Shown: piece after piece, positions 1 through 64,000 of the stretch
Numbering within the stretch: position 1 is the first letter of the stretch
How the letters are laid out: every line of letters begins with the position of its first letter
Source of the DNA: an uncultured Candidatus Saccharibacteria bacterium
GTDB taxonomy: Bacteria; Patescibacteriota; Minisyncoccia; Phycocordibacterales; PALSA-1337
Direction of reading: 5' to 3'
Length of the DNA stretch: 64,000 bases
NCBI GenBank assembly: GCA_964543075.1
Contig: CAZIVT010000002.1
Span: 3,089 to 67,088, forward strand
Notes under the pieces: model-generated
Seen by the model: only the letters and a program-made list of their open reading frames with translations
Databases searched by the model: none
Told to the model about the DNA's origin: nothing
Translations under genes and position numbers: made by a program

Positions 1-204
1 GCAAATCACAACAAGTATTTCACTCTCAAAAATAAGTTCGGGAAAGTTGATGAGCAGTTCATACGGCAGAGCGTGAAGAATATGCAAGACTGTACTTGGT
101 ATATTGCTGGTCCGCCAAATATGATCGACGCTGTTCGAAATATTCTTCTTTTGCTCGGCATTAGAGCAGAATCAATCTTATATGAAGGATTTGATGGTTA
201 TTAA
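1..204 (+). CDS. C-terminal fragment of an FAD/NAD(P)-binding ferredoxin-reductase-type oxidoreductase (5' end outside window)
   Basis: Frame 1 is open from base 1 to TAA at 202-204. The tail CTWYIAGPPNMIDAVRNILLLLGIRAESILYEGFDGY resembles the NAD-binding C-terminus (G-P-P-x-M) of FNR-like reductases. Confidence 0.45.
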   Translation, partial: ANHNKYFTLKNKFGKVDEQFIRQSVKNMQDCTWYIAGPPNMIDAVRNILLLLGIRAESILYEGFDGY

Positions 205-213
205 TTTTATTAT

Positions 214-1446
214 ATGAATAAGTATTATAAGAAGACTCACAAGAAAAGGCACTGGCTATGGCTTATCTTTCCTGCTTTGCTTGGAATGGTTTTACTAGCG
301 TCAGGATTATTTACGATTACCAAGGAGATAACATATACCGACGATTCAATCGTTGCTCAATCTGAGAATTCAAAAGCAGAACAAAGAATACAGGAGTATC
401 GAGTGGAATCTGGAGACACGTTCGGAACGATACTTGGATCGTTCGGCGTGACCGGCACGGATGTCGATAGTATACTAGCCGCCTCGCAAGATGTATATGA
501 TTTCACAAAAATAAAGACCGGGCAGTTGCTTAAGGTGATTTTTGTTCAGAATGCATTTGCGGCAATGGAGTATGTTATCACCGATCACCAAGTGGTGACT
601 GTAGAAAAAAGCGGCGAAGACTTTGCGGTTGAAACATCCGATATCAAGTACGACATAACACCCGTAACAGCAGAAGCAAGTATAACTTCGTCACTATTTC
701 TTGATGCCTCGTCCGCCGGACTTGAAGATAAAACCATCATGGAGCTTGCCGAAATTTTTGGATGGGATATTGATTTCGCAACTGATATTCGCGAAGGAGA
801 TTCATTCAGAGTTCTCTACGAGAAACGATCAACTGAAGGTAAACCAGCGAAGTCAGGAAAAATACTCGCGGCTCGATTTGAAAATCAAGGCAAAACATAT
901 TGGGCAGTGGCTTATGAAGACGCTTCTGGAAACGTGAAATATTACGATCAAGACGGAAACTCTCTTGCAAGACAATTCTTAAAATCTCCATTGACCTATA
1001 AGTATATAAGCACTCAATACACGAACAGCCGTATTAATCCTGTTACAAAAACGGTAGACACGCATAAGGCGATTGACTATGCGGCTCCAGCTGGAACCCC
1101 TATTGTCGCTTCTGCTGATGGCGTAGTTGCCTACGCAGACTGGAAAGGTGGTTATGGAATAGATGTCGAGATAAATCACGAAGGGTCATACAGGACTTTG
1201 TATGCCCACCTTTCTCGTATTGCGAAGGGCATCAAAAACGGTGTCGAGGTGAAGCAAGGTCAGGTCATTGGCTATGTAGGGTCGACTGGAATCTCCACTG
1301 GACCGCATTTGCACTTTGCCATGTATAGAAATGGAAGCCCCTTGAATCCCTTGACCGCTGATCTGCCACCAGGAGAGGCAATAGGAAGTGAATCAAAAGC
1401 TGATTTTGACTCCAAAAAGGACAAGCTGATAAGTAAATGGTTTTAA
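214..1446 (+). CDS. LysM-domain M23 family metallopeptidase with N-terminal membrane anchor
   Basis: TM segment WLWLIFPALLGMVLLASGLF, LysM-like YRVESGDTFGTILGSFGV, and M23 signatures HKAIDYAAPAGTPI and GSTGISTGPHLHFAMY. Confidence 0.85.
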   Translation: MNKYYKKTHKKRHWLWLIFPALLGMVLLASGLFTITKEITYTDDSIVAQSENSKAEQRIQEYRVESGDTFGTILGSFGVTGTDVDSILAASQDVYDFTKIKTGQLLKVIFVQNAFAAMEYVITDHQVVTVEKSGEDFAVETSDIKYDITPVTAEASITSSLFLDASSAGLEDKTIMELAEIFGWDIDFATDIREGDSFRVLYEKRSTEGKPAKSGKILAARFENQGKTYWAVAYEDASGNVKYYDQDGNSLARQFLKSPLTYKYISTQYTNSRINPVTKTVDTHKAIDYAAPAGTPIVASADGVVAYADWKGGYGIDVEINHEGSYRTLYAHLSRIAKGIKNGVEVKQGQVIGYVGSTGISTGPHLHFAMYRNGSPLNPLTADLPPGEAIGSESKADFDSKKDKLISKWF

Positions 1447-1488
1447 ACTAGAAGAGTTATCCACAGTCCGATCATTTGACAAATAGGA

Positions 1489-1507
1489 TATAGGGGTATA
1501 CCCTATA
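1489..1507. promoter_or_regulatory. Putative CsoR operator
   Basis: TATAGGGGTATACCCTATA lies 35 bp upstream of the csoR ATG. The core GGGTATACCC is a perfect palindrome, resembling the G/C-tract inverted repeats bound by CsoR-family repressors. Confidence 0.4.
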
Positions 1508-1541
1508 AGCAGGTCGATAACTAATAATCTAATAAAAACAT

Positions 1542-1823
1542 ATGCACCATTCAGTTGATCAAAAAATAAAAGGCCGGGCTTTGCACCGGGCAAAGATTCT
1601 TAAAGGCCAGTTTGACGGTCTTATAAAGGCTATTGAGAAGGAAGAGTACTGCCCCACGCTCTTGGAGCAGTCACTCTCCATTCAAAGGTCGCTCAAAAGC
1701 CTTGACAGTTTTCTCTTGGAAAATCATCTCCGTTCCCATGTGAAGCATCAAATGCAGAGCAAGGGTGAAGATGAGAAAGCAGTCAAAGAATTAATCAGGA
1801 TATACAACTTATCCAATAAATAA
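1542..1823 (+). CDS. csoR: CsoR/RcnR-family metal-sensing transcriptional repressor
   Basis: 93 aa. The pattern LHRAKILKGQFDGLIKAIEKEEYCPTLLEQSLSIQRSL is typical of DUF156/CsoR four-helix repressors, with a Cys in the YC motif. It is the first gene of the copper operon. Confidence 0.85.
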   Translation: MHHSVDQKIKGRALHRAKILKGQFDGLIKAIEKEEYCPTLLEQSLSIQRSLKSLDSFLLENHLRSHVKHQMQSKGEDEKAVKELIRIYNLSNK

Positions 1824-1825
1824 TC

Positions 1826-2029
1826 ATGTCTAGCAACATCACAAAACAACTAAAAAAGGCTGGTATGCACATTGAGTTGGATCAGAAGGCGTTAGATGTT
1901 GTATGTGGTATGGAACTTGATCCTGTTCAAACAAAACTGCATGCCGAGCACAAGGGCGAAGTGTATTACTTCTGTAGTACCAATTGCAAGAATCACTTTA
2001 TTAATGATCCAACAAAGTACGTTGGCTAA
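1826..2029 (+). CDS. YHS/TRASH-domain metal-binding protein
   Basis: VVCGMELDP...GEVYYFCSTNCKNHFINDPTKYV matches the YHS-domain pattern (C-G-M ... Y-Y-F-C-S-x-x-C). It starts 2 nt after the csoR stop. Confidence 0.8.
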   Translation: MSSNITKQLKKAGMHIELDQKALDVVCGMELDPVQTKLHAEHKGEVYYFCSTNCKNHFINDPTKYVG

Positions 2030-2039
2030 AAAACCATTT

Positions 2040-3185
2040 ATGAATAAATTATACTTAACTATCGCTGTAGTGATTATCGTTGGCATTGGATTTGCGCTGT
2101 TTTCCCAATCAAGTCCCGACAAATCTGCCACAGATAATGCAAAAGTAGGCAACACTGTTTCTGGCACCCAGGAAAAAATCTATATAGCTCTCGAAGATGA
2201 AGGAAAGGTTGCGGTTATGGACCCGACGGAAAGAAAGATAATCAAGACAATTGATCTTTCCAAAGAAACCGACGGTAAAGAGGTACATTTTATGGCTCAC
2301 AATGTTCAGGTATCTCCGAACGGCCAATTTGTCGCAGTCACCGCAAATGTTGCGGAAAGCATGGATGGAATGTCTAGCGGCTCAATGGCATCTCCTGATG
2401 ACTCATCTGATGAGCTTGTTATTATCAATCCTACCACTGACCAAATCACACAACGCATCCCCATTGATATAGAAAGTCATCTCGCGCATGTTGTTGTTTC
2501 AAAAGACGGGAAAACAGCATATGTGATTTCACAGGAAAAAAGCCTAGTTTATCTTATCAATCTGGAAAGCGGCAAAATAGCAAAAAAGATCGAGCTCGGA
2601 CAAAACGCTCAACCACACGGTTTACGCCTGTCATCAGACGACTCGAAAGCCTTTATAGCTCTCATTGGCAAAGGGCTGGCAATACTAGATACGGCATCGG
2701 GAAAATTTGAGACTATTCAGTTACCCGGTGCAGGTGTCCAGACAGCAGTAACCCAAGATGGTAAATACGCTTTTGTCTCGGTATACGACACTAAACAAAT
2801 TGGCCTGCTCGATCTCAAGACAAATAAATTAAGTTTTATCAATTTACCGACTGAAGCAAAGGGGCCGGTGCAAATCTATCCGTCGCCTGACTCTAAATAT
2901 CTATATGTGGCGGATCAAGGCTATTACTTCGACCAACCGTCAAGTGACAAAGTCTATCGCATTGATATAGCGAAGAAAGAGGTAGATAAGACTGTGGATG
3001 CCGGCACTGCGCCCCACGGCATCGTTGTTAATGATTCGGGAGAGTTTGCGTTTGTTACTAACTTACTAAGCAATGACATATCAGTCATTGATCTCATGAC
3101 TGATAAGGAAGTTGCAAGAATTCCAGCAGGCAAAATGCCAAATGGCATTAGTATCTGGAACAGCGTCACGGGAGGAACGCGTTAA
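2040..3185 (+). CDS. YVTN/YncE-like beta-propeller repeat protein with signal anchor
   Basis: Start moved to the ATG at 2040 (MNKLYLTIAVVIIVGIGFALF), because the longer ORF overlaps the YHS gene. Repeated propeller blades are present, e.g. PHGLRLSSDDSKAFIA and PHGIVVNDSGEFAFVTNLLSNDISVIDL. Confidence 0.7.
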   Translation: MNKLYLTIAVVIIVGIGFALFSQSSPDKSATDNAKVGNTVSGTQEKIYIALEDEGKVAVMDPTERKIIKTIDLSKETDGKEVHFMAHNVQVSPNGQFVAVTANVAESMDGMSSGSMASPDDSSDELVIINPTTDQITQRIPIDIESHLAHVVVSKDGKTAYVISQEKSLVYLINLESGKIAKKIELGQNAQPHGLRLSSDDSKAFIALIGKGLAILDTASGKFETIQLPGAGVQTAVTQDGKYAFVSVYDTKQIGLLDLKTNKLSFINLPTEAKGPVQIYPSPDSKYLYVADQGYYFDQPSSDKVYRIDIAKKEVDKTVDAGTAPHGIVVNDSGEFAFVTNLLSNDISVIDLMTDKEVARIPAGKMPNGISIWNSVTGGTR

Positions 3186-3210
3186 TTAATCAAACTAACT
3201 AATTCAAAAT

Positions 3211-3435
3211 ATGAAACTATCGAAAATACTACATGTCGCGAGTGTCATCTCAGGAGTTTTGGGAATTCTAGGGATTCTGGGCCTCTTTGGTTTCTGGGGT
3301 GTAGGGATGATGGGAAATAATCAGGGTATGATGCCGATGTCTGTAGGCTCAATCCCGCTCCTCCTAGCCGCAATTTGGTTTCAGATTGGAGCAATTCATC
3401 ACATGATACTTGAGAGAAAGGGAGAAATTGTTTAG
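3211..3435 (+). CDS. Small Met-rich two-TM membrane protein
   Basis: 74 aa, hydrophobic, with MMGNNQGMMPM between the TM segments. It sits inside the copper operon. Confidence 0.4.
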   Translation: MKLSKILHVASVISGVLGILGILGLFGFWGVGMMGNNQGMMPMSVGSIPLLLAAIWFQIGAIHHMILERKGEIV

Positions 3436-3455
3436 TCGCTTAACTAAAAAATTAT

Positions 3456-3684
3456 ATGCATAATCATAATGACAATAATAAAGAAATAAAGACGGTGGTC
3501 ACAAAGGAATGATGTTGATGATGATCCCGTGCTTGCTCCTATTAGGATTTCTGTTTCTTGGTGGGGCAACTTATCTTCTTCTGGGTATCTCTGGCCAATT
3601 CTTATTGGCGTCTTTGTAATTGTGCATGTTTGGATGATGTTCAAGGGTCACGGCGGACACGATCACGGGTCTGATAAGAAATAA
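3456..3684 (+). pseudogene. DUF2933-like small His-rich membrane protein, apparently split across three frames
   Basis: ATG 3456 gives MHNHNDNNKEIKTVVTKE then a stop. Frame 2 (ATG 3509) gives MMLMMIPCLLLLGFLFLGGATYLLLGISGQFLLASL. Frame 1 (GTG 3529 to TAA 3682-3684) ends LWPILIGVFVIVHVWMMFKGHGGHDHGSDKK, the typical DUF2933 C-terminus. Confidence 0.3.
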
Positions 3685-3689
3685 ATACT

Positions 3690-5795
3690 ATGACTCATCA
3701 CGAACACACAAAAGATCTGTACACCTGCCCTATGCATCCAGAGGTGATGCAGGACAATCCTGGTATGTGCCCTGAATGCGGTATGCGGCTGGTGCCTACA
3801 AAGAAAAAGGGATCAGTCGGACACGAGGATCATGATAAACACGCAGGTCATTCGACCAAGATGTTTTTTAGAAAGTTTTGGATAAGCCTCATTTTAACTA
3901 TTCCAGTTGTGCTCTACGCTAAGGTCGTAGAGACTATTTTCAAGTGGTCACCGCCTACTTTTCCCGGTTCGGACTATCTCCCTTTGATCTTAGGATCGAT
4001 CGTCTTTTTCTATGGTGGCTGGGTATTCCTTGCTGGTGCATGGCGTGAAATCAAAGGACGACTGCCGGGCATGATGACCCTGATCGCTATCGCTATTTCT
4101 GCCGCTTACCTCTGGAGTGTGTATGCGGTTTTTGCAGGTGCTGAAGCTCTTTTTTGGGAGCTTACAACGCTTATCACCATTATGCTTCTTGGGCACTGGC
4201 TCGAGATGCGTGCAGTTTCCGGAGCACAAGGTGCGCTTAAGGAGCTTTCAAAGCTCCTTCCTGATACTGCAGAAGTAATCCGTAATAGTGTAACAACAAC
4301 TATTTCGCTTTCCGAGCTTCGAGAGAACGATGTTGTGCTCGTAAAACCCGGAACGAAGATTCCTGCAGACGGCTCGATCATTGATGGCGACTCTGATGTA
4401 AACGAGTCGATGGTTACAGGTGAATCAAAGCCTGTTTCTAAGAAAGAGGGTGATGCAGTCATCGCCGGCACGATAAATGGAGACGGTGCGTTGAAAATTA
4501 AAGTTTCGAATATTGGCGAGAAGACATTTCTTGCCGGTGTTATGCGTTTGGTTGCTGAAGCGCAGGCTTCTAAGTCTCGTTTACAGATTCTTTCCGACCG
4601 AGCCGCTCTTTATCTAACCATAGTCGCAGTCGGCGGAGGTATTATTACACTCGTTGCCTGGCTTCTGGCAGGCGCTGATGTCGGTTTTGCGGTGGCTCGG
4701 CTTGTAGCTGTGCTTGTGATTGCTTGTCCGCACGCGCTTGGTTTGGCAGTCCCACTTGTTGCATCAATCTCTACGACCAAAGCGGCACAGAACGGCTTTT
4801 TGGTAAAACAACGCCTTGCTCTTGAGGCCGCTCGAACTATTGATACGGTGTTATTTGATAAAACAGGAACACTCACCAAGGGAGAATTCGGAGTAGTAGA
4901 AGTTTGGAACACTAGCGGACACACCAGAGACGAGGTCATAGAATTAGCTGCTTCACTTGATGCCCTGTCGGAACATCCGATCGCTCGTGCTGTTGTCGCA
5001 AAAGCAAAAGAACAAAAGTTGTCACTCAAAGATCCTAAGAAATTTGAAGCGATCAAAGGCAAGGGCGTGAAAGCAATGATCGGCGAGCAGGAGATTATGG
5101 TTGGCGGACCGGCACTTCTTGAGGGTCTTGGACTTACCGTCCCCAATGAAATCTCCAATCAGATTCAGGATACTGGCAAAAAAGGACAGACCGTTGTCTT
5201 TACAGTAAAAGATAGAAAGCTCCTCGGTGCCATTGCTCTTGCCGACATCATCCGCGAAGAATCACGAGAAGCCATTAAATCGCTCAAAGAAAGGGGTGTG
5301 AAAACAGCAATGATCACCGGTGACTCCGAAGATGTGGCCAAGTGGGTTGCCTCCGAGCTTGGCATAGATGAATATTTCGCCAGGGTGCTCCCGTCGGAGA
5401 AATCAGAAAAGGTCAAAGCGTTGCAGGATCGTGGCTTGAAGGTCGCAATGGTTGGAGATGGTATTAATGACGCTCCGGCTTTAACACAGGCCGATCTCGG
5501 CATTGCAATAGGTGCCGGCACAAACGTCGCCATTGAGTCGGCCGGTATCATTCTCGTGCGAAACGATCCCAGAGACATCGTGAAGATTGTCCGGTTGTCT
5601 CAAATGACTTACACCAAGATGATTCAGAACCTGTTCTGGGCGACCGGATACAATGTGGTCGCGTTGCCGCTTGCCGCCGGTGCGCTTGCGTTCAAGGGAA
5701 TCATTCTTGACCCGGCAGTTGCCGCCGTTTTTATGTCGGCAAGCACGGTCATTGTTGCCATTAACGCTGTCCTTCTGCGAAGGCGCGAATTATAA
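3690..5795 (+). CDS. copB: Copper-translocating P1B-type ATPase (CPH motif, His-rich N-terminus)
   Basis: DKTGTLT, GDGINDAP and TGES motifs. TM6 carries ACPHALGLAVPL (CPH as in CopB-type pumps). The N-terminus has YTCPMHPEVMQDNPGMCPECGMRLVP plus HEDHDKHAGH. Confidence 0.93.
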   Translation: MTHHEHTKDLYTCPMHPEVMQDNPGMCPECGMRLVPTKKKGSVGHEDHDKHAGHSTKMFFRKFWISLILTIPVVLYAKVVETIFKWSPPTFPGSDYLPLILGSIVFFYGGWVFLAGAWREIKGRLPGMMTLIAIAISAAYLWSVYAVFAGAEALFWELTTLITIMLLGHWLEMRAVSGAQGALKELSKLLPDTAEVIRNSVTTTISLSELRENDVVLVKPGTKIPADGSIIDGDSDVNESMVTGESKPVSKKEGDAVIAGTINGDGALKIKVSNIGEKTFLAGVMRLVAEAQASKSRLQILSDRAALYLTIVAVGGGIITLVAWLLAGADVGFAVARLVAVLVIACPHALGLAVPLVASISTTKAAQNGFLVKQRLALEAARTIDTVLFDKTGTLTKGEFGVVEVWNTSGHTRDEVIELAASLDALSEHPIARAVVAKAKEQKLSLKDPKKFEAIKGKGVKAMIGEQEIMVGGPALLEGLGLTVPNEISNQIQDTGKKGQTVVFTVKDRKLLGAIALADIIREESREAIKSLKERGVKTAMITGDSEDVAKWVASELGIDEYFARVLPSEKSEKVKALQDRGLKVAMVGDGINDAPALTQADLGIAIGAGTNVAIESAGIILVRNDPRDIVKIVRLSQMTYTKMIQNLFWATGYNVVALPLAAGALAFKGIILDPAVAAVFMSASTVIVAINAVLLRRREL

Positions 5796-5814
5796 TTAAC
5801 CGACCAATAAATAT

Positions 5815-7419
5815 ATGAAAAATAAACTAATCATTGGAATCATCGTGGTCGTTGTCATCATTGGAGGGGTTGCCCTTTTACAGCGATCTAACACTGGCAA
5901 TATAGTGATGGCCGGCAGTTTTTCTACCGACATCACCGGTCTTGCTGAAGCCAAGCAGAGCGAGACGGTCGAACTTAAGAACGGCGATACGTACGATCTC
6001 ACCGCTTCAATCGTAAAGAAAACGATCGGCAACAGCGTGGTCAAAATGCTTGCCTATAACGGCATGATACCGGGACCCATGATCAAGGTGCAACAGGGTG
6101 CGGAAGTTACTTTGAATTTCACCAATAACACCGATGTCGATACCACGATCCATTCTCACGGTGTTCGGCTGGAGAATAAGTTTGATGGCGTACCAGACGT
6201 AACCCAGAAAGAAGTGAAGCCAGGTGAATCATTTACTTACAAAATCAAATTCCCTGACGAGGGTATGTATTGGTATCACCCTCACATTCGGGAGGACTAT
6301 GCACAAGAACTTGGTCTCTATGGAAATTATCTAGTAGTTCCAAATGATCCGAACTACTGGTCTCCAGTCAATCGTGAAGTCGCACTCTTTGTCGACGACA
6401 TTCTTATCGAGAACGGCAAGATTGCAGTATTCAGCAAAGAGTCAGCTGACCGCACCCTCATGGGCAGGTTCGGGAACACCATGCTCGTAAATGGAGAGAC
6501 CAACTATTCACTTCAAGCAAAAGCCGGAGAAGTTATTCGCTTCTACATCACCAATTCAGCAAATACCAGAACGTTTAACATATCTATCCCCGGTGCAAAA
6601 ATGAAACTAGTAGGAGCTGATGGCGGCAAATACGAACGCGAAACGTGGAGCGACAGCATACTCTTGAGTCCGTCTGAACGCGCTATTGTTGAGGTATTGT
6701 TTGCCGATGCCGGATCATACAAGATTGAGCATAAGACTCCAGAGCGTACTTATACTCTTGGAACAATTACAGTCTCTCCAGAAAAAGTAGCTACTTCATA
6801 CAGTAAAGAATTTGGCGTACTGCGTTCAAATAAAGATATTCAATCGGAGATTGATGCATTCAGATCATCATTCAATAAACCGGCCGATAAACGTCTGAAG
6901 CTCACGATTGATATGGGAATGCAAATGCAGGGCATGATGCAAAGTAACACCGGCGGACATAACATGAACATGATGGGTAATGACCAGATGATGTCCAACA
7001 ATGAAATGGTGTCAAGCGGCGATCCTATCGAGTGGGAAGAAAACAATGCGGCGATGAATACGATGTCGAATCCGGAAATGATGAAGTGGGTTATAGAAGA
7101 CGAAGATACCGGCAAGAAGAACATGGACATTGACTGGAATTTCAAAGTCGGCGACAAGGTAAAAATCAAAATTACCAACGATCCGAACTCCATGCATCCG
7201 ATGCAACACCCAATCCACTTCCACGGCCAGCGATTCTTAGTCTTGAGTACGAACGGTAAGTCGAATGATAACCTCGTCTGGAAAGATACTACGCTTATCC
7301 AAAATGGGGACACCGTTGAGATTATCGTTGAAATGACGAACCCAGGCGAATGGATGGCGCATTGTCACATTGCGGAGCATTTGGAGGCGAGCATGATGTT
7401 TGGGTTTAAGGTAGAGTAA
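5815..7419 (+). CDS. Multicopper oxidase with methionine-rich insert
   Basis: Copper ligand motifs HSHG, WYHPH, HPMQHPIHFHG and HCHIAEHLEASMM. Met-rich segment MGMQMQGMMQSNTGGHNMNMMGNDQMMSNNEM, as in CueO/PcoA-type oxidases. Confidence 0.9.
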   Translation: MKNKLIIGIIVVVVIIGGVALLQRSNTGNIVMAGSFSTDITGLAEAKQSETVELKNGDTYDLTASIVKKTIGNSVVKMLAYNGMIPGPMIKVQQGAEVTLNFTNNTDVDTTIHSHGVRLENKFDGVPDVTQKEVKPGESFTYKIKFPDEGMYWYHPHIREDYAQELGLYGNYLVVPNDPNYWSPVNREVALFVDDILIENGKIAVFSKESADRTLMGRFGNTMLVNGETNYSLQAKAGEVIRFYITNSANTRTFNISIPGAKMKLVGADGGKYERETWSDSILLSPSERAIVEVLFADAGSYKIEHKTPERTYTLGTITVSPEKVATSYSKEFGVLRSNKDIQSEIDAFRSSFNKPADKRLKLTIDMGMQMQGMMQSNTGGHNMNMMGNDQMMSNNEMVSSGDPIEWEENNAAMNTMSNPEMMKWVIEDEDTGKKNMDIDWNFKVGDKVKIKITNDPNSMHPMQHPIHFHGQRFLVLSTNGKSNDNLVWKDTTLIQNGDTVEIIVEMTNPGEWMAHCHIAEHLEASMMFGFKVE

Positions 7420-7448
7420 AAGCTCGCCATACAGGCAAACAAACAAGA

Positions 7449-7475
7449 AGGGGCTTGAAGCCTCTTTTTGTTTGT
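7449..7475 (+). terminator. Rho-independent terminator after the copper operon
   Basis: Stem AGGGGC/GCCTCT (one G-U pair), loop TTGAA, followed by TTTTGTTTGTTT. Confidence 0.5.
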
Positions 7476-7491
7476 TTCAATGAGCCACTAT

Positions 7492-7887
7492 TCAACAAAG
7501 ACATGCTATGCAGATACAAAGTGCATAAGAGCATGAAGGGATGGGGGTCAGAAAGAGAATGGGTAATTTGCCGAACTTCGGCTTTTTCTCTTTGATGTAT
7601 CTTTCGGCAGGCTTGATTGTGATCTCAATTTTTGTCCGTATTTCTATCTCAAGAAGTTTCTGACAGCTGGGACAGCGCATCGTGAATGACGCATTTGAGT
7701 TGAATGCTCCGTTCTTGAAGACAATATTCGTGCAATGAGGGCAATTGCCGATATTTAATGGTTCTTGATCCATATTCGCTGGAGGGTTTGCTGGTGCCGG
7801 CGTTGATTCCGGAGCTTCAGAAACCTTTGACATGGAATTAATTAATAATCGTTCCCGACCGGGGTCGACTACTTCCCGGTCAATCAA
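7492..7887 (-). CDS. Hypothetical zinc-ribbon protein
   Basis: Contains CPHC...CPSC (NCPHCTNIVF ... RCPSCQKLL). No recognisable family and the start is uncertain. Confidence 0.4.
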   Translation of the reverse strand: MIDREVVDPGRERLLINSMSKVSEAPESTPAPANPPANMDQEPLNIGNCPHCTNIVFKNGAFNSNASFTMRCPSCQKLLEIEIRTKIEITIKPAERYIKEKKPKFGKLPILFLTPIPSCSYALCICIACLC

Positions 7888-7894
7888 CGGGCAA

Positions 7895-8428
7895 TTAAGT
7901 GTCGTCTATTGCCTTCCTTTTTGCGCCATTCATCGACATCTTGGCGACCAGCACATCTCTCATCTCCGCTAAGTTATCCCCAGTTTTTTGATCACGTGCG
8001 TAATTCTTTTTAATAAATTCTTTTTCTTTATTCTTGTTAGTAGTTCCTGCTGACTGATCTGACCGGTCTGTATGACCGATGTGCAAGTCTGATTGACCGA
8101 TCTTGTTTGAGTTCGGTCTGTATGACCGGTCTAGTTTCAACAGGTAGTACACATTGTGGTAGCGTCGCCGGCTCTTTCGGATGATCTCAAGCTTGATAAG
8201 TTGCCGGATACCTCTTTGCACGCTCGAGATGCTTGCACCGATCTTATCGGCAATGGTCTGGTGGGACGGAAAACAAAAACCCTCCTGGTTGGCGTGCTCT
8301 GCCAGGCAGTTATAAATAGCGATGCCGATTGGACCTATCGTGCTTCCGTATTCATCGAGAAGCACCTTGCTGATCCAGTACCAGTCACCTTTGCGAAGAT
8401 CTCTGATTGTTATTTTTTCATCCGGCAT
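7895..8428 (-). CDS. Winged-helix DNA-binding protein, phage/plasmid replication-initiator-like
   Basis: Start moved to MPDEKITIRDL. The segment FCFPSHQTIADKIGASISSVQRGIRQLIKLEIIRK is a typical HTH of DnaD/replication-O-like helper proteins. Confidence 0.55.
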   Translation of the reverse strand: MPDEKITIRDLRKGDWYWISKVLLDEYGSTIGPIGIAIYNCLAEHANQEGFCFPSHQTIADKIGASISSVQRGIRQLIKLEIIRKSRRRYHNVYYLLKLDRSYRPNSNKIGQSDLHIGHTDRSDQSAGTTNKNKEKEFIKKNYARDQKTGDNLAEMRDVLVAKMSMNGAKRKAIDDT

Positions 8429-8632
8429 ACACGAGAAATAAGGGCGTGGTGAGGGTTGACCAAAACCCAGACCGCACCTTATCGCTCCTCTCAATGAGGT
8501 GGCAGACCATTGAGGGGAGAGTAAGAGGCGGTCTACCATTCCTTAGATTTTGGTAGAGCCCGATCGATGTTATCCATCGCCCGGCAGAAATCTCTTCGTG
8601 TAATTGGATTTTCAAGTTCCCGGATGTTGAAG

Positions 8633-8911
8633 TTACGCAAGAGACTCTCCCGTCTCCAAAGAAGTTCCTTCCTTGTCGGTGGCTTCCGAGTCATCCGTGT
8701 CCATATCCTCCGGATAAGTCTCTTGATCAGGATTTTCGTTCTCATGTTTTTTGATGTGATCCATGTGATCCAAAAGCATGAACGCCATACGCTTAAAGCC
8801 AGCGTGGACTTTCCAAACTTCTTGTCGGGACGGCTCTCGGCCGAGTACGTCGGCGAGTGCGTTGCGAGTGAGCTCAACGAGAGCTTCCTCATCTTTATCT
8901 GGTTTGGACAT
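8633..8911 (-). CDS. Hypothetical acidic protein
   Basis: 92-aa ORF with a plausible composition. The overlapping 131-aa ORF in another frame is Arg/Ser-rich and less protein-like. Confidence 0.4.
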   Translation of the reverse strand: MSKPDKDEEALVELTRNALADVLGREPSRQEVWKVHAGFKRMAFMLLDHMDHIKKHENENPDQETYPEDMDTDDSEATDKEGTSLETGESLA

Positions 8912-8964
8912 GCGGTGGTTTGGTTCATAGAAGTGACCTCACACTTTTATTGACCCCACCTTGC

Positions 8965-9171
8965 CTAAGGCAAGAAAACTTCCTCTACTCTGACCCCGAG
9001 AGCCAAAGCGATCCGCTGGGCTGTTTCGAGATTCGGCCGTTTCCGGCCGGTCTCGTACCTGCTGATCGCAGTGTTGTGCTTAAAACCAAGAATTCGGGCT
9101 AGTTGATATTGCGTTAGCCCTTTCTTGATTCGAAGGTCACGGAGTTTTATATTCACTGGTGATTTGTTCAT
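8965..9171 (-). CDS. XRE-family HTH regulator (Cro-like)
   Basis: LRIKKGLTQYQLARILGFKHNTAISRYETGRKRPNLETAQRIALALGV is a canonical XRE HTH. It is divergent from the CI-like gene. Confidence 0.85.
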   Translation of the reverse strand: MNKSPVNIKLRDLRIKKGLTQYQLARILGFKHNTAISRYETGRKRPNLETAQRIALALGVRVEEVFLP

Positions 9172-9201
9172 AGGTTTAACTTTTAGACCTCTATAGTCAT
9201 A

Positions 9202-9219
9202 TTAAGCAAAATTGCTTAA
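9202..9219. promoter_or_regulatory. Operator palindrome O1
   Basis: TTAAGCAAAATTGCTTAA is a perfect 18-bp palindrome in the cro/cI divergent intergenic region. Confidence 0.6.
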
Positions 9220-9243
9220 CTCGTCAATATATCAGGGTGTGGA

Positions 9244-9259
9244 TAAGCAAAGTTGCTTA
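9244..9259. promoter_or_regulatory. Operator palindrome O2
   Basis: TAAGCAAAGTTGCTTA has the same half-sites (TAAGCAA-N2-TTGCTTA) as O1 and lies 42 bp away. Confidence 0.6.
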
Positions 9260-9296
9260 ATCTTTACAATTTTGCTACGATGTACTAAACTGGTCG

Positions 9297-9316
9297 TAAG
9301 CAAGGAAATTAAGCAA
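9297..9316. promoter_or_regulatory. Two direct operator half-sites
   Basis: TAAGCAAGGAAATTAAGCAA contains two TAAGCAA half-sites in direct orientation, just upstream of the CI-like ATG at 9328. Confidence 0.4.
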
Positions 9317-9327
9317 ATTCAACAAAT

Positions 9328-10047
9328 ATGTCATTTGGTTCATATCTAAAAAATCAAAGAGAATCGAAAAGTTGGACTATAAAAGAGCTGGCCGAACGGC
9401 TCGGCTTTTCCTCGAGCTACATCAGCCAGTTGGAGAATGGGACACGCAATCCATCCCATAAACAGCTGGCCGTTCTCGCCAAGGCCTATCAGCTTCCTGA
9501 AGAGGAACTGAAGAAGCATTGGACCGAGGGGAAGATCCAAAAGGTCAGCATGGAGGGCAATTATAAATTCAACATCAGCGATGTTGGCGAGAAGCGTGTT
9601 CACGAGGCCGCAAGCAAATTAGAGCAAGGGCTTGAGGAACTACGGAATACCATCTCTGGCGATGATGCATACATCAAGACGCCAGTGATTGATGCACTCT
9701 CAGCCGATGACCTCGGCACTCGTTTGAAGGAAGCGAAGGAGTTTTTCTTTCTCCCTAAAAACAGCGTGCCGGCCGGACATCGTATGTTTGGCTTTCGGGT
9801 GGATGGTTTATCACTACCCGATGCCGGCATTCTCACCGGGGACTTCACCATCCTCGATGCAGATGCTGATCCAAAGAGTGGCGATATTGTGGTGGTCGCC
9901 ACTCCGGATGGACTGGTGATGACTTATTACCATGAGCGAGGTGACTACCTTGAGCTCAGGCCGGAGACGGAGGGCTTCAAAAAGACCTACCATCTCAAGG
10001 AGAGCAAGATAGTGGGTCGGCTCGTCTACCACGTCAAGAAGTATTAA
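9328..10047 (+). CDS. CI-like repressor: XRE HTH fused to an S24/LexA-like C-terminal domain
   Basis: N-terminal HTH WTIKELAERLGFSSSYISQLENGTRNPS. The C-terminus VDGLSLPDAGILTGDFTILDADADPKSGDIVVV...LELRPE...IVGRLVY resembles the LexA/CI autopeptidase fold. The catalytic dyad was not verified. Confidence 0.8.
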   Translation: MSFGSYLKNQRESKSWTIKELAERLGFSSSYISQLENGTRNPSHKQLAVLAKAYQLPEEELKKHWTEGKIQKVSMEGNYKFNISDVGEKRVHEAASKLEQGLEELRNTISGDDAYIKTPVIDALSADDLGTRLKEAKEFFFLPKNSVPAGHRMFGFRVDGLSLPDAGILTGDFTILDADADPKSGDIVVVATPDGLVMTYYHERGDYLELRPETEGFKKTYHLKESKIVGRLVYHVKKY

Positions 10048-10133
10048 AGAACAGGGCTCTCCGCAAGGTGAGCCCTGAAGCTATTTATAGGAGGTTGATT
10101 ATAAAAAATAAGTAAAGAATTTATCAATTAATT

Positions 10134-11717
10134 ATGAACTACTTAATCTACGGCCGTGTCTCTACATCTCGTCAGGCCGAACGAGAATTGAGTATTCCAG
10201 CGCAGGTGAAAGCATGCCAGAAGTACGGCATGGATCACGGTTGGAATCTCGCACCTGATGGCATCTATGAGGAAAAGGGTGAATCAGCTCGAACAGTTGA
10301 ACGTCCACAGCTTCAGAAAATGCTTCATCGGGCAAAGACTGATAACAAGGTCGATGCGATATTGATGCACAAACTTGATCGTATGTGTCGCAACGTTGCG
10401 GACTACGCCGCAATAAAGATGATGCTCAAAAAGCACGACGTCCGGTTGATCTCGGTGGTCGAGCAATTCGATGAGTCTTTCTCCGGAGAGCTTGTCGAGA
10501 ACATCATGTCCTCAATTGCTCAATGGACGTCCCAGAACATCAGCTGGGAGGTCAGGAAAGGCCTTAAAGAGGCCGTAGAGCGTGGCAGGTTCCCCGGATA
10601 CGCTCCAATCGGCTATATGAACGATCGGAAGACCAAATCCCTGATCGTGGATACTGTTCGAGCACCATATGTGAAGCTGGGGTTTGAGCTTTACGCGACA
10701 GGCAAATTTTCTTACTACACGCTCGGTGACGAATTGGCAAAACGAGGTCTCAAGAGCAAGGCTGGCAAACGTGTCTCAAAGAAAGGCGTTGAGCGGATGC
10801 TTCAAAATTCGATCTACTACGGTCTTATAAAAACACGATCGGCCACCAATCAGGCAAACTTTCCGTCACTCATTACCAAGAAGCTCTTTGATGATGTGCA
10901 GGAAATCATCGCACAGCACAATCACTACGCCGATCGGTCTCGCAAGCACACCTTTCCGCTTACCGGCTTCATGCGATGCGGTTACTGTGGCTCGATGTTG
11001 AGTGGTCAGGTGAAAAAGGGTCACTTGTACTATAACTGCTCTCACCGACGTGACGCCAAATGTCCGGAAAGAAAGTACACTCGATCTGAGCTTATTGAGG
11101 AGCAGGTCGTAGCGTATCTCTCACGAGTCGAGTTGCCACCTAAGTTCAAGACGGTCTTGGATGCGTACTTCCAGCACTTCGCAAAAGAGCGTATGGATCA
11201 GGAGGAAAACGAACGCAAGAGCATTAAGCACGACCTGATCAGGGTGCAACAGCAGATCCGTAATATTGTCGTGGATCGCTCAAAACGCATCATTGACGCA
11301 GAGGTTTTTATAAAGATTCAGGACGAGCTTCTCAAGGAGAAAGAGATGTATCAGGATCGCTTGGCCGAGCTCGAGGGTAAGTCAGACAAATTCGTGCAGA
11401 AATTCAATGAGCTTCTCGACTTCACGGATCACGCCGATGAGGTGTATCAAAAGAGTGGCACTAGTCAGAAGCGAACGGTACTAAAGCTTTGCATTGAGGG
11501 ATTCACAGTCAGAAATCAAAAACTGACACCGATATGGACGCCAGTTTTTGATGTTCTTATGGACTTACAATGGTCCAAGTTCGATCCCCCAAAAGTCGGC
11601 GGCAAGGGTTCTAAAACCGCCTCAAAAACCCTTGCCGTACCTAAGGTTCTAACTTGGACATCTGGCGGAGACGGAGGGATTCGAACCCTCGAGGCCCTTG
11701 CGAGCCTAACACCTTAG
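10134..11717 (+). CDS. Large serine recombinase (integrase)
   Basis: Resolvase N-domain LIYGRVSTSRQ with the catalytic Ser, a recombinase domain, the zinc ribbon CGYCGSML...YYNCSHRRDAKCPE and a coiled-coil. The last 56 nt of the ORF overlap tRNA-Ser on the other strand, so the true C-terminus is uncertain. Confidence 0.9.
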   Translation: MNYLIYGRVSTSRQAERELSIPAQVKACQKYGMDHGWNLAPDGIYEEKGESARTVERPQLQKMLHRAKTDNKVDAILMHKLDRMCRNVADYAAIKMMLKKHDVRLISVVEQFDESFSGELVENIMSSIAQWTSQNISWEVRKGLKEAVERGRFPGYAPIGYMNDRKTKSLIVDTVRAPYVKLGFELYATGKFSYYTLGDELAKRGLKSKAGKRVSKKGVERMLQNSIYYGLIKTRSATNQANFPSLITKKLFDDVQEIIAQHNHYADRSRKHTFPLTGFMRCGYCGSMLSGQVKKGHLYYNCSHRRDAKCPERKYTRSELIEEQVVAYLSRVELPPKFKTVLDAYFQHFAKERMDQEENERKSIKHDLIRVQQQIRNIVVDRSKRIIDAEVFIKIQDELLKEKEMYQDRLAELEGKSDKFVQKFNELLDFTDHADEVYQKSGTSQKRTVLKLCIEGFTVRNQKLTPIWTPVFDVLMDLQWSKFDPPKVGGKGSKTASKTLAVPKVLTWTSGGDGGIRTLEALASLTP

Positions 11718-11752
11718 CACGGTGCCGCTTTCGACCACTCAGCCACGTCTCC
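11662..11752 (-). tRNA. tRNA-Ser (GCT anticodon), CCA encoded
   Basis: Manual fold of the reverse complement: acceptor GGAGACG/CGTCTCC, anticodon arm GCACC-GTGCTAA-GGTGT, long variable arm, T arm GAGGG-TTCGAAT-CCCTC, then GCCA. Confidence 0.9.
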
Positions 11753-11992
11753 ATGTAATATTTTCTTAAAGGCAGTGCCACCTTTGTAGCTTTTGACCTT
11801 CTTCTCGAGCATACGAGCCTCTTGTTCAGTGTCGGTCTCACAGTAGCATACCAGTTTCCAAGGACCATTCAACTTGGTAAAAGCACCGCCGGTGCCGCTG
11901 TTGTGCGAGACCAGTCTCTCACTCATGTTTATGGTAGAGCCGACATAATGTTTCCCATTCTTTAGGCTCTTGAGTATATAAACATACGCCAT
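11714..11992 (-). CDS. GIY-YIG nuclease family protein (YhbQ/COG2827-like)
   Basis: MAYVYILKSLKNGKHYVGSTINMSERLVSHNSG...PWKLVCYCETDTEQEARMLEKKVKSYKG is a canonical GIY-YIG pattern. The ORF has no stop of its own, and its last 13 codons are tRNA-Ser sequence with the TAA in the anticodon loop. Confidence 0.8.
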   Translation of the reverse strand: MAYVYILKSLKNGKHYVGSTINMSERLVSHNSGTGGAFTKLNGPWKLVCYCETDTEQEARMLEKKVKSYKGGTAFKKILHGDVAEWSKAAPC

Positions 11993-12061
11993 TCACTTTC
12001 GACCATCCCGCCTTTGGCGGGATAAACTCAGCCACGACCCGCCTTGGCGGGTCACGTCTCC
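11993..12061 (-). pseudogene. Decayed copy of the tRNA-Ser 5' portion (nt 1-26) interrupted by two mini-hairpin insertions
   Basis: The reverse complement reads GGAGACG[TGACCCGCCAAGGCGGGTCG]TGGCTGAG[TTTATCCCGCCAAAGGCGGGA]TGGTCGAAAG. With the brackets removed it equals the first 25-26 nt of the intact tRNA-Ser. Confidence 0.65.
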
Positions 12062-12144
12062 ATCGGTGCGCCGAAGCTCGAAAAGCGTAGGCGACCAGTC
12101 GCCAAGCCATTCTTGCACAAAAGAGGGGAGTAATCAAAGTCATC

Positions 12145-12180
12145 GAAAACAAAAGGCCGTCCACTGAGAGAATGGACGGC
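12145..12180 (-). terminator. Rho-independent terminator of the 12201..12548 gene
   Basis: Stem GCCGTCCA/TGGACGGC (8 bp perfect), followed on the minus strand by CTTTTGTTTTC. Confidence 0.6.
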
Positions 12181-12200
12181 TTGATGAGAGATATGAGAGC

Positions 12201-12548
12201 TTATCGTACTGTCGCTATACCAGTCTGTTCATCCGTGCGAACGTGTTGTTCGGCGAGCTTCCGCGCGACAGCGTCCTCGATCTGTTCTCGAGTCAGATCT
12301 AGGTCGGATCCGGTCCCGGTGACATTAGTCGGACGGACGGTCCAAAGCGTCCCTTTGCCCGGTTCTCTACATCGTCCGATGACGATGAACCGGATGGGAA
12401 TACCTTGCTCTACTTCCCAGAGAAAGTCCTTGCCGATCAGGCTTGGCGGTGAAGCTCTTCTTGACCGCGCGGCTGCCTGACGGATATCGCTGAAGGTGAC
12501 GGTTCTTTTGTTCATTCCATTGCTCGTTTCGGTATAAGATTGTTGCAT
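12201..12548 (-). CDS. Hypothetical protein
   Basis: 115-aa ORF (alternative start MNKRTV at 12515) with a downstream terminator. The opposite-strand ORF 12172..12480 is Ser/Arg/Cys-rich and looks spurious. Confidence 0.5.
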   Translation of the reverse strand: MQQSYTETSNGMNKRTVTFSDIRQAAARSRRASPPSLIGKDFLWEVEQGIPIRFIVIGRCREPGKGTLWTVRPTNVTGTGSDLDLTREQIEDAVARKLAEQHVRTDEQTGIATVR

Positions 12549-12677
12549 AGTCCGAGAGAGATGGTATTGAAATATCTATTCATTGTCAAATCAGCCAAAG
12601 ATGGGCGACAGCTGTGAATTACTCGTCTTGTCGAGATGTCCTGTGTAACCTAGAATATCTCATGAAAGGACCTTGCC

Positions 12678-12899
12678 ATGAACGAACAACCAATGCCGCC
12701 AGTCTCTCATCGGGAAGATATGGCCTCTATGGTCGGGGAAATCCTCGATCCGTTCAATGTATGGGTTACTGGCATCGCGGTCGGACATTCTCCGACGCAC
12801 AACGAGTGCGCACAGCACTATATGACACACGGCGGCCTGGAGCGTTTCAGGCAGCTACATCCGACATTCATCGTCGATCCATTGCCGGTCGCCGCATGA
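12678..12899 (+). CDS. Hypothetical small protein
   Basis: 73-aa ORF preceded by TAGAAT and an AAGGA-like motif, and followed directly by a strong terminator. Confidence 0.45.
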   Translation: MNEQPMPPVSHREDMASMVGEILDPFNVWVTGIAVGHSPTHNECAQHYMTHGGLERFRQLHPTFIVDPLPVAA

Positions 12900-12911
12900 A
12901 AGCGCATCACA

Positions 12912-12936
12912 GGCGGACCCACCGGTCCGCCTTTTG
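12912..12936 (+). terminator. Rho-independent terminator
   Basis: GGCGGACC-CACC-GGTCCGCC followed by TTTT. Confidence 0.65.
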
Positions 12937-12955
12937 TCATGGTATACTGTGTCGC

Positions 12956-13579
12956 ATGCTTGCGGCCTTTGTGACCGGCGTCATCATCGCGTTCCTCACC
13001 TCGATACCGGTCGGGCCGGTCGGCCTCCTCTGCATATCGCGATCGATCTCCCACGGCAAGTATTCCGGGATGGTGGTCGGCCTCGGTGCCGCCGTGGTCG
13101 ACGCCTTCTTCGCCGCTGTAGCGGCTTTCAGCCTGACAGGCATCGTCCATTTCATCAAGGACTACTCCATCGCGTTCCATATCGTCAGCTTCTGCGCGCT
13201 CATCGGTGTCGCTATCTACTTCCTCCGAGCCAAGACCCATGTCGCGCACGAGCATCGCCGCGAGGTGTCGCACAGCGAGAATTTCTTCGTCTCCGCTTTC
13301 CTCAATATCACCAACCCATTCGCCATCTTCGGTTTCTTCACGCTCTTCGCACTAGCTGGCTTGGGTCGAGGCATCGGCCACGGGGAAGCGATCGCCGCGG
13401 TCGGAGGAGTCTTCGTCGGGGCGTGTCTCTGGTGGTATCTCCTAGCGGCTGTCTCCGACCGTTTCGAGTCCAAAGTCGACGATCGCATGATGACCGCGCT
13501 CAACCGCGCCTTCGGCATCCTGATCATCGCCTTCGTCGTTTTCCTCGCGTTCAAGTTCGTGCTGTCGCTTTTGCACTAG
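12956..13579 (+). CDS. LysE/RhtB-family amino-acid exporter
   Basis: Start moved to MLAAFVTGVIIAFLTSIPVGPVGLLCI (typical LysE N-terminus). About six TM segments. TATACT sits 7 nt upstream of the ATG. Confidence 0.8.
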   Translation: MLAAFVTGVIIAFLTSIPVGPVGLLCISRSISHGKYSGMVVGLGAAVVDAFFAAVAAFSLTGIVHFIKDYSIAFHIVSFCALIGVAIYFLRAKTHVAHEHRREVSHSENFFVSAFLNITNPFAIFGFFTLFALAGLGRGIGHGEAIAAVGGVFVGACLWWYLLAAVSDRFESKVDDRMMTALNRAFGILIIAFVVFLAFKFVLSLLH

Positions 13580-13635
13580 GCCGATGGCACACGACCTATT
13601 TTGAAATAGGGCATACATACGCTACTATTAGAGCC

Positions 13636-14835
13636 ATGAAGACCGTCACTGACAAAGCGCGCATCGAAGAACTCTTGGCGCGCGGCATGCTCGTCGAAGC
13701 ATATCCATCCAAAGCCGAGCTCATGGAGCGGCTCCTCTCAGGCGATCGTATCCGGATCTACTACGGCCTCGATCCGACGCATACCGCCATCCATCTCGGT
13801 CATGCCAAGAACCTTATATTCCTCGAAGAGCTCCGTCAGCTCGGCCATGAGGTCATCGTCCTCTTCGGCGATTTCACCGCCACGATCGGCGATCCGACCG
13901 ACAAGGCCGCCGCTCGTTCTCAGCTCACTGTCGAACAGGTCAAAGAGAACATGAAGACGTGGATCGAGCAGATCACGCCGCTCGTCGATTTCGATGACGC
14001 GGATAATCCCGCGCGCGTCGAGCGCAACTCCTCATGGCTCTCCAAACTCTCATTCGCCGACGTTCTCGATCTCTCTTCCAATTTCACTGTCCAGCAGATG
14101 CTCGAGCGTGATATGTTCGAGAAGCGCATGGAGACCGGTGCGCCTATCCACCTGCATGAGTTCATGTATCCGCTGATGCAGGGATACGACAGCGTGGCGA
14201 TGGATGTGGATGCTGAGCTATGTGGAACCGACCAGATCTTCAACGCTCTAGCCGGACGCACGCTCCTCAAGCGCTACAAGAACAAGGACAAGCTCATCAT
14301 CGCTCTCAACCTGATCGCTAACCCTGCAACCGGCGAGCTGATGTCCAAGTCCAACGGCACCGGCGTGTTCATCGACCAGTCGCCGGCCGATCTATTCGGT
14401 TCGATCATGGCGCTCCCTGATCCGATGATCGAGCCGCTCTTCACGCACTGCACCCGTATCCCGATGTCAGACAAGGAGGGGTTCATGGCCGCCGGGCCGA
14501 GGAAGGCCAAGGCCGCTGTGGCGCTCGATATCGTCAAGCGTCTCCATGGCGAGTCAGCGGCGCTGGCGGCAGAGCAGGCATTCGAGAATACCTTCGCCAA
14601 AGGCGGCGTGCCGGATGATGTGCAGGAGGTCTCCCTGGGAGACGGCGAGCATCTCTCTGATGCGCTCGTCAAAGCAGGCGTTATATCTTCCAAGGCCGAG
14701 TGGCGCCGGCTCATCGATGGCGGCGGCATCCGTACCGAGGACGACGAGAAGATATCCGACCCTCATTTCAAACCGGTCAAGACTGTAGTCCTCAGGGTTG
14801 GCAAACGGAGGTTTGTAAGAATAGTACCGCGCTAG
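13636..14835 (+). CDS. tyrS: Tyrosine--tRNA ligase
   Basis: HIGH motif (DPTHTAIHLGH), KMSKS variant (GELMSKSNG), TyrRS-like core and a C-terminal S4-like domain (LSDALVKAGVISSKAEWRRLIDGGGI). The upstream 234 codons of the long ORF are an Arg-rich alternative frame of lysE. Confidence 0.92.
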   Translation: MKTVTDKARIEELLARGMLVEAYPSKAELMERLLSGDRIRIYYGLDPTHTAIHLGHAKNLIFLEELRQLGHEVIVLFGDFTATIGDPTDKAAARSQLTVEQVKENMKTWIEQITPLVDFDDADNPARVERNSSWLSKLSFADVLDLSSNFTVQQMLERDMFEKRMETGAPIHLHEFMYPLMQGYDSVAMDVDAELCGTDQIFNALAGRTLLKRYKNKDKLIIALNLIANPATGELMSKSNGTGVFIDQSPADLFGSIMALPDPMIEPLFTHCTRIPMSDKEGFMAAGPRKAKAAVALDIVKRLHGESAALAAEQAFENTFAKGGVPDDVQEVSLGDGEHLSDALVKAGVISSKAEWRRLIDGGGIRTEDDEKISDPHFKPVKTVVLRVGKRRFVRIVPR

Positions 14836-14922
14836 TTCAATAGTCAAATAGTACCTAGTCCAATAGTCTCTGCTACCAAATCCAGGGGCAGGGACTATTC
14901 GACTATTGAACTATTTGACTGC
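14836..14922. repeat. Intergenic word-repeat hairpin element H1 (CTACC..GCAG core family)
   Basis: Left arm GTTCAATAGTCAAATAGT... pairs with right arm ...GACTATTGAACTATTTGACT. Central part is TCTCTGCTACCAAATCCAGGGGCAGGG. It lies between the convergent tyrS and comFC genes. Confidence 0.65.
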
Positions 14923-15618
14923 TCAATGCGCCAACGATAATCCTCTGACGTCGGTGAACCCCGCGCGTTTCAATGTCTCGATCGCTTCGTGCATCGTGCT
15001 TCCAGTGGTGATGACGTCATCTATGACGATCAATCGCCGCTTGGTGAGCTCCGGCTCCGCCTCAGTGAGCTTCTCCAGCGTCTTTTCATCTATTGCGAAT
15101 ATCCCTTTTGCATCTTCGACTCGGTGTTTGCGATCTTTCATGGTTTGTCGATCCGCATGATGTGTGCGTATCAGCAGGTTTCTGTCGAATACAAACCGAG
15201 CAGGATCTCTCTCTTGTGCCCATCGCGCTATCTCATCCATCAGTAGCTCACACTGGTTGTACCCGCGCTCGCGTCTCCGCCGCGATGTTATCGGCATAGG
15301 TAGGACGAGTATCGGACAGACGCCGGACGCGGCATCTGTAGATATCTCCTCGAGATCGGAAAATAGCGCATACCCGCCGATTTCGACAGCTTGCGTCGAG
15401 TGTTTGTATTTGATGTTCCAGATGAGCTTGGAGACACGCTCATCCTTGTAGGCGAAGATAGATCGGGTGTCAGGGAGATCCACCGCGAGGCCAGAATAGT
15501 TAGGTGCCGGAGGTAGCTTCTCCAAGGCCTCGCGTGGTGACAGCGAAAAGATCTCCTTTTCAGCAGGAGAAAGAGGGAAGAGCGCGTCGAGGATGGTTTG
15601 GTAGAGTATCTTGAGCAT
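14923..15618 (-). CDS. comFC: ComF-family phosphoribosyltransferase-like competence protein
   Basis: PRTase motif RRLIVIDDVITTGSTMHEAIETLKRAG and an N-terminal ComF-like region. Confidence 0.8.
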   Translation of the reverse strand: MLKILYQTILDALFPLSPAEKEIFSLSPREALEKLPPAPNYSGLAVDLPDTRSIFAYKDERVSKLIWNIKYKHSTQAVEIGGYALFSDLEEISTDAASGVCPILVLPMPITSRRRRERGYNQCELLMDEIARWAQERDPARFVFDRNLLIRTHHADRQTMKDRKHRVEDAKGIFAIDEKTLEKLTEAEPELTKRRLIVIDDVITTGSTMHEAIETLKRAGFTDVRGLSLAH

Positions 15619-15639
15619 GAGTTCGGCATACTATGATAC

Positions 15640-15770
15640 CTCCACAGACGCCAATTGGCCTAATCTCTGATTAACCTAGTTGGCCTAAGAAACGCTTGTG
15701 AGACTATCTAGTATAGGTAGTCAGGAGGTTTTAGGACAATTAGGAATTAGAATAATTAGGGTAATTTCGG
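15640..15770. repeat. Intergenic word-repeat hairpin element H5 (CTAATT-word family)
   Basis: CCAATTGGCCTAATCTCTGATTAACCTAGTTGGCCTAAG ... TTTTAGGACAATTAGGAATTAGAATAATTAGGGTAATT. The arms are related to those of the element at 35728..35814. Confidence 0.6.
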
Positions 15771-15783
15771 TATACTATATCCT

Positions 15784-16881
15784 ATGGCCCTCTTTTCCGG
15801 ACTTTTCAAAAAGGACTCCAGTGTGCTCGGCATAGACATCGGATCTTCCGCCATCAAGGTCATCCAGATCAAGAAGAAGCGCGGTCGCGCAGTTCTGGAG
15901 ACCTATGGTGAGCTGGCGCTCGGTCCGTACGCTGGCATCGAAGTCGGCCGCGCGGCGAGCGTGCAGGCTGACAAGATCGTCGAAGCCATCAAGGACATCC
16001 TTCGTGAGTCAAAGACCACGACCGGGCTCTGCGGCGTCGCTTTGCCGCTCTCTTCGAGCTTGATCTCATTCATCTCCGTGCCGCCTGTCCCAGAAAAGCA
16101 GATGAGCGAGGTCATCTCTCTCGAAGCCCGCAAATACATCCCAGTTCCTCTCAATGAAGTCCTGCTCGATTGGTCAGTGATCCCCAAGGAGGACTCCTAT
16201 GTCAGCGAAGACGAATCCGCCAAGCAGGAGAAGCGGGGGAGCGACGTCCTCGTGGTCGCTATCCACAATCAGTACATCAATGACTACCAGTCCATCATCG
16301 GTGGGAGCGGTCTCCAGCCGAGCTTCTACGAGATAGAGATCTTCAGTTCCATACGCGCAGTCGTCGACCAGGGTATCCAGACAGTGATGATCATCGATAT
16401 GGGAGCGCGGTCGACCAAGCTCTATATCGTCGAGCGCGGCATCTTGCGCGCGTCTCATATCATCAACAAGGGCAGCCAAGACATCACGCTGGCTCTCTCC
16501 AAGGCCATGAGCATCACAGTGACCGATGCTGAGACCATGAAGCGCACCTATGGCCTCAAAGGAGGCCCAGAATACAAAGAGCTGACCGAGATCATCACCG
16601 TCAATCTCGATTATATCTTCTATGAGGCCAACGCGACGCTCCTCAACTACCAGAAAAAGTTCAATAAGAACGTCAGTAAAGTCATCCTGACCGGAGGGGG
16701 GGTGCTCCTCAAGGGTTTCACCGATTTGGCGCGCATCGGCTTTCAGACTGAGGTAGTCTACGCGGACCCATTCAGCAAGCTCGAGACGCCAGCCTTCTTG
16801 GCTGACGAGTTCGCTCAGGCTGGGCCGGAGTTCGCGGTGGCTATCGGAGTCGCGCTCCGCAGACTCGGAGAGATGGAGTGA
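15784..16881 (+). CDS. pilM: Type IV pilus assembly protein PilM (actin-like ATPase fold)
   Basis: N-terminus VLGIDIGSSAIKVIQIKK, length and position match PilM. TATACT-N7-ATG lies upstream. Confidence 0.85.
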   Translation: MALFSGLFKKDSSVLGIDIGSSAIKVIQIKKKRGRAVLETYGELALGPYAGIEVGRAASVQADKIVEAIKDILRESKTTTGLCGVALPLSSSLISFISVPPVPEKQMSEVISLEARKYIPVPLNEVLLDWSVIPKEDSYVSEDESAKQEKRGSDVLVVAIHNQYINDYQSIIGGSGLQPSFYEIEIFSSIRAVVDQGIQTVMIIDMGARSTKLYIVERGILRASHIINKGSQDITLALSKAMSITVTDAETMKRTYGLKGGPEYKELTEIITVNLDYIFYEANATLLNYQKKFNKNVSKVILTGGGVLLKGFTDLARIGFQTEVVYADPFSKLETPAFLADEFAQAGPEFAVAIGVALRRLGEME

Positions 16882-16961
16882 CGAGTAGTCAGTCCTTCGT
16901 TATACACACCTCACACTGGCTCTACTCTGGTATAATCATATAGAAACCATCTTACGGAGAT

Positions 16962-17615
16962 ATGGAGACCAAATTCCAGACATCATTCATACCGAAGAAA
17001 CCTCTCACGCTTGCCGGAAGCGGCTTGGGAGGGATCTCTGTCCCTCAGCAGCCCAAGCGACGAGGGACGAGCGTCTTCATGTCCATCGCGGTAATCATCT
17101 TCATCATCTCTCTCGGCGCGGTTGCAGGAGTGCACTTCTGGAAGTCTGTCCTCATCTCGGCTCAGGATAGCTACAAGGTCCAGTTGGCCCAGCGGGAAAA
17201 GCAGTTCAACCTGGCACTCATCGAAGAGCTCAAGCGTCAAGATGTCAAGATCAGCTTGGCTGACCAATTGCTCCGCAATCACCTCGCCATATCCAATATC
17301 TTCGGCATCATCGGCAGCTTCACCATTGAGAACGTCAGGTATCTGTCGCTCGACTTGTCCGCTCCCGCGAACAGCACAGAAGACGTCAAGATCTCGATGA
17401 AAGGGCAGGGATCCAACTTGAGCGCTATCGCGTTCCAGTCGAAAGTCCTCGCGACGCTCGAAGAATACGGCCTCCGTACGATCGTCAGGAATCCCATCCT
17501 GTCCGATCCAGTCCTGGACGCCTCGGGCGCGGTATCGTTTGGATTCACTGCTACGATCAACTCAGGAGCGCTCTCATACGAAAAGAGCGTGACTTCGAGC
17601 GAGTCCGCACCATAG
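16962..17615 (+). CDS. PilN-like bitopic pilus assembly protein
   Basis: Single TM (SVFMSIAVIIFIISLGAVAGV) followed by a coiled-coil and a periplasmic-type domain, directly after pilM. The GGAG 4 nt upstream is a rare SD-like motif in this window. Confidence 0.5.
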   Translation: METKFQTSFIPKKPLTLAGSGLGGISVPQQPKRRGTSVFMSIAVIIFIISLGAVAGVHFWKSVLISAQDSYKVQLAQREKQFNLALIEELKRQDVKISLADQLLRNHLAISNIFGIIGSFTIENVRYLSLDLSAPANSTEDVKISMKGQGSNLSAIAFQSKVLATLEEYGLRTIVRNPILSDPVLDASGAVSFGFTATINSGALSYEKSVTSSESAP

Positions 17616-17622
17616 CAATCCC

Positions 17623-18195
17623 ATGAACAAGAACATCACCGCACTCATCCTGATCATATTGGCCGCTGGCGTGTACTTCACGTATACGCAGGGCAAGCTC
17701 GATGAGCTCAAGTCCATCCGAGAGGTCAACAGCGAGTACTCATCAGCTATCGCCAATGCCGATCAGCTCATCAAGGATCGCGATCGTGTCCTCACTCAGT
17801 ACAATGACATCGCCGCTGATGATCGCGACAGGCTCGACAAGATGATCCCTGACACAGTCGACAACATACGTCTGATCATCGACCTCAATAGCGTCGCTTT
17901 GGATCATGGATTCTCTCTCCGCAACATCAAAGCCGCGGCATCGAGCGACAAGGAGGGAGCTCCGCCGCGCCAGGTACAGTCTGGTTCGCGCGACATAGTC
18001 ATAGCCAATCCTACCCTCGACACGGTGACGGTCACGTTCAGCGTGACCGCGCCATACCAGCAGTTCATCGAGTTCATGCGTTCTCTGGAAGCCAACTTGC
18101 GCGTGATGGATCTGACGCATCTGACCATAGCGGCCAACAGCTCAGGGACGTATGACTTTGGCGTCGAGTTCAAGACCTATTGGCTCCGCGAATAA
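17623..18195 (+). CDS. PilO-like bitopic pilus assembly protein
   Basis: N-terminal TM, coiled-coil (GKLDELKSIREVNSEY...) and a C-terminal alpha/beta domain. Position after pilM/pilN-like. Confidence 0.5.
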   Translation: MNKNITALILIILAAGVYFTYTQGKLDELKSIREVNSEYSSAIANADQLIKDRDRVLTQYNDIAADDRDRLDKMIPDTVDNIRLIIDLNSVALDHGFSLRNIKAAASSDKEGAPPRQVQSGSRDIVIANPTLDTVTVTFSVTAPYQQFIEFMRSLEANLRVMDLTHLTIAANSSGTYDFGVEFKTYWLRE

Positions 18196-18199
18196 CATC

Positions 18200-18532
18200 A
18201 TGAAGAACAAAACCTCATCAAAGAAGACCCTCGTGAGCTCGGTTATCATCATCGTCGCTGTGGCGATCGCGTATTTCTTCTATATGGGCAACAAGGCCCC
18301 CTCCGGACAGTCTCTACTCGAGACGCAGGTGACGCCTGAGGCCAACGCGGCCAGCTCGCGCATACTGGCTCTGCTCAATCAGATCAGATCGCTCAAGATA
18401 GACACGGAGATATTCGATGATCCGGTATATCAGACGCTCATCGATTATTCGGTCGCCATACCAGATGTCCCTGTCGGCAGGCTCAATCCGTTCGCTCCTA
18501 TACCAGGAGTGCCGATAGAAGGGTCAAATTGA
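18200..18532 (+). CDS. Small membrane-anchored protein of the pilus operon
   Basis: Start moved to MKNKTSSKKTLVSSVIIIVAVAIAYFF. No recognisable family. Confidence 0.4.
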   Translation: MKNKTSSKKTLVSSVIIIVAVAIAYFFYMGNKAPSGQSLLETQVTPEANAASSRILALLNQIRSLKIDTEIFDDPVYQTLIDYSVAIPDVPVGRLNPFAPIPGVPIEGSN

Positions 18533-18616
18533 ACGTTGAAAATTGAACGTTGAAGATTAATCCCTCGGGACTAATAGCCGGAATTTTCAATTTTCAATTT
18601 TCAATTTTCAATGCAA
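18527..18616. repeat. Intergenic word-repeat hairpin element H8
   Basis: Left arm is (AATTGAACGTTGAA)x2 and right arm is (ATTTTCA)x4. They are partly complementary (TTGAAAATTGAA versus TTCAATTTTCAA). Confidence 0.6.
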
Positions 18617-18617
18617 C

Positions 18618-20360
18618 ATGTCTGTCCTCGATATCCTACTCCAGAAGAATATCATCACCAAAGATGACGTCCGCGACATCCGCAAGGCGACATCCGCAGG
18701 CAGTCCGCTCGAGGACGCGCTGATCGCCCGTGGGGTCAAACCAGAAGACGTCATCGCGGCCCGCGGTGAATTCCTCAATATGCCCGTCCGTGCGGTAGCC
18801 GAGCAATCGGTCCCTTTTGAAGTGCTCGAGTACATCCCCGAGGAGTCGGCCGTCCACTACAAGTTCGCGCCGCTCGGTCTCGTCGACGGGACGCTCGAAG
18901 TCGGCATCGTCGATCCTGACAACATGGAGGCACGCGACGCGCTGACCTTCTTGGTGGCGAAAAAGAACATCCCATACAAGCTATTCCTCATCACTATCGA
19001 TGACTTCAAGAAAGTGATCGAGATGTACAAAGGCATCACCGGAGAGGTGTCCAAAGCGCTCTCGGAGCTCGAGAGCGAGCTCTCTGTCGATATCTCTGAT
19101 GGCATCAAGAAAGAGGACCTCGCGTCAGAGAAAGGTGGCGGCAAAGGCTCGAGCAAAGCCGAGGATGAGACGCTGATCATCGAGGATGCTCCTGTGGTCA
19201 AGATCGTCGCTACTATCGTCCGGTATGCCGTCGAAGGGGAGGCCTCAGACGTCCACATCGAGCATATGCGCGACAAGATCCGCGTGCGCTTCCGCGTCGA
19301 TGGTGTGCTCAATACGTCGCTCATCTTGCCGCCGCAGGTGCACTCGGCTGTCGTGGCTCGCATCAAAGTCCTCTCCAACATGCGCCTCGACGAGAAGCGC
19401 AAGCCTCAGGACGGACGCTTCTCGGCACGCATAGACGGACGTCGTGTCGATTTTCGTGTCTCTACATTCCCTTCGTATTATGGCGAGAAAGTCGAGATGC
19501 GTATCCTCGACCAAGCAAAGGGTATCCGTACTCTCGACGATATGGGCATGTCCGACAAGAATCTCTCTATGCTCCGTGAGGCGATCAACAAGCCATACGG
19601 CATGATCCTCATCACGGGCCCGACCGGTTCTGGAAAATCCACTACGCTCTACTCTATCCTCGGCGAGGTCGACCGTGAGAGCTACAACGTCCTATCGCTC
19701 GAAGATCCGGTCGAATATCAGATGGAAGGCGTCAGCCAATCGCAGGTTCGTCCGGAGATCGGATATGATTTCAGCTCTGGATTGCGCACGACGCTCCGTC
19801 AGGACCCCGATATCATCATGGTCGGTGAGATCCGCGACAAAGAGACCGCCCAGCTGGCGGTGCAGGCGGCTCTGACCGGTCACTTGGTCTTCTCGACTCT
19901 GCACACCAATGACGCCGCCGGCGTCATACCGCGTCTCATCGATATGGGTGTCGACCCGTATCTGATCGCGCCGACGCTCATCCTAGCAGTCGCGCAACGC
20001 CTCGTAGGACTCTTGCCAAAGGGCGGGGGAGAGCCCATGGCGGTCGATGGCAGTCTCAAAGCGATGATAGACAAGCAGTTCGCTGATCTTCCTGAACAAT
20101 ACAGGCAGGACATCCCATTCACAGATACTGTCAACAAGATCAAACCTACTCCCGAGTGTCCCAAAGGGACGAGGGGCCGTATGGCAGTCTTCGAGATGTT
20201 CACTATGGACAAGGATATCGAGAAAGTCATCCTGACCAATCCGACCGAGACAGAGATCTTCAAGATCGCGCGCGCAAAAGGCATGACTACCCTCAAGGAA
20301 GATGCCATCATCAAGGCGTTCGGCAAAGTGATACCGATAGAGGAGGTCAATAAGCTGTGA
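18618..20360 (+). CDS. pilB: Type IV pilus assembly ATPase PilB (GspE family)
   Basis: T2SSE N-domain, Walker A GPTGSGKST, Asp box, Walker B and His box (LVFSTLHTN). Confidence 0.92.
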   Translation: MSVLDILLQKNIITKDDVRDIRKATSAGSPLEDALIARGVKPEDVIAARGEFLNMPVRAVAEQSVPFEVLEYIPEESAVHYKFAPLGLVDGTLEVGIVDPDNMEARDALTFLVAKKNIPYKLFLITIDDFKKVIEMYKGITGEVSKALSELESELSVDISDGIKKEDLASEKGGGKGSSKAEDETLIIEDAPVVKIVATIVRYAVEGEASDVHIEHMRDKIRVRFRVDGVLNTSLILPPQVHSAVVARIKVLSNMRLDEKRKPQDGRFSARIDGRRVDFRVSTFPSYYGEKVEMRILDQAKGIRTLDDMGMSDKNLSMLREAINKPYGMILITGPTGSGKSTTLYSILGEVDRESYNVLSLEDPVEYQMEGVSQSQVRPEIGYDFSSGLRTTLRQDPDIIMVGEIRDKETAQLAVQAALTGHLVFSTLHTNDAAGVIPRLIDMGVDPYLIAPTLILAVAQRLVGLLPKGGGEPMAVDGSLKAMIDKQFADLPEQYRQDIPFTDTVNKIKPTPECPKGTRGRMAVFEMFTMDKDIEKVILTNPTETEIFKIARAKGMTTLKEDAIIKAFGKVIPIEEVNKL

Positions 20361-20373
20361 TATAATAATACCC

Positions 20374-20799
20374 ATGACTGAACAAACCGTAACCACTGCT
20401 TCCTCTGCGCCGGCTTCGGATGCAAAGAAAGTCCTCCTCGTCGATGACGACAAGTTCCTGCTCGATATGTATGCCATCAAGTTCAGCAAGGCTGGCTACG
20501 AAGTCAAGACGGCAGATGCCACGGACGCGGCCCTCAAGATGCTCCGCGACGGATATATCCCCGATGTGATGCTCGCTGACATCGTCATGCCTGGTCTCGA
20601 TGGTCTCGAGCTGGTCGCAAGTGTCAAGAAGGAGAACTTGATCCCCCAAGCCAAGGTCATCATGTTGACCAATCAGGGCTCTTCCGATGACGTCTCCCGA
20701 GCCAAGAAGCTCAACGTGGATGGCTATATCGTCAAAGCGACGACCATACCGTCGGAGGTGCTCGGTGAAGTGGAGAAGATTATCAGCAGTAAACCGTAA
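20374..20799 (+). CDS. Stand-alone response-regulator receiver protein
   Basis: VLLVDDD...DVMLADIVMPGLDG...VIMLTNQG...GYIVKA are CheY-like receiver residues. It lies between pilB and pilT. Confidence 0.85.
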   Translation: MTEQTVTTASSAPASDAKKVLLVDDDKFLLDMYAIKFSKAGYEVKTADATDAALKMLRDGYIPDVMLADIVMPGLDGLELVASVKKENLIPQAKVIMLTNQGSSDDVSRAKKLNVDGYIVKATTIPSEVLGEVEKIISSKP

Positions 20800-20810
20800 A
20801 GTCAGCCGCG

Positions 20811-20880
20811 TGGTACCTAGTTAGTTCTCGCTACTAGATGCAGAAACTATGTAACTAGGTGCTATGCAACTAAGTAACTA
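20811..20880. repeat. Intergenic word-repeat hairpin element H2 (TCGCTACTAGAT..GCAGAAACTATGTAACT family)
   Basis: The core at 20828..20873 is about 90 percent identical by eye to 33190..33240. Arms GTACCTAGTTAG / CTAACTAGGTGC pair. Confidence 0.7.
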
Positions 20881-20886
20881 CCGTAT

Positions 20887-21945
20887 ATGGACTATAAACA
20901 AGAAATCCAAGAACTCGTCGACCTGGTCTTCAAGGAAGGCGCATCAGACCTGCATCTCTCGACTGGCCGCACGCCGATCATCCGCGTCTCCAGCAATCTG
21001 ATACCGCTCGTCAAGAAACCCACGCTATCTGACGCAGATATGAAGGGCTTCCTCAAGGTATTCCTCAACGAAGAGAGCATCGAGATCTTCCACAGAGAGA
21101 AAGATGTCGACTTTTCATACGGCCTAGACCAGGCGCGTTTCCGTGGCAATGCCTACTATCGTCAAGGCGCTATCTCCATCGCGCTTCGTCTCATCCCCAA
21201 GGCCATACGGACGCTTTCGGAGCTCAACCTGCCTCCTATCCTCGAGACATTCACGAGGAAGCCCCAGGGATTCTTCCTCGTGGTAGGACCGATCGGCCAA
21301 GGCAAGACCACTACGCTGGCTACGCTGGTCGAGATCATCAATCAGACGAGGTCAGAGCACATCATGACCATCGAGGATCCCATCGAGTATCTTTTTGATT
21401 CCAAGAAGTCCATCATCGATCAGCGCGAGGTGCGTTTCGATACGCCTGATTTCCAGACAGCTCTGGTGGCCATGTTCCGTCAGGATATCGATGTCTGTAT
21501 GGTGGGCGAGATGCGAGACAATACCACTGTCGCTACCGCCGTGACCGCCGCTGAGACAGGTCACCTGATCTTCTCGACACTGCATACCAACAATGCCGCC
21601 CAGACGATCAACCGCATCATCGACTCGTTCCCGCCGAGCCAGCAGGATCAGATCCGTATCCAGCTGGCAGGATCCCTGTCAGGCATATTCTCTCAGCGCC
21701 TCATCCCGCGCATCTCTGGCGGACAGATCCCGGCGTATGAGCTTCTCATCAACAACACCGCCGTCGCCAACCTGATTCGCGAGAAGCGCATCCATGAGAT
21801 CAATACCGTCATCGAGACGAGCTCACAGGAGGGGATGATCGACATGAACCGCTCGCTCGCCGAGCTCGCGCGATCCGGAGAGATCACCGTCGAGAACGCG
21901 TATCTCAATTCGCTCAATCCCAAGACGCTCGAACGCATGATGTGA
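20887..21945 (+). CDS. pilT: Twitching-motility retraction ATPase PilT
   Basis: Walker A GPIGQGKTT, and IFSTLHTNNAAQTINRIID is typical of PilT. 352 aa. Confidence 0.92.
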   Translation: MDYKQEIQELVDLVFKEGASDLHLSTGRTPIIRVSSNLIPLVKKPTLSDADMKGFLKVFLNEESIEIFHREKDVDFSYGLDQARFRGNAYYRQGAISIALRLIPKAIRTLSELNLPPILETFTRKPQGFFLVVGPIGQGKTTTLATLVEIINQTRSEHIMTIEDPIEYLFDSKKSIIDQREVRFDTPDFQTALVAMFRQDIDVCMVGEMRDNTTVATAVTAAETGHLIFSTLHTNNAAQTINRIIDSFPPSQQDQIRIQLAGSLSGIFSQRLIPRISGGQIPAYELLINNTAVANLIREKRIHEINTVIETSSQEGMIDMNRSLAELARSGEITVENAYLNSLNPKTLERMM

Positions 21946-21946
21946 T

Positions 21947-22037
21947 GTCAGTCAGATAGTCCATCGGTACATCGTCCAGTAGTCCTCGCTACCGGAATCA
22001 GCAGTAGAGATTATTCGACTGGGAACTATTGAACTGT
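21947..22037. repeat. Intergenic word-repeat hairpin element H3
   Basis: TCCTCGCTACCGGAATCAGCAGTAGAGATTATTCGACTGGGAACTATTGAAC is related to the H1 core (GCTACC..AATC.AG..GCAG..ATTCGACT..GAACTATT). Confidence 0.6.
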
Positions 22038-22065
22038 GATACATGCTCGCGCTATAATTACTCTC

Positions 22066-23277
22066 ATGCTTTTCAACTATGAAGCCATAGACGCGACCGG
22101 AGGCAAGAAGAACGGCTCTATAGATGCCATCAATCTAGACATCGCCATCGCTTCGCTCCAGCGACGCGGGCTCGTACTCACCAATATCAAAGAGGCCGAT
22201 GCCCCGAGCGGCATCCTCTCCGCCAATATCTCCTGGTTCGACCGTGTCTCAGTCAAGGACGTTGTCATCCTGTCCCGCCAGCTGGCGACTCTCTTTGAGG
22301 CGCAGGTGTCGGCGCTCCGCATCTTCCGCTTGCTCGGATCAGAGTCTGAAAATCACGTGCTAGCCAAGAAGCTCACCGAGATCGCCGATGATCTCCAAGC
22401 GGGAAGCTCGATATCCACAGCCCTCTCCAAACATCCCAAGGTATTCAGCGATTTCTATGTCAGCATGGTCAAAGCAGGTGAGGAATCAGGCAAGCTCGAC
22501 GACACCTTCCAGTATCTGGCCGACTATCTCGATCGCACCTATGAGCTCACGTCTCGCGTCCGCGGAGCGCTCATCTATCCGGCGTTCGTGGTCGTGACCT
22601 TCGTCGTGGTCATGATCCTCATGTTCACCATGGTCATCCCCAAGATCAGTGGCATCCTCGTCGATTCGGGCGTGGAGATACCGGTCTACACGCGCGTGAT
22701 CCTCGGACTCAGCAATTTCCTCGTAGAATACGGCTTCATCATCCTCGGCGTCGTCCTCATCGGCGGCTTTTTCCTCATCAGATTCATCCGCACGCCGGTG
22801 GGCAAGGCCGCGTTCGATCGATTCAAGCTCAATATCCCATATGTCAGCGGACTCTATCGCAAGCTCTACCTCTCGCGCATGGCCGACAACATGGCGACCA
22901 TGCTCGGTTCAGGTATCCCGATGGTCCGCGCGCTCGAGCTCACGTCCAATGTCATCAACAACAGCATCTACCAAGGCATCCTGACGGGGTCAGTGGAGAT
23001 GGTCAAGGGTGGTAAGACGCTCTCCGAGTCGCTCTCCGTCGATCCTGACGCTATCCCCGGTATCATGACGCAGATGATGAAGGTGGGTGAGGAGTCCGGC
23101 GAGCTCGGCAGTATCCTCAAGACCGTGGCCAAGTTCTACAGCCGCGAAGTGACCACAGCCGTCGACTCGCTCGTCTCGCTCATCGAGCCGCTCATGATCG
23201 TGCTCCTCGGCGGGGGAGTCGCCGTCCTTCTGGCGTCGGTGCTCATCCCGATCTACAACATCGCCAGCGCGCAGTAG
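22066..23277 (+). CDS. pilC: Type IV pilus platform protein PilC (GspF family)
   Basis: Start moved to MLFNYEAIDATGGKK (TATAAT-N7-ATG). Two GspF repeats and three TM segments. Confidence 0.9.
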   Translation: MLFNYEAIDATGGKKNGSIDAINLDIAIASLQRRGLVLTNIKEADAPSGILSANISWFDRVSVKDVVILSRQLATLFEAQVSALRIFRLLGSESENHVLAKKLTEIADDLQAGSSISTALSKHPKVFSDFYVSMVKAGEESGKLDDTFQYLADYLDRTYELTSRVRGALIYPAFVVVTFVVVMILMFTMVIPKISGILVDSGVEIPVYTRVILGLSNFLVEYGFIILGVVLIGGFFLIRFIRTPVGKAAFDRFKLNIPYVSGLYRKLYLSRMADNMATMLGSGIPMVRALELTSNVINNSIYQGILTGSVEMVKGGKTLSESLSVDPDAIPGIMTQMMKVGEESGELGSILKTVAKFYSREVTTAVDSLVSLIEPLMIVLLGGGVAVLLASVLIPIYNIASAQ

Positions 23278-23281
23278 CAGG

Positions 23282-23325
23282 AACACGCAGGGTAGACCTG
23301 CGTACGCAGGTCTACCCTGCGTGTT
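23282..23325. repeat. REP element copy 1 (44-bp perfect palindrome)
   Basis: AACACGCAGGGTAGACCTGCGTACGCAGGTCTACCCTGCGTGTT, 4 nt after the pilC stop. Confidence 0.9.
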
Positions 23326-23447
23326 ATCCACACCCCTATATTGTGCCGGTTTTGCGGATGGTATAATTATCCCTAACAAACCTTAATTTGAGAAAGGGAT
23401 GTTGTTACATATAAATTATCAATAGTTATCACGTAAATTTCATAATC

Positions 23448-23975
23448 ATGAAAAAGTTTACACAGAAAGGCTTCACCCTCATCGAACTCCTCGTGGTGAT
23501 CGCCATTATCGGTATCTTGTCGTCTGTTGTGTTGGTCTCCCTCAATAGTGCTAGGAGCAAGGGTGGGGATGCAGCTATACAAGGGAATTTGAATGCAATT
23601 AGAACTCAAGCTGAACTCTGGGCAAATAATCAGTCGACACCAACATATGCTACAACGGCTTTTGCGGCGGCGGCATGTCCAGGTACTACACAAACAGGAA
23701 ATATTCTTAATGATTCAACCATAATAAGCGCGATTAATGGTGCAAGTACTCAGGCAGGGGGTAGTGATAACAGTGACACCCGTTGCGCGGTCCGTTCAAA
23801 TGGATGGGCAATAGCCTCTCAACTTAAATCAGGTGGTACTGCAGGAGACTCAACACCAGATGCATGGTGTGTGGATAGCAGCGGAATCGCGAAACCCTAC
23901 ACGTATACATCTGGACAGACGATTGCGAATACGATCACTGATAACTCTTCTGGAAATACAGCATCCTGTAATTAG
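23448..23975 (+). CDS. pilA: Type IV major pilin
   Basis: Prepilin leader MKKFTQKG followed by FTLIELLVVIAIIGIL, and C-terminal Cys residues. Confidence 0.85.
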   Translation: MKKFTQKGFTLIELLVVIAIIGILSSVVLVSLNSARSKGGDAAIQGNLNAIRTQAELWANNQSTPTYATTAFAAAACPGTTQTGNILNDSTIISAINGASTQAGGSDNSDTRCAVRSNGWAIASQLKSGGTAGDSTPDAWCVDSSGIAKPYTYTSGQTIANTITDNSSGNTASCN

Positions 23976-24003
23976 TTGAGATTGTTCAATTTATCGAAAC
24001 TTC

Positions 24004-24030
24004 CCACCCCGCCCCAAGCGGGGTGGTTTC
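24004..24030 (+). terminator. Hairpin terminator after pilA
   Basis: CCACCCCGC-CCCAA-GCGGGGTGG followed by TTT. Confidence 0.55.
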
Positions 24031-24044
24031 GCGTTATGCATGAT

Positions 24045-24082
24045 CCGCAGGGTAGACCTGCGTACGCAGGTCTACCCTGCGG
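24045..24082. repeat. REP element copy 2 (38-bp perfect palindrome)
   Basis: CCGCAGGGTAGACCTGCGTACGCAGGTCTACCCTGCGG. It overlaps the last codons and the stop of the RAYT ORF. Confidence 0.9.
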
Positions 24083-24659
24083 GGACTGCGAGGATTCGAT
24101 AGGTGATGATGCTTGTTTGACTTCGGGACTCCCCCAAGTAGTCCTTGAAACTCGAGTACTCATATGATTTTGAATACTCTATAGCCTCGCCCAAATACTC
24201 CGTTTTGGCAGTTTTCGTCATGTCTGGTTGGTCTATTCCATATGGATTGAGATGAACGTATTGGACCAGATATCGCAGATACTCATCGGAGTCTACATGT
24301 TTTGATCTATACTGGCCTTGGAATATAGTGCCCGAATGGTCGTATTTCTTGTTGTAGTACATGGCATATGAGGTGCAGAGCCTCTGCATGAACTTTTCCA
24401 CCCCTCTTTCTGTCGTCTCGCGCATTCCGATATGAAAATGATTGGGCATGAGGCAGTAGCAGAATATATCCGTGAGCGTATCACGTTCAAACCGAAACAT
24501 ATCTGTCGGCTTTATTGTACGCAGGTCTACCCTGCGGGTGTGGTTATTCATGACGTACAGTAGTTGCAAAAACCTCATATAATCGGATGTGTCATGGAAA
24601 ATAGGCGCTTTGTGAGCACCTCGGTTATATACATGGTAGTGTTCTCCGATGATATGCAT
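24072..24659 (-). CDS. REP-associated tyrosine transposase (RAYT, IS200/IS605 Y1 TnpA-like)
   Basis: YHVYNRG, HUH motif CLMPNHFHI, and catalytic-Tyr region YLRYLVQYVHLNP. It is flanked by REP palindromes. Confidence 0.85.
   Translation of the reverse strand: MHIIGEHYHVYNRGAHKAPIFHDTSDYMRFLQLLYVMNNHTRRVDLRTIKPTDMFRFERDTLTDIFCYCLMPNHFHIGMRETTERGVEKFMQRLCTSYAMYYNKKYDHSGTIFQGQYRSKHVDSDEYLRYLVQYVHLNPYGIDQPDMTKTAKTEYLGEAIEYSKSYEYSSFKDYLGESRSQTSIITYRILAVPAG
24518..24537. repeat. Half REP inside the RAYT coding sequence
   Basis: TACGCAGGTCTACCCTGCGG, translated on the minus strand as TRRVDLRT. Confidence 0.7.
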
Positions 24660-24668
24660 GATCTGCAG

Positions 24669-24690
24669 TCCGCAGGGTAGACCTGCGTAC
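24669..24690. repeat. Half REP upstream of the RAYT start
   Basis: TCCGCAGGGTAGACCTGCGTAC is the left half only, 10 nt upstream of the RAYT ATG. Confidence 0.75.
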
Positions 24691-24801
24691 AGTACGATAT
24701 CAAAAGCAGATAAAATCCAGATAAAATAAGTATAAAGTTTTACTAAAGTTTTCCCCCTATATCTGATGATTGCTTGTCATACGTCGTGGTATAATTCATT
24801 T

Positions 24802-25347
24802 ATGAATAAAAATTCCCTCCGCAGGGTAGACCTGCGTACGCAGGTCTACCCTGCGGAAAAAGCTTTTACTATCATCGAGCTTCTCGTCGTGATCGCCATC
24901 ATCGCGCTCTTGACCGGTATCATCATGACCAACCTGACTTCCGCGAAGTCTCGTGCCAGGGATGCCAAGAGGATATCGGATATGGGGCAGATCGCTCTGG
25001 CGCTCGAGCTTTTCTATGATAGGTGTGGATCGTATCCTATAGCAGAGGGGTATCTTAGTCTTTCAGAAGACGCCAATGGATATTGCCCTAGTGGTGTGAC
25101 ATTTGAAGATTTTATGTCTGTTATTCCTTCCAATCCAGCTCCATATGATCTACCATATTACTACTATAATGCCCCTAGTGATGAGGTTGATTTCAAGGCA
25201 AAGAAATACCTGCTACGTGTCACCTTAGAAGGGAGCAACTCGGTATTGGATGATGATGTCGATAGTATACCAATAGCGGATTGGCCTGATATAGCCAGTA
25301 ACTTTTGTTCTGATGCCTCGAACGCCTACTGCATAATCGGAAATTAG
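24802..25347 (+). CDS. Type IV pilin-like protein with a REP-encoded leader segment
   Basis: MNKNSLRRVDLRTQVYPAEKA then FTIIELLVVIAIIALL. TATAAT-N6-ATG at 24790-24804. There is no alternative start between the REP and the FTIIE motif. Confidence 0.8.
   Translation: MNKNSLRRVDLRTQVYPAEKAFTIIELLVVIAIIALLTGIIMTNLTSAKSRARDAKRISDMGQIALALELFYDRCGSYPIAEGYLSLSEDANGYCPSGVTFEDFMSVIPSNPAPYDLPYYYYNAPSDEVDFKAKKYLLRVTLEGSNSVLDDDVDSIPIADWPDIASNFCSDASNAYCIIGN
24818..24857. repeat. REP element copy 3 (40-bp perfect palindrome) inside a prepilin leader
   Basis: TCCGCAGGGTAGACCTGCGTACGCAGGTCTACCCTGCGGA. Confidence 0.9.
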
Positions 25348-25348
25348 C

Positions 25349-26155
25349 TTGACTACTGTAACTTATCTCCTCCTCCCGTTCATATTCGGTGCCATAGTCG
25401 GCAGTTTTCTCAATGTCGTTGCCTTACGATTCGGGACCGGAAAAGGGATCGGAGGACGTTCGGGTTGTATGAATTGCGGCAAGAAGCTCGGTTGGCGCGA
25501 GCTGATACCGATCGTGAGCTTCTTTTTTCAGAAGGGTCGATGCAGGGAGTGCGGGAGCAAGATATCGTGGCAGTATCCGCTGGTAGAATTCATGACGGGC
25601 GCTATGTTCGCCTTGATCTTCTTGACCTTCCCGCCGTTCGATGTCGTGTCATCGGTGATGACGGTACTCCATATCATTGCGGCTTGTCTGCTGCTGGTTA
25701 TCTGTGTCTATGACATCAAGCACAAGATCATACCCGACGTGTTCTCATATGCTTTTTCTGGTATCGCACTCATCTCTCTCTTCGTCGGCGGATGGTCCTG
25801 GTGGCATGTTCCGAGCTGGTGGCAGATCATCGCCGGACCGCTCGCCGCTGTGCCGTTTGCGCTGATCTGGCTCGTCTCTCGTGGCAGATGGATGGGCCTC
25901 GGCGACGCCAAGCTGATGCTCGGCATCGGCTGGTTCCTCGGGATATCAGGGGCTGTCAATGCCATCATCTTGGCTTTCTGGATAGCCGCCGCAGTCAGCA
26001 TCATATGGATGCTCGTCACCTATAGGCGCTTCAAACGGGGAATGGAGATACCGTTCGGTCCCTACCTCATCGTGGGTATGTACGCCGTGCTCTTATTCGG
26101 GATCCAGGCGATAGATACGGGGATGCTCATGGAGCTTTTTACTTGGTATAATTGA
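25349..26155 (+). CDS. pilD: Prepilin peptidase / N-methyltransferase (A24 family)
   Basis: TTG start. LNVVALRF, Cys-pair zinc motif CMNCGKKL...CRECGSKI, and DVFSY / GLGDAKLM aspartyl motifs. Confidence 0.9.
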   Translation: MTTVTYLLLPFIFGAIVGSFLNVVALRFGTGKGIGGRSGCMNCGKKLGWRELIPIVSFFFQKGRCRECGSKISWQYPLVEFMTGAMFALIFLTFPPFDVVSSVMTVLHIIAACLLLVICVYDIKHKIIPDVFSYAFSGIALISLFVGGWSWWHVPSWWQIIAGPLAAVPFALIWLVSRGRWMGLGDAKLMLGIGWFLGISGAVNAIILAFWIAAAVSIIWMLVTYRRFKRGMEIPFGPYLIVGMYAVLLFGIQAIDTGMLMELFTWYN

Positions 26156-26159
26156 CCAT

Positions 26160-26765
26160 ATGCATAGTCCAAAAGAACAGCATGCTTTGAGATCAGTACA
26201 GTGTCCTCGACATGAACAGAAGAGTCGCGCGGGATTCACACTGGTCGAGCTCATAGTATCCGTGGCGATATTTGCCGTGATGACGGCCTTGGTAGTGGCG
26301 AAATATGGCAACTTCAATAACAACATACTGTTCACCAATCTCGCGTATGACGTCGCTGGCATCATCAGGACCGCCCAGTCATATGGACTGAGCGTGAGGA
26401 GCGCGGACGATGTGGGCAATTTCCAATCCGCCTACGGTGTGCATATATCTACCGACCAGCCCAAGACCATCATCTTCTTCGCTGATACGGATGAGGACGG
26501 CATCTATGGCGGCTCGAGCGAGGACATCAGCTTTTATGCGCTCAAGCAAGGGGCATATATCGTCGGATATTGCTTTGTGCCCTCATGTCAGGGATATGCC
26601 AATGGAGACCTCAATATCACGTTCAAGAGGCCTGATCCGGATGCGAGGTTGTATGATAGCGAGTTCCTCATCGGGAATTATGCCGAGATAGTCATCCAGT
26701 CACCCCAAGGAGATACGCGCGCGATAGTCGTCCGTGGCAACGGACAGATATCGATCAAAGACTAG
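26160..26765 (+). CDS. Minor pilin / pseudopilin (FimT/GspH-like)
   Basis: Long leader ending SRAG, then FTLVELIVSVAIFAVM. TATAAT-N7-ATG. Confidence 0.75.
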   Translation: MHSPKEQHALRSVQCPRHEQKSRAGFTLVELIVSVAIFAVMTALVVAKYGNFNNNILFTNLAYDVAGIIRTAQSYGLSVRSADDVGNFQSAYGVHISTDQPKTIIFFADTDEDGIYGGSSEDISFYALKQGAYIVGYCFVPSCQGYANGDLNITFKRPDPDARLYDSEFLIGNYAEIVIQSPQGDTRAIVVRGNGQISIKD

Positions 26766-26830
26766 CGAAGTGACCGAGAGGCCGCTGTGATGTTAGGCGT
26801 TCGGGATAGTTACTTGGTATAATCATGACG

Positions 26831-27484
26831 ATGAATCATCCCCAGAGATCGAACACGATAGGCGCGCAAGGATGTCGCGAGCGCGGCTTCACACTCGTCG
26901 AGATGATCGTGGCGCTCGCCATCTTCTCCATCGTCTCCGTGGTGGCGCTCGGCGCGTTGGTCAAGATCGTCTCCGCCAACAAAAAGGCCCAGAGCCTCCA
27001 GTCGTCGATCAGCAACTTGAGCTTCGCGCTCGATGCCATGTCTCGCGAGCTGCGTACCGGCAAGAATTATCATTGCGAGAGCAATGATGGTAGTCCGAAC
27101 TATACAGGAGAAGACATAGACTTATTGGGATGTCCGTCTGGATTGAGCGATCGAGAGACTGCCACGTTGCTCGGGTTCGCTTCGGCCAAGCGCATACCGG
27201 ATAGTAGTGGCACCTGCGCCGCTGCCTATGCGTATCGGTTCCGTCCCGAGGGGAGCGTGTATGTCCTGGAGAAAGCTGTTCAGACAGACTGCGATGAAGG
27301 CATCAGCTCTACCGACTTCGAGAATATCATCGACGAGAACGTCGAGATCACTGGGTATTTTCTCTCCGTCCAAGAAGACGAGTATCCTCGAGTGACCGTA
27401 CGCATCTCCGGGTATTCTGGCGTGAGGGAGAGGGAGAAGACCTACTTTGACGTGCAGACGACGATATCGCAACGCGTCCCATAA
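26831..27484 (+). CDS. Minor pilin / pseudopilin (PilW/GspJ-like)
   Basis: ...CRERG then FTLVEMIVALAIFSIV. Start set at the second ATG (26831), which is 7 nt after TATAAT. ATG 26825 is the alternative. Confidence 0.75.
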   Translation: MNHPQRSNTIGAQGCRERGFTLVEMIVALAIFSIVSVVALGALVKIVSANKKAQSLQSSISNLSFALDAMSRELRTGKNYHCESNDGSPNYTGEDIDLLGCPSGLSDRETATLLGFASAKRIPDSSGTCAAAYAYRFRPEGSVYVLEKAVQTDCDEGISSTDFENIIDENVEITGYFLSVQEDEYPRVTVRISGYSGVREREKTYFDVQTTISQRVP

Positions 27485-27488
27485 TCTC

Positions 27489-28067
27489 ATGACTATCTTC
27501 AACCACCAATCTTCAACCGTCGATTCCCGCAGGGTAGACCTGCGTACGCAGGTCTACCCTGCGGGGGCGAGTTCCGGCTTTACCATCATCGAGACGTTGG
27601 TGGCGATAACTGTGCTGATGATCGCTATCGCCGGGCCGCTGGTCGTAGCGACCAAGGGTCTCGCCGCGGCGCAGACTTCCAAGAATCAGATGATCGCCAC
27701 CTATCTCGCGCAAGAGACCATGGAGATCGCCAAGAATACCAAAGACAATAACATCGCCTCAGGTGCGGCATGGGATGAGCTGCTCAACGAATGCTCGGAG
27801 AGCTCGCCGTGCGATATGAGCCCGTTCGACGATTATATATTATGCCCGGAATCCCAGTACCAAGGCCAGGGATGCAGGATCTATTTCACTCCGGAGTTCG
27901 GGTATGTCAATTCTGCCACCGGAGATTCGACCCCGTTCTACCGCAAGTTCTATATCGAGCCGATCGGCAGCAGTGAGATATCCGTCAACGTCATGGTCAA
28001 TTGGAGGGAAGGGGCTCTTCCATATCAGGTTCATATTACCAATCAAATGCTCAATACTACCCGATGA
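27489..28067 (+). CDS. Minor pilin / pseudopilin (PilV/GspI-like) with a REP-encoded leader segment
   Basis: MTIFNHQSSTVDSRRVDLRTQVYPAGASSG then FTIIETLVAITVLMIAI. Start moved to the first ATG after the upstream stop. Confidence 0.75.
   Translation: MTIFNHQSSTVDSRRVDLRTQVYPAGASSGFTIIETLVAITVLMIAIAGPLVVATKGLAAAQTSKNQMIATYLAQETMEIAKNTKDNNIASGAAWDELLNECSESSPCDMSPFDDYILCPESQYQGQGCRIYFTPEFGYVNSATGDSTPFYRKFYIEPIGSSEISVNVMVNWREGALPYQVHITNQMLNTTR
27526..27565. repeat. REP element copy 4 (40-bp perfect palindrome) inside a prepilin leader
   Basis: CCCGCAGGGTAGACCTGCGTACGCAGGTCTACCCTGCGGG. Confidence 0.9.
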
Positions 28068-28558
28068 TGAAACGAGGCTACACACTCCTGTTCGCGGTGA
28101 TCACAGCGGCCTTGGTGCTCGGTGTGGCGGTGTTCATCATCTCGGTCAGCAAGAAGCAGTATGATCTCTCGATCTCTGCCCGCGATTCTATCTACGCGCT
28201 CTACGCCGCCGACAGTGGCATCGAATGCGCGGCCTTCGCTCTCGAGGGCGGCCAGCTCGAGCTCGACGGGACGCCGATCGTAGAATGCAATAATGAGTTT
28301 GCTTCAGGCGCATTTCAGAATATAGGCAATCCCGATGACACGATCTGGAACAGCGATACCGTCGATGAGGCGTCCGATCTGTACATTCCGTTCGAAGATG
28401 GCCGATGCGCTCTCATCACGGTCACGTACGGTCTCAACAAGGACGACGTCCCGGTCGTTCGTATCGTCTCTCGAGGTTATAACCAATGCGATAGCTCCGG
28501 CCCTAGGCCGAGCGCCCGCACTGTCGAGCGCGCGTTCCGTCTGACCAAGACTATTTGA
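28064..28558 (+). CDS. PilX-like minor pilus protein
   Basis: Start MMKRGYTLLFAVITAALVLGVAVFII overlaps the upstream stop (ATGATGA). Its N-terminal hydrophobic segment lacks the G/F cleavage motif, as in PilX-N proteins. Confidence 0.5.
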   Translation: MMKRGYTLLFAVITAALVLGVAVFIISVSKKQYDLSISARDSIYALYAADSGIECAAFALEGGQLELDGTPIVECNNEFASGAFQNIGNPDDTIWNSDTVDEASDLYIPFEDGRCALITVTYGLNKDDVPVVRIVSRGYNQCDSSGPRPSARTVERAFRLTKTI

Positions 28559-28563
28559 CGCAG

Positions 28564-28590
28564 GACGCAGGTCTACCCTGCGTACGCAGG
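28564..28590. repeat. Partial/permuted REP
   Basis: ACGCAGGTCTACCCTGCGTACGCAGGT is the right REP half followed by the start of another right half, 6 nt after the pilX-like stop. Confidence 0.7.
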
Positions 28591-28605
28591 TTCTGCTATC
28601 CTTAG

Positions 28606-30879
<2,274 letters not shown>

Positions 30880-31282
30880 CAAGAAAGTTGTCACTTTTTT
30901 GATGTCGTGGTAGTAGAGCATGGGGAGCTCCCTGTCGCCGTATTCATCGCAACAAAAAAAGATACGGTTTGCTCCTGCCCCACCATCCCGCCACCCAAAA
31001 ATCCTCACCTTGCCGTCGTTCGGTCATCCATCGCAACAAAAAAGATACGACCGGCTCCGCCCCGCCACTCTCGGCCGCCTCCCCACAGTGATCTCCATTC
31101 CCGCCGAGATTTTCATGTACATTTGATGAGATATGTGTTTTGATATCTCAGCCTTTTAAGCCACACCCCGCCACGGTGGGGTGAATGCCACAAGTCAAAA
31201 GTGAAAATAGCGACTAAGATTTTTGACAGAATTATCGCCGACTTATTTGTTGCTATGCTTTTCGCATGGTACACTCACAACC

Positions 31283-31573
31283 ATGATAACCACCCAAGAG
31301 GTCGAGAAATTGGCGGCGCTGGCTCGCATCAAGCTCTCCGATGCCGACAAGGCATCGCTGACGGATGAGTTCGGCTCCATCCTCGCCTATGTCGATCAGC
31401 TCAAGAAGGCCGATGTATCTCTCGACGCCGAGGGTCGCGTCGGCGCGGTCAGGAATGTCATGCGTGCCGATGAGTCCGCCCCGATTTCTTCTGGAGATCG
31501 AGAGGCGCTTCTCGCTGAAGCTCCGGACAGAGAAGGCGATCATATCGCGGTCAAGAAGATCATAGCGCAGTAG
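31283..31573 (+). CDS. gatC: Glutamyl/aspartyl-tRNA amidotransferase subunit C
   Basis: Start moved to MITTQEVEKLAALARIKLSDAD (TACACT-N7-ATG). Typical GatC sequence (ILAYVDQL). Confidence 0.85.
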   Translation: MITTQEVEKLAALARIKLSDADKASLTDEFGSILAYVDQLKKADVSLDAEGRVGAVRNVMRADESAPISSGDREALLAEAPDREGDHIAVKKIIAQ

Positions 31574-31609
31574 CGATACGAATACTACGAATAATGCGAA
31601 TAACGACGA

Positions 31610-33163
31610 ATGCCAATAGACTTACAAAATCTGACGATCGTGAAAGCGCATGAAGCGCTCAAGAAGGGCGAATTCACTTCGGTCGAATTGACGCAGGCGT
31701 ATCTGGATCAAATTGCCGCACGCAACGGCGACATCTACGCATATCTGGAGGTCTTCGAAGACGCGATAGATCAGGCCAAGGAGGCGGATAAGAAAATACA
31801 AGGATTGATCTCGCCAACGGCGGGGTTGACCCCGCCTGTGGCGGGGTTGAAAGAAGGAAAGATTGAAAGATTGAAAGATTCGGATACAGCCGCGGATTTC
31901 CCGATGTTGCTGGGCATCCCGTGCGCGATCAAAGATAATATCCTCATCAAGGGCCACATCGCCAGTTCAGCGTCCAAGATATTGGAGCGATATCATGCGA
32001 CCTACGATGCCACGGTCATCCGCAAGCTCAAGGAGGCCGGCGCGGTCTTCCTCGGACGCACCAATATGGACGAATTCGCTATGGGCGGCTCGACCGAGAA
32101 CTCCGCCTATGGTCCGACTAGGAATCCGCACGATCTCGAACGCGTTCCAGGCGGGACCTCGGGAGGATCGGCAGCTGTCGTAGCGGCGGACATGGCATTG
32201 TTTGCGCTCGGCTCGGATACAGGAGGATCGATCAGACAACCTTCGAGCTTTTGTGGTGTGGTAGGGATCAAACCGACATACGGCAATGTATCACGATATG
32301 GTCTGATGGCGGCTGTTTCGTCATTTGACCAGATTGGTCCGATAGTCAAGACGGTCGAAGATGCCGAAATAGTATTTGATGTGATCAAAGGGAAGGATGA
32401 GAAGGATGGAACAAGTCAAAATTCTCCCGCCTCCGCTCCACTCCGCGAAGCTTCGGCGGGCAAGCAATTCCCAATTCCCAATTCCCAATTCCAACACAGG
32501 CAAGATCGATTGCGTATAGGTATTCCGAAACACTTCTTGAAAGGAGATGGCATCGATCCGGCGGTCGTGAAGGCGTTCGAATCTTCGGTGGAAGCGCTTA
32601 AAGCTAAGGGATATGAGGTGATCGATATCGAGTTACCGAATATCTCGTATTCATTACCTGCATATTATATTCTGAACTTTGCGGAAATATCGTCCAACAT
32701 GGCGCGCTATGATGGTATGAGATTCGGTCTCCATGTAGATGGCGCGGACGGCATCGGCGACTATTTCGAGACGCGCAAGGCGGGCTTAGGCAAGGAGGTC
32801 ATCCGCCGCATCTTGCTCGGCACCTATGTACTCTCGTCAGGATACTACGACGCCTATTACAATCGCGCCAATGCCGTGCGCCGGATGATCACCGAGGACT
32901 TCACCAAAGCATTTCAGTCAGTCGACGTCATCGCCACGCCGACCACGCCATCTCCTGCGTTCAAACTCGGCGAGAAGACGAGCGATCCGGTGGCGATGTA
33001 TCTGGAAGATATATTCACCGTGACGGCAAACCTGACGGGCATGCCGGCCATCTCCGTGCCGATGAAGACCGACGGATTGCCCGTAGGCATCCAGTTCACC
33101 GCGCCACAGGGAGGGGAGAGCGCTCTATTTGAGATCGGAAAAGAGACGGAGATAGTCGAGTAG
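31610..33163 (+). CDS. gatA: Glutamyl/aspartyl-tRNA amidotransferase subunit A with two extra in-frame segments
   Basis: Amidase signature GGSSGGSAA-like GGTSGGSAAVVAA, GSDTGGSIRQP and KDNI. Confidence 0.95.
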   Translation: MPIDLQNLTIVKAHEALKKGEFTSVELTQAYLDQIAARNGDIYAYLEVFEDAIDQAKEADKKIQGLISPTAGLTPPVAGLKEGKIERLKDSDTAADFPMLLGIPCAIKDNILIKGHIASSASKILERYHATYDATVIRKLKEAGAVFLGRTNMDEFAMGGSTENSAYGPTRNPHDLERVPGGTSGGSAAVVAADMALFALGSDTGGSIRQPSSFCGVVGIKPTYGNVSRYGLMAAVSSFDQIGPIVKTVEDAEIVFDVIKGKDEKDGTSQNSPASAPLREASAGKQFPIPNSQFQHRQDRLRIGIPKHFLKGDGIDPAVVKAFESSVEALKAKGYEVIDIELPNISYSLPAYYILNFAEISSNMARYDGMRFGLHVDGADGIGDYFETRKAGLGKEVIRRILLGTYVLSSGYYDAYYNRANAVRRMITEDFTKAFQSVDVIATPTTPSPAFKLGEKTSDPVAMYLEDIFTVTANLTGMPAISVPMKTDGLPVGIQFTAPQGGESALFEIGKETEIVE

Positions 33164-33250
33164 TACTTAGCTACTTGGGTACATAGTTTTCGCTACTAGA
33201 TCTAGATGCAGAAACTATGTAACTGGGTACTATGTAACTATGTAACTATT
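33164..33250. repeat. Intergenic word-repeat hairpin element H4 (same family as H2)
   Basis: TCGCTACTAGATCTAGATGCAGAAACTATGTAACTGGGTACTATGTAACTA. It differs from H2 mainly by a CTAGAT duplication. Confidence 0.7.
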
Positions 33251-33267
33251 TTATATAATATACCCAT

Positions 33268-33882
33268 ATGCCTCCTTCGGAGTTCACAGACCCGTCTCCC
33301 CATATATCGATCGGCCCACCACAGGTCGACATCATGTCGTCTCTAGATACGGCGTATCAAGCTTTTCTCGCGTGGTTGCCGGCGCTGACGTCGATCCTCA
33401 AGTCAGCGTTCGGTGTCTTGGTGGGCCTCTCATTCCCGATATCGCTCTTTTTCCTGATCGTCATCATCTACTGCGTGGAACAGCTCAAGTATATCCGTAA
33501 GAGGGAGGAGCTCATATACGACACGCGGACCGAACCCGCGTATCAGGAACAAGAGGGAGGAGATCCAAAGCTCGCGCATCAGTGGTCGAGCGTGATACGG
33601 CACATCGAGTCTCCCAACGAGAACGATTGGAAGCAGGCGATCCTTGAGGCAGATATGATCCTCGGTGACATCCTGACTGCCATGGGCTATAGGGGAGAGA
33701 GCATCGGGGAGAAGCTCAAGCGGGTCAGTCTCGGCGATATGAAGTCTCTCGACGATGCCTGGGAGGCGCACAAAGTCCGCAATGACATCGCGCATCGACC
33801 TGGTTTCTCCATCAACCAGTATGATGCCCGACAGGTCATCGCTCGATACCGCAAGGTCTTCGAGGAGTTCTACTACATTTGA
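33268..33882 (+). CDS. Hypothetical membrane protein
   Basis: 204 aa with two N-terminal TM segments and a soluble helical C-domain. TATAAT-N8-ATG. Confidence 0.5.
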   Translation: MPPSEFTDPSPHISIGPPQVDIMSSLDTAYQAFLAWLPALTSILKSAFGVLVGLSFPISLFFLIVIIYCVEQLKYIRKREELIYDTRTEPAYQEQEGGDPKLAHQWSSVIRHIESPNENDWKQAILEADMILGDILTAMGYRGESIGEKLKRVSLGDMKSLDDAWEAHKVRNDIAHRPGFSINQYDARQVIARYRKVFEEFYYI

Positions 33883-33885
33883 TAC

Positions 33886-33988
33886 AGATATACGAATGCA
33901 TGCAAATCTACGAATAACTACGAATAGCGCAATCGCCATTCGCAGTTATTCGCATCATTCGAATAATTCGTATATTCGTATCGTGCGT
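33886..33988. repeat. Intergenic word-repeat hairpin element H9 (CGAATA-word family)
   Basis: Long imperfect inverted repeat ...CTACGAATAACTACGAATAGCGC AATC GCCATTCGCAGTTATTCGCATC.... A single-arm relative lies at 31574..31609. Confidence 0.6.
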
Positions 33989-33992
33989 ACGT

Positions 33993-34064
33993 GTTGCGGG
34001 GGCCGGAATCGAACCGGCAATTTTCAGGTTATGAGCCTGACGGGTTACCGTTACCCTACCCCGC
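33993..34064 (-). tRNA. tRNA-Met (CAT); the C1-A72 mismatch suggests an initiator
   Basis: Manual fold: CGCGGGG acceptor with C1 opposite A72, D arm GGGT/ACCC, anticodon arm TCAGG-CTCATAA-CCTGA, T arm GCCGG-TTCGATT-CCGGC. Ends are +/- 1 nt. Confidence 0.8.
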
Positions 34065-34179
34065 GATGTGAGGGCTCATTGTGTCATATTATAGCGTCTG
34101 ATGCAAGACCACGGATCGCGCCTCGAGGTGCGACCTTGATTTGCGCAAAGCCGTTTTTTCATCTATTGTATCTCCATCT

Positions 34180-34253
34180 GTCGGCGTAGCTCAGTTGGTT
34201 AGAGCGTGGGACTCATAAGCCCAAGGTCGGAGGTTCGATCCCTCCCGCCGACA
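34180..34253 (+). tRNA. tRNA with CAT anticodon (elongator Met or lysidine-modified Ile2)
   Basis: Acceptor GTCGGCG/CGCCGAC, anticodon loop CTCATAA, T arm GGAGG-TTCGATC-CCTCC. Confidence 0.8.
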
Positions 34254-34324
34254 CATCATGTTTTCTTGTGTTTTCCGCTCTTTTTGTTACACTAGGTCAC
34301 GTTCGTGCTTTGTATAGGGAATAT

Positions 34325-34399
34325 GCAGCTGTAGCTCAATCTGGTTAGAGCACTCCCCTGTCACGGGAGAGGTTGCGGGTTCGAGCCCCGTCAGCTGCG
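34325..34399 (+). tRNA. tRNA-Asp (GTC)
   Basis: Acceptor GCAGCTG/CAGCTGC, anticodon arm CTCCC-CTGTCAC-GGGAG, T arm GCGGG-TTCGAGC-CCCGT. Confidence 0.88.
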
Positions 34400-34484
34400 C
34401 ACTGCTCCGCTCTGCATACGCAGAGCTTCGCAGCGCAAGCATTGTGCTTGCCCTGCGAAGCTCGACGAAGTCGAGCGGATCAGG

Positions 34485-34560
34485 GCCGATGTAGCTCAGC
34501 TGGTAGAGCATTCCCATGGTAAGGGAAAGGTCTCCGGTTCAATCCCGGACATCGGCTCCA
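34485..34560 (+). tRNA. tRNA-Thr (GGT), CCA encoded
   Basis: Acceptor GCCGATG/CATCGGC, anticodon arm TTCCC-ATGGTAA-GGGAA, T arm TCCGG-TTCAATC-CCGGA, then TCCA. Confidence 0.88.
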
Positions 34561-34656
34561 CTGTTCCGATCCTCACGAGCTCGGAGTTTCGCAGTGCGGG
34601 CAACATATATGTGCCTGCTCTGCGAAGTCCCGAACGAGAGTGAGGGGCGGATCAGG

Positions 34657-34729
34657 GCCGAAGTAGCTCAGTTGGTAGAGCACTCGCTTCGTAAGCGAGT
34701 TGTCGCGAGTTCGATCCTCGCCTTCGGCT
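34657..34729 (+). tRNA. tRNA-Thr (CGT)
   Basis: Acceptor GCCGAAG/CTTCGGC, anticodon arm CTCGC-TTCGTAA-GCGAG, T arm GCGAG-TTCGATC-CTCGC. Confidence 0.88.
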
Positions 34730-34833
34730 CAAGAGAAATTCAAAAATTAAATTTATCCCGCCTTGGCGGGACAGGCAAAAATCAAAAGTGAAAGCGCAAC
34801 GACAGATATTTTCACTATCAGTATACCCTGACT

Positions 34834-35727
34834 ATGACAACAGGAAATCACAAAGAAGAGCTTGAGAAGAAGATAGCCGACCTCGAGACCGCTATGGGCG
34901 CCGCTGATTTTTGGGCGGACAAAGGGCGGGCGCAGGCCTCGATCAAGGAGCTCCAGCGACTCAAGGATGAGCTCGAGGGCGTGGGCAAATACGACCGTGG
35001 CGACGCCATCCTGAGCATCCTGTCGGGAGCGGGTGGAGACGACTCCGAGGATTTCTCATCGATCCTGTTCAAGATGTATCGCAAATATGCTGAGAGCAAG
35101 GGTTGGGGCTGGTCAGTCATCCACTCCAACGAGAATGACCACGGCGGTTATCGCAACATCACCGTGGAGATATCCGGAAAGGGTGTCTATGGCTCGCTCA
35201 AGAACGAGTCCGGCGTCCATCGCCTCGTGCGCATCTCGCCGTTCAACGCCAATCAAAAGCGCCACACGTCCTTCTCTATGGTCGAAGTCATTCCCCGATT
35301 CGAGAAAGCCTCGGCCGCCGATCTCGTCATACCCGATGCTGATATCGAGATATCCATCGCCAAATCCGGCGGTCCGGGCGGCCAGAACGTCAACAAGCGC
35401 GAGACCGCCGTGCGCCTCCTGCACAAGCCGACCAATATATCCATCCACGTGACCTCGGAGCGCTCGCAGGCGCAGAACAAGGAGAAGGCCATGGACATCC
35501 TCCGCGCCAAGCTCTGGAAGCGGATCGAGGATGAGCGCATGGCTCGGGAGAAGGGCATGCAGATATCCTCAACGACCTCTATCGAGTGGGGCAATCAGAT
35601 CCGTTCGTATGTGCTACATCCGTACAAGATGGTGAAGGATCATCGCACGGAGATGGAGACGAGTCAGGTAGACAAGGTGCTCGAGGGAGAGTTGGATGAG
35701 TTCATAGAGGCGGAGAAGGAGCTGTAG
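34834..35727 (+). CDS. prfB: Peptide chain release factor 2 (short form, no frameshift site)
   Basis: SPF tripeptide (RISPFNA), GGQ ([11 protein letters not shown]) and the RF2-like C-terminus. 297 aa in a single frame. Confidence 0.9.
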
Positions 35728-35814
35728 AATTACCCTAATTTCTAATTGATCTAATTTCTAAACAATGACCAATTGTAGGTTACTCAGAAATTAGGCCAAT
35801 TAGGTCAATTCTTG
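35728..35814. repeat. Intergenic word-repeat hairpin element H6 (CTAATT-word family)
   Basis: CTAATTGATCTAATTTCTA pairs with CAGAAATTAGGCCAATTAG. The left arm GAATTACCCTAATTTCTAATT matches the reverse complement of the H5 right arm. Confidence 0.65.
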
Positions 35815-35827
35815 TATAATGACCTCC

Positions 35828-36508
35828 ATGATCTATTACGATAAAGTCACCAAGATATACCCTGATAAGTCGGTAGGCCTCGAAGAGGTCAGCTTCGCCA
35901 TCGAACCAAAGGAGTTCGTAACCATCGTAGGCCATTCCGGCGCGGGCAAGACCACGCTCATGAAGATGCTCATCGCCGAGGATCGGCCGACAGCAGGATC
36001 GGTGTTCTTCGAGTCATCTGACATTCACAGGCTCAACAAGCGTGATGTCAGCAAGCTGCGCAGGCGCATCGGCACGGTGTTCCAGGACTTCCGCCTCATC
36101 CCCGGCAAGACTGTCTATGAGAATATCGCCTTCGCTATGGAGGCGGCCGGCCGTTCTGACGCCGAGATTGCCTCGGATGTCCCGCACGTGCTCGAGCTCG
36201 TGGATGTCGGTCACAAGATCTGGAATTTCCCGCGCGAGCTCTCCGGCGGCGAGCGCCAGCGCGTAGCCATCGCTCGTGCCATCGTCACCCAGCCGGATAT
36301 CGTCATCGCTGATGAGCCGACAGGCAACCTCGATCCAGTCAATGCCTATGAGATCATCCGCATCCTGCAGAAGATCAACGAGCTCGGCACGACAGTCCTC
36401 CTCACAACGCACAACAAAGGCGTCGTCGATGAGGTCAAGGGCCGTGTCATCACCATGGAAAAAGGCAAGATCGCGCGAGATGATCGGGAGGGGAAATACG
36501 TCTTATAA
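35828..36508 (+). CDS. ftsE: Cell-division ABC transporter ATPase FtsE
   Basis: Start set at [11 protein letters not shown] (TATAAT-N7-ATG). Walker [10 protein letters not shown], signature LSGGERQR and Walker B IVIADEP. Confidence 0.9.
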
Positions 36509-36510
36509 AT

Positions 36511-36598
36511 AACTCAAAACTCAAAGCTCAAAAGTCAAAAATAGACCAAATCGAAAAATCAGCGTTAGTTTTGCGTTTTGATTTTTGAGCTTTGAGTT
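36511..36598. repeat. Intergenic word-repeat hairpin element H7 (AAACTC/TCAAAA-word family)
   Basis: Left arm AACTCAAAGCTCAAAAGTCAAAA (36518..36540) pairs with right arm GTTTTGATTTTTGAGCTTTGAGTT (36575..36598). Confidence 0.7.
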
Positions 36599-36606
36599 GT
36601 CATTCT

Positions 36607-37563
36607 ATGATCTTCACCACCTTCAAGAGAATAGCCCGTACCGGATTCGTGAGCTTTTGGCGCAACGGCTTCCTGTCCTTTGCCGCGGTGGTAGTCATCA
36701 CGCTATCGCTCATGGCTATCGGCAGTCTGATCTTTGCGAGCGCGTTCGGCAAGACGCTGATCGCCGACGTCAAGGAGAAGGTGGACATCAACGTCTACTT
36801 CACGCTGGATGCCGAGGAAGATTCGATCACGGATCTCAAAGCCTCGATCGAGAAGCTGCCCGAGGTCGCGCGCGTCGAGTATGTCTCGCGGGATGAGGCG
36901 CTGGAACAGTTCAAGGAACGCTGGCAGGACAACGCGCTCATCATGCAGGGCCTGGATGAGATCGGTTCCAATCCATTCCCCGCCTCGCTCAACATCAAAG
37001 CCCACGATCCGGGTCAGTACGCGAGCATCGCCTCGTATCTGGAGGACAAGGGTCCGGTCTCCGGCGGGGGAGAGTCCATCATAGAGAAGGTCAACTATCA
37101 GCAGAACAAGCTAGTCATCGATCGTCTCGGCAGGATCATCCCGGTGGTGGAACAATCTGGCCTCGCGCTGGCACTGATCTTGGCGCTGGTAGCGATCATC
37201 GTGGTCTGGAATACGATCCGATTGATCGTCTTCACCATGAAGGAGGAGATCTCAGTCATGAAGCTGGTCGGCGCGAGCAACGTCTACGTGCGCGGACCTC
37301 TGGTCGTCTCAGGCATCATGTATGGAGTCGTCTCTGGCGTCCTGACGCTGGTGCTGATGGCGGCGTTCGCCTACTGGAGCGATGCGGTGGTTCTGCGCTT
37401 GGCTGGCGTCCAGGTGGCGGCTGATTTCGAGCTCGCGGTCAACGTCCTCTCGCGCTATTTCACGCAGAATTTCGGTCAGATCTTCATCCTGATCCTCGGA
37501 GCAGGCATCATCCTCGGTGGTGTTTCGAGCTATATCGCCGCGCGGAGGTATCTCAAGGTGTAG
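36607..37563 (+). CDS. ftsX: Cell-division permease-like protein FtsX
   Basis: Start moved to MIFTTFKRIARTGFVSFWRNG. Four TM segments with a large first extracytoplasmic loop, directly after ftsE. Confidence 0.85.
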   Translation: MIFTTFKRIARTGFVSFWRNGFLSFAAVVVITLSLMAIGSLIFASAFGKTLIADVKEKVDINVYFTLDAEEDSITDLKASIEKLPEVARVEYVSRDEALEQFKERWQDNALIMQGLDEIGSNPFPASLNIKAHDPGQYASIASYLEDKGPVSGGGESIIEKVNYQQNKLVIDRLGRIIPVVEQSGLALALILALVAIIVVWNTIRLIVFTMKEEISVMKLVGASNVYVRGPLVVSGIMYGVVSGVLTLVLMAAFAYWSDAVVLRLAGVQVAADFELAVNVLSRYFTQNFGQIFILILGAGIILGGVSSYIAARRYLKV

Positions 37564-37604
37564 GGATGTCGGTGTAGCCATGTAGGTCCCAATATATGTG
37601 GATA

Positions 37605-37632
37605 AAACCGTTCCGAAAAGGACGGTTTTTTT
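37605..37632 (+). terminator. Rho-independent terminator after ftsX
   Basis: AACCGTTCC-GAAAA-GGACGGTT followed by TTTTTT. Confidence 0.6.
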
Positions 37633-37657
37633 TGGTACAATTACCTGTGTCCGAATC

Positions 37658-40162
37658 ATGCCTGAATCACCTATCATACGCGCATCAAAACACATCGGCA
37701 TGGCGCTCATCATAGCGGCCCTGCTTTATGGCGGGTTGGAGATCGCGCGCGCCGCCGCGCGGAGCTCGCCCTTCTCGATCGGTCAGACGACGGATCCTGG
37801 CGCCGACGCCGAACCCTGCGGCCCGCTGGACGCCAACTGCTTCCCAGCGGTCTATGGCGTCTCCACCACGACGGCCAATACCTGGTCGGCTCTGCAGACC
37901 TTCGGCAACAATGCCTCTCTCGGAGGCGCCACCTTCAATGTCTCATCTCTCGGGACAGGTCAGCTCCTGCAGTACGACGGGACCAACTGGGTCAACACGG
38001 CGACGTCGTCCCTCGGCCTGCCGACGTTCAGCGACCTCTCGTCATATTCGAACTTCGGATACCTCTTTCCCTCCAACGCCACCTCCACCGCGCTCTCATT
38101 CACCGGTGGCCTGACCTCATATGCCTCCACCACCATCGGTGATGGAAGTACCACCGGAGGTCTCACCATCTCGGGTAATGCGACGACGACGGGGGCAGTA
38201 TCACTAGGTTCAACTTTGTCAATTGGAAATGGTTCTGGAGGGTCAGTTCCATCTTTTTCGCCAGGTTCGTTTTCTAGATTGACACTTGGTTCTTCTAAAT
38301 TGCAGGTCGGCGGAGACTATAATGTCCTTTCCCTTAGTTCGGCTATGAGGTTGGCTTGGGGCAGTGCTTCAACTGCTGACCCTACATACAATGATACGTA
38401 TCTTGTTCGTAACTCTGCTGGAGTTGTTGAGATTAATAATGGAACCACTGGGCAATACCGTGATTTACAGATTAGATCGCTTAATCCAACATCAGGCAAC
38501 GTCGGGATAGGGACGACAAATCCAGGAGTATTGCTTAGTATTTCAGGTGCGCATGTTTCAGGACAAGGAATGTTTAGGTTGGATGGCACTACACATGCCT
38601 ATGCAACTTACAATGCGGCAGGGACAAACGATTCGGGATTTTTCTTTAATAGGGGTGGCGCTACAAAATGGTACACAAATAATACAGGAACTACAGATGC
38701 ATTTAATATCGCAAGTCGTGATCCATCGGATAATATTCGATTCACCATACTTCAAAATGGCAACGTCGGCATCTCCACCACCTCACCCTTCGCCAAGCTC
38801 TCAGTCACCGGCTCGGGCACAGGCACCGGCACTGCATTCCAGGTAGCTGACTCGACGAATGCACCGAAGTTCACGGTGTTGGACAATGGGAATGTGGGCA
38901 TCGGAACGACGAGTCCATACACACAACTGGCACTCCAAGAAGGAGCAGGAACAGGTATTAATCTTTCGCCTTCCAACAGGTATATCTCGATTGAAAGTTC
39001 GACGAGTAATTCAGAAATTCGTTTCCTGAGAGACGGTGGGTTGAATGCTCGTGTGCAGTCGTCAGCAGGTACGTCATTAAATATGTCGACGCTCTGGGGG
39101 GGTAATGAGGTGTCAAAGATTGATCTGCAGCGTGGGAGTAACGCTGGCTACATCACCTTATCGACCGGAAGTTCGGGTGTGACAGAGCGTGTGCGCATTG
39201 ATAGCTTAGGTAACGTCGGCATCGGCACTACCACCCCCTGGCGCAAGCTCGCGGTCACGGGTACGGTTGGCTTCGATGGCTTGACGAACGACGGCACAGG
39301 CAACTACCTCTGTCTGACGGGCAATAACGAGGTTACATACAGCGCCACTGCCTGTACCGGCGTGTCGTCGCGTGAGTTCAAACATGCCATAGAGGACATC
39401 GTTGGCGGATTGGACACAGTGCTCGCTTTGAGGCCGGTGTCGTTCGTCTACAACGACGACGTATCACCCAACGATCAATCGACCCATCTCGGATTTGTGG
39501 CTGAAGAGGTGGATGAGATCGACCCGAATCTGGCCGCGTATGATAGTGCCGGCAAGGTGCGTTCGGTGAAGTATCTGGAGTTCATTCCGGTGATCATCAA
39601 AGCGTTGCAGGAATTGAGCGCGCGTATCGATCAGCTGGCGCAGGTGGGCATCGCGGGAATTAAACATATATTCGCCGAAAAGGTGACCACCGACGAACTG
39701 TGCGTCGGAGAGACCTGTGTCACGGAGGATGAGCTCAAAGCCCTGCTCCTGAACGCCGATATCGCTCCCGTCGATCATTCATCCGGCGGATCACAGCAAG
39801 AAGAGCAGAGCGAAGATCAGGAATCTCTCGATGAACAAGAAGATGTTCAGAATGAGGATACCGGATCCGACCAGGAAGTGGATGGAGAGGTCATAGATAC
39901 TGATACCACCGATGGAGAACCTGTTTCCGAACCAGTCGCGGAAGAGCCCGCGGATGAGCTTCAGGGAGATGATGAGAGTCAGGTGGATGACGAACCGGTC
40001 GAGAATGATCCTTTGGAAGATGAGACTACGGATGAGGGTATTCAAGCGGATGAAACGATAGACGAGGAACAGGATGCCGCAACGGATGAGGGCGACGGGG
40101 TGGATCAGGAGATATCGGATCAGCCCGTATCCGACCCCGCGCCGACCGAAGAGACTCTGTGA
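37658..40162 (+). CDS. Tail-fibre-like surface protein with an S74 intramolecular-chaperone domain and an acidic C-terminal tail
   Basis: Signal anchor MALIIAALLYGG. Repeated GNVGIGTT(N/S/T)P motifs. SSREFKHAIEDIVGGLDTVLALRPVSFVYN...HLGFVAEEV...VKYLEFIPVIIKALQEL matches the peptidase S74 autoprocessing domain. The last ~130 aa are D/E/Q-rich. Confidence 0.75.
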   Translation: MPESPIIRASKHIGMALIIAALLYGGLEIARAAARSSPFSIGQTTDPGADAEPCGPLDANCFPAVYGVSTTTANTWSALQTFGNNASLGGATFNVSSLGTGQLLQYDGTNWVNTATSSLGLPTFSDLSSYSNFGYLFPSNATSTALSFTGGLTSYASTTIGDGSTTGGLTISGNATTTGAVSLGSTLSIGNGSGGSVPSFSPGSFSRLTLGSSKLQVGGDYNVLSLSSAMRLAWGSASTADPTYNDTYLVRNSAGVVEINNGTTGQYRDLQIRSLNPTSGNVGIGTTNPGVLLSISGAHVSGQGMFRLDGTTHAYATYNAAGTNDSGFFFNRGGATKWYTNNTGTTDAFNIASRDPSDNIRFTILQNGNVGISTTSPFAKLSVTGSGTGTGTAFQVADSTNAPKFTVLDNGNVGIGTTSPYTQLALQEGAGTGINLSPSNRYISIESSTSNSEIRFLRDGGLNARVQSSAGTSLNMSTLWGGNEVSKIDLQRGSNAGYITLSTGSSGVTERVRIDSLGNVGIGTTTPWRKLAVTGTVGFDGLTNDGTGNYLCLTGNNEVTYSATACTGVSSREFKHAIEDIVGGLDTVLALRPVSFVYNDDVSPNDQSTHLGFVAEEVDEIDPNLAAYDSAGKVRSVKYLEFIPVIIKALQELSARIDQLAQVGIAGIKHIFAEKVTTDELCVGETCVTEDELKALLLNADIAPVDHSSGGSQQEEQSEDQESLDEQEDVQNEDTGSDQEVDGEVIDTDTTDGEPVSEPVAEEPADELQGDDESQVDDEPVENDPLEDETTDEGIQADETIDEEQDAATDEGDGVDQEISDQPVSDPAPTEETL

Positions 40163-40167
40163 ATATC

Positions 40168-41985
40168 ATGAAAGCGATACGCATACAGTTCGTCATGTAC
40201 GCGCTCGCCGCGCTCATCCTCGCCGGATTTGCCGGCGAGGCTTTGGCATCAGAGACGAGTGGTACGATCATCTCTGGTTCGTCATCGACCAGGATCTGCA
40301 AGGATGAGAGCTGTTCGTCATACAGCACCGTCAACTGGAAGCCGACACTCAACGCCAACACTACCGGCGCGACGGCTGTAGCTGTCACCGATAGCGGCGT
40401 TACCGGCTGGCTCTGGGGAGACGCCGTCGGCTGGGTCAACATGCAGCCCACCGGCGCGGGAGTGACCATCGATCCAAACACGGGAGCACTGTCTGGTCAC
40501 GCGTATGCCAATACCGGCTCATGGATTAATTTCAGCCCCACGACTGTCTCCGGCGGAACGCAGGTAGGAGTTACCATCACGTCAGCAGGGGAATTATCCG
40601 GTTGGGCGTATGTCTCCGGAGCCAACGGCGGCTGGATGAAGTTCGACTGCACAGCCGTGGCGACGTGTATCAAGACAGACTGGAGGCCCGTGAGTGCGCG
40701 GTCTTTCGGCGGATCAAGTGAACAGCCTTCTTCTGGCGGAGGCGGATCAGGATCCGTAGCTCGGACCACTACGACCTCGTGGTGGACGTGGCTCATTTCT
40801 CCTCTAGTCCCTCAGTCTCCGACTCTCGTCGTCGATCAGAACGCTCTCATAGCCGCTCCCATCGTACAGCCACAGAACCCCCTCGTGCGCACCATCGACG
40901 CCATCATTCCCGGGCTGATCCCGCAGACGCCTGTCCCGAGCCTGCCCGCACCCGTTATCTCAGCGGAGACACCGCTGTCATTGGCGGCCACATGGAACTT
41001 GGTCCCTGAGAAGCCCATCGCCGACTTCGTGATCGGTCCGCTCCCCGCGGAGATACGCATGCTGGCGATCAAATTCCCCGAGCTGGGAGAGACGTTCCGC
41101 GAGCTCGGCATCGCGCGGGTGAGCGATCTCGACAGGTTGAAGACGGCGCGCTTCGTCCTGCCGGGGCTCGATCAGGTCGAGGAGATACCGACGGACATCG
41201 TCTTCGCCAAGTCCGGCGATCTCATCAACTACAGCCCGTCACTGACTATCGCTGATGACGGTACGCCCGAGCAGCTCGTCAGTACCATCGTCGGCAAGCG
41301 GCTCGACCTGGTGATCAAGCCGGATCATCCGGTCGCGTCCATCGACGGGTATCTTCTGGTCAAGGACCTCGATCGCGTGCAGGCGCGCAAGGCGGTCCCG
41401 GAGACCTCGATACTGGCGTCGGCGCTGACCGCGGCTCTGGCCCTCATCAATCGGCCGACCGAGGCGCCGGCCGCACCGCCGGAAGAGAAGCTCGTGCTGG
41501 AGCGCTTCTCCTATAGCGACCCTGATGGGGATGGCATCTATACTGCCTCCATCCAGGCCCCGCTCGTGCATGGCGAGTACGAGGTCGTATCAGTCGTAGA
41601 ATACGAGGATGTCGCTCTGGGATCCAAGGAGTTCCGCTTGATAGCCGTCGTCGATCCGGAGGGGTATGTCTATCGTCGCAGTGGTGCGGACGAGGCGCGC
41701 ATCGGCGATGCGGTGGTCACGCTGTATCACAAGGATCCGGCCACGGGGACGTTCCTATCATGGGATGCCGGCAAATACCAACAGGTCAATCCGCAACGTA
41801 CCGACAAGAGCGGCACGTACTCGTTCCTCGTGCCGGAGGGGACATACCGGCTCGGCGTGACTGCGTCCGGATATGGCGAGTTCACCGGCCAGGAGTTCGA
41901 GGTGAGGCAGGGTAGGGGCGTCCATGAGAACATTGAGCTCAAGCCGGAGGGGTTCTTCAGGAGATTGTTCGGGATATTCAGGTAG
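40168..41985 (+). CDS. Secreted protein with GW-type repeats and a carboxypeptidase-regulatory-like C-terminal domain
   Basis: Signal peptide. Three repeats of the type GWLWGDAVGWVNMQP / GSWINFSP / GWAYVSGANGGWMKFD. C-terminus TDKSGTYSFLVPEGTYRLGVTASGY. Confidence 0.6.
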   Translation: MKAIRIQFVMYALAALILAGFAGEALASETSGTIISGSSSTRICKDESCSSYSTVNWKPTLNANTTGATAVAVTDSGVTGWLWGDAVGWVNMQPTGAGVTIDPNTGALSGHAYANTGSWINFSPTTVSGGTQVGVTITSAGELSGWAYVSGANGGWMKFDCTAVATCIKTDWRPVSARSFGGSSEQPSSGGGGSGSVARTTTTSWWTWLISPLVPQSPTLVVDQNALIAAPIVQPQNPLVRTIDAIIPGLIPQTPVPSLPAPVISAETPLSLAATWNLVPEKPIADFVIGPLPAEIRMLAIKFPELGETFRELGIARVSDLDRLKTARFVLPGLDQVEEIPTDIVFAKSGDLINYSPSLTIADDGTPEQLVSTIVGKRLDLVIKPDHPVASIDGYLLVKDLDRVQARKAVPETSILASALTAALALINRPTEAPAAPPEEKLVLERFSYSDPDGDGIYTASIQAPLVHGEYEVVSVVEYEDVALGSKEFRLIAVVDPEGYVYRRSGADEARIGDAVVTLYHKDPATGTFLSWDAGKYQQVNPQRTDKSGTYSFLVPEGTYRLGVTASGYGEFTGQEFEVRQGRGVHENIELKPEGFFRRLFGIFR

Positions 41986-42012
41986 TTTACAGTTTACAAT
42001 TAAAAATTTTTA

Positions 42013-42381
42013 GTGAAAGACGCAATCAGTATCATGAATAAAGCATCCACCATCGTCATAGTCGCGCTCATCCTCATCTCAGCATTCCTTGTCGTGCGCA
42101 TATCGAGCATCTCGGCTGAGCTCGCATCAGCCCGCGCCGAGATCGCCGAGCATACCACCGATAGGCAAGTGGTCGCCTTCCTCGGACTTTTCATAGATCG
42201 GGTTCTCCAGAGCGATGAGCCGGTGGATTTCGATACCAGACTCAAGCTGGAGAATGACGTCCGTGCCATGAATGATCCGAGCATCTTGGCCCAATGGAAC
42301 GCGTTCACCGCGAGCAAGAGCGAGGCCGAGGCCCAAGAAGCGGTCAAAGACCTGCTCGATATGTTGGTCGAGAGGATCTAG
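42013..42381 (+). CDS. Hypothetical membrane-anchored protein
   Basis: 122-aa ORF with one TM segment. Start uncertain (GTG 42013 or ATG 42034). Confidence 0.4.
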   Translation: MKDAISIMNKASTIVIVALILISAFLVVRISSISAELASARAEIAEHTTDRQVVAFLGLFIDRVLQSDEPVDFDTRLKLENDVRAMNDPSILAQWNAFTASKSEAEAQEAVKDLLDMLVERI

Positions 42382-42513
42382 GTATCTGTGGCGTGTCTCG
42401 AGCCATATCACGGAGGAAGTATCTCAAGATGCGAGTATGGCATGCACGCGGCACTATTTGGTATACTTAGAGGCGTCATACAGTACGCTACCCGGCTCGC
42501 TCGGGGGATATTT

Positions 42514-43332
42514 ATGTACATGAAGCACCATACATCTATCCTGCTCGTCTTCATCTGCGCGATTGCCATCATATCGTGGTCGCTTCATGCTACGCATATC
42601 GTCTATGGCGCCGATGAAGTCGTCGATTCTCTCGAGGAGAGAGATACAGGGACAGTCCTCGGTACGAGCACTCCTCCCGTGGAGACAGAGATCATCCAGC
42701 CAGCGACCGTAGTAGATCCCTCAGCGACCAGCACGGAGGCTATAGTAGAGACGGGAGAGACATCAGAGCCACAAGAAGTCCTCGTGGATGACGTTGATAC
42801 TGGTGTCACAGGAGAAGCTACAGATGGATCTGTTCCCGAAGAGTCAGTCGATGATGGGTCAGAAGAGGTCGCTGATGAGGCATCTGACGAAGAGATGGTA
42901 GAGGAAACAGACGAAGAAGCCTATCTAGATCATCCCGGTCTTCCAACTGTCATGACTGTGCTCCCTAAGCCGAGAATATTCACTAAGAGCTTTGTCCTCG
43001 ATCGGGCGGCAGAGCATACGTGCAAAGCCCGCACGTTCAGAGTCGATATTTCAGGAGATGATTTCTCCTGGGTAGATGTCGCTTTTGAGGGTGCAGAAGA
43101 CGCGCTCTATCGCGCCGAGATCGGAGGTCTGCCGCGGGGCATAGAGGTGAGGTTCGTATCGACCGGCGACTATGCTACCGAGGTCAGCGCAGGCTATCAA
43201 GTCATCGATCTAGATATACACAGCGACCCTGGATCACAAAAAGGCAATTTTGACATACCGATCATATTCACCGCCTTGCGAGAAGAGGGGCCATCGTCTG
43301 TGTCATGTCAGTTCAACCTCGTCAACCTATGA
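42514..43332 (+). CDS. Secreted acidic hypothetical protein
   Basis: Start moved to MYMKHHTSILLVFICAIAIISWSLHA (signal peptide). Acidic low-complexity linker followed by a C-terminal globular part. Confidence 0.5.
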   Translation: MYMKHHTSILLVFICAIAIISWSLHATHIVYGADEVVDSLEERDTGTVLGTSTPPVETEIIQPATVVDPSATSTEAIVETGETSEPQEVLVDDVDTGVTGEATDGSVPEESVDDGSEEVADEASDEEMVEETDEEAYLDHPGLPTVMTVLPKPRIFTKSFVLDRAAEHTCKARTFRVDISGDDFSWVDVAFEGAEDALYRAEIGGLPRGIEVRFVSTGDYATEVSAGYQVIDLDIHSDPGSQKGNFDIPIIFTALREEGPSSVSCQFNLVNL

Positions 43333-44318
43333 AGAATCCTGATGCCGCAGCTCCTCGGATCGTTTGGCTGGTCGTCGCGATCTGCTTTTTTGCGACGGCT
43401 AGCGTCGTCCTAGGTTCTCTGCTTTTCGTCAAGACGCGCCCGGACGCTCTGCGTAAGGCCAGCAATCCGTATCCGCTCATCGATTTCGCACGGAGCTTCA
43501 TAGGACAGGAGCACTATCTGACGACTATCCAGCCGCTCCGTGCGCGCATCAAGGAGATGGCCGATGAATTCGAATCCGGATCGGTCTCTGTATATATAGA
43601 GTATCTCAATACGGGCGCGAACATCTCCATCAACCCGGAGCTCTATATATGGCCGGCGAGCTTGACCAAGGTCCCGCTTGCCATGGCCGTCATGAAGAAG
43701 ATCGAGAGAGGGGAATGGAAGCTCAGTAACGAGCTCGTCCTCATGCGTGGTGATGGCGACGACAAGTCCGGGGATAGCGAGAACCCGCTTTCGGAATACC
43801 CGATCGGCACCAGGTTCACCATCGAGAAGCTGCTCGAAGAGCTCCTCATCAACTCTGACAACACTGCTTATTTCATATTCTTACGCAATCTTCACCAGGA
43901 TGATCTCAAGAATGTCATCCAGTCGCTGGGCATGGAGGCCCTATTCACCGAAGAGGGGAAGATCTCGGCCAAAGAATATTCCCGCGTCCTACGGGCGCTG
44001 TATACCGCGAGCTTCCTCTCCAGAGAGCATTCGCAATACATGCTCGAACTGCTCGACAGGGCGACGTTCGACAAATTCATCTCTGGGGCAGTACCTGCAG
44101 AAGTTCCATTTCCTCATAAATATGGCGAGAACAAGCCGCTCGCCGCGTATTCTGATTCGGGTATAGCGTATGTTCCCGATAGGCCGTATATCATATCCGT
44201 CATGGTCCAGGGAGATCCACAGGCTCCTCATGACGTCGAAGCTGAGCGCGTCGCCGCGTTCATGAAAATGCTCTCCAAGGAGGCGTATGACTATTTCAGG
44301 ACCGAGATAAACCGATGA
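43329..44318 (+). CDS. Class-A beta-lactamase-like serine hydrolase with membrane anchor
   Basis: ATGA start/stop overlap with the upstream gene. S-x-x-K (PASLTKV), SDN (INSDNTAY) and a K-x-G-like motif (HKYGEN). Confidence 0.6.
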   Translation: MKNPDAAAPRIVWLVVAICFFATASVVLGSLLFVKTRPDALRKASNPYPLIDFARSFIGQEHYLTTIQPLRARIKEMADEFESGSVSVYIEYLNTGANISINPELYIWPASLTKVPLAMAVMKKIERGEWKLSNELVLMRGDGDDKSGDSENPLSEYPIGTRFTIEKLLEELLINSDNTAYFIFLRNLHQDDLKNVIQSLGMEALFTEEGKISAKEYSRVLRALYTASFLSREHSQYMLELLDRATFDKFISGAVPAEVPFPHKYGENKPLAAYSDSGIAYVPDRPYIISVMVQGDPQAPHDVEAERVAAFMKMLSKEAYDYFRTEINR

Positions 44319-44331
44319 TCCAGAATGAGCC

Positions 44332-47300
44332 ATGAAGCATATATGTATCAGTAGCTCGATTGTGGCACGTCTGACCAGGATATCTACCGGGTTCGTGCTC
44401 ATGCTGGCCATGGTTCTGACCAATATCCCCCTCGGATTCATCGTGACGATCGCGAAGAAATTCGATGACCGCAATGTTGTCGACTTGATGTGGCAGGCCC
44501 AGCGCGACTCGTCGGTCGTGGACTCGTTCGGCGTCGAGCAGGCTCATGCATCGGCAGAGAATACGGTCGATGTCACCATACTGGACGCTACCGACGAGTT
44601 CGGACCCTCTCCATCGGTCGTCTTCACGAGCGACCAAGTGGGATATGTTTTCTACATCGATGCGACTGCGCAGGATCTCGCCTACAGCAAGACCACCAAT
44701 GGCGGCACCAACTGGAGCGCGGCTGTCGTCATCGATACCGCCATCACCGGCTGGACCACCCTCGCCGTCTGGTATGACCAGTGGACGCCAGGAGACACCA
44801 CCGGCACGCGCATCCATATCGCCGCCGCGGACGATGCCGCTGACGACATCTACTACACATATCTCGATACCAACGGCGATACCCTCAAGGGCAGTGTGGT
44901 CGCGGCAGTCCCCGGATCGACTACCTTCACCGAAGCGAGCGATGGTCCCCCGAGCATCACCAAGGGAGCAGGAGGAGCACTCTTCATCTCCGGCAACTTC
45001 ACGAACACCGCCGGTGGCAAAGTCTACAAATCGACCGACGGAGCCGGAAACACATGGTCGGATGCCACGCCGACGAGCTGGAGCACAGTGGCGATCGATC
45101 AGATCCAGCTCTTACCTCTCCTCACCGACAACGACATCATCGCCATCAAGGCCCAGACGGCAGACAACACCATCAGATATCGCATATATGACGAGGTCGG
45201 CGACACCTGGGACGGAGCCTGGTCCGCGAGCATCGCCTCGCTCACCGAGAACACCACCTACGACCAGTGGTTCTCGGCCACCATCAGGAAGTCTACCGGA
45301 GACGTGTACCTCGCCTTCGCCAATCAGACCAACAATGCCGCCAACGATATCGCGTTCTGGAGCTTCGACGAGAGCGCTCGTTCGGGCTTCTCCCAAGGAG
45401 CGGATCTCTTCACCAACGATATCAGCGTGATGATGCCCGCTCCGCTCGTCGACGAGAACACGGGAGACATCTACGTCTCCTACCTCCGCGGCACGCTCAA
45501 CTCCGCCATGAATGTCTACTACAAGAAGTCGACTGATGGGGGCGCGAGTTGGGGCGATGAATCCGCGAAGCTCAACGAATTCGCCGATGACCACAAAGGC
45601 GTGCGTACCAATCTCCTCAGCGGGAGTAGGCTCTACGTCGTCTGGTACAACGACGACCTCAACGACATATATGGAAGTACCATCATGGATGGCGCAGAAG
45701 TGTCGATAGACAACGCCTTGACTGATGGTACCGACGAGTTCGGGCCGTCGCCATCATCGGTATTCATCTCTGATCAAGAAGGCTATGTCTTCTACATCGA
45801 TGCGGGTAACGACCTTGTCTATAGGAAGACCGTCGATGGAGGCAAGAACTGGCTCAATCCGGTGATCGTGAACAATGTCATCACCGGCTGGACCACCCTC
45901 GCCGTCTGGTATGACCAGTGGACGCCAGGAGACACCACCGGCACGCGCATCCATATCGCCGCCGCGGACGATGCCGCTGACGACATCTACTACACATATC
46001 TCGATACCAACGGCGATACCCTCAAGGGCAGTGTGGTCGCGGCAGTCCCCGGATCGACTACCTTCACCGAAGCGAGCGATGGTCCCCCGAGCATCACCAA
46101 GGGAGCAGGAGGAGCACTCTTCATCTCCGGCAACTTCACGAACACCGCCGGTGGCAAAGTCTACAAATCGACCGACGGAGCCGGAAACACATGGTCGGAT
46201 GCCACGCCGACGAGCTGGAGCACAGTGGCGATCGATCAGATCCAGCTCTTACCTCTCCTCACCGACAACGACATCATCGCCATCAAGGCCCAGACGGCAG
46301 ACAACACCATCAGATATCGCATATATGACGAGGTCGGCGACACCTGGGACGGAGCCTGGTCCGCGAGCATCGCCTCGCTCACCGAGAACACCACCTACGA
46401 CCAGTGGTTCTCGGCCACCATCAGGAAGTCTACCGGAGACGTGTACCTCGCCTTCGCCAATCAGACCAACAATGCCGCCAACGATATCGCGTTCTGGAGC
46501 TTCGACGAGAGCGCTCGTTCGGGCTTCTCCCAAGGAGCGGATCTCTTCACCAACGATATCAGCGTGATGATGCCCGCTCCGCTCGTCGACGAGAACACGG
46601 GAGACATCTACGTCTCCTACCTCCGCGGCACGCTCAACTCCGCCATGAACGTCTACTACAAGAAGTCGACTGATGGGGGTGCGAGTTGGGGAAGCGAATC
46701 GGAGAACTTGAACAAGGGCGTCGTCGATGACTTCAAGACTCTACGCGGGAACCTCCTGAGCGAAGATCGTCTCTATGCGGTCTGGTACAACGACGACCTC
46801 AACGACATATATGGAAGTACAGTAAACGACGTCTACGCATGGGAGCAGGCCGCGTATAGATTCTTCAACAGCGCCGCCTCCACCGATGTGGGGTCGGCTT
46901 TGGCGAATCAGGATATTCCGGGAGTCTTGGCGAGCGGCGGAGATACGTTCCGTCTGCGCATGCTTCTGCACAATACGGGACAGGCTCCGATCAATAGTGC
47001 CTCCATGAAGCTTCAGTATGCTGAGAAGTCAGGCACATGCGATACGGCTTTTTCGGGCGAGAGCTATGTCGATGTCACTTCATCGACTGATATAGCCTAT
47101 GATGTGGCCAACTCTCCGGCTGACGGAGATGCTTTGACATCCAACGCCTCAGACCCGACGCTCGGCAACAGTGTCGTCAATCAGACCTATGAAGAAGCCA
47201 ATCCCTTTACCAATACACAGGCCATAGTGCCATCGGGACAGGATGGTAAGTGGGATTTCGCGCTGATCGACAACGGCGCGCCGCCCGGTACGAGCTATTG

Positions 47301-48162
47301 TTTCCGTATCGTCTATACTGATGGCAATCTCATCAATCAGTATAGCGTCATCCCTGAGGTCTCTACCGCCTCCGGAGGCAATTCTCCACCCGTCGCTTCG
47401 GATGTCTCCATCGATTCTGATGCGGCCTCAGTGACGCTCATAGAAAGCACGACCAAGGACGTGGTCTGTGTCGCTACAGTCACTGATACGGATGGGTATA
47501 CAGATATTTCATCGGTCACGGCGGATCTCTTTCGGACATCACAGACTGTCAGTTCCGGACTCGATGACAACGATCACTATCAACTCTCAGGGGATAGTCA
47601 ATGCGTGCCTTCCGGTGGAGCGGGGAACAGTGAGACGTATACATGCACGTTCGCGGTCCAGTACTTCGCCGATGCTACGGATACTGGTTCGCCCAATGCG
47701 GCCGATGATTGGACGTGTCGAGTCATGCCCAGCGATTCAGCAGGAGAAGGGACGAGCGCGAGCGATACGATAGAAGTCGACTCACTGTTCGCATTGGAAG
47801 TCACGGCATCCATCGACTACGGGTCTCTCGATCCTGATAGCGATACGGGCTCGACCAATCAACAGGTGACGGTGACTAACACTGGCAATCGCGATATGGA
47901 TCCGCAGGTATCCGGAGGAGATATGGTTTCCGGCATCAATTCTATAGCCGTAGGACAACAAAAATACGCGTCTGCAGGATTCACCTATACGAGCGGTGGA
48001 ACGACGCTCTCCACGACACCGGCGACGCTCGACCTGGCCCTTCCTCAGCGCACCGCCGCGGTCGTCGACGCGCTCGTGTACTGGGGTATCGGCATACTGG
48101 ATGGGACTCCGGGAGGCGGATATGCCGGAACCAACACATTCACCGCTACGTCAGGTATATAA
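44332..48162 (+). CDS. Giant surface protein: two BNR/Asp-box beta-propeller units plus a C-terminal adhesin-like module
   Basis: Asp-box motifs (SKTTNGGTNWS, YKSTDGAGNTWS, KKSTDGGASWG) repeat in two ~379-aa units. The C-terminal ~300 aa are paralogous to the product of 48295..49209. Confidence 0.8.
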   Translation: MKHICISSSIVARLTRISTGFVLMLAMVLTNIPLGFIVTIAKKFDDRNVVDLMWQAQRDSSVVDSFGVEQAHASAENTVDVTILDATDEFGPSPSVVFTSDQVGYVFYIDATAQDLAYSKTTNGGTNWSAAVVIDTAITGWTTLAVWYDQWTPGDTTGTRIHIAAADDAADDIYYTYLDTNGDTLKGSVVAAVPGSTTFTEASDGPPSITKGAGGALFISGNFTNTAGGKVYKSTDGAGNTWSDATPTSWSTVAIDQIQLLPLLTDNDIIAIKAQTADNTIRYRIYDEVGDTWDGAWSASIASLTENTTYDQWFSATIRKSTGDVYLAFANQTNNAANDIAFWSFDESARSGFSQGADLFTNDISVMMPAPLVDENTGDIYVSYLRGTLNSAMNVYYKKSTDGGASWGDESAKLNEFADDHKGVRTNLLSGSRLYVVWYNDDLNDIYGSTIMDGAEVSIDNALTDGTDEFGPSPSSVFISDQEGYVFYIDAGNDLVYRKTVDGGKNWLNPVIVNNVITGWTTLAVWYDQWTPGDTTGTRIHIAAADDAADDIYYTYLDTNGDTLKGSVVAAVPGSTTFTEASDGPPSITKGAGGALFISGNFTNTAGGKVYKSTDGAGNTWSDATPTSWSTVAIDQIQLLPLLTDNDIIAIKAQTADNTIRYRIYDEVGDTWDGAWSASIASLTENTTYDQWFSATIRKSTGDVYLAFANQTNNAANDIAFWSFDESARSGFSQGADLFTNDISVMMPAPLVDENTGDIYVSYLRGTLNSAMNVYYKKSTDGGASWGSESENLNKGVVDDFKTLRGNLLSEDRLYAVWYNDDLNDIYGSTVNDVYAWEQAAYRFFNSAASTDVGSALANQDIPGVLASGGDTFRLRMLLHNTGQAPINSASMKLQYAEKSGTCDTAFSGESYVDVTSSTDIAYDVANSPADGDALTSNASDPTLGNSVVNQTYEEANPFTNTQAIVPSGQDGKWDFALIDNGAPPGTSYCFRIVYTDGNLINQYSVIPEVSTASGGNSPPVASDVSIDSDAASVTLIESTTKDVVCVATVTDTDGYTDISSVTADLFRTSQTVSSGLDDNDHYQLSGDSQCVPSGGAGNSETYTCTFAVQYFADATDTGSPNAADDWTCRVMPSDSAGEGTSASDTIEVDSLFALEVTASIDYGSLDPDSDTGSTNQQVTVTNTGNRDMDPQVSGGDMVSGINSIAVGQQKYASAGFTYTSGGTTLSTTPATLDLALPQRTAAVVDALVYWGIGILDGTPGGGYAGTNTFTATSGI
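44742..45512 (+). repeat. Internal tandem repeat, copy A (identical core)
   Basis: By eye, base-for-base identical to 45879..46649 (offset 1137 bp = 379 codons). The first mismatch is at 45513 (T versus C). Confidence 0.85.
45879..46649 (+). repeat. Internal tandem repeat, copy B (identical core)
   Basis: See copy A. The flanks of the two units are clearly diverged. Confidence 0.85.
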
Positions 48163-48294
48163 TCTCTCGTGCGGGTCGGATGGATCGAGGTGCTGTGGAT
48201 AATCAACTCGTCCCAAGAAAAAGCGCATGATATACTATGTGCGCATTTCGAGAGAGATACTCATAGTGCACCCTTTTTAAACACTCCGTATTTT

Positions 48295-49209
48295 ATGAAA
48301 ACAAAAAAAGAGACTATCCATTCGATCGTCGCGTCAGGCGTGAGCGCCATCATGATACTATCGGCAGTCATCGTCCATGCCGATACGACGAGTACCTCTG
48401 TCACCGTGGGCAACGCCGCGCCTTCTATATCAGCCACGACCTTCAATAGCGGCTCAGCGATCGTGCTCACTGAGAACACCACGACGGCTGTATACGCGAC
48501 CACGACAGTCACAGATAGCAACGGATGTGGGAGTATCTACGGAGTCACCGCCAACATTCGCCGATCCGGCGTCGCCGCGGCGAGCTGTGACCAGGTCGGA
48601 GAAGCAGACAACAACAGTTGCTATCCGGTCCTCACGTGTACTGTAGAAGCAGGAACATGTACGGGGGGATCTGATACAGCGGCCAACTACGTATGTTCGA
48701 CATCGCTCCAGTTCTACGCTGATCCGACAGACTCAGGTAGCTTCAGTGCCCAAAACTGGACTGTCGACCTGATAGCCGGAGACGGGGTCGCTACGACTAC
48801 TGAGGCTGCCAACGCGAGCGTCGAGCTCAACTCTCTCGCGGCGCTCAATGTCGATGCTTCATTGGCATACGGCACGATCGCTGCCAATACCGATACAGGA
48901 GCTCTCAACTCGACTACCACGGTCACCAATACCGGCAATACCAACATAGACCCCGATATTTCAGGGACCAATATGACCTCAGGAGGAGATACGATAGCGG
49001 TAGGGAACCAGGAGTACAGCAGTTCGATATTCACGTACGGATCAGGTACGGACCTCTCGACTTCGCCCACGAGTCTCGACCTGACATTGGCCAAACCTAC
49101 ATCAGCGAGTGCGGTGACCGACGATGTTTCCTGGGGTATAGCCATACCGGGCGGAACTCCTCCGGGAAACTATACAGGCACCAACACATTCACGGCTGTT
49201 GCAAACTAG
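48295..49209 (+). CDS. Secreted two-domain adhesin/fibre-subunit-like protein
   Basis: Start moved to MKTKKETIHSIVASGVSAIMILSAVIVHA. It aligns by eye with the C-terminus of the giant protein (…SLQFYADPTDSGS…, …LNVDASLAYGTI…, …WGIAIPGGTPPGNYTGTNTFTAV). Confidence 0.65.
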   Translation: MKTKKETIHSIVASGVSAIMILSAVIVHADTTSTSVTVGNAAPSISATTFNSGSAIVLTENTTTAVYATTTVTDSNGCGSIYGVTANIRRSGVAAASCDQVGEADNNSCYPVLTCTVEAGTCTGGSDTAANYVCSTSLQFYADPTDSGSFSAQNWTVDLIAGDGVATTTEAANASVELNSLAALNVDASLAYGTIAANTDTGALNSTTTVTNTGNTNIDPDISGTNMTSGGDTIAVGNQEYSSSIFTYGSGTDLSTSPTSLDLTLAKPTSASAVTDDVSWGIAIPGGTPPGNYTGTNTFTAVAN

Positions 49210-49248
49210 CCCTGATTCGGGTAGCCTTGCGATGTTAGGATCACGCTC

Positions 49249-50121
49249 GTGAATCTATCACGTCTCATCATCGGCATAGCCATAGTATCAGCATCCGTCG
49301 TGGGATGGGCGTCTTCCACGTATGCAGGGTTTGGTGTATCTCCAGGTCAGATCCAGGAGGACAAGCTCGTCCCTGGGGCGCTCATGGAAAAGACCATATA
49401 TCTAGTCCAAGGGACCCCTACTGAGGATTTGCCGATACGCGTATCAGTAGAATCTCCCAATATCCAAGATTGGATCACTATCCCGGATGGGCCGGATCAG
49501 GTCATCCCCGCGGGGCAACAGCAGTTCCCGGTTAGACTATCGATCCATGTTCCAGAGGATGCTTCGCTCGGGATATATCGCGCGTTCGTCAGAGTGACGA
49601 CGATCCCGCCCAAGGCCGAAGGGTCGCAGATCACCATCGCGCTCGGCGCCAAGGTGACCGTGGATCTCACTGTCGGCGATGATGTCGTATCAGAGTTCTC
49701 GGTCAAATCTATCAAGATCCAAGACATACATGAACGCCAAGATCCGCGCGTATCAGTGACGATCGTCAATACAGGCAACGTGCCTGCCGCTCCTGAGAAT
49801 GCCTCGTTCGAGCTATTCAACAAGTATGGTCAGATACGTCTCGCATACGCCGAGAACGATGATTTCGAAGAGACTCCGCCATTCCAGGAACGGACGATAG
49901 ATCTCCGATTCCCCCTCGATGTCCGGCTTGGTATCGGCGAGTACTGGGGCCATGTTAAAATCTATGATGATGGAATCGTCGTCAAAGAGCTCAAAACAAT
50001 CTTCAATGTCACCGAACGGACATGGTTGGAGCGCTACATGTATGCGCTCATCGGATCCGGCATCGGCATCATCATCTTGCTCCTCATCATCGTGGGGTAT
50101 CTCGCTCGCAAACGTGCGTAG
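49249..50121 (+). CDS. Cell-surface protein with two beta-sandwich-like halves and a C-terminal TM anchor (DUF916/DUF3324-like architecture)
   Basis: GTG start, signal peptide, GFGVSPGQIQEDKLVPGALMEKTIYLV, a second half VSVTIVNTGNVPAAPENASFELF, and a C-terminal TM plus basic tail LARKRA. Confidence 0.55.
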   Translation: MNLSRLIIGIAIVSASVVGWASSTYAGFGVSPGQIQEDKLVPGALMEKTIYLVQGTPTEDLPIRVSVESPNIQDWITIPDGPDQVIPAGQQQFPVRLSIHVPEDASLGIYRAFVRVTTIPPKAEGSQITIALGAKVTVDLTVGDDVVSEFSVKSIKIQDIHERQDPRVSVTIVNTGNVPAAPENASFELFNKYGQIRLAYAENDDFEETPPFQERTIDLRFPLDVRLGIGEYWGHVKIYDDGIVVKELKTIFNVTERTWLERYMYALIGSGIGIIILLLIIVGYLARKRA

Positions 50122-51229
50122 CATCCTCGCATCTATTCTCATAGCGGCGTCCCTCGTGTCTCTATGTCCCGCGCAGTATCTCTATGCCGCGACGTCAGAG
50201 GTCACGGTGACCGTCATTGTGGCAGAGTGTTCTGATGGCATAGACAACGATGGCAATAGCCTCATCGACTATCCGGATGATCCAGGATGTACGTCAGCAC
50301 TAGATCTATACGAGGATACGATCGCAGCATGTGCGGATGGTATAGACAACGATAGCGATGGATCGACCGACTTCCCGGCGGATATCGGATGTGATTCTGC
50401 GGGAGACGATGATGAGTACAACGCTCCCTCGACCCCTCCGAGCGGGGGATCGGGAGGGAGTAGTGGTGGAGGCAGTAGAGGCGACGACACACCTCCTCCA
50501 TCCTCCCAATCTAGCGTGATCATCAAGGGTGTCGCCTATCCAGGTAGCGATGTCCATGTGCTCAAGGATGGACAGTCTGTCGCTATTTCGCCGGCAGGTC
50601 CAGATGCCAAGTTCGAGATACAAGTCTCAGGTCTGGGACCGGGTACCTATACGTTCAGCGTGTGGGCTTCCGATTCCAATGGAGTCCGTTCGACGCTCTA
50701 TCCCTTCACGGTGACGCTCTCACCCAGTATAACCGCCGTCGTGAGCGGTGTATACTTGCCGCCTACCTTGAGCATCGGCTTTTCCTCCGTACGGCGTGGC
50801 GATCCACTGACGATCATCGGGCAGACCAGGCCGTCAGCTAGCGTCTCAGTCGTGACGCACTCTGAGAGTGAGGTCATCGGACAGGCCGTCGCCGATGCTC
50901 AGGGTCTCTGGAGCTACGTGCTCGATACGCTTCAGCTCGAGTATGGCGATCATATGACCCAGGCGCGCTCCAAGGCGGGTGCCGAGATCAGCATGATGTC
51001 GAAGTCCCTCATCTTCAAAGTTGCGTCACAATCCATCCCGCTTACCTCCGCAGAGGGTCTCATGGGCGACTTCAATCATGACAACAGGGTCAATCTAGCC
51101 GACTTCAGCATCATGTTATATTGGCATGGTCGTCCGCTCACGGCTTCATCCCCCGGAGTCGATCTCAATGGTGACGGCAAACTCGATCTGACCGATTTCA
51201 GCATATTCGCCTATCATTGGACGGGATAG
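50114..51229 (+). CDS. Secreted protein with Cys/Asp calcium-binding-type repeats, an Ig-like region and a C-terminal dockerin
   Basis: GTG start overlapping the upstream stop. CSDGIDNDGNSLIDYPDDPGC and CADGIDNDSDGSTDFPADIGC repeats. Dockerin pair DFNHDNRVNLADFSIM and DLNGDGKLDLTDFSIF. Confidence 0.7.
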   Translation: MRSILASILIAASLVSLCPAQYLYAATSEVTVTVIVAECSDGIDNDGNSLIDYPDDPGCTSALDLYEDTIAACADGIDNDSDGSTDFPADIGCDSAGDDDEYNAPSTPPSGGSGGSSGGGSRGDDTPPPSSQSSVIIKGVAYPGSDVHVLKDGQSVAISPAGPDAKFEIQVSGLGPGTYTFSVWASDSNGVRSTLYPFTVTLSPSITAVVSGVYLPPTLSIGFSSVRRGDPLTIIGQTRPSASVSVVTHSESEVIGQAVADAQGLWSYVLDTLQLEYGDHMTQARSKAGAEISMMSKSLIFKVASQSIPLTSAEGLMGDFNHDNRVNLADFSIMLYWHGRPLTASSPGVDLNGDGKLDLTDFSIFAYHWTG

Positions 51230-51252
51230 GTTCTACGATATCTCACATCATC

Positions 51253-52179
51253 ATGAATACCAGAACACCAAACTCGTATAGATCTACCGTGACAGCTTTC
51301 ATGCTCGTCGCGCTCTATGTTCTCATCCCCGCTCCTGCTGACGCGGCCGAATCATGGTTCGTATCGGATATGATCGAGGTCGGATCTGAGTCTCACATCT
51401 TCGTCATGATGAGTTCGGACGATCCGATCAATGCTGTCGAGATGTCTATACACGCGCCAGATGGTCTGCGCATAGTGGATGCGTCAGACGGAGATTCGGT
51501 CGTCAATTTCTGGGTCGAACGGCCGATGGTCTCAGAGGACATGAGGTCAGTCAGGTTCGCAGGCATCATCCCAGGAGGGTTCAGCGGCGCAGAAGGGAAG
51601 GTCATCGACCTGAGCGTCATAGCCGATCGGCCAGGGCAATACACGATGTCGTTCGATGCATCTTCCAAGCTCTATATGAATGATCCGACAGCGGCAGGGA
51701 TCGAGATCCAGGTCCGACCTTCTCGAATCATCGCGAGCGTCGATGTGGCCACGTCATCGGCCGCGATACAGTCTGACACAGACGTCGATCCTCCCGAGCC
51801 GTTCACTCCGGTCTATGCGCGCATCTCCGATGGGGATGAGGATTTCTGGGTGGTCTCATTCGAGACGCAAGACAAAGGATCAGGAGTCTATCTCTACCAG
51901 GTCGCCGAGACGCGCAGGCCAGTAGATATGGATGATCGTTTCGCGCTCGCGCGGCTCACGTGGACGACGACGTGGTCGCCGTATCGACTATCGGACCAGG
52001 AGACTGTTTCGCATATCTATGTCAAAGCCGTCGATCGCAAGGGCAATGTCCGATTCGGTCATCTCGATCCACTGCGACATATCCCATGGTATCGAGGCCC
52101 GATCCAGTATATACTTATCCTGACGGTATCAATCGCGCTCCTTGTCTTCCTGTGGTCGCGTCGGAGAGCGGTGCGGTGA
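51253..52179 (+). CDS. Membrane-anchored cohesin-like domain protein
   Basis: Signal peptide, a domain aligning with the cohesin-like N-domain of the next gene (…INAVEMSIHAPDGLRIVDASDGDSVVNFWV…), and a C-terminal TM YILILTVSIALLVFLW. Confidence 0.55.
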   Translation: MNTRTPNSYRSTVTAFMLVALYVLIPAPADAAESWFVSDMIEVGSESHIFVMMSSDDPINAVEMSIHAPDGLRIVDASDGDSVVNFWVERPMVSEDMRSVRFAGIIPGGFSGAEGKVIDLSVIADRPGQYTMSFDASSKLYMNDPTAAGIEIQVRPSRIIASVDVATSSAAIQSDTDVDPPEPFTPVYARISDGDEDFWVVSFETQDKGSGVYLYQVAETRRPVDMDDRFALARLTWTTTWSPYRLSDQETVSHIYVKAVDRKGNVRFGHLDPLRHIPWYRGPIQYILILTVSIALLVFLWSRRRAVR

Positions 52180-52192
52180 CGTCCATATCTCT

Positions 52193-53956
52193 ATGCTGAG
52201 AGCGATTCTTGCGTATACCAGATCTACTAGCCGACATACGTCGCGTATGGCGGCTGTCGTAGCGCTCATGGCGCTCGTCTCTATCGGCTATGTCTCTCCA
52301 TCTCGAGCCGAGGCCGCGGTGCTGTCTATCGCTCCGTCAGACGCATCGGCGACATATACGGTGGGTCAGGTATTCTCTGTACCAGTCCTCGTCTCGACAG
52401 TGAGCGGCATCCCAGTCAATGCCGTATCAGGCACGATCTCATTCCCGACCAATTCTCTCCAAGTCGTCTCGCTCGATACGTCCGGAACATTCGTGGATTT
52501 CTGGATAAGCAAGCCCGTGTTCTCCAATAGCGAGGGGACTATCAATTTCGAAGGAGGCTCCTACAATCCAGGATTCCTCGGTTCGGGAGGGAAGATAGTC
52601 AATATCCTATTCAAAGCAAAGGCTGTCGGTCCGGCGACGGTCTCATTTTTGAGCTCAGCAGCTCTGGCCAATGACGGGCGGGGAACCAACATCCTCATCA
52701 AGGCCAATCCGGCAACGCTCAATATCGTCCCTTCTTCTGCTCTCGTTCCTGATGTAGCCAATACAGTCGAAAGCCAAGCACTCTCTGCGTATTCGCCGAC
52801 TCACCCTGATCAGACCAAGTGGTACAATCTGACCACGGCAAAAGTCGCTTGGCGTCTCCCGACAGGGACAACTGCCGTGAGGACGCGCCTCGACAGGAGT
52901 CCGTCGACCATACCGTCGATCATGTACTCTCCTCCGATCTCTGAGAAAGAGGTAGAAATATCCTCTGACGGTGTCTGGTATTTCCATGTACAAGCTCGCA
53001 ATGACAGCGCGTGGGGTCCAGTCACTCACTACAAGTTGCAGATCGATACGACATCCCCCGATCCATTTTCCATCGAATTCCCCCATGGTTCCACATCTGA
53101 TGATCCGCGCCCCGTCATACTCTTCAATACCACCGATGGACTCTCTGGCATGAGTCACTACGATGTAGTGATCGGTGATTTGGATCTGGTACACGTAGAT
53201 TACAAATCTGTCGATAGCAATCCATATGCCATACCTGATCAGGATCCTGGAGATCAGGTAATCAAAGTAGTCGCGTATGATGTCGCAGGCAATGCCGCGA
53301 TCGCCACGAGCACGTTCACTATCACCGGTCTCAAGCAGCCTGAGTTCGACGCGTTCCCCGAGATCCTCACAGAAGGAGACAGCCTCCAATTTCTCGGTAC
53401 CACGTATCCATACGCGACCTTGGTGGTCACCATCACAGATAGCGTCGGGCAACCTGTCACACAAGAAGCAGTGGCGAACTCAGCTGGCAGATTCATCATG
53501 ATATGGCAGAAATATCTCAACAAAGGCCTGTATACAATGACGTCACATGTCGTCGATGAACGGGGAGCCAAGAGCGTTTCTATCGACGAACGACTGATCA
53601 CTGTCAGGCCACCTGCGCTCACGCGCATTGGCGTGCCGATACTCAACTACATGACGTTCCTCGCCATCGTCATCGGTGGCATCGCGGCGATCGTTCTCTG
53701 GTCCTGGTACCTGCTCTATCATGTGCGCAAATTGAATCGCAAGCTCTCTAGCCGTCTTCGCGCCGCTGATGAAAGCGTCCATACTCAGTTCAAGAAGCTG
53801 CAAAGATCGGTCAGCCAACAGGTCAAGGCGCTCGAAGCCGCTTCCGAGCGCCGGACGCTGACCCCCGAGGAATCTCGACTGATCGACGGGCTCCGCGATG
53901 CCATAGACGAGGCGGAAGAAGTTGTGGAACGAGAAGTCAAAGACATCGGGAAGTAG
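52193..53956 (+). CDS. Cohesin-domain surface protein with Ig-like repeats, a TM anchor and a cytoplasmic coiled coil
   Basis: VLSIAPSDASATYTVGQVFSVPVLVST...VNAVSGTISFPTNSLQVVSLD...GTINFEGG is a cohesin-like pattern. TM segment FLAIVIGGIAAIVLWSWYLLY. Confidence 0.65.
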   Translation: MLRAILAYTRSTSRHTSRMAAVVALMALVSIGYVSPSRAEAAVLSIAPSDASATYTVGQVFSVPVLVSTVSGIPVNAVSGTISFPTNSLQVVSLDTSGTFVDFWISKPVFSNSEGTINFEGGSYNPGFLGSGGKIVNILFKAKAVGPATVSFLSSAALANDGRGTNILIKANPATLNIVPSSALVPDVANTVESQALSAYSPTHPDQTKWYNLTTAKVAWRLPTGTTAVRTRLDRSPSTIPSIMYSPPISEKEVEISSDGVWYFHVQARNDSAWGPVTHYKLQIDTTSPDPFSIEFPHGSTSDDPRPVILFNTTDGLSGMSHYDVVIGDLDLVHVDYKSVDSNPYAIPDQDPGDQVIKVVAYDVAGNAAIATSTFTITGLKQPEFDAFPEILTEGDSLQFLGTTYPYATLVVTITDSVGQPVTQEAVANSAGRFIMIWQKYLNKGLYTMTSHVVDERGAKSVSIDERLITVRPPALTRIGVPILNYMTFLAIVIGGIAAIVLWSWYLLYHVRKLNRKLSSRLRAADESVHTQFKKLQRSVSQQVKALEAASERRTLTPEESRLIDGLRDAIDEAEEVVEREVKDIGK

Positions 53957-53995
53957 GCCTCTTGGAATTTCCGTCATTTGGTGTATACTCCACCC

Positions 53996-55873
53996 ATGCG
54001 ACGGAAGAAGCGCCCGAATGGCCGGAATAGCGTGAAGAAAAGTTCAGCGAAAAGCCATTCGCGGGGCGCTTCAAAGCCCTCTCGTCCGAGACATGCTCAC
54101 AAGTACATCTTCGTCATCGGCGGCGTGATGTCCGGCGTCGGCAAGGGTATCGCCACCTCTTCCATAGGCACGCTGCTCGCCGCCAAGGGCTGGACGGTCA
54201 ATCTGGCCAAGGTCGACCCCTATCTCAATGTCGATGCTGGCACCATGAATCCCACTGAGCATGGGGAAGTCTTCGTGCTCGATAGCGGCCTGGAGACCGA
54301 TCAGGACATGGGGAACTATGAGCGCTTCCTCAACCGCGACCTCACGGCCGATGACTATATCACGAGCGGCATGGTCTATCGCCACGTCATCGAGAAGGAG
54401 CGCGCGCTCGGCTACGGCGGCAAGTGCGTCGAGGCCATCCCGCATATCCGCGACGAGATCGTGCGACGCTTCGAGCATAGCGCCAAGGTCAACAAGTCCG
54501 ACATCTCGATCATCGAGATCGGCGGCACCGTCGGCGACTATCAGAACATCATGTTCATCGAAGCGGCTCGTGTGCTCAAGATCCGCCATCCGCAGGATGT
54601 CATCTTCATCATGGTGTCGTATCTGCCGGTGCCGGGCGCGCTCGGCGAGATGAAGACGAGGCCGACCCAGAACGCCGTGCACCAGCTGGCCTCATACGGA
54701 GTGACCGCCGATATCATCATCGCGCGCGCCAGCATCCCGCTCGACGAGCGCCGCAAGGAGAAGATCGCTACCGCTTGCAACTTGCCGGCCACACGGGTGG
54801 TTTCTGCTCCGGATATCAGGAGCATCTATGACGTCCCGGGCAATTTCGAGCATGACCGTCTCGCCGATACTGTGCTCGAAGCGCTCCATGTGCCCGCGGG
54901 CGAGCGATCGGGTCCGCTCATCGATGACCCACTCATCTCCATGAAGTCGTGGAAGAAGATGGCCGCCGGCGTCGGCCGACCGCTCGATGAGGGCGAGCGT
55001 CCGCTCAATATCGCTATCGTCGGCAAATATTTCAATACGGGGGATTTCGTCCTCACGGATGCATATTTATCGGTGCTCGAAGCGATCAAATTCTCTGGTC
55101 ATGAGGTCAAGGTCAAGCCGATCATACATACGATCAATGCGAGAGACTTCGAAGAGAAAACTCAAAACTCAAAACTCAAAAGTCAAAAATCCGGTGCAGA
55201 TTCGGACCCTGGTCTTTTTCCGTATGCCCAACTCGACGAGATGGACGGCGTGATCGTGCCCGGCGGGTTCGGCGAGAGCGGTATCGAGGGCAAGCTCAAC
55301 GTCATCAGGTATTGCCGCGAGAATGGCATCCCGTACTTCGGCCTCTGCTACGGCATGCAGCTCATGACCATCGAGTACGCGCGCAATGTCCTCGGTCTCT
55401 CCGGCGCGCAGACGGCCGAGATCGATCCGGCCGCGCCGCATCTCATCATCGATATCATGCCCGATCAGAAGAAGAAGCTCCAGGACGCCGACTATGGCGG
55501 CTCGATGCGCCTCGGTCTCTATCCGGCCAAATTGCTCAAAGGATCGATCGCTCAAGAGGCTTATTCGCAGTTCGCCGGCAAGCCTCTGCCCAAACCGACG
55601 ACCATGATCAAGGAGCGCCACCGCCATCGCTACGAGGTCAATCCCAAATATGTCGAGCGGCTAGAAAAAGGCGGCCTCGTTTTTTCTGGAAAATCACCCG
55701 ACGGTCGTCTATGCGAGATCGCAGAATTGCCGCGAGATCGACATCCCTTTTTCCTCGGTACGCAGTTCCATCCGGAGTTCCTGGCGCGTCCGCTCCTGCC
55801 GCATCCGCTCTTCACCGAGTTCCTCAGGGCGGCAAAATGGAGGAAAAGATCTCAAATAGAGAAAGGGAATTAA
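53996..55873 (+). CDS. pyrG: CTP synthase with a basic N-terminal extension and one extra in-frame segment
   Basis: KYIFVIGGVMSGVGKG, a GATase domain with GLCYGMQ and HRHRYEVN. Start set at the ATG 6 nt after TATACT. Confidence 0.93.
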   Translation: MRRKKRPNGRNSVKKSSAKSHSRGASKPSRPRHAHKYIFVIGGVMSGVGKGIATSSIGTLLAAKGWTVNLAKVDPYLNVDAGTMNPTEHGEVFVLDSGLETDQDMGNYERFLNRDLTADDYITSGMVYRHVIEKERALGYGGKCVEAIPHIRDEIVRRFEHSAKVNKSDISIIEIGGTVGDYQNIMFIEAARVLKIRHPQDVIFIMVSYLPVPGALGEMKTRPTQNAVHQLASYGVTADIIIARASIPLDERRKEKIATACNLPATRVVSAPDIRSIYDVPGNFEHDRLADTVLEALHVPAGERSGPLIDDPLISMKSWKKMAAGVGRPLDEGERPLNIAIVGKYFNTGDFVLTDAYLSVLEAIKFSGHEVKVKPIIHTINARDFEEKTQNSKLKSQKSGADSDPGLFPYAQLDEMDGVIVPGGFGESGIEGKLNVIRYCRENGIPYFGLCYGMQLMTIEYARNVLGLSGAQTAEIDPAAPHLIIDIMPDQKKKLQDADYGGSMRLGLYPAKLLKGSIAQEAYSQFAGKPLPKPTTMIKERHRHRYEVNPKYVERLEKGGLVFSGKSPDGRLCEIAELPRDRHPFFLGTQFHPEFLARPLLPHPLFTEFLRAAKWRKRSQIEKGN

Positions 55874-55874
55874 A

Positions 55875-55933
55875 AAACCGGGCCAAGAGATTCCTCAAAT
55901 AAGGAGGTATCTCTTGGCAGCCGGTGGTTTTTC
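55875..55933 (+). terminator. Long-stem terminator after pyrG
   Basis: GCCAAGAGAT ... ATCTCTTGGC (10 bp), extended by AACCGG/CCGGTGGTT, then TTTTT. Confidence 0.6.
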
Positions 55934-56190
55934 ATGGACGTAAGCCCCCAAAGAGGCAGTCCTAGACCCTAGTGGATCTGATATGACGAGGTCATGTTGA
56001 TCGGAGCTCAATTTACATTCGTCTATTCATTCGGTTCAATAGGCGCTTGTTTGTCGAGTGATCTACGCTGCTTCCATGGGCTTATTCAGCACGTCATGGA
56101 TTCAGCCACAAGTGTATCATATCGGCATATAAAAGTCAAGCCCCTCTTATAGGGCTCAAATGAGGTTTGGGATCCTCGTTTATCCATAAG

Positions 56191-56218
56191 AAAACCCGCT
56201 GGTAAGAGCGGGTTTTGT
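56191..56218 (-). terminator. Terminator of the 56236..56868 gene
   Basis: AACCCGCT-GGTAAG-AGCGGGTT flanked by A/T runs on both sides. Confidence 0.55.
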
Positions 56219-56235
56219 GTAGTCAGTCGAGCTGA

Positions 56236-56868
56236 TCAGTCAGTCGCGTCAGGTTCTCTCCACATGAAGCAGATCGTGCGGCCATTGTCTCGGCTCACGT
56301 ACTTGGTGTGATAGAGATCCGACCCTATCGTACAGGTGAGGAATCTGCGATGGTACGTATCGAATGCTCCTGGATAGAAGTTGGAAGGTCGCGGTCCCTC
56401 GACCGCGTAATTGTCCAACCACAGGCTGTATCGCGATGGGTCGGAGAACCCGGGCTCTGTGGGAGCGAGCTCTTCCTCGAGGCCTCGTCGCGCGGCGTCT
56501 TGTGCAGACTCTCCGTGGAGCATCTTCTCCCCGAGACTGCCGCTATAAGGCCTGCGCGTACCGTTGCGGAATTCCCGCAGGACGAGCTCTCGGCCGGTGT
56601 GGTGGCAGATCACGGTGATGACGGCGACATTGATGTGGATGATCAGGATCCGATCGGGGTGATCCTCCAGCCACGCCTCTCCGGAATGGATCCATTCGAT
56701 GAGGGTCTCGAGGTCGTTGGCTTCGGGATCATCCTCCCACTTCCTCCAATCGATCTCATGCTTGCGCAGCAGGCTGATGACCCGGTCGCGGGTCGGGTAG
56801 GTATCTATGTAGATGAGTCCGACACAGCAGAATGAGGCGATGATGAGCATCGCGTCGGTGAATGTCAT
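56236..56868 (-). CDS. Hypothetical protein with a degenerate Nudix-like box and an N-terminal TM segment
   Basis: GEKMLHGESAQDAARRGLEEEL loosely resembles the Nudix box (G-x5-E-x7-R-E-x2-E-E). It is not a clean match. Confidence 0.35.
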   Translation of the reverse strand: MTFTDAMLIIASFCCVGLIYIDTYPTRDRVISLLRKHEIDWRKWEDDPEANDLETLIEWIHSGEAWLEDHPDRILIIHINVAVITVICHHTGRELVLREFRNGTRRPYSGSLGEKMLHGESAQDAARRGLEEELAPTEPGFSDPSRYSLWLDNYAVEGPRPSNFYPGAFDTYHRRFLTCTIGSDLYHTKYVSRDNGRTICFMWREPDATD

Positions 56869-57016
56869 GGTGCGTCCTTTGGTTGACGTTGGTTTTTTCT
56901 GCCTTGTTTTATACTCCTTTTTACGCTATCCTGCAAGGCACACGTTTTCTTCCTGCGTTCGTATACATGCTATTGCTTGCACTGCGTAGCTCGTAGCGAA
57001 GCGGAGAGCGAAGCAG

Positions 57017-57076
57017 TGCGGGATCGTCCTTCGTCGCTCCTCGCACGCTCGGAGCTTCTCAGGACAGGTCTAATGG
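57017..57076 (+). pseudogene. tRNA-Gln 5' fragment interrupted by a ~39-nt insertion
   Basis: TGCGGGATCGTC[CTTCGTCGCTCCTCGCACGCTCGGAGCTTCTCAGGACAG]GTCTAATGG. With the bracket and one GTC copy removed it equals the first 18 nt of the intact tRNA-Gln 100 bp downstream. Confidence 0.55.
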
Positions 57077-57175
57077 CCCTCCCTCTGCTCCTCGCATGCT
57101 CGGAGCTTCGGAAGGACGAGAAGCGATTTCGATAGAGCATGAGGCACGTCGTATATTCGATCAGTATATTTACAT

Positions 57176-57246
57176 TGCGGGATCGTCTAATGGTAGGACA
57201 CAGCTCTCTGAAAGCTGGTATCTTGGTTCGAGTCCAAGTCCCGCAG
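57176..57246 (+). tRNA. tRNA-Gln (CTG)
   Basis: Acceptor TGCGGGA/TCCCGCA (U1-A72 as in tRNA-Gln), anticodon arm CAGCT-CTCTGAA-AGCTG, T arm CTTGG-TTCGAGT-CCAAG. Confidence 0.85.
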
Positions 57247-57329
57247 CACTTCGGCTCGCCGCGCTCGCCTTAGCACCTCAACCTACAACGTCATTTCGAG
57301 CCCCACAGGCTTTTGCTATAATCATACCC

Positions 57330-57704
57330 ATGAAACCTACAAGCGAAGCGACGCTCAAGCGCGTGCATGCAATGAGCTTTGCAAAGGTATATCCGATGTA
57401 CATCGCTAAGGCTGAAAAGAAAGGCCGCACCAAGGGAGAGGTCGACGAAGTCATTCGCTGGCTCACTGGATACGCGCAAAGCGAATTGGATGCGCAGATC
57501 AAAAGGGAGGTGAGCTTCGAGACCTTCTTCGAAGAAGCTCCTAGGCTCAATCCTTCACGCGAGCTCATCACGGGGACGATCTGTGGTGTGCGGGTAGAGG
57601 AGATAGGAGATGAGATCATGCGTGAAGTCCGCTATCTCGACAAGTTGGTCGATGAGCTCGCACAAGGGAGGCCGGTGGAGAAGATCCTGCGGAAGGTCGC
57701 ATAG
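57330..57704 (+). CDS. DUF2200-family protein
   Basis: Start moved to [48 protein letters not shown], typical of DUF2200. TATAAT-N7-ATG. The longer ORF runs through tRNA-Gln. Confidence 0.7.
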
Positions 57705-57728
57705 TTTCGTCATGCTATACTTATCCGT

Positions 57729-58307
57729 ATGAGACCTATAACTCTATGGATCATGTTGTGCATGATCGTCACACTCGTGATCGGTGCGATCGCGACCATG
57801 GTGACTCAAAGCATCCGCATGGCCGGAGATGATCCGCAAGTCCAGATGGCGCGCGACGCGGCGAGGATGATAGGTGAAGGGTCTCCGCCGCTGGATGTGA
57901 TACCACAGGGATCCATAGACCCTTCCGTGAGTCCCGCGTCATTTGTCGTCGTCTATGACAGTAAAGGTCAGGCGCTGGCGTCATCATTGCAGATAGGTGG
58001 TCTCGTACCGAGTCCCTCTGTCAATGTGTTCGATCAGGCATGGAATCAAGGAGAATATCGGCTGGTATGGCAGCCGACCGAGGATGCACGTGTCGCCGTC
58101 GTCATCGTACCTGTTCTTGGACAGCCGGTCTTCGTGCTCGCAGGACGTTCGACAGGGGAGACAGAGGACAGAGTAGCTACCATACGCTGGACCGCATTCT
58201 TGTCATGGTGCGTGACTGTCGTCATGGTTACCTGTGTGATGGGAATCATAGCCATCGCGAGTCGTCGTGATGGGGATGGTGGAAGGTCGATCAGTGACGT
58301 CGTTTGA
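57729..58307 (+). CDS. Hypothetical bitopic membrane protein
   Basis: 192 aa with N- and C-terminal TM segments around a soluble domain. Confidence 0.45.
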   Translation: MRPITLWIMLCMIVTLVIGAIATMVTQSIRMAGDDPQVQMARDAARMIGEGSPPLDVIPQGSIDPSVSPASFVVVYDSKGQALASSLQIGGLVPSPSVNVFDQAWNQGEYRLVWQPTEDARVAVVIVPVLGQPVFVLAGRSTGETEDRVATIRWTAFLSWCVTVVMVTCVMGIIAIASRRDGDGGRSISDVV

Positions 58308-58740
58308 TCGGGTGTAGATGTGCGGCGATGACGATCGCGGCCGCGACGATGAGGATGTTCTTGATGATGTACTGACCCTCTAGGGTGGGGACCATGAATC
58401 CCGACCAGCTCGAGGTTGTCAGGAAGAAGAGTGGCATGATCGTCGTGATCAGGTGGATGATGAGAAGCGGTATGACGATCCTCTCGGTTCCACGGATGAG
58501 GAAGAGGATACCGATCAGACACTCAAAGATGCCGAAGGCGATCATGAACGTCGAGAAGGGCATGTCGATGGGGAAGGTTCGTTCGAAGAGAGCTTGCACG
58601 AGCGGGCTGGCAGGGGAGAGGCCGAAGACCTTGAGGATGCCGAACCAGAAGAAGACGACGAATAGTCCGCCGCGCGCGACGGGAATGCTGAGCTTGCGGA
58701 AGACATGGATGAGCTCGATGTCGAGGGTGCGTAGGGTCAT
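58291..58740 (-). CDS. Four-TM membrane protein (DoxX/DUF417-like)
   Basis: 149 aa, hydrophobic, with GGLFVVFFWFGILKVFG and IIHLITTIMPLFFL. Family assignment is tentative. Confidence 0.4.
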   Translation of the reverse strand: MTLRTLDIELIHVFRKLSIPVARGGLFVVFFWFGILKVFGLSPASPLVQALFERTFPIDMPFSTFMIAFGIFECLIGILFLIRGTERIVIPLLIIHLITTIMPLFFLTTSSWSGFMVPTLEGQYIIKNILIVAAAIVIAAHLHPIKRRH

Positions 58741-58836
58741 GGGACTAGTATAGCATTTTCGGATCCGCAGCTTCTACAAAAATCCCCACACACCGACAAT
58801 GGCGTGTGGGGTGACAGTCGATTCAACAATGAGGAT

Positions 58837-59229
58837 CTAGCAGTCGGAAAATGCGATTGGTCCTGCTTGACACTGAATCTGGATCCGCATCGGATCATCG
58901 GGCTGTGTGCCAACGATCCCTTTACAACAGTTAAAGAAGCTGAGCCGCATACCGTGGCAGAAGTGTTTTGATGCTAGGCCACGAAGCACATCTCCTGCAT
59001 GGATGCGCGTGAGCATCTTGCCGATCGGGGATTTTGGATCCTCTTGCCAATCGGCAGATCCGCCACGGCTTCGTGCTTCATGAGCCTTTTTGTGGAGCAG
59101 TTCGAGAGCAGGGCCCAAATCTCGACGCATGGCCTCGACAAGCAAAGCCTCGTTCTGTTCGGGCGTTGTTGGTCTATCGAGGTTGATGCCCATATCATTG
59201 GCGATAGAGGTTATCGATGGTAGTGACAT
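58837..59229 (-). CDS. Hypothetical Cys-rich protein
   Basis: 130-aa ORF with no recognisable motifs. Confidence 0.35.
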   Translation of the reverse strand: MSLPSITSIANDMGINLDRPTTPEQNEALLVEAMRRDLGPALELLHKKAHEARSRGGSADWQEDPKSPIGKMLTRIHAGDVLRGLASKHFCHGMRLSFFNCCKGIVGTQPDDPMRIQIQCQAGPIAFSDC

Positions 59230-59322
59230 ACTATTAAGGAACTCTTTCTTGGTTATATCGGTCGCACTATGCGATCGATATCGAAACTCGAATAGATTCG
59301 AGGATCGATATCGCCCACAAGC

Positions 59323-59997
59323 CTACTTTCGATATGATTGAATTGTAGCTATCATGGCGGCCGTATCGGTTTCAATCCCGGATATCTTATTGTCTATGAT
59401 GACGTAGGGAATGCCTGCGAGCGACAGCTCGTATCGTATCTGTTCGGCGACCCTACCACTGTTCACGGTTGCTTCACGTACGATCACCACCAGATCTACG
59501 CCGGATAATATGCCTGTAGCTATCGGATCCGTACCGGCTCGCTCATCTATCACAACTTCATCATTCCGATCTAGATGCAAGAGAGGCAAATAAACTTTGA
59601 GTGGCGCGGCGAGAGAATGACTGCATGATTCTTGAGATCGTACCCGGTCGGTATGCGGCCCCGCTACCATGAGACGGAGACCCGGCTCAAGTTCGATCGA
59701 TACTTCGGCAGTGTACCTATCCGCAGGAAATGTCTTGAATGCCATGCCTATCGAGCGGCCGAGTTCAAGCGTGGCTTGGTAAGTATCCTCTCGATTCGAT
59801 CCCATGTATTCTTTGATCCGATCAGGATCAGTGCCTAAGAATACGCGAGGGTCTGCACCGAGATTATAGGAAAGGTCCATATTGTGATCTGCATCAATGG
59901 CAAGTACGCGCTTGTTGCGGTTGCGGAAATCACGCACCAAGGCAGTCGCCATAGTCGATTTTCCCGAACCGCCTTTTCCGGTGAACGCGATCTTCAT
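59323..59997 (-). CDS. CooC/MinD-type P-loop NTPase (candidate metallochaperone)
   Basis: Start moved to MKIAFTGKGGSGKST (deviant Walker A). VLAIDADHN. ESCSHS sits where CooC carries its C-x-C metal site. It is divergent from the Fur-family gene and shares its palindromic boxes. Confidence 0.7.
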   Translation of the reverse strand: MKIAFTGKGGSGKSTMATALVRDFRNRNKRVLAIDADHNMDLSYNLGADPRVFLGTDPDRIKEYMGSNREDTYQATLELGRSIGMAFKTFPADRYTAEVSIELEPGLRLMVAGPHTDRVRSQESCSHSLAAPLKVYLPLLHLDRNDEVVIDERAGTDPIATGILSGVDLVVIVREATVNSGRVAEQIRYELSLAGIPYVIIDNKISGIETDTAAMIATIQSYRK

Positions 59998-60039
59998 ATA
60001 GAAACCATGGGGGATCATGTATCTAGCTGGCTGGTTTTT

Positions 60040-60064
60040 GTAATTGAAAAAGTTTTTCAATTAC
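60040..60064. promoter_or_regulatory. Putative Zur/Fur box 1
   Basis: GTAATTGAAAAAGTTTTTCAATTAC is a perfect 25-bp palindrome, 43 bp upstream of the CooC-like start. Confidence 0.6.
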
Positions 60065-60093
60065 CTACGGAGGAATATAGCTTATCTTCCTTC

Positions 60094-60115
60094 TAATTGC
60101 AAATCTTTTTCAATT
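60094..60115. promoter_or_regulatory. Putative Zur/Fur box 2
   Basis: TAATTGCAAATCTTTTTCAATT matches box 1 at 19 of 25 positions. It is immediately upstream of TATATT and the Fur-family ATG. Confidence 0.5.
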
Positions 60116-60138
60116 GGGTTATATTGTAGACTATCAAC

Positions 60139-60645
60139 ATGTCCACCTACCGCAGCCGTCACAACCATCGATCTCGTGGAGAAGATGGATCCCTAGATGA
60201 GGATATCGATGAAGAATATATCGATGAAGAAGCGCGATACCTTTTGTGGTCGATGCGCGTCAAGATCACGAAGCCGCGCATGGCCATAGTCACGCTGTTA
60301 TTGAAAGAAAAGAAGCCTCTATCTATATCTCAGATCTCCGAGAAGATCCCGGACTATAGCCAGACGTCGCTCTATCGTACATTGGAGATCTTGACCGCGC
60401 ATGATATCGCGCAAAAGATCAATGCAGAGAAGACGCATGCCCGATACGAGATAGCATTTGGTCGTAAGCACCATCACCATCTGATCTGTACCGGCTGTGG
60501 AGACATAGAAGATGTCTCTCACTGTCTGCCGCAAAGCATCGAACAGGCGATCCTTATGGACTCAAAGCATTTCGCGTCGCTATCGAGGCATTCGCTGGAA
60601 TTCTTCGGTATCTGCAAGAGATGCGCCGGTTCCATTAATAAATAA
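60139..60645 (+). CDS. Fur-family metalloregulator (probably Zur)
   Basis: Winged helix (LSISQISEKIPDYSQTSLYRTLEIL), HHHHLIC, and CxxC pairs CTGCG and CKRCAG. An acidic N-terminal extension is present. A ZIP transporter follows. Confidence 0.8.
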   Translation: MSTYRSRHNHRSRGEDGSLDEDIDEEYIDEEARYLLWSMRVKITKPRMAIVTLLLKEKKPLSISQISEKIPDYSQTSLYRTLEILTAHDIAQKINAEKTHARYEIAFGRKHHHHLICTGCGDIEDVSHCLPQSIEQAILMDSKHFASLSRHSLEFFGICKRCAGSINK

Positions 60646-60656
60646 AAAAATCAATC

Positions 60657-61409
60657 ATGACCATACTCATCGCTATCATCGCTTCGCTCGCCGCTTTCAT
60701 CGGCGGGGCCATCGCGCTCCGATTCAAAGACAAGCTCCACATCATCCTCGGTCTGTCGGCCGGAGCCGTCATCGGCGCGGCGCTCTTCGACCTCATTCCT
60801 GAAGCCATCGAGCTTGGCGAGTCTATCTCAGTGCATGCCGAACATCTGACCGCGCTCACTGCCGTCGGATTCCTCGCGTACCTGATCCTCGACCGCGTAT
60901 TCTCATTCCACCCGCACCCTCACGGTAGCCCCGACCAGGGCCGACCAACCGATAACGTATCCGAGTATAGCCATCACGGTGGTTCGCTCGGCGGCGCCAG
61001 CTTCACACTGCACAGCCTGATCGACGGCATCGCTATCGGCCTCGCGTTCCAAGCCGGTTCAACCATCGGCGCTATCGTAGCTATCGCTGTCATCGCGCAC
61101 AGATTCTCCGACGGCATCAACACGGTCGGCGTCATCCTCAAACATCGTGGGGCACACTCGCACGCATGGGGCTGGCTCATCGCAGTTGCTCTCGCGCCAA
61201 TCATCGGCGCTGCTTCGACATATCTCTTCTCCGTATCGGACCGCTCCCTTGCTACCATCCTAGCCGTATTCGCCGGATTCTTCCTCTATATCGGCGCGAG
61301 CGATCTCATCCCCGAGGGACATCACAGTCATGCCAAAGGCTTGACCACTGCGATGACTATCGTCGGCGCCGCCGCGCTCTATCTCATCGTCTCGTTCGCT
61401 CACGCCTGA
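60657..61409 (+). CDS. zupT: ZIP-family zinc transporter (ZupT-like)
   Basis: HSLIDGIAIGLAF and IAHRFSDGINT motifs, a His-rich loop HPHPHGSPD, and eight predicted TM segments. Confidence 0.85.
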   Translation: MTILIAIIASLAAFIGGAIALRFKDKLHIILGLSAGAVIGAALFDLIPEAIELGESISVHAEHLTALTAVGFLAYLILDRVFSFHPHPHGSPDQGRPTDNVSEYSHHGGSLGGASFTLHSLIDGIAIGLAFQAGSTIGAIVAIAVIAHRFSDGINTVGVILKHRGAHSHAWGWLIAVALAPIIGAASTYLFSVSDRSLATILAVFAGFFLYIGASDLIPEGHHSHAKGLTTAMTIVGAAALYLIVSFAHA

Positions 61410-61428
61410 TGCGTGATACAATGGCCGC

Positions 61429-62634
61429 ATGAGCAGGAAAATTCCGATCCCGATCCCGATCTCGACCATAGTGTTTGTCGCCATAGTCACGGCATGCGTG
61501 TTCGTATCGACGCTGACGTCGATAGGGCATGAGGCGCAAGCACAGGAATTGGTGCGAGACACGATATCTATCTTCAAGGCGCGCGTCATCGAAGTGCTCG
61601 AACAAGAGGAGCGCCAAGTCCTCGGGACCGATGTCGGAGGTATATTCCAAAAGCTCTCGGTAGAGATCCTCGAGGGTCCTCAGGAGGGGGAGCGGGTCAT
61701 TGTCGAGAATGATTATCTCAATCTACAGGATGGAGAGATGTTCTATCTCCGACATGTAATCAACGATGTAGACGGCATCGATTATTATTCGGTGGCTGAC
61801 CCATATCGCCTACCGGTCATCTATATCCTCATCGGCGCATTCGTCGTGCTCGTGATCGTATTCGGGGGCAAACAGGGAGCTCGCGGCATCGTCGCGCTGG
61901 CTATCAGTTTCGTATTCATCATCTATCTGCTGTTCCCGGGAGTCCTCCACGGATACTCTCCCGTCTGGGTGAGCATGGGCGTCGCGTCGCTCATCGTCGT
62001 GCTCGGTTCATATATCACGCACGGATTCAACAGAGTCACATCATCGGCCGTTTTGGGCATGATAGCGACTATCCTGATCACGGGCGCTCTCGCCTATGTG
62101 AGCATCCACTATGGTCGTCTGACAGGGTTTGACTCAGAAGAGGCCGTCTTCCTCAATCTGCAGACACGAGGTGCGATAGATTTTGCCGGCCTCTTGCTCG
62201 GGGGTATGCTCATCGGCTTGCTCGGCGTGCTCTATGATGCGGCTATCGGTCAAGCAGTCGCAGTCGACGAATTGCACCATGTCGGCCCGCACTTGGAACG
62301 ATCGGTCATCTTCCGTCGAGCCATCCGGATCGGTAGAGAGCATATCGGCGCGCTGGTCAATACGCTCGCCATCGCCTATGTCGGCGCGTCTCTCCCGCTA
62401 CTCCTGCTTTTCTATCATTCTACAGCCGGTACAGACATACTCATAAATCAGGAGATATTCGCCGCGGAGATCGTCCGCGCGCTGGTCGGATCCATCGGCC
62501 TTGTCCTGGCAGTCCCTATCACTACCGCGATCGCTGTCTCCATGCTCGTACACCCGAGAGACAGATCTCTGACTAGTCCGGCATCTATCGCGACGGAACG
62601 AGAGCAGGTCGAGCATGCCGGACATGCTCACTGA
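61429..62634 (+). CDS. YibE/F-family membrane protein
   Basis: N-terminal extracytoplasmic domain followed by a multi-TM YibE/F-like core (GGKQGARGIVALAISFVFIIYLLFPG...). Confidence 0.7.
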   Translation: MSRKIPIPIPISTIVFVAIVTACVFVSTLTSIGHEAQAQELVRDTISIFKARVIEVLEQEERQVLGTDVGGIFQKLSVEILEGPQEGERVIVENDYLNLQDGEMFYLRHVINDVDGIDYYSVADPYRLPVIYILIGAFVVLVIVFGGKQGARGIVALAISFVFIIYLLFPGVLHGYSPVWVSMGVASLIVVLGSYITHGFNRVTSSAVLGMIATILITGALAYVSIHYGRLTGFDSEEAVFLNLQTRGAIDFAGLLLGGMLIGLLGVLYDAAIGQAVAVDELHHVGPHLERSVIFRRAIRIGREHIGALVNTLAIAYVGASLPLLLLFYHSTAGTDILINQEIFAAEIVRALVGSIGLVLAVPITTAIAVSMLVHPRDRSLTSPASIATEREQVEHAGHAH

Positions 62635-62679
62635 CGATCAGTCTCCCGCGAGTGTTGTATCCATGGTACAATTCACCAC

Positions 62680-63987
62680 ATGTCGAAGCCGCACATCGTC
62701 ATACTCGGCGCAGGGTTCGGAGGTACCTATGTGGCACAGAAGCTCGTCCCGTATGCAAAGAAGGGGATGATCGAGCTTACGATCGTCAATCGCACCAACT
62801 ACTTCCTCTTCACGCCACTCCTTCACGAAGTCGCCACGGGCGCGCTATCTCCGACATCGGTCGCCGAGCCGCTTCGAGAGATATTCGCGGGTACGGGAGT
62901 CCATATCGTCCAGGGTACAGTCGAATCTATCGACCGTACCGCTCGCGTGGTGGAGATCGGAGGCCATTTGAGCATGAGACCCATCTCCTATGACTACCTA
63001 GTCATAGCTACCGGTTCGCAGACCAACTATTTCGGCGTTCCTGGCGCAGACCGATATTCATATCCACTCAAAGATCTCTCTGATGCCGCACGCATCCGTT
63101 CGCAAGTCATAGATTCGTTCGAGCAGGCGATCCTCGTCGATGATCCGTCCGAACGTGCCCGTCTGCTATCTTTTGCAGTCGTCGGTGGAGGGGCTACCGG
63201 CGTAGAGACAGCAGCCGAGCTGGCCGAGCTCGTGCATTCTATGGTCCATAGATATTACGGCGCTACGGCAGGATGTCATCCGGGAGATCCGCGCACATGC
63301 CGTCCCGAAGAGCCGTTCGTCACGCTCATCCACATGGGTTCACACGTGTTAGAGATGTTCTCGCCTCCGCTCAGATCTGCCGCTGAGCGCCGCCTGCGCC
63401 AGGCGGGCGTCGACCTTCAGCTTGAGAGCATCGTCTCTGAAGTCTCTCCTGCAGGACTTCTCCTCAAATCAGGATCTAGGATCCCTGCCGCTACCGTCAT
63501 CTGGACTGCTGGTGTCAAGCCGGTCATCCCTCGATTCCGAAATGAGACCCCCACACTGGTCGCGGGTCGTCTCGTCGTCGATGGGCAGTTCCGTGTTGCC
63601 GGCGATGCGTGCGTCTTCGCTCTCGGCGATGTTGCAGGATATATAGATCCTGACCGTCTCCAAGCGGATCCCGCCGCTCGTCCTGTTCCGATGCTCGCGC
63701 AGGTCGCGAGCGCTCAATCGGCCATAGTCGCACGCAACCTGATCGCCTCGATCCGAGGTATTGAGCTGACCACGTTCCATTATCATTCCAAAGGGAGCAT
63801 GGTGTCGGTGGGGCAGTGGTTCGCATTAGGAGAGATCTTCTCTCTCAACATAGCCGGTCGCTTGACATGGTGGCTCTGGCGCACGCTCTATCTTTTCAAA
63901 TTCGCTTCATGGAAGAAGCGTTTCCGCATCGCTTTCGAATGGGCTCTCGAGCTCGTCTCCCCGCGTGATATCACCAAGCTGACATGA
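62680..63987 (+). CDS. ndh: Type II NADH dehydrogenase (NDH-2)
   Basis: IVILGAGFGGTY (first GxGxxG), FTPLLHEVATG, and a second dinucleotide fold VVGGGATGVE. TACAAT-N7-ATG. Confidence 0.88.
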   Translation: MSKPHIVILGAGFGGTYVAQKLVPYAKKGMIELTIVNRTNYFLFTPLLHEVATGALSPTSVAEPLREIFAGTGVHIVQGTVESIDRTARVVEIGGHLSMRPISYDYLVIATGSQTNYFGVPGADRYSYPLKDLSDAARIRSQVIDSFEQAILVDDPSERARLLSFAVVGGGATGVETAAELAELVHSMVHRYYGATAGCHPGDPRTCRPEEPFVTLIHMGSHVLEMFSPPLRSAAERRLRQAGVDLQLESIVSEVSPAGLLLKSGSRIPAATVIWTAGVKPVIPRFRNETPTLVAGRLVVDGQFRVAGDACVFALGDVAGYIDPDRLQADPAARPVPMLAQVASAQSAIVARNLIASIRGIELTTFHYHSKGSMVSVGQWFALGEIFSLNIAGRLTWWLWRTLYLFKFASWKKRFRIAFEWALELVSPRDITKLT

Positions 63988-64000
63988 CCGTCTTCTCGAC

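Follow-up and report, generated by a model that had tools for sequence, protein, structure and literature searches.

The small dispersed repeats (SDRs) of cyanobacteria, reportedly described by Elhai et al. in 2008 (Genome Res 18:1484), are said to be mobile repeats of 21–27 nt that are capable of forming hairpins and are often nested in tandem heptamer arrays. PMC5861425 confines the SDRs to the Nostocaceae. The Rickettsia palindromic elements (RPE) of Ogata et al. 2000 are summarised in PMC3184786 and PMC3733652 as elements of about 105–146 bp with a CGTC tag. REPs, dispersed GC-rich stem-loops of just 20–40 bp, sometimes form doublets and are sometimes located inside replication or repair genes, and the palindromes of both REP and REPIN bear GTAG or CGTC on one side (PMC3733652). 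Lastly, the QMITEs of Coxiella are an example of MITEs inserted in genes (PMC5896051).

Here we describe a repeat-bearing segment within gatA, an essential tRNA-amidotransferase gene, of an uncultivated member of the Patescibacteria, located in a 64-kb (64,000 nt) stretch of DNA from a metagenome-assembled genome; this stretch is referred to as the window (Table 1). The assignment of the host to the Patescibacteria agrees with the names attached to its GatA relatives. It is likely that this segment is a composite in-frame repeat insertion in a permissive surface loop, combining a slippage array with copied-in hairpins and tolerated without a function. No published name for these micro-hairpin repeats was found in the literature, and text searches of the literature returned no mention of the hairpin strings or their encoded peptides and, among the papers listed, none that names Patescibacteria or Parcubacteria alongside REP, REPIN or RAYT.

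Table 1. Features of the gatA insertion and related hairpin copies, with positions in the window.
Feature	Position	Strand	Basis
gatA ORF, host gene of the insertion, 517 aa, intact amidase-signature enzyme	31610..33163	+	ORF list
First word-array unit GGATTGA, cut off from the rest of the array by both hairpin units	31802..31808	+	direct reading
Hairpin unit 1, TCTCGCC-AAC-GGCGGGG + TTGA, 21 nt, 7 codons ISPTAGL, degenerate	31809..31829	+	
Hairpin unit 2, CCCCGCC-TGT-GGCGGGG + TTGA, 21 nt, 7 codons TPPVAGL	31830..31850	+	
Rest of word array, (A)AGAAGGAA AGATTGAA AGATTGAA AGATTCGG, peptide KEGKIERLKDS	31851..31883	+	TRF and exact double word
Loop tail, DTAADF codons	31884..31900	+	GatA alignment
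Related insertion within ligA: a run of AAAACTC words, followed by the hairpin units TCCCGCCTTGGCGGGACAGGC and CCCCGCCAAGGCGGGGCAAGC with AAATTTA between	29391..29470	+	
Intergenic copy downstream of tRNA-Thr(cgt)	34736..34779	+	93% identity over 44 nt to ligA insertion
21-nt hairpin unit TCCCGCCTTTGGCGGGATAAA in duplicate of tRNA-Ser 5' end	12006..12026	+	deletion test
20-nt hairpin unit, ACCCGCCTTGGCGGGT + CACG, in tRNA-Ser remnant, CACG on both sides	12037..12056	+	

The gatA loop and the anatomy of its probable insertion

The product of the host gene has the Aquifex GatA (3h0l) as its best PDB sequence match (E 3e-136), its predicted fold matches GatA as solved within GatCAB (TM about 0.8, normalised to the target), and the columns that are invariant in a 46-sequence GatA alignment include K108, S184 and S207. 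The ORF and the GatA sequence, with the peptide ...EADKKIQG[LISPTAGLTPPVAGLKEGKIERLKDSDTAADF]PMLLGIPCAIKDN, are as quoted in the first-pass annotation of this DNA. The insertion occupies the loop that joins the N-terminal helix (residues 52–67) to the strand bearing the catalytic-motif lysine of KDN, K108, where typical GatA had been said to possess only a few residues. This holds: the spacing from KIQ+1 to DFP in the 46-sequence alignment is 30 residues in this GatA and 6 in the commonest relative. When the loop was measured between regex anchors, which was feasible for 112 of the 120 closest GatA, it was the longest (38 residues), with most others at 9 or 14, and it is approximately 24 residues longer than in most relatives. 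Neither the segment nor a peptide of the hairpin type occurs in any of the 111 other measurable closest GatA. The DTAADF tail is probably a native part of the loop, given its likeness to the ordinary loop end of the relatives (x-x-DFP).

Among 5.8 billion proteins, the closest GatA are only about 70–74% identical, and these distant relatives (≤74% identity) lack the segment and also differ in loop length. The insertion site is a length-variable hot spot among related GatA. As a close relative with an empty site is lacking, we infer the age and the stepwise order of the events in gatA. It is very improbable that the extra 24–32 residues are a lineage-specific functional loop or domain, selected for the function of GatA through, for example, a contact with GatB, GatC or tRNA. 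While the ORF is intact, the frame is kept and the length would be sufficient for contacts, the peptide is a low-complexity heptad (LISPTAG/LTPPVAG) dictated by the DNA repeats, residues 68–103 are predicted by AF2 to be coil with pLDDT <50 at 71–91, and the site carries unrelated insertions or none in the relatives. The functional-loop reading is already largely refuted by these observations.

The inserted DNA consists of two parts, tandem 21-nt hairpin units and an array of 8-nt words. In each unit a GC hairpin of 17 nt (CCCCGCC-NNN-GGCGGGG) runs into TTGA, and a further TTGA precedes the first unit (TRF: 31805–31850, period 21, 2.2 copies). A unit of 21 nt adds exactly 7 codons and keeps the frame. 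The hairpin reported in the first-pass annotation at 31830..31846 is present, with a stem of 7 bp and a 3-nt loop (TGT) in place of the TGTG loop and 6-bp arm described there. That annotation also described a single hairpin followed by a word array; both components are found, but the hairpin is one of two units and these are nested inside the array. Without 31809–31850, the first word joins the remainder and the array becomes continuous, with ~5 units of 8 nt (GGATTGAA AGAAGGAA AGATTGAA AGATTGAA AGATTCGG). TRF reports the array as TTGAAAGA at 31847–31880 (period 8, 4.2 copies, 84% matches), and GATTGAAA is exact only twice, at 31861–31876, where three words had been counted after the hairpin.

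The syntenic relative L003 offers a parallel to the array. At the same GatA site, L003 has a perfect AAGATTC ×5.1 array, its native KIQDSR codons already hold this heptamer, and L003 carries further arrays in LigA and at another hot spot of GatA, the second. An array also occurs in pyrG of the window. Because the L003 array at the same site is seeded by its own codons, the gatA array is read as local slippage, and it looks locally generated rather than imported.

In the sense direction, only frame 0, that of gatA, is free of stops through 31802–31900. Inteins, introns and translational bypass elements are removed from the message or product, need not keep the frame or be free of stops, and carry splicing motifs. 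Such an element was considered and rejected, as the segment is a multiple of three, is open only in the gatA frame and, with 32 aa, is too short for an intein; Rfam at the gathering threshold returned tRNAs only and no intron match. Assemblers can mis-size short tandem repeats and the source is a contig of a metagenome-assembled genome, but an assembly artefact is extremely improbable here: the whole feature is <100 nt and below read length, the frame is kept here and in five or more further repeat insertions of ligA, gatA and pyrG, and the same kinds of in-frame array and hairpin occur in independent assemblies.

Related hairpins in the window and in other genomes

The hairpin had previously been likened to those in ligA and the tRNA-Ser remnant, and the same core is indeed present at both locations and also downstream of tRNA-Thr. 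Beyond the gatA segment there are six more same-core hairpins in the window. The full-arm pattern CCCCGCC-N2-8-GGCGGGG occurs twice (gatA 31830 and ligA 29440) against an expectation of 0.00 (100 shuffles), and the shorter CCGCC-N2-6-GGCGG pattern occurs seven times against 0.40 expected, a 17-fold excess that none of 100 shuffles reached; six of these seven have an extended stem. For the family itself, seven copies were counted in the window, with 12037 added and 24007 left out. The family stem is CCCCGCC/GGCGGGG (7 bp, with a loop of 2–3 nt), in which the first base may be T and the last A, and unit 2 of gatA matches it exactly. Family units, composed of the hairpin and a 4–5-nt tail, are 20–25 nt long, a range that includes the 21-nt period of gatA. 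In six of the seven copies the stem is immediately preceded, on one of its strands, by a TTNA, which is TTGA at both gatA units, TTTA at 29412, 29440 and 34756, and again TTTA at 12006 when the opposite strand is read. In other genomes TTCA takes this position at a minimum of about 19 loci. Target-site repeats vary by copy, with TTGA or CACG at some and none at 12006.

The ligA insertion is missing in the LigA of L001, while the same site holds insertions in L003 and L004. Its positions 29392–29435 are the counterpart of the intergenic copy downstream of tRNA-Thr, a likeness that points to copying, and both copies sit within 7-nt words. A promoter and terminator scan rated these hairpins terminator-like, though solely for the minus strand, and no site was found within the gatA insertion. 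The tRNA-Ser remnant was judged by an explicit delete-and-compare test, in which cutting 21 and 20 nt from 11995–12066 restored 27 nt that match the 5' end of tRNA-Ser at 11728–11754 without a mismatch. The remnant hairpins are demonstrably discrete insertions and, together with the GatA alignment, they support the suggestion of the first-pass annotation that the gatA segment is a repeat insertion and not a conserved domain.

These copies also bear on a purely local origin, through slippage, duplication in tandem and template switching at quasi-palindromes with nothing imported, in which any likeness to other hairpins would be convergence on a simple GC stem. Several observations are in keeping with such an origin, including the tandem arrangement of the gatA units with a 21-nt period, an array that is clearly local in type (as with the codon-seeded array of L003), the propensity of the loop for indels in relatives and the failure to find a second TTGA-flanked unit in the 64-kb window. 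Nevertheless, a purely local origin is unlikely. The 7+7-nt arms are identical to those of ligA copy 2 and of a phylum-wide element, same-core hairpins are over-represented in the window to the degree given above, and units of 20–21 nt have been inserted elsewhere. Further, no hairpins of this type are present in the syntenic relatives L001–L004, where a gene-wide local mutational bias should be apparent.

Related hairpins of 21–25 nt are present in many Patescibacteria genomes, where they are found in intergenic positions, in decayed copies of tRNA 5' ends and in the reading frame of further essential genes, MurB among them. A scan of genome contigs with a degenerate ligA-type pattern (CCCGCCWWGGCGGGRCARGC) gave listed matches that span many phyla, with the source genome not among them. 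At least about 18 Patescibacteria-type loci among the matches listed share a 25-nt element, TTCA-CCCCGCC-WW-GGCGGGG-CAAGC, the TTCA of which lay outside of the search pattern; ligA copy 2 differs from this element by one base. The gatA units end in TTGA and are without the CAAGC/CAGGC tail of the commonest subfamily, and are at most a sister subfamily, together with the intergenic copies L137, L138 and L146. The exact sequence of gatA unit 2, including the TGT loop, is intergenic in the metagenome contigs L137 and L138, and the exact-loop matches (L137, L138 and L146) are suggestive evidence only. A scan of metagenomes for a hairpin flanked by TTGA on both sides gave 25 matches, which may in part be due to chance, and this count is not treated as significant because the stem is a common terminator stem, an example of which adjoins the L137 match.

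MurB shows a single site in multiple states. The MurB of L115 has a clean 10-aa insertion that fills a gap relative to solved MurB, and 21-nt units are present in the MurB of L147 and L148. The site is empty in 38 proteins, holds 7 aa of the PRQGGAS type in 21 and 6 aa in 31, and also has longer tandem and nested forms. One tandem unit carries a compensatory pair (CCCCACC/GGTGGG), and decayed stems (PANGTS, PENGTS and similar) are found in many lineages.

Both the MurB stems and the folding of the gatA segment must be weighed with regard to a functional RNA or DNA stem kept in the coding region, for instance to make translation pause after the N-terminal helices and before the amidase core, for mRNA processing or stability, or as a protein-binding site. 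The two gatA units fold together as one nested, interrupted 19-bp hairpin, and the region 31795–31895 folds better than its shuffles (RNA MFE -34.8 kcal/mol, z -3.3). Both arm changes in unit 1 are C>T and retain G.U pairs in the sense RNA. The compensatory pair in MurB and the widespread occurrence of hairpin insertions at the MurB site would also be compatible with function. However, two of two changes that preserve G.U pairing has a chance probability of about 0.25, the stem is conserved in no related GatA, the decay of MurB-site stems in many lineages is what neutral drift predicts, and neither Rfam nor the promoter and terminator scan indicated anything at the gatA segment. A functional stem is decidedly unlikely.

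Proposed origin and its consequences

The reading of a composite, tolerated insertion can be set out as a series of steps. Most likely, the 8-nt AGATTGAA array (~5 units) would have expanded through slippage during replication, starting from A-rich K/I/Q/E codons that the loop already possessed, after which two tandem 21-nt units would have been inserted at a TTGA within the array. Copy-in of the hairpins may have been performed by a hairpin-specific single-strand DNA enzyme or may have occurred by template switching at the TTGA microhomology. The segment would then be selfish or neutral DNA that persists, with no need of a function, as a disordered loop. Its survival can be attributed to the 7-codon unit, the only open sense frame and a small, polar peptide. 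Weighing against this reading are the inconsistent target-site repeats, the missing CAAGC/CAGGC tail, the failure to find a second TTGA-flanked unit in the 64-kb window and the different hairpin repeat around the one tyrosine transposase gene of the window.

A broader proposal is possible but doubtful, namely that Patescibacteria-wide micro-elements, TTNA-tagged GC hairpins of 21–25 nt, continue to multiply through an enzyme that acts specifically on hairpins of single-strand DNA. Such elements would favour hairpin loops (tRNA D-loops and older copies) and TTGA/TTCA word arrays, and would repeatedly add 7-residue loops to the essential proteins GatA, LigA, MurB, RecG, TopA and MnmA. Were this true, they would rank with the smallest of all known mobile elements and would steadily supply these reduced genomes with protein indels.

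If the composite origin holds, a part of the extra loops that have so far lacked an explanation in essential Patescibacteria proteins would be footprints of 7-codon hairpin units and word arrays rather than adaptations, with a bearing on annotation, alignment-based phylogeny and structure prediction in this group. It would also point to a hairpin-copying activity in organisms that are usually deemed very poor in repetitive DNA. The MurB site, with its empty, single, tandem and nested states, offers a countable system for following the conversion of selfish or slippage-derived DNA into protein.

Comparison with known repeat systems

The gatA insertion shares with the RPE the presence of palindromic repeats in frame inside functional-looking genes of a small-genome bacterium, tolerated as extra surface peptide. 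The units differ in their length of 21 nt (7 codons), in having no CGTC, in being embedded within arrays of short words and in their Patescibacteria host. The resemblance to the REP/REPIN-RAYT system lies in short, dispersed, GC-rich stem-loops and in the sole tyrosine transposase gene of the window, a RAYT-like Y1 transposase at 24072..24659 (Pfam Y1_Tnp, E 1e-7), which scores 36 bits against NCBIfam REP_Tyr_transpos, under the cut-off of 80. Unlike REPs, the hairpins have TTGA, TTTA or TTCA instead of GTAG/CGTC, their copy number is low, and four of the seven family copies in the window are in coding sequence. Within the window, the RAYT-like gene is ringed by a different repeat, CGCAGGGTAGACCTGCG doublets, and not by CCCGCC hairpins.

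As with the SDRs, hairpin units are nested in a short-word array that is continuous once the units are removed. The host, however, is a member of the Patescibacteria, the sequences are apparently unrelated, and residence in frame in essential genes is not known to be the main feature of SDRs. Coding slippage repeats provide a parallel to the array itself, in that the 8-nt array and the 7-nt arrays in gatA and ligA of L003 behave like slippage products retained solely where their total length is divisible by three, but slippage alone leaves unexplained the GC units, whose arms are the same as those of dispersed copies. MITEs are likewise non-autonomous repeats that change proteins upon landing in genes, but are 70–400 bp long with terminal inverted repeats and target duplications, whereas each unit here is a single 21-nt hairpin. 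The micro-hairpins of gatA are different in form from the RPE, the REPs inside genes and the cyanobacterial SDRs, yet are kin to them in kind.

The gatA insertion and its host loop

The window (52.9% GC) derives from a Patescibacteria (candidate phyla radiation) genome. Its nearest GatA proteins are labelled Paceibacterota, Parcubacteria or Patescibacteria, and the gene order pilin genes, ligA, gatC and gatA is common to the window and three related contigs. The host protein is closest, among solved structures, to Aquifex GatA (3h0l, E 3e-136), has K108, S184 and S207 at positions invariant across 46 aligned sequences, and has a predicted fold that matches the GatA chains of GatCAB crystal structures.

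The inserted DNA and peptide quoted in the first-pass annotation proved exact on re-reading of the sequence and ORF, and its statement that typical GatA spans the equivalent gap with a few residues holds: across 45 relatives (66-74% identity) the aligned KIQx-to-DFP gap is about six residues in the commonest relatives versus 30 in the window GatA. With fixed sequence anchors placed on the 120 closest GatA, the loop was measurable in 112; 80 of these have loops of 9 or 14 residues, and the window loop is the longest, at 38. Among these 112, a hairpin-type peptide in the loop is found in no protein other than the window GatA, rather than being conserved in related GatA, the outcome that the annotation had named as contrary to its reading. 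The same loop holds unrelated insertions of 10-21 residues in three related proteins (P0012, P0014 and P0059), and on these comparisons the site is a length-variable hot spot. The window GatA is without a close relative, and thus there is no recent empty site for the insertion. A second hot spot, after DGTT, varies even more, and many relatives carry there peptides like NSKFKIQNSKF, which are translated A/T-rich heptamer arrays. The window insertion at this second site (32440-32492) consists of GAAGCTTCGGCGGGCAAGC and then CAATTCC x4, translated EASAGKQFPIPNSQF; GAAGCTTCGGCGGGCAAGC ends like the right arm and tail of the hairpin family, and the related GatA P0096 has a similar peptide, PASAEASAGR. 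In a mediocre AlphaFold2 model (46-sequence alignment, mean pLDDT 69), insertion 1 links helix 52-67 to strand 104-108 as coil; pLDDT is <50 at residues 71-91 and likewise in the second insertion (residues 272-296).

Base by base, insertion 1 reads ...CAAG GATTGA / TCTCGCC AAC GGCGGGG TTGA / CCCCGCC TGT GGCGGGG TTGA / AAGAAGGAAAGATTGAAAGATTGAAAGATTCGG AT..., with an additional TTGA directly 5' of the first hairpin unit. Tandem Repeats Finder detects 2.2 copies of a 21-nt repeat at 31805-31850 and, adjoining them, 4.2 copies of an 8-nt repeat at 31847-31880. Deletion of the 42 nt fuses the flanks into a continuous 8-nt array of five units (GGATTGAA AGAAGGAA AGATTGAA AGATTGAA AGATTCGG), so the hairpin units are nested inside the word array; the earlier description of a hairpin followed by an array was right about both components, but the units lie within the array and not merely in front of it. 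The gatA frame is the only stop-free sense frame across 31802-31900, where frame +1 has four TGA from the TTGA words. The RNA of both units is predicted to form one nested, interrupted 19-bp hairpin (-34.8 kcal/mol, z -3.3 versus shuffles).

Coordinates of the repeats, arrays and genes discussed in the text
Feature	Position or locus	Strand	Context	Details
gatA ORF	31610..33163			517 aa, full-length amidase-signature GatA
Hairpin unit 1	31809-31829		gatA	21 nt = 17-nt hairpin + TTGA; 7 codons, ISPTAGL
Hairpin unit 2	31830-31850		gatA	21 nt = 17-nt hairpin + TTGA; 7 codons, TPPVAGL
Hairpin-core copies	29412, 29440		ligA
Hairpin-core copy	34756		downstream of tRNA-Thr
Hairpin-core copies	12006, 12037		tRNA-Ser remnant
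In-frame hairpin copies	L115, L067		MurB
In-frame hairpin copy	L075		RecG-like
In-frame hairpin copy	L109		TopA
In-frame hairpin copy	L092		MnmA-like
In-frame hairpin copy	L010		ABC ATPase
In-frame hairpin copy	L105		HflX-like
Partial tRNA copy	L064 1123-1190		real tRNA Val
Partial tRNA copy	L095 425-482		real tRNA Thr
Partial tRNA copy	L120 6972-7030		real tRNA Ile
In-frame array	32465-32492		gatA site 2	CAATTCC x4
In-frame array	30424-30459		ligA, third insertion	AAATCCG x5.3
In-frame array	55157-55188		pyrG	AAAACTC x4.6
Inverted array pairs	14839-14920, 18526-18612, 33908-33981, 35735-35810, 36511-36598		intergenic
RAYT-like IS200-type Y1 tyrosine transposase gene	24072..24659	-	pilin gene cluster	7 kb upstream of gatA
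Transposase-associated repeats	23285-23324, 24045-24084, 24519-24537, 24670-24694, 24819-24858, 27527-27566, 28565-28600

Dispersal of the hairpin family

The pattern CCCCGCC-N2-8-GGCGGGG has two matches in 64 kb (gatA 31830 and ligA 29440) versus 0.00 expected (100 shuffles), and the relaxed core CCGCC-N2-6-GGCGG has seven versus 0.40 expected. The copies in ligA and the tRNA-Ser remnant share this core, bearing out the proposal that the gatA hairpin is of the same kind. The remnant (11995-12066) is a duplicate of the 5' end of tRNA-Ser (gene at 11663-11752), and with TCCCGCCTTTGGCGGGATAAA (21 nt) and ACCCGCCTTGGCGGGTCACG (20 nt) removed it matches 11728-11754 perfectly over 27 nt. An intergenic copy at 34736-34779 shares 44 nt with the ligA insertion (29392-29435) at 93% identity (repeat family D8), and the ligA units, which sit among AAAACTC/AAATTTA words, are also tandem, with a period of 28 nt (21 nt plus one 7-nt word). 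The deletion test, the intergenic copy and the tandem ligA units together show that these window hairpins are units that get inserted or copied. The closest syntenic relative, L001, has a LigA that lacks the hairpin insertion (29391-29470), and hairpins of the window core were absent from the 47 kb of the syntenic relatives L001-L004. Relative to L001, LigA has three in-frame insertions (29113-29230, 29391-29470 and 30424-30459), and in L003 and L004 these three sites carry other insertions.

Searched against one genome per species, the ligA-type pattern proved too permissive and matched in many phyla. Members of the phylum-wide family were collected with the tail fixed in the pattern and the left flank free, and among the matches listed at least ~18 loci, mostly Patescibacteria (labelled Nomurabacteria, Paceibacterota, Saccharibacteria, Magasanikbacteria, Moraniibacteria and Komeilibacteria), have that flank in common. 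They define a 25-nt element, TTCA-CCCCGCC-WW-GGCGGGG-CAAGC, from which ligA copy 2 (TTTACCCCGCCAAGGCGGGGCAAGC) is separated by one base, and several copies among the matches listed are in frame within long ORFs. In several Patescibacteria, a partial tRNA 5'-end copy (acceptor strand and D-arm) precedes the real tRNA gene by 12-16 nt, and the D-loop of this copy is the exact position of the 25-nt element (L064, L095 and L120).

In MurB the insertion is unambiguous: aligned with the solved Pseudomonas MurB, the L115 protein carries 10 extra residues, PASPRHGGAS, that cleanly fill a gap. Among the 120 closest MurB, 102 fit the site pattern after WLIEQCG: 38 are empty, 31 have the 6-residue PANGTS type, 21 the 7-residue PRQGGAS/PRHGGAS type and 12 longer forms. 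At the DNA level, the site across Patescibacteria (L147-L150, L115 and L067) is empty or holds 18, 21, 2x21, 30 or 39 nt: L150 is empty (TGTGGT/TGGAAA), L149 has an 18-nt short hairpin, L148 one 21-nt unit (CCACGCCAGGGCGGGGCAAGT), L147 two such units in tandem, one with a compensatory CCCCACC/GGTGGG pair, and L067 the 25-nt element within the loop of an L149-type hairpin. Tandem in-frame 21-nt units in MurB, as in gatA, make this a recurrent state of the hairpin family, and the MurB site provides a natural series for hairpin insertion, duplication, nesting and decay.

The gatA-type unit, TTGA-CCCCGCC-N2-4-GGCGGGG-TTGA, was found at 25 metagenome loci, including exact unit 2 with its TGT loop in two low-GC contigs (L137 and L138) and the AAC loop of unit 1 in L146; in L137, L138, L142 and L144 it is intergenic, just upstream of a promoter-like TTGACA...TATAAT. 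These matches are only suggestive, since this stem is common among terminator hairpins.

Short-word arrays

The GatA gene of the syntenic relative L003 carries AAGATTC x5.1, a perfect array, at the site of insertion 1. Its native KIQDSR codons (AAG ATT CAA GAT TCA AGA) are already 2.5 copies of AAGATTC, and extending them by three units (21 nt) yields the sequence seen in L003, KIQDSRFKIQDS. Perfect heptamer arrays occur in the LigA of L003 too, and at its second GatA hot spot. In the window, the array in pyrG (CTP synthase, 53978..55873) adds ~14 residues compared with PyrG of L001. The gatA word array therefore looks locally generated, and the simplest account of the arrays is slippage within cryptic repeats of A-rich codons, with the reading frame acting as the filter. 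The TTGA where the hairpin units sit is supplied by the gatA array.

The AAAACTC word of pyrG is also arrayed in ligA (29391) and intergenically (36511). Many intergenic gaps contain two arrays of 7-9-nt units inverted around a spacer, giving long AT-rich hairpins that are possibly the terminators or processing sites of this genome. A TACGAATA-type array upstream of the gatA start (31576-31617) has an 81% inverted copy 2.3 kb downstream (33932-33973), and the pair brackets gatA and an unannotated ORF (33268..33882). A 55-nt direct repeat (20834-20888 and 33202-33256, 87% identical) contains AACTATGT words and lies directly upstream of two ORF starts (20887 and 33268), and may provide the two ORFs with a common promoter or leader. 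A ~1137-nt tandem duplication (44584-46820, 75-91% identity) lies inside a 1276-aa ORF (44332..48162).

Candidate mechanisms and known systems

The transposase gene matches Pfam PF01797 (Y1_Tnp, E 1e-7) and scores 36 bits against the NCBIfam REP-associated tyrosine transposase, below the cut-off of 80; L001 has an NYN-domain gene at this position. Copies of a 38-nt perfect palindrome, built from two inverted 17-nt hairpins (CGCAGGGTAGACCTGCG), border the gene and have partly invaded it, and gene and repeats together look like a REPtron with its REPIN family. This repeat is a GTAG-containing hairpin doublet that differs from the CCCGCC hairpins; the RAYT-like gene shows that such enzymes exist in this genome, but it is not linked to those hairpins.

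At tRNA-Ser, an ORF for a small GIY-YIG nuclease (minus strand, 11714..11992) lies between the decayed tRNA-Ser(gct) 5' copy and the intact tRNA, into which its C-terminus runs. The same three-part layout (window 11663-12066) recurs at L113 6686-7080 and L054 2556-2958, the hosts being a Magasanikbacteria MAG and a MAG labelled Omnitrophota, each remnant with two GC hairpins, and appears to be a conserved GIY-YIG cassette that targets tRNA-Ser. The gene for a large serine recombinase (10134-11717; Resolvase, Recombinase and Zn-ribbon domains) ends within the tRNA, and the HTH/S24 repressor-like genes upstream (7895-10047) together with this end point suggest an element integrated at the tRNA.

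We propose that the gatA word array arose by slippage, that two hairpin units were copied in at a TTGA, or one was copied in and duplicated, and that the composite would persist as whole codons free of stops in a tolerant loop. Copying could be carried out by a hairpin-specific single-strand DNA transposase, for which the TTGA on either side of each unit would be a target and cleavage site and not a duplication, which would also explain the head-to-tail units. Alternatively, replication or repair could switch templates between TTGA microhomologies.

Text searches of the literature turned up no paper with the hairpin strings or encoded peptides, and among the papers listed none names Patescibacteria or Parcubacteria along with REP, REPIN or RAYT. 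The SDR elements of cyanobacteria are ~21-nt hairpins nested in short word arrays, and the gatA units, ~21-nt hairpins nested in a word array, would be analogous to them. In-frame palindromic repeats are described for Rickettsia in two papers (RPE, ~105-146 bp; PMC3184786, PMC3733652), the second of which reports REPs inside replication and repair genes. Unlike the Rickettsia RPE and REPs, the units here are seven codons in size, and the adjacent tag is TTNA instead of the GTAG or CGTC of REP/RPE. The host phylum also differs from that of the known systems, and the units described here are frequently in essential genes.

Follow-up and report, generated by a model that had tools for sequence, protein, structure and literature searches.

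The lengthened linker of the GatA protein encoded in the window (the whole stretch of 64,000 nucleotides analysed here) is best explained as repeat DNA that was inserted into gatA and extended by slippage, and that is translated as a linker in a loop permissive enough to tolerate it, a reading that we would put at about 70%. The extra residues, here called insertion 2, come from changes in the DNA, and we saw no sign of an evolved protein feature. In the proposed course of events, a copy of a dispersed GC-rich unit of ~30 nt would have entered the 5' part of the fast-evolving linker of gatA, sense-oriented and in the frame that encodes P-A-S-A-(K/E)-A-S-A-G-(K/R). A local duplication of 9 nt within the unit copy would have come later, and a 7-nt word at the 3' end of the unit (GGGCAAG-CAATT...) would then have slipped to four exact copies, by the same process that fills intergenic regions with arrays of 7/8-nt words. 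The insert would have been tolerated as a flexible, low-complexity linker because its net length is a multiple of three and it lies in an exposed, disordered loop off the amidase core.

The host gene, gatA (31610..33163, + strand), is an intact ORF of 517 aa for subunit A of the Asp/Glu-tRNA amidotransferase. The protein shows full-length amidase similarity and matched GatA chains in the PDB (E=3e-136 to 1e-113), and PF01425 was found in all 120 GatA homologues. The ligA-gatC-gatA synteny is kept in loci L001, L003 and L004, with gatC upstream of gatA. The sequence-only reading had proposed a spacer roughly 13-20 residues longer than usual, and the alignment bore this out. The variable linker from D263 to K307 (32396..32530, + strand), which runs from the DGT(S/T) motif to the IG(I/V)P strand, is 45 aa long, 16 residues more than the mode of 29 aa that the D..DGT(T/S)...IG(V/I)P(R/K) segment shows across the alignment of 120 sequences. 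The spacing from DGT to IG is 37 aa compared with 17-23 aa in the nearest relatives on a neighbour-joining (NJ) tree, making it ~20 residues longer. These relatives carry neither the unit nor the array; rather than being equal in length, the closest GatA proteins and the modal form lack the insert, which is lineage-specific.

The insertion is in frame and reads DEKDGTSQNS-PASAPLREASAGK-QFPIPNSQF-QHRQDRLRIGIPK, with the strings ...SQNSPASAPLR... and ...QFPIPNSQFQHR... running across it. All of its parts lie on the + strand. It is preceded on the left by an A-rich word, CAAAATTC (Q-N-S; 32417..32424), whose counterpart in L003 is GAAAATTC. The GC unit that follows (32426..32464; 39 nt, 74% GC) reads PASAPLREASAGK and consists of the canonical 30-nt CCCGCCTCCGCTGAAGCTTCGGCGGGCAAG and 9 additional bases, with CCCGCC at 32426-32431 and GGCGGG at 32455-32460. 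Comparison with the TGAA variant of the unit places the 9-nt internal addition, CCACTCCGC (P-L-R), at 32438..32446, where it forms an imperfect copy of the CCTCCGC just before it. An exact (CAATTCC)x4 heptamer array (32465..32492) comes next and reads QFPIPNSQF, passing through all three phases, and the remainder of the native linker, QHRQDRLR (32493..32515), leads to the conserved IGIPK strand. Both CCCGCC and the four CAATTCC words described from the letters are therefore present, but the array does not stand directly after GGCGGG as had been claimed, since CAAG intervenes and there is no immediate GCAATTCC. An AF2 model of GatA (overall pLDDT 82.9, pTM 0.88) rendered insertion 2 as coil with a pLDDT of 45-56 (<50 at residues 280-293) and with values >90 on both sides, and thus predicts that the insert is a disordered loop.

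Analysis of the array with TRF gave CAATTCC at 32465-32492 with a period of 7, 4.0 copies and 100% matches. The 14-mer made of two words had 3 matches inside the array where 0.34 were expected, and 0/100 shuffles reached 3. Across the 64-kb window, exact arrays of period 7 were found five times against 0.07 in shuffles and those of period 8 twice against 0, and there was no enrichment of exact arrays of periods 4-6 and 9-12. With at least three head-to-tail copies of a word whose period is over-represented in the window, the CAATTCC array has the properties of a heptanucleotide SSR. The likeness to the intergenic word-repeat arms suggested earlier also held, as both are made of A/T-rich 7-8-mers, periods 7 and 8 are enriched, and intergenic arrays of 7/8-nt words form inverted hairpin arms at six sites in the window; overall, the sequence-only reading of insertion 2 is supported. 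Of the five exact period-7 arrays, four are inside ORFs (ligA twice, gatA and pyrG), and the arrays in these genes stand alone, unlike the intergenic inverted arms. No inverted partner arm (a GGAATTG array) for the gatA array was found in the window, which ruled out a hairpin of the intergenic type; being intragenic and unpaired, the array also departs from the intergenic inverted pairs of STRR-like repeats. The word is found nowhere else in the window, and the array was therefore probably made locally. A search for close relatives or strain variants found a protein cluster with one member, no contig in a look-up of the exact protein, and nothing in metagenome scans.

The GC part, which the sequence-only reading had not traced further, is a copy of a unit of ~30 nt that recurs in many genomes rather than a private hairpin. 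An exact-pattern scan of genomes for this unit (consensus CCCGCCTCCGCyrArGCTTCGGCGGGCArG) found it in at least 120 species genomes from many phyla, and it was also present in 6 viral contigs. The canonical pattern had a single match in the 64-kb window, the gatA copy itself, and the looser pattern CCCGCC-N(0-30)-GGCGGG occurred 7 times against 0.08 expected; a short-word BLAST of insertion 2 against the window returned only sub-significant fragments. Unit density is thus 1 per 64 kb here, and other unit-bearing loci have ~23 extra copies per Mb. Among the matches listed, the flanks of the copies were unrelated, and the 4-nt centres were CAAG in 37, CGAG in 18, TAAA in 15 and TGAA in 8. On removal of its 9 additional nt, the window copy is exactly the TGAA form (30/30), and it lacks the usual CC(C/A) on the 3' side, which makes its right boundary approximate. 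The same short sequence standing at many unrelated loci identifies the unit as a dispersed repeat. We identified no gene that would mobilise it, and this, like the single copy in the window, counts against our preferred explanation.

In its usual sense frame the unit encodes PASA(K/E)ASAG(K/R), and the insert in host proteins is often exactly 10 aa. Among the matches listed, at 65 low-GC loci, 44/52 clear in-ORF copies were in this frame (F0; p=1e-26), so that the frame is preserved, and the AF2 coil in gatA indicates a permissive position. The GC3 of the unit is 0.8-0.9 against 0.38 for the host ORFs, and the identity of the copies therefore lies at the DNA level and does not reflect a convergent peptide. 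The flanking peptides can be read as those of SecA, GyrB, UvrD, RuvA, ThyA, LepA and several aaRS, and CysRS is the only host confirmed by a family search. Among the matches listed, 85% of the copies were inside ORFs, and ORFs account for 84% of the DNA. If copies had been inserted at random and then filtered by their effect on the peptide, ORFs should be depleted of them, and the lack of depletion counts against our preferred explanation. Strict arrays lay within 70 nt of 6/120 unit copies among the matches listed; unit and array are truly but loosely linked, and the idea that every unit comes with arrays was abandoned on this count.

Comparison of orthologues provided evidence for insertion, since filled and empty sites were found in both GatA and CysRS. 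The GatA of L005 carries an exact unit at a different point of the loop (KK|PASAEASAGR|PVIGVP), in L003 the word AAAATTC has expanded to a perfect array of 4.9 copies where CAAAATTC sits here, and L004 has a decayed word array at that site; this contrast of perfect and decayed arrays offers indirect evidence for a copy number that varies by slippage. On the GatA tree, at least 6 scattered clades hold word-type inserts and at least 4 clades hold GC-type ones; the GatA loop of many other lineages has thus received independent inserts, an observation that goes beyond the sequence-only reading. In CysRS, 75/120 orthologues have a short, empty site. A simpler type of hairpin offers a filled and empty pair within the window, where a 27-nt tRNA-Ser core (11728-11754) recurs at 11996-12063, its second occurrence split by two hairpins, one of 21 nt and the other of 20 nt. 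Together with an insert in ligA that is a copy of an intergenic element (95% over 40 nt), this pair indicates that the genome does acquire GC hairpins by insertion. When compared with MITEs, the unit has 6-bp arms (CCCGCC/GGCGGG) and a repeated CCC at the clean sites L005 and L051/L095; the RG-C-(C/A) downstream may be a target duplication or equally part of the unit, and CACG is duplicated at 12037-12056.

The CysRS genes also bear on why the unit persists. Five unit-bearing orthologues, found by protein similarity, were compared at 4-fold sites, and those of the unit were identical in 63/67 pairwise comparisons, against 32-51% in the remainder of the gene, where synonymous sites are near saturation. 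The arms CCCGCC and GGCGGGC were invariant. Such a pattern points to constraint on, or homogenisation of, the nucleotide sequence, which a view of the unit as junk in a loop leaves unexplained. One alternative holds that the GC unit is a nucleotide-level signal, with the peptide as a by-product; the signal could be a hairpin, in RNA or in DNA, or the site bound by a conserved trans-acting factor. It shares its origin with the inserted and slipped repeat DNA proposed here and differs in why the unit persists. The bias towards the sense strand (47/52 in-ORF copies, p=6e-10), the occurrence of one sequence across many phyla and the undiminished frequency in ORFs would fit such a signal. Folding, however, did not. 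The CCCGCC/GGCGGG stem, as RNA in its context, was no more stable than composition-matched shuffles (z=+0.41), DNA folding of the unit gave z about 0, and none of the four canonical variants was above shuffles (best CGAG, z=-1.26), so that a stable hairpin was dropped as the defining property of the unit. An Rfam scan of the whole window returned tRNAs only. The window copy is split by 9 nt, the unit is decayed or split in other CysRS orthologues, copies are sparse, and no partner molecule was identified; we consider a nucleotide-level signal unlikely. An H-type pseudoknot pairing CCCGCC/GGCGGG with GGCTT/AAGCC, drawn by hand, was rejected, because its 1-nt loop would be too short to bridge a stem of 6 bp.

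We also entertain, tentatively, the possibility that the unit is an undescribed, very small element maintained at the nucleotide level across many phyla, in which case the gatA copy would be a slightly decayed member of an active system rather than inert junk. Such an element may place sense, single-frame copies in loops of essential proteins, the next codon often being Pro or Gln. It may be maintained by an enzyme that copies it in trans, by selection for a hairpin or as a binding site, and in Patescibacteria it may also seed or attract heptamer arrays.

It is improbable that insertion 2 grew purely locally, with both the GC part and the array arising from slippage or duplication of the native linker and nothing imported. 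Several observations are in keeping with such growth, namely the hypervariability of the linker across the clade, the confinement of CAATTCC to the gatA site within the window, the 9-nt duplication visible within the unit, and the origin of the L003 arrays in the native coding sequence (K-I-Q-D-S for AAGATTC, E-N-S for AAAATTC). However, the GC part without these 9 nt is, at all 30 positions, a 30-mer found at at least 120 unrelated loci, the unit is present in the distant GatA of L005, and its composition is foreign to AT-rich hosts.

An adaptive loop that confers a new interaction or regulation on GatA is very improbable. An intact ORF with an in-frame insert in an essential gene might be taken in its favour, as might the recurrence of PASA(K/E)ASAG(K/R) in one frame in many proteins. 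Against this, the loop is predicted to be disordered, the nearest relatives do without it, the heptamer passes through all three phases and so yields no conserved peptide repeat, the proteins that host the unit have unrelated functions, and the uniform codon choice everywhere points to copied DNA. On the reading preferred here, the inserted peptide would be neutral. Least probable of all is that insertion 2 arose as an artefact of assembly or binning, or that it serves as a frameshift-prone on/off switch of gatA. In favour of this, every genome match listed for the unit comes from a MAG or SAG, with none in PLSDB plasmids and, in INPHARED, one partial match to an Escherichia phage (25/32 nt, 96% identity, E=6e-3) that is of borderline significance and was judged to be chance; each single 7-nt slip would also shift the frame. 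Against it, the frame is preserved, gatA belongs to the core translation genes and shows no disruption, decayed copies of the unit exist, and filled orthologous sites with diverged flanks come from different studies and assemblers (L039/L040, L051/L095 and L132-L135).

Repeat DNA translated within proteins has precedents. Rickettsia palindromic elements (RPE) are found in frame in protein genes, at sites thought to be compatible with the fold (PMC10969869). Like RPE, the GC unit is dispersed repeat DNA that lies in frame in unrelated housekeeping ORFs, and the AF2 coil in gatA agrees with this. RPE are, however, ~100-150 bp long, restricted to Rickettsia and divided into ten families, whereas the GC unit is ~30 nt (39 nt in gatA), occurs in many phyla, has no sequence relation to RPE and has hairpin potential at chance level; its length, consensus and hosts place it outside that family. 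Small dispersed repeats (SDR) of Nostoc are reportedly 21-27 nt long, are said to occur in coding, RNA and non-coding contexts, with insertion inferred from orthologues, and are said to be associated with tandem heptamers. The GC unit resembles SDR in being very short, in this range of contexts, in the comparison of orthologues from which its insertion is deduced and in its association with tandem heptamers, and differs in sequence, host phyla and length, and in its strong single-frame bias and synonymous conservation.

As to the array, heptanucleotide long SSRs show an over-representation of 7-bp words relative to other periods, for which polymerase slippage was proposed (PMC4692102), and cyanobacterial STRR often form inverted pairs, and hence hairpins, in intergenic DNA (PMC2670836). 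The excess of period 7 and the intergenic inverted pairs in the window resemble these systems. Those described are mainly intergenic and built from one genome-wide word; here, exact arrays lie within ligA, gatA and pyrG, and each locus has its own A/T-rich word. REP/REPIN sequences are short, GC-rich imperfect palindromes that are near-identical at many loci and are mobilised by RAYT (PMC3116915). The GC unit shares the first of these properties, being a short, GC-rich imperfect palindrome near-identical at many loci. REPs, however, are extragenic, lineage-specific and often inverted doublets, whereas the unit is mostly intragenic, single and common to many phyla, with a folding z of about 0, and no RAYT gene was present among the ORFs scanned (part of the window); we do not class it with them. 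DNA uptake signals (USS/DUS) occur about once per kb, are lineage-specific, and are nucleotide motifs conserved in ORFs with a frame bias, in less conserved parts of proteins. The unit is likewise a short motif conserved at the nucleotide level in ORFs, with a preferred frame and a preference for less conserved protein parts, but it is far rarer and came by insertion rather than substitution, and an uptake signal was set aside as its density is far too low. We found no earlier description of the unit or its peptide, and nothing relevant on repeats in CPR bacteria, in the literature searched.

GatA, LigA and PyrG in this window are core enzymes that have been lengthened by repeat DNA and not by innovation at the protein level, and the same holds elsewhere for CysRS, from the family search, and, as judged from flanking peptides, probably for SecA, GyrB, UvrD and other aaRS. 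Such lengthening bears on the annotation of Patescibacteria, on alignment-based phylogeny and structure prediction, and on estimates of how heavily 7-nt arrays burden essential genes with mutation. A unit of 28-30 nt that is identical and in frame across phyla may also offer a searchable handle on the spread and persistence of very short elements. The gatA gene itself holds another insert of the same kind, insertion 1 (31805..31880, + strand), which comprises GGCGGGG/CCCCGCC hairpin motifs and (TTGAAAGA)x4. Its segment is 55 aa long against a modal 26 or 31, and AF2 gave a pLDDT <50 at residues 77-92.

The window encodes a GatA protein of 517 residues (31610..33163), which solved GatA structures match at E=3e-136. 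Between its DGT(S/T) and IG(I/V)P motifs lies gatA insertion 2, translated within the segment DEKDGTSQNS-PASAPLREASAGK-QFPIPNSQF-QHRQDRLRIGIPK. A GC part of 39 nt (32426-32464) holds CCCGCC (32426-32431) and GGCGGG (32455-32460), after which come CAAG and the array; the four CAATTCC-type words seen in the sequence-only reading proved to be an exact (CAATTCC)x4 at 32465-32492. Both the array and the CCCGCC/GGCGGG pairing are above chance: the doubled word had 3 matches against 0.34 expected, a number reached in none of 100 shuffles, and CCCGCC-N(0-30)-GGCGGG occurred 7 times in the window against 0.08 expected. The 9-nt addition CCACTCCGC (32438-32446) is an imperfect copy of the CCTCCGC just before it, and its removal leaves CCCGCCTCCGCTGAAGCTTCGGCGGGCAAG.

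The best database relatives of this protein, itself a single-member cluster, are GatA of Patescibacteria/Paceibacteria MAGs, at no more than 70% identity. Measured from D-x-K-DGT(T/S) to IG(V/I)P(R/K) in an alignment of 120 homologues, the linker has 45 residues in the window protein and a mode of 29; the sequence-only reading had put it at 13-20 residues longer than usual, and it is indeed longer than in close orthologues. Six homologues that cluster with the window GatA in a neighbour-joining tree (P0005, P0006, P0007, P0011, P0016 and P0026) have a DGT-to-IG spacing of 17-23 residues as against 37, and all lack the GC segment and any word array, so insertion 2 is specific to the window lineage. 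Relative to the nearest relatives, P0005 and P0007, whose D-to-(K/R) segments are 25-27 residues, the 45 residues comprise about 25 native ones, 13 from the unit and 7 from three extra heptamers. AlphaFold2, run on the GatA alignment, gave a confident core (mean pLDDT 82.9, pTM 0.88) and modelled both gatA inserts as coil, with pLDDT <50 at residues 77-92 and 280-293.

We consider it probable (roughly 0.7) that insertion 2 is a two-part DNA-level event in a disordered loop, kept in frame. A copy of the GC unit, a dispersed repeat of about 30 nt, would have been acquired in gatA and the adjacent word expanded by slippage; the insert would have been retained because its total length stays in frame, and translated as linker. 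Slippage and mobility are inferred, and conclusions on the window genome rest on 64 kb. The left flank of the insertion, CAAAATTC, is the counterpart of GAAAATTC, the source of the array in the related locus L003, and the right flank, GGGCAAG-CAATT..., is also present in the Roizmanbacteria locus L083 (GGGCAAGCAATTAACAATTG), which suggests that the CAATT word may have been carried along with the GC unit or seeded by its 3' end. The L083 unit (around 2118-2145) is a TGAA form followed by AGCAATTAACAATTG, and shares the GCAATT continuation of the window unit.

The GatA linker loop acquires inserts repeatedly. In the alignment, many orthologues carry extra sequence of unrelated kinds here, and on the GatA tree inserts of the word type fall in at least six scattered clades, those of the GC type in four or more. 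In L003 (GatA 65% identical), the same linker has a perfect (AAAATTC)x4.9 array and the site of gatA insertion 1 has (AAGATTC)x5.1, each extending from native codons; the linker of L004 contains an array of the L003 type that has decayed. In L005 (64% identical), CCCGCCTCCGCCGAGGCTTCGGCGGGCAGG (PASAEASAGR) is cleanly inserted, K-K | P-V-I-G-V-P, at a different point of the same loop from the window copy. Insertion 1 (31805-31880) is of the same kind, with GGCGGGG/CCCCGCC motifs in 15-nt arms (87% complementary) followed by (TTGAAAGA)x4; its segment has 55 residues versus a mode of 26 or 31 and a pLDDT <50.

When one genome per species was scanned with CCCGCCTCCGC-N(0-14)-GCTTCGGCGGGCA, at least 120 matches were obtained. 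Those listed came from MAGs or SAGs throughout, covering many Patescibacteria classes as well as Acidobacteriota, Nitrospirota, Planctomycetota, Verrucomicrobiota, Bacteroidota and Elusimicrobiota; among them the flanks were unrelated and the commonest form was a 28-mer (centres CAAG 37, CGAG 18, TAAA 15, TGAA 8). The consensus extends 3' as R-G-C-(C/A), and there is none on the 5' side. By direct reading, no stop codon occurs in any of the six frames. Frame calls, made in low-GC loci only (n=65), placed 44 of 52 unambiguous in-ORF copies in the frame P-A-S-A-(K/E)-A-S-A-G-(K/R) (p=1e-26), and 47 of the 52 lie in the sense orientation. The unit adds exactly 10 residues to the host in many cases. 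From their flanking peptides the hosts look like unrelated housekeeping proteins; by eye we take them to include SecA, GyrB, UvrD/PcrA, RuvA, ThyA, LepA, LeuRS, AspRS, AlaRS, RecJ, RNR and CarA, and CysRS is the only one confirmed by family search. GC3 is 0.8-0.9 in the unit versus 0.38 in host ORFs, and its fixed synonymous choices have a chance of about 2e-5 per copy under host codon usage; the identity of the units is therefore that of copied DNA, and convergent peptides are ruled out as its source. The same loci contain another 19 copies with up to 6 substitutions (e.g. PAFAKATADK), at a density of about 23 per Mb. The unit is present on six IMG/VR viral contigs; no match was found among PLSDB plasmids, and a single partial one, of borderline significance, among INPHARED phages.

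In the CysRS of L036, the unit stands immediately 5' of the GRPGWH motif. Of 120 orthologues, 75 have a short site, the closest ones (77-80% identity) among them; the insertion is shared by about 20 that are more distant (63-72%). Among L036 and four orthologues with the insertion, chosen via protein and not via DNA (L132-L135, Patescibacteria), 4-fold degenerate sites within the unit were identical in 63 of 67 pairwise comparisons, as against 32-51% in the rest of the gene; in other CysRS orthologues the unit is decayed or split. If insertion were random and a frame filter then applied, the unit should be depleted from ORFs, contrary to the count, as ORFs hold 85% of copies and 84% of the DNA. 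Together these results indicate that the nucleotide sequence of the unit is acted on, by constraint or homogenisation, and the 4-fold conservation favours a role at the nucleotide level, which the unit may have. Folding showed hairpin stability by itself to be unexceptional. The reading as an adaptive GatA loop is at odds with the predicted disorder, with the lack of the insert in sister lineages and with the unrelated hosts of the unit. Purely local growth conflicts with the 30/30 match to the dispersed unit, and an assembly artefact with orthologous filled sites whose flanks have diverged in independent assemblies.

Among exact tandem arrays in the window (2.5 copies or more), those of period 7 (5 versus 0.07 expected) and period 8 (2 versus 0) were enriched, with no enrichment at periods 4-6 and 9-12. 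CAATTCC is found at no other place in the window, which points to local generation of the array. Its four copies are identical despite being read in three phases, so the array must either be young or be under homogenisation. Intragenic arrays are lone (two in ligA, two in gatA, one in pyrG, a CTP synthase of 631 residues). Intergenic ones form inverted arms of 24-49 nt, 73-96% complementary, each with its own A/T-rich word. Such long imperfect hairpins, with arms of tandem 7-9-nt words, occupy many of the intergenic gaps examined (14833-14920, 18526-18612, 33168-33248, 33881-33982, 35728-35812 and 36511-36598) and may be terminator-like or RNA-stability elements. The in-frame (AAAACTC)x4.6 array of pyrG (53978..55873; array 55157-55194) was compared with 36511-36543: its degenerate tail, CTCAAAAGTCAAAAAT, is identical to part of the left arm of the last hairpin, and its end, CAAAAATCCGG, matches that of the ligA insert; these identities hint at copying between loci of whole arrays, beyond GC units alone.

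GC hairpins insert in the window genome. The ligA insert at 29396-29435 copies an element lying downstream of tRNA-Thr, with a 95% match over 40 nt (34740-34779; E=3e-13). A 27-nt tRNA-Ser core (11728-11754) is repeated at 11996-12063 with two inserted hairpins of 21 and 20 nt, the second with a duplicated CACG, and thus exists as filled and empty site in one window. These hairpins are TCCCGCCTTTGGCGGGATAAA and ACCCGCCTTGGCGGGTCACG, the latter carrying the duplication; the region (11663-12065) runs from tRNA-Ser (minus) through a small GIY-YIG ORF (11714..11992, minus) to the second copy of the 27-nt core. LigA (28609..30879) has 756 residues versus 683-746 in syntenic relatives and three insert sites (29391-29470, 30424-30459 and about 29150-29230). 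One insert combines AAAACTC words with two CCCGCC..GGCGGG hairpins, including the post-tRNA-Thr copy, and another is (AAATCCG)x5; L003 has its own array (GATTCAG) at the site homologous to the third.

Rickettsia palindromic elements are in-frame repeat insertions tolerated in proteins (PMC10969869); in its behaviour the gatA insert resembles them, the small dispersed repeats of Nostoc and heptamer SSRs alike. The intergenic inverted arrays resemble the STRR of cyanobacteria and the heptamer SSRs found in Xanthomonas and Nostoc (PMC2670836, PMC4692102). Membership of the RPE or REP families fails on size, host range, intragenic location and the lack of excess hairpin stability. No description of the GC unit sequence or its peptide was found in the literature searched.

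Positions 1-12000 form a block of lower GC (0.42-0.49 versus 0.52-0.60 in the remainder) that looks like an integrated mobile element; it encodes a Cu-type P-type ATPase, a multicopper oxidase, a LexA-like HTH/S24 repressor and a large serine recombinase adjoining tRNA-Ser. Two large ORFs (37598-41985; 854 and 608 residues), with Peptidase_S74 (endosialidase chaperone) and CarboxypepD_reg as sole domains, may encode surface or tail-fibre-like proteins. Within a 1276-residue ORF with no Pfam match (44332-48162), about 1.14 kb is duplicated in tandem, the copies being 75-91% identical at a spacing of 1137-1140 nt.

Follow-up and report, generated by a model that had tools for sequence, protein, structure and literature searches.

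The locus considered here raises the question of what a dockerin and two cohesin-like domains, encoded side by side, do in a bacterium of the ultra-small Patescibacteria (Parcubacteria type) in a context that does not look cellulolytic. A preliminary description of the stretch of DNA analyzed (64 kb, hereafter the window) had proposed a three-gene scaffold for displaying a secreted protein on the cell surface, possibly for attachment to a host cell. We consider it probable, with moderate confidence, that these genes encode a dedicated, non-cellulosomal cohesin-dockerin tether on the patescibacterial cell surface. No published description of this cassette was found.

The genes are arranged in the order A, B, C, D, E, F, where A is a large and B a small secreted protein, C a membrane anchor that resembles the WxL-interacting proteins (WxLIP), D the dockerin protein, and E and F the two cohesin anchors (Table 1). 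Hydrophobicity profiles show only an N-terminal signal in D, whilst in C, E, and F the signal is complemented by a C-terminal transmembrane helix with basic residues behind it. The likely start codon of E is the ATG at 51253 and that of F the ATG at 52193 or 52247, rather than the TTG codons upstream. The proposed scaffold is supported, as a secreted D and anchored E and F fit surface display, but the conserved unit exceeds three genes and takes in C and usually also A and B at the same locus. A class-A β-lactamase-like/PBP-like gene is located upstream in the window as well as in about 10-12 loci, and ftsE/ftsX are close by both here and at several loci; the association with ftsEX, bla, and pyrG is limited to a minority of the loci.

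Table 1. Genes and protein features of the locus, with positions in the window.
Feature	Position	Strand	Evidence
Gene A, large secreted protein, 1276 aa	44332..48162	+	ORF and translation
Gene B, small secreted protein, 304 aa	48295..49209	+	Signal peptide and domain common to A C-terminus
Gene C, WxLIP-like membrane protein, 290 aa	49249..50121	+	Hydrophobicity, family synteny
Gene D, secreted dockerin protein, 371 aa	50114..51229	+	Translation, Pfam
Two acidic Cys-closed loops, D aa 39-93	50228..50392	+	Sequence, NCBIfam NF033662
Gly/Ser/Pro-rich linker and two Ig-like (Big_6) domains, D aa ~100-306	50411..51031	+	Pfam Big_6; boundaries approximate
C-terminal two-segment dockerin, D aa 318-371	51065..51226	+	Pfam Dockerin_1
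Gene E, short cohesin anchor, 308 aa	51253..52179	+	AF2, Foldseek, profile vs PDB, hydrophobicity
E cohesin, aa ~28-166	51334-51750	+	AF2 model, Foldseek, profile
E transmembrane helix, aa 284-302, then RRRAVR	52102-52158	+	Hydrophobicity
Gene F, long cohesin anchor, 587 aa	52193..53956	+	Pfam, AF2, Foldseek, hydrophobicity
F cohesin, aa 42-179	52316-52729	+	Pfam Cohesin, AF2
F three Ig-like domains, aa 198-472	52784-53608	+	AF2 domain layout
F transmembrane helix, aa ~483-506	53639-53710	+	Hydrophobicity

In D, a signal peptide precedes two acidic Cys-loop repeats, and a Gly/Ser/Pro linker leads on to two Ig domains and the two-segment dockerin; the C-terminal end reads ...GDFNHDNRVNLADFSIMLYWHGRPLTASSPGVDLNGDGKLDLTDFSIFAYHWTG. 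The dockerin had been called canonical from its sequence and is indeed recognized by Pfam at the extreme C-terminus, where Dockerin_1 (PF00404) scores 24.5 bits vs. a gathering cutoff of 22.9; this score, like that of Cohesin in F given below, exceeds the threshold by only 1-2 bits. Both segments, DFNHDNRVNLAD-FSIMLYW ... DLNGDGKLDLTD-FSIFAYHW-TG, consist of an EF-hand-like Ca loop and then a helix, as required for a type I dockerin (~22 residues each). The module is always located at the extreme C-terminus in the 182 members of the D family, and its two segments are nearly identical in consensus: the Ca positions 1/3/5/9/12 are D/N in 89-100% (segment 1) and 73-98% (segment 2) of the members, both helices read FSIxAY, and the protein terminates with xWTG. 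Dockerin_1 matches 108 of 117 family members (best E=5.9e-11), and Big_6, which matches two stretches of D itself (E=1.3e-9), is found in 106 of them. A catalytic domain was found neither in D by Pfam nor in the family scan; besides the dockerin, D has only Ig domains and Cys loops.

The two calcium-type Cys-loop repeats that had been noted earlier are present in the translation as CSDGIDNDGNSLIDYPDDPGC (aa 39-59) and CADGIDNDSDGSTDFPADIGC (aa 73-93), with the pattern C-x-DG-x-DND...D-[YF]-P-x-D-x-GC. These Cys-closed loops probably bind calcium. They match NCBIfam NF033662, the "acidic double-disulfide repeat," over two stretches with 38.8 bits, just below the cutoff of 41. The motif is present in 64 of the 182 D-family members, and it was not found outside this family in the window or in related loci. 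FN3 tips are found in 17 of 117 members, and at one locus a different N-terminal domain is joined to this poly-Gly linker and dockerin in a protein encoded ahead of E. A run of at least eight G/S/P residues is present in 159 of the 182 proteins.

The products of the two following genes start with a signal peptide, and their C-terminal helices agree with the membrane anchoring that had been suggested for them. The AF2 model of E (pLDDT 91.2), which includes an Ig-like domain (aa ~185-272), matches about 50 solved cohesins with a Foldseek probability of 1.00; in comparisons with single-domain cohesins, E-values go down to 1.5e-7, with a target-normalized TM of 0.53-0.78 and an rmsd of 2.5-6.0 Å. 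The family profile of E also matches solved cohesins of Ruminococcus flavefaciens (5aoz, E=6.5e-5; 5m2o, E=3e-4). E alone is not matched by any Pfam family, whilst Cohesin matches 8 of 71 members of its family. In F, Pfam Cohesin (PF00963) scores 25.2 bits vs. a gathering cutoff of 24.1, and Big_13 matches as well; in its family, the corresponding numbers are 44 and 70 of 70 members, respectively. In Foldseek, the F model (pLDDT 89.6) matches rod-like adhesins with multiple Ig domains and, with E=2.9e-10, the cohesin-FN3 structure 2w1n. As presumed in the preliminary description, the second anchor adds Ig-like repeats and a cytoplasmic helical part, which in the AF2 model are three Ig-like domains and a helical hairpin of roughly 80 residues (aa ~507-587). 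The N-domains of E and F are paralogous, with 30% identity over 152 residues (BLASTP, E=3e-14) and a probability of 100% when the family profiles are aligned with hhalign (E=1.5e-45). A failure of these N-domains to match cohesin profiles or folds had been named beforehand as evidence against the proposal and was looked for; profile, fold, and paralogy agree that both are cohesins. Their conserved residues (INAxEG, NFW/LWV, SGIIPGG/FEG..NPG, and L(L/A)NDGxGT) are located on strands 3, 5, 6, and 8 of the models which, judged from strand order rather than from 3D superposition, would constitute the canonical dockerin-binding 8-3-6-5 sheet. The last of these motifs is degenerate in the E protein of the window (YMNDPTAAG).

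The genomic linkage between the dockerin and the cohesins is reciprocal. Each scan covered the 80 loci most similar to the query, and divergent contexts are under-sampled in the numbers that follow. D, E, and F were found in the same order and in one orientation in 61 of the best 80 Patescibacteria genome loci listed, most exceptions being contig ends, with median gaps of 7 and -26 nt. When the dockerin only was taken as the starting point, E/F were located downstream in 74 of the best 80 metagenome loci listed, i.e., in 74 of 75 informative loci. There is about one dockerin gene per locus, and a single one in the 64-kb window; F was found without D nearby in four loci. Furthermore, proteins of ~250 residues in three loci are natural fusions of an E/F-type cohesin (E~1e-23) and this dockerin, and E-F fusions are also seen. 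The conserved order, the reverse linkage, and the fusions lend strong comparative support to a functional cohesin-dockerin pair of D and E/F. The set is not confined to a narrow group: relatives of F are encoded in at least 583 species genomes, and the F profile matches 6162 clusters (50% identity) at E<=1e-30, giant multi-Ig proteins included. The mean pairwise identity is 58% for the dockerin, 53% for the F cohesin, and 33% for the E cohesin. Comparison of distance matrices, which lacks a proper phylogenetic control, gave r=0.46 (partial 0.41) for the dockerin and the F cohesin vs. a partial r=0.00 for the dockerin and the E cohesin; F would be the main partner of the dockerin.

The upstream half of the locus recalls another type of surface gene cluster. 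A contains two near-identical units of ~379 residues with Asp-box-like motifs, and its C-terminal domain (aa 1016-1272) is a paralog of B (41% identity, E=5e-45). Likewise, the C-terminal ~160 residues of the "large" protein are common to the next "small" protein in 30 of 34 related loci (E 2e-4 to 5e-117). Searches of Pfam, PDB, and NCBIfam did not assign the repeated unit of A to a family, and the alignment of the B family had no match in Pfam or PDB. C possesses a signal peptide, two β-sandwich-type regions, and a transmembrane helix (aa 264-282) followed by RKRA. Its family is present in 50 of the best 80 loci listed, and C is located directly upstream of D in 43 of the 61 D-E-F trios. Firmicute WxL clusters encode a large WxL protein, a small WxL protein, and a WxLIP (DUF916-DUF3324-TM) (Siezen et al., 2006, PMC1534035; Hassan et al., 2023, PMC10599100). 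Similarly, the large secreted protein A here shares its C-terminal domain with the small secreted protein B, and a membrane protein with two β-sandwich regions and a C-terminal anchor comes next. In contrast, a WxL domain or motif is not detectable in A or B: neither PF13731, the Pfam family with the dual Trp-x-Leu, nor any other Pfam family matched B, the C-terminus of A, or 32 B-type proteins, and there was no PDB match. Also, the resemblance of C to WxLIP is limited, as the peptidoglycan-binding domain WxLIP_PGBD (PF06030) matches 11 of 32 C-family members weakly (best E=1.6e-4) and does not match the C protein of the window; WxLIP_HBD did not match any of the 32. Finally, WxL clusters are not known to carry cohesin-dockerin genes. 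The cassette is part of a larger conserved surface locus, A to F, the first half of which is built like a WxL cluster.

Whether the complex is directed at a host or at the cell itself has to be weighed. It could be a core element of the envelope, for example a tether or spacer between the membrane, the wall, and a surface layer, possibly with a role in wall growth or division, rather than a device for host attachment. The very broad distribution, over at least 583 species genomes and several thousand clusters, would fit such a role, as would the near-invariant interface residues of the dockerin, where host-facing adhesins are expected to diversify. The resemblance of C to a peptidoglycan-binding domain, the β-lactamase-like/PBP-like gene and ftsE/ftsX in the neighborhood, and the conserved cytoplasmic tail of F point in the same direction. 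However, the N-terminal tip of D varies and is swappable, with Cys loops, FN3, or another domain in this position, and the A proteins range in size from about 300 to >2000 residues across loci, both of which look like ligand-facing diversity, whilst the linkage to ftsEX, bla, and pyrG is seen in a minority of loci only. Such an envelope role in place of host attachment seems rather unlikely.

We regard it as still more doubtful that the cohesin-like domains bind another target, such as a glycan, peptidoglycan, or the domain shared by A and B, and that the dockerin is a Ca2+-stabilized, EF-hand-like terminal module or binds another partner. For many cohesin- and dockerin-like modules outside cellulosomes, no partner is known (Peer et al., 2009, as cited in PMC10066038); moreover, E is a poorly conserved protein whose variation does not follow that of the dockerin. 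These considerations are opposed by the adjacency of the genes in both search directions, by the presence of both modules in one polypeptide at three loci, by the single dockerin per locus, and by the location of the conserved cohesin residues on strands that would form the canonical binding face.

The modules themselves are those of the cellulosomes of Clostridium (Acetivibrio) thermocellum, C. cellulolyticum, and R. flavefaciens, with the Pfam families PF00963 and PF00404. Like type I cellulosomal dockerins, the dockerin of D is internally symmetric with hydrophobic recognition positions (L-V ... A-Y). Symmetric type I dockerins bind in two alternative orientations. The cohesin-dockerin fusions at some loci are "adaptor-like," as in cellulosomes. 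In a Shapirobacterales (CPR) MAG, cohesin and dockerin proteins that were expressed have been read as a cellulosome by Bell et al. (bioRxiv 10.1101/2021.08.21.457207). Yet, despite these module types and this precedent, it is very improbable that E and F are anchoring scaffoldins of a minimal cellulosome-like system, with dockerin-tagged carbohydrate-active enzymes encoded at other sites of the genome. D has no catalytic domain, there is one cargo per locus, and the dockerin is almost never found apart from E/F in the metagenome loci listed. Pfam scans of roughly 35 larger window ORFs detected no second dockerin and no CBM family and, in agreement with the preliminary description, no glycoside hydrolase. 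A multi-cohesin scaffoldin with CBM and SLH/sortase is absent, E and F each having one cohesin and a transmembrane helix.

Cohesin-dockerin systems outside cellulosomes have been surveyed (Peer et al., 2009, FEMS Microbiol Lett 291:1, reference 42 of PMC10066038). Among the known examples are the toxin/glycosidase complexes of Clostridium perfringens (GH84C cohesin-FN3 2w1n; cohesins 2vo8 and 2jh2) and the Archaeoglobus fulgidus cohesin 2xdh. The nine-stranded β jelly-roll of cohesins is common to these and to the proteins described here, 2w1n and 2xdh being the best and second-best Foldseek matches of the E model, and so is the use of a two-segment Ca-type dockerin outside cellulose degradation. 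As in 2w1n, an FN3/Ig domain follows the cohesin in E and F. In contrast to the C. perfringens complexes, neither partner is an enzyme here. The locus further differs from non-cellulosomal systems in that single cohesins tip membrane proteins with one C-terminal helix, with an additional cytoplasmic coiled coil in F, in that one dockerin gene is operon-linked to two cohesin genes, and in that conservation of the set extends over an entire radiation of uncultured bacteria.

A surface tether could operate as follows. D is exported via its signal peptide and has an N-terminal tip that varies between genomes and here consists of two acidic, probably Ca2+-binding Cys loops. E and F are type I membrane proteins with the cohesin at the membrane-distal end of an Ig stalk, which contains one Ig-like domain in E and three in F. 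Loaded with Ca2+, the dockerin may plug into F's cohesin and possibly into that of E as well, so that D would be held non-covalently on the cell with its tip presented outward. The evidence that points to this binding consists of the genomic linkage and the fusions; the Ca2+ dependence is presumed. Since the cytoplasmic helical hairpin of F is conserved, the complex would span the membrane. The cassette may serve adhesion or surface architecture, and it may play a role in host attachment; its very broad conservation and the near-invariance of its interface are as compatible with a core envelope structure as with host-specific adhesion. Given the presence of the D-E-F set in hundreds of genomes of Patescibacteria (CPR), it is probably a Ca-dependent tether for a non-enzymatic surface protein rather than a cellulose-degrading machine.

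The product of gene D (371 aa) starts with a signal-like segment, followed by two acidic loops closed by Cys residues, a Gly/Ser/Pro-rich linker, two Ig-like domains and a C-terminal dockerin (see table). In Pfam, it matched Big_6 (E=1.3e-9) and Dockerin_1 (24.5 bits, cutoff 22.9), and the Cys loops scored 38.8 with the NCBIfam model 'acidic double-disulfide repeat', slightly under its cutoff of 41. Thus, both features that a preliminary description had read from the sequence of D were recovered, the two-segment dockerin by its Pfam score and the ligand positions kept in its family, and the two Cys-loop repeats as a motif with the repeat model nearly at cutoff. In the D family (182 members examined), D/N occupies the five calcium-ligand positions in 89-100% in the first dockerin segment and in 73-98% in the second, the helix after the calcium loop reads FSIxAY in both segments, and the consensus sequences of the two segments are almost equal. 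A strict two-segment pattern is located at the extreme C-terminus of 161 members, and about 96% end with xWTG. In view of these family-wide ligand, helix and segment-consensus statistics, D carries a genuine, canonical and internally symmetric dockerin.

Features of the A-F locus, with gene positions in window coordinates, and of related fusion proteins
Feature	Position or sequence	Strand	Remark
Gene A	44332-48162	+	locus A-F
Gene B	48295-49209	+	locus A-F
Gene C	49249-50121	+	locus A-F
Gene D	50114-51229	+	locus A-F; in the preliminary description
Gene E	51253-52179	+	locus A-F; in the preliminary description
Gene F	52193-53956	+	locus A-F; in the preliminary description
D, acidic Cys-closed loops	CSDGIDNDGNSLIDYPDDPGC and CADGIDNDSDGSTDFPADIGC	+	translation
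D, C-terminus	GDFNHDNRVNLADFSIMLYW...DLNGDGKLDLTDFSIFAYHWTG	+	translation
F, cohesin	aa 42-179	+	F model
F, three Ig-like domains	aa 198-472	+	F model
F, after the Ig-like domains	transmembrane helix, then cytoplasmic helical hairpin of ~80 aa	+	F model
Cohesin-dockerin fusion ORFs	L067:5206-5964; L075:13007-13753; L079:4529-5275		

In the products of the next two genes, E and F, the N-terminus is signal-like and includes an Ala-x-Ala site, and Arg/Lys residues come after a C-terminal transmembrane helix, which places the bodies of both proteins outside the cell. They are related to each other in the N-terminal domain (BLASTP, E=3e-14) and in one Ig-like domain (E=0.004), and alignment of the family profiles with hhalign gave a probability of 100% (E=1.5e-45) and revealed an inserted domain of about 100 aa in F. 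F passed the Pfam Cohesin threshold (25.2, threshold 24.1), as did 44 of 70 members of its family; E itself had no Pfam match, and only 8 of its 71 relatives matched Cohesin. The E family profile did match solved cohesins of Ruminococcus flavefaciens (5aoz, E=6.5e-5; 5m2o, E=3e-4), and the AlphaFold model of E (pLDDT 91.2) matched about 50 solved cohesins with a Foldseek probability of 1.00. The top matches were a cohesin-FN3 pair of Clostridium perfringens (2w1n) and a non-cellulosomal cohesin of A. fulgidus (2xdh; target-normalised TM 0.78). The model of F (pLDDT 89.6) was, as a whole, likened by Foldseek to rod-like multi-Ig adhesins and receptors. Hence, the earlier proposal of two membrane-anchored paralogues with cohesin-like N-domains, the second of which adds Ig-like repeats and cytoplasmic helices, withstood comparison with cohesin profiles and folds.

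Six closely spaced genes on the + strand, A to F, occupy 44.3-54.0 kb and are followed by pyrG. The distances between them range from -8 to about 130 nt. A promoter/terminator scan of 42-56.5 kb, in which counts were at chance level, detected no terminator-like sites between these genes, which fits an operon but gives no further information. Among the best 80 related genome loci (L numbers), D, E and F are co-directional and co-ordered in 61, with median gaps of 7 and -26 nt, and most of the other loci are truncated at contig ends. In a reverse test with the dockerin peptide alone as query, E/F were found downstream in 74 of 80 metagenome loci among the matches listed; five contigs end too early, and one locus lacks E/F. 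With a dockerin HMM, a single dockerin ORF was detected in the 64-kb window, and roughly one in each related locus. An ORF of ~115 aa (neighbour cluster 9) is located between D and E in L010, L042 and L072. Several E homologues in the databases (P0299, P0312, P0320, P0266, P0281, P0306) are extended by PF05635/PF22296 (23S rRNA intervening-sequence protein) or PF13366 domains; these extra domains may represent the cluster 9 gene joined to E by gene callers.

Wherever homologues of D, E and F are named, they belong to the Patescibacteria, among them Kaiser-, Wolfe-, Magasanik-, Azam-, Staskawicz-, Taylor- and Doudnabacteria, Paceibacterota and CPR3. Relatives of F are encoded in at least 583 genomes in a scan with one genome per species. 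A search of 1.84 billion representatives with the F profile yielded 6162 matches at E<=1e-30, giant multi-Ig proteins included, and the top 150 were mostly full-length (560-600 aa).

The linkage of D, E and F in the three-gene scaffold proposed earlier was borne out, but its extent was drawn too narrowly, as the conserved unit also takes in C, A and B. Clustering of all neighbour genes in the best 80 genome loci revealed a recurring order of large, small, C, D, E and F, beyond which no neighbour was kept in more than 12 loci. An iterative search found relatives of C in 50 of these 80 loci, and C directly precedes D in 43 of the 61 trios. Like E and F, C combines a signal with a transmembrane helix near its C-terminus; 11 of 32 members of its family match Pfam WxLIP_PGBD (formerly DUF916; best E=1.6e-4), and the window's own C has no match to this family. 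The small and large proteins have their C-terminal ~160 aa in common in 30 of 34 loci, and in the window B aligns to residues 1016-1272 of A (41% identity, E=5e-45). B-type proteins had no match in Pfam or PDB, and the repeated unit of A had none in Pfam, PDB or NCBIfam. Within A, a segment is tandemly duplicated at a period of 1137 nt (repeats 44674-44973 and 45811-46110; 91% identical across 300 nt, with long identical protein stretches), so that the product comprises two ~379-aa units that carry Asp-box-like STDGGASW motifs. The duplication could be a recent event or an assembly artefact. The motifs are insufficient to identify the unit as a sialidase, and it belongs to no detectable family. 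A variant locus type without C (L014, L037, L055, L077, L027, L056, L068) has a small protein of ~130-157 aa (cluster 6) in its place, directly 5' of a longer D (435-458 aa); in several of these loci, a very large protein (up to about 2500 aa) comes before it.

The remaining window encodes housekeeping functions, i.e., RF2, FtsE/X, DNA ligase, a class I (Trp/Tyr-type) tRNA synthetase, a GatA-like amidase, CTP synthase and tRNAs. Five tRNA genes (33994-34729; one on the - strand, four on the + strand) are located directly 5' of RF2-ftsE-ftsX, and a listed ORF at 57096-57704 overlaps a tRNA gene (57176-57246, + strand), downstream of which its true coding start is probably located. Positions 1-12000 have a GC content of 0.42-0.49 versus about 0.54 and encode a Cu-type P-type ATPase, a multicopper oxidase, an HTH/S24 repressor and a serine recombinase. 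The recombinase ORF (10134-11717) overlaps at its end with a tRNA (11666-11752, - strand), and the region is probably an integrated mobile element with copper-resistance cargo. A type IV pilus set, consisting of PilM, a PilB-like ATPase (T2SSE+MshEN), a PilT-like ATPase, PilC (T2SSF) and prepilin peptidase (15784-26155), is found 18-28 kb upstream of A-F. Also upstream, at 37598-41985, are genes for two more large secreted proteins, one with a Peptidase_S74 domain (endosialidase / tail-fibre intramolecular chaperone), the other with a CarboxypepD_reg domain. The class-A beta-lactamase-like gene at 43305-44318 has counterparts 5' of the cassette in about 10-12 of the related loci.

Rosetta-stone fusions are encoded in three loci (L067, L075 and L079), where proteins of ~250 aa begin with a signal and unite an E/F-type cohesin (E~1e-23) with a D-type dockerin in one chain. 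They are located in a second module downstream of F, beside another large protein and, in L067 and L075, adjoining a C homologue. With their cohesin and C-terminal dockerin, these chains resemble adaptor scaffoldins or self-associating units. E-F fusions of about 866-900 aa were also found. In L062, the gene 5' of E encodes an unrelated N-terminal domain, yet with the same poly-Gly linker and dockerin. FN3 domains are present in 17 of 117 members of the D family and one or more Cys loops in 64 of 182. From this swap and these counts, we infer that D consists of a constant part, i.e., linker, Ig-Ig and dockerin, and an exchangeable tip.

Which cohesin would bind the dockerin was addressed in 58 complete trios, in which mean pairwise identity was highest for the dockerin (58%), followed by the F cohesin (53%) and the E cohesin (33%). 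In a comparison uncorrected for phylogeny, dockerin distances correlated with those of the F cohesin (r=0.46; partial r=0.41 given E) and not with those of the E cohesin when F was controlled (partial r=0.00), a weak hint that F is the main partner. Residues kept in both cohesin families (INAxEG, NFW/LWV, SGIIPGG or FEG..NPG, and L(L/A)NDGxGT) map to model strands 3, 5, 6 and 8, as assigned by strand order rather than superposition, and would lie on the sheet used for dockerins in solved complexes.

The best-supported model is that of a dedicated, non-cellulosomal, Ca2+-dependent cohesin-dockerin tether, in which the dockerin at the C-terminus of secreted D would keep it bound to the cohesin at the membrane-distal end of F, and possibly of E. 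On this flexible arm, the variable tip of D would be displayed, and the complex would form part of a WxL-like surface locus. The proposed joint resembles those of cellulosomes and of C. perfringens toxin complexes. The role of the tether may be either core envelope architecture, consistent with the invariant interface and the phylum-wide spread, or host attachment, which the preliminary description had suggested, the variable tips of D and A pointing to a ligand-facing role. A more far-reaching reading, which we consider unlikely, is that A-F constitute a Patescibacteria-wide membrane-spanning surface machine, in which the joint would couple an exchangeable extracellular tip (D, perhaps A/B via C) to F, and the conserved cytoplasmic coiled coil of F would relay contact or load inward or position the complex relative to division and wall synthesis. 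In such a machine, the cohesin stalks of E (short) and F (long) could be linked to each other by the symmetric dockerin, and cohesin-dockerin fusions could extend the assembly, as adaptor scaffoldins do. If true, A-F would be a main determinant of surface building or host grip in these ultra-small episymbionts. A cellulosome, the reading published for a Shapirobacterales MAG, can be dismissed for this locus, since the window shows no dockerin enzymes, multi-cohesin scaffoldin or CBM, and anchoring is by transmembrane helices; as noted earlier, no glycoside hydrolase is nearby, and neither these nor CBM families were found among the roughly 35 window ORFs scanned.

Firmicute WxL clusters encode a large and a small WxL protein and a WxLIP with a transmembrane helix (PMC10599100; PMC1534035). 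The A/B pair and the anchored C protein follow the same logic; however, no WxL domain was detectable in the locus with Pfam and PDB. Non-cellulosomal cohesins and dockerins are already known (Peer et al., 2009, as cited in PMC10066038), and NCBI names some homologues 'cohesin domain-containing'. In the saccharibacterium Southlakia, a 'dockerin' protein of 927 aa, SEML1_0315, is essential (Wang et al., 2023, PMC10633639). Its gene lies between a hydrolase gene and a tRNA gene, without cohesin neighbours; it is a different, unlinked gene, and its essentiality is therefore not transferable to the D-E-F cassette. In the searchable literature on dockerins and cohesins in CPR, Patescibacteria, Parcubacteria, Saccharibacteria and DPANN, we found passing mentions and no description of a D-E-F operon.

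The Patescibacteria (CPR) account for a large part of bacterial diversity; most have not been cultured and are presumed to live attached to other cells. To our knowledge, their surface machinery is almost uncharacterised, type IV pili excepted. The cassette, encoded in at least hundreds of species, leads to a specific hypothesis accessible to in vitro tests, in which a small soluble dockerin would be expected to bind two cohesin domains in the presence of Ca2+. If confirmed, annotations and papers that take such CPR genes for cellulosomes would be corrected, a new orthogonal cohesin-dockerin pair would become available for protein engineering, and the D tips and A proteins would serve as handles for finding host ligands. 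The cohesin-dockerin joint would then be a general surface-anchoring device in a major radiation, without a link to cellulose.
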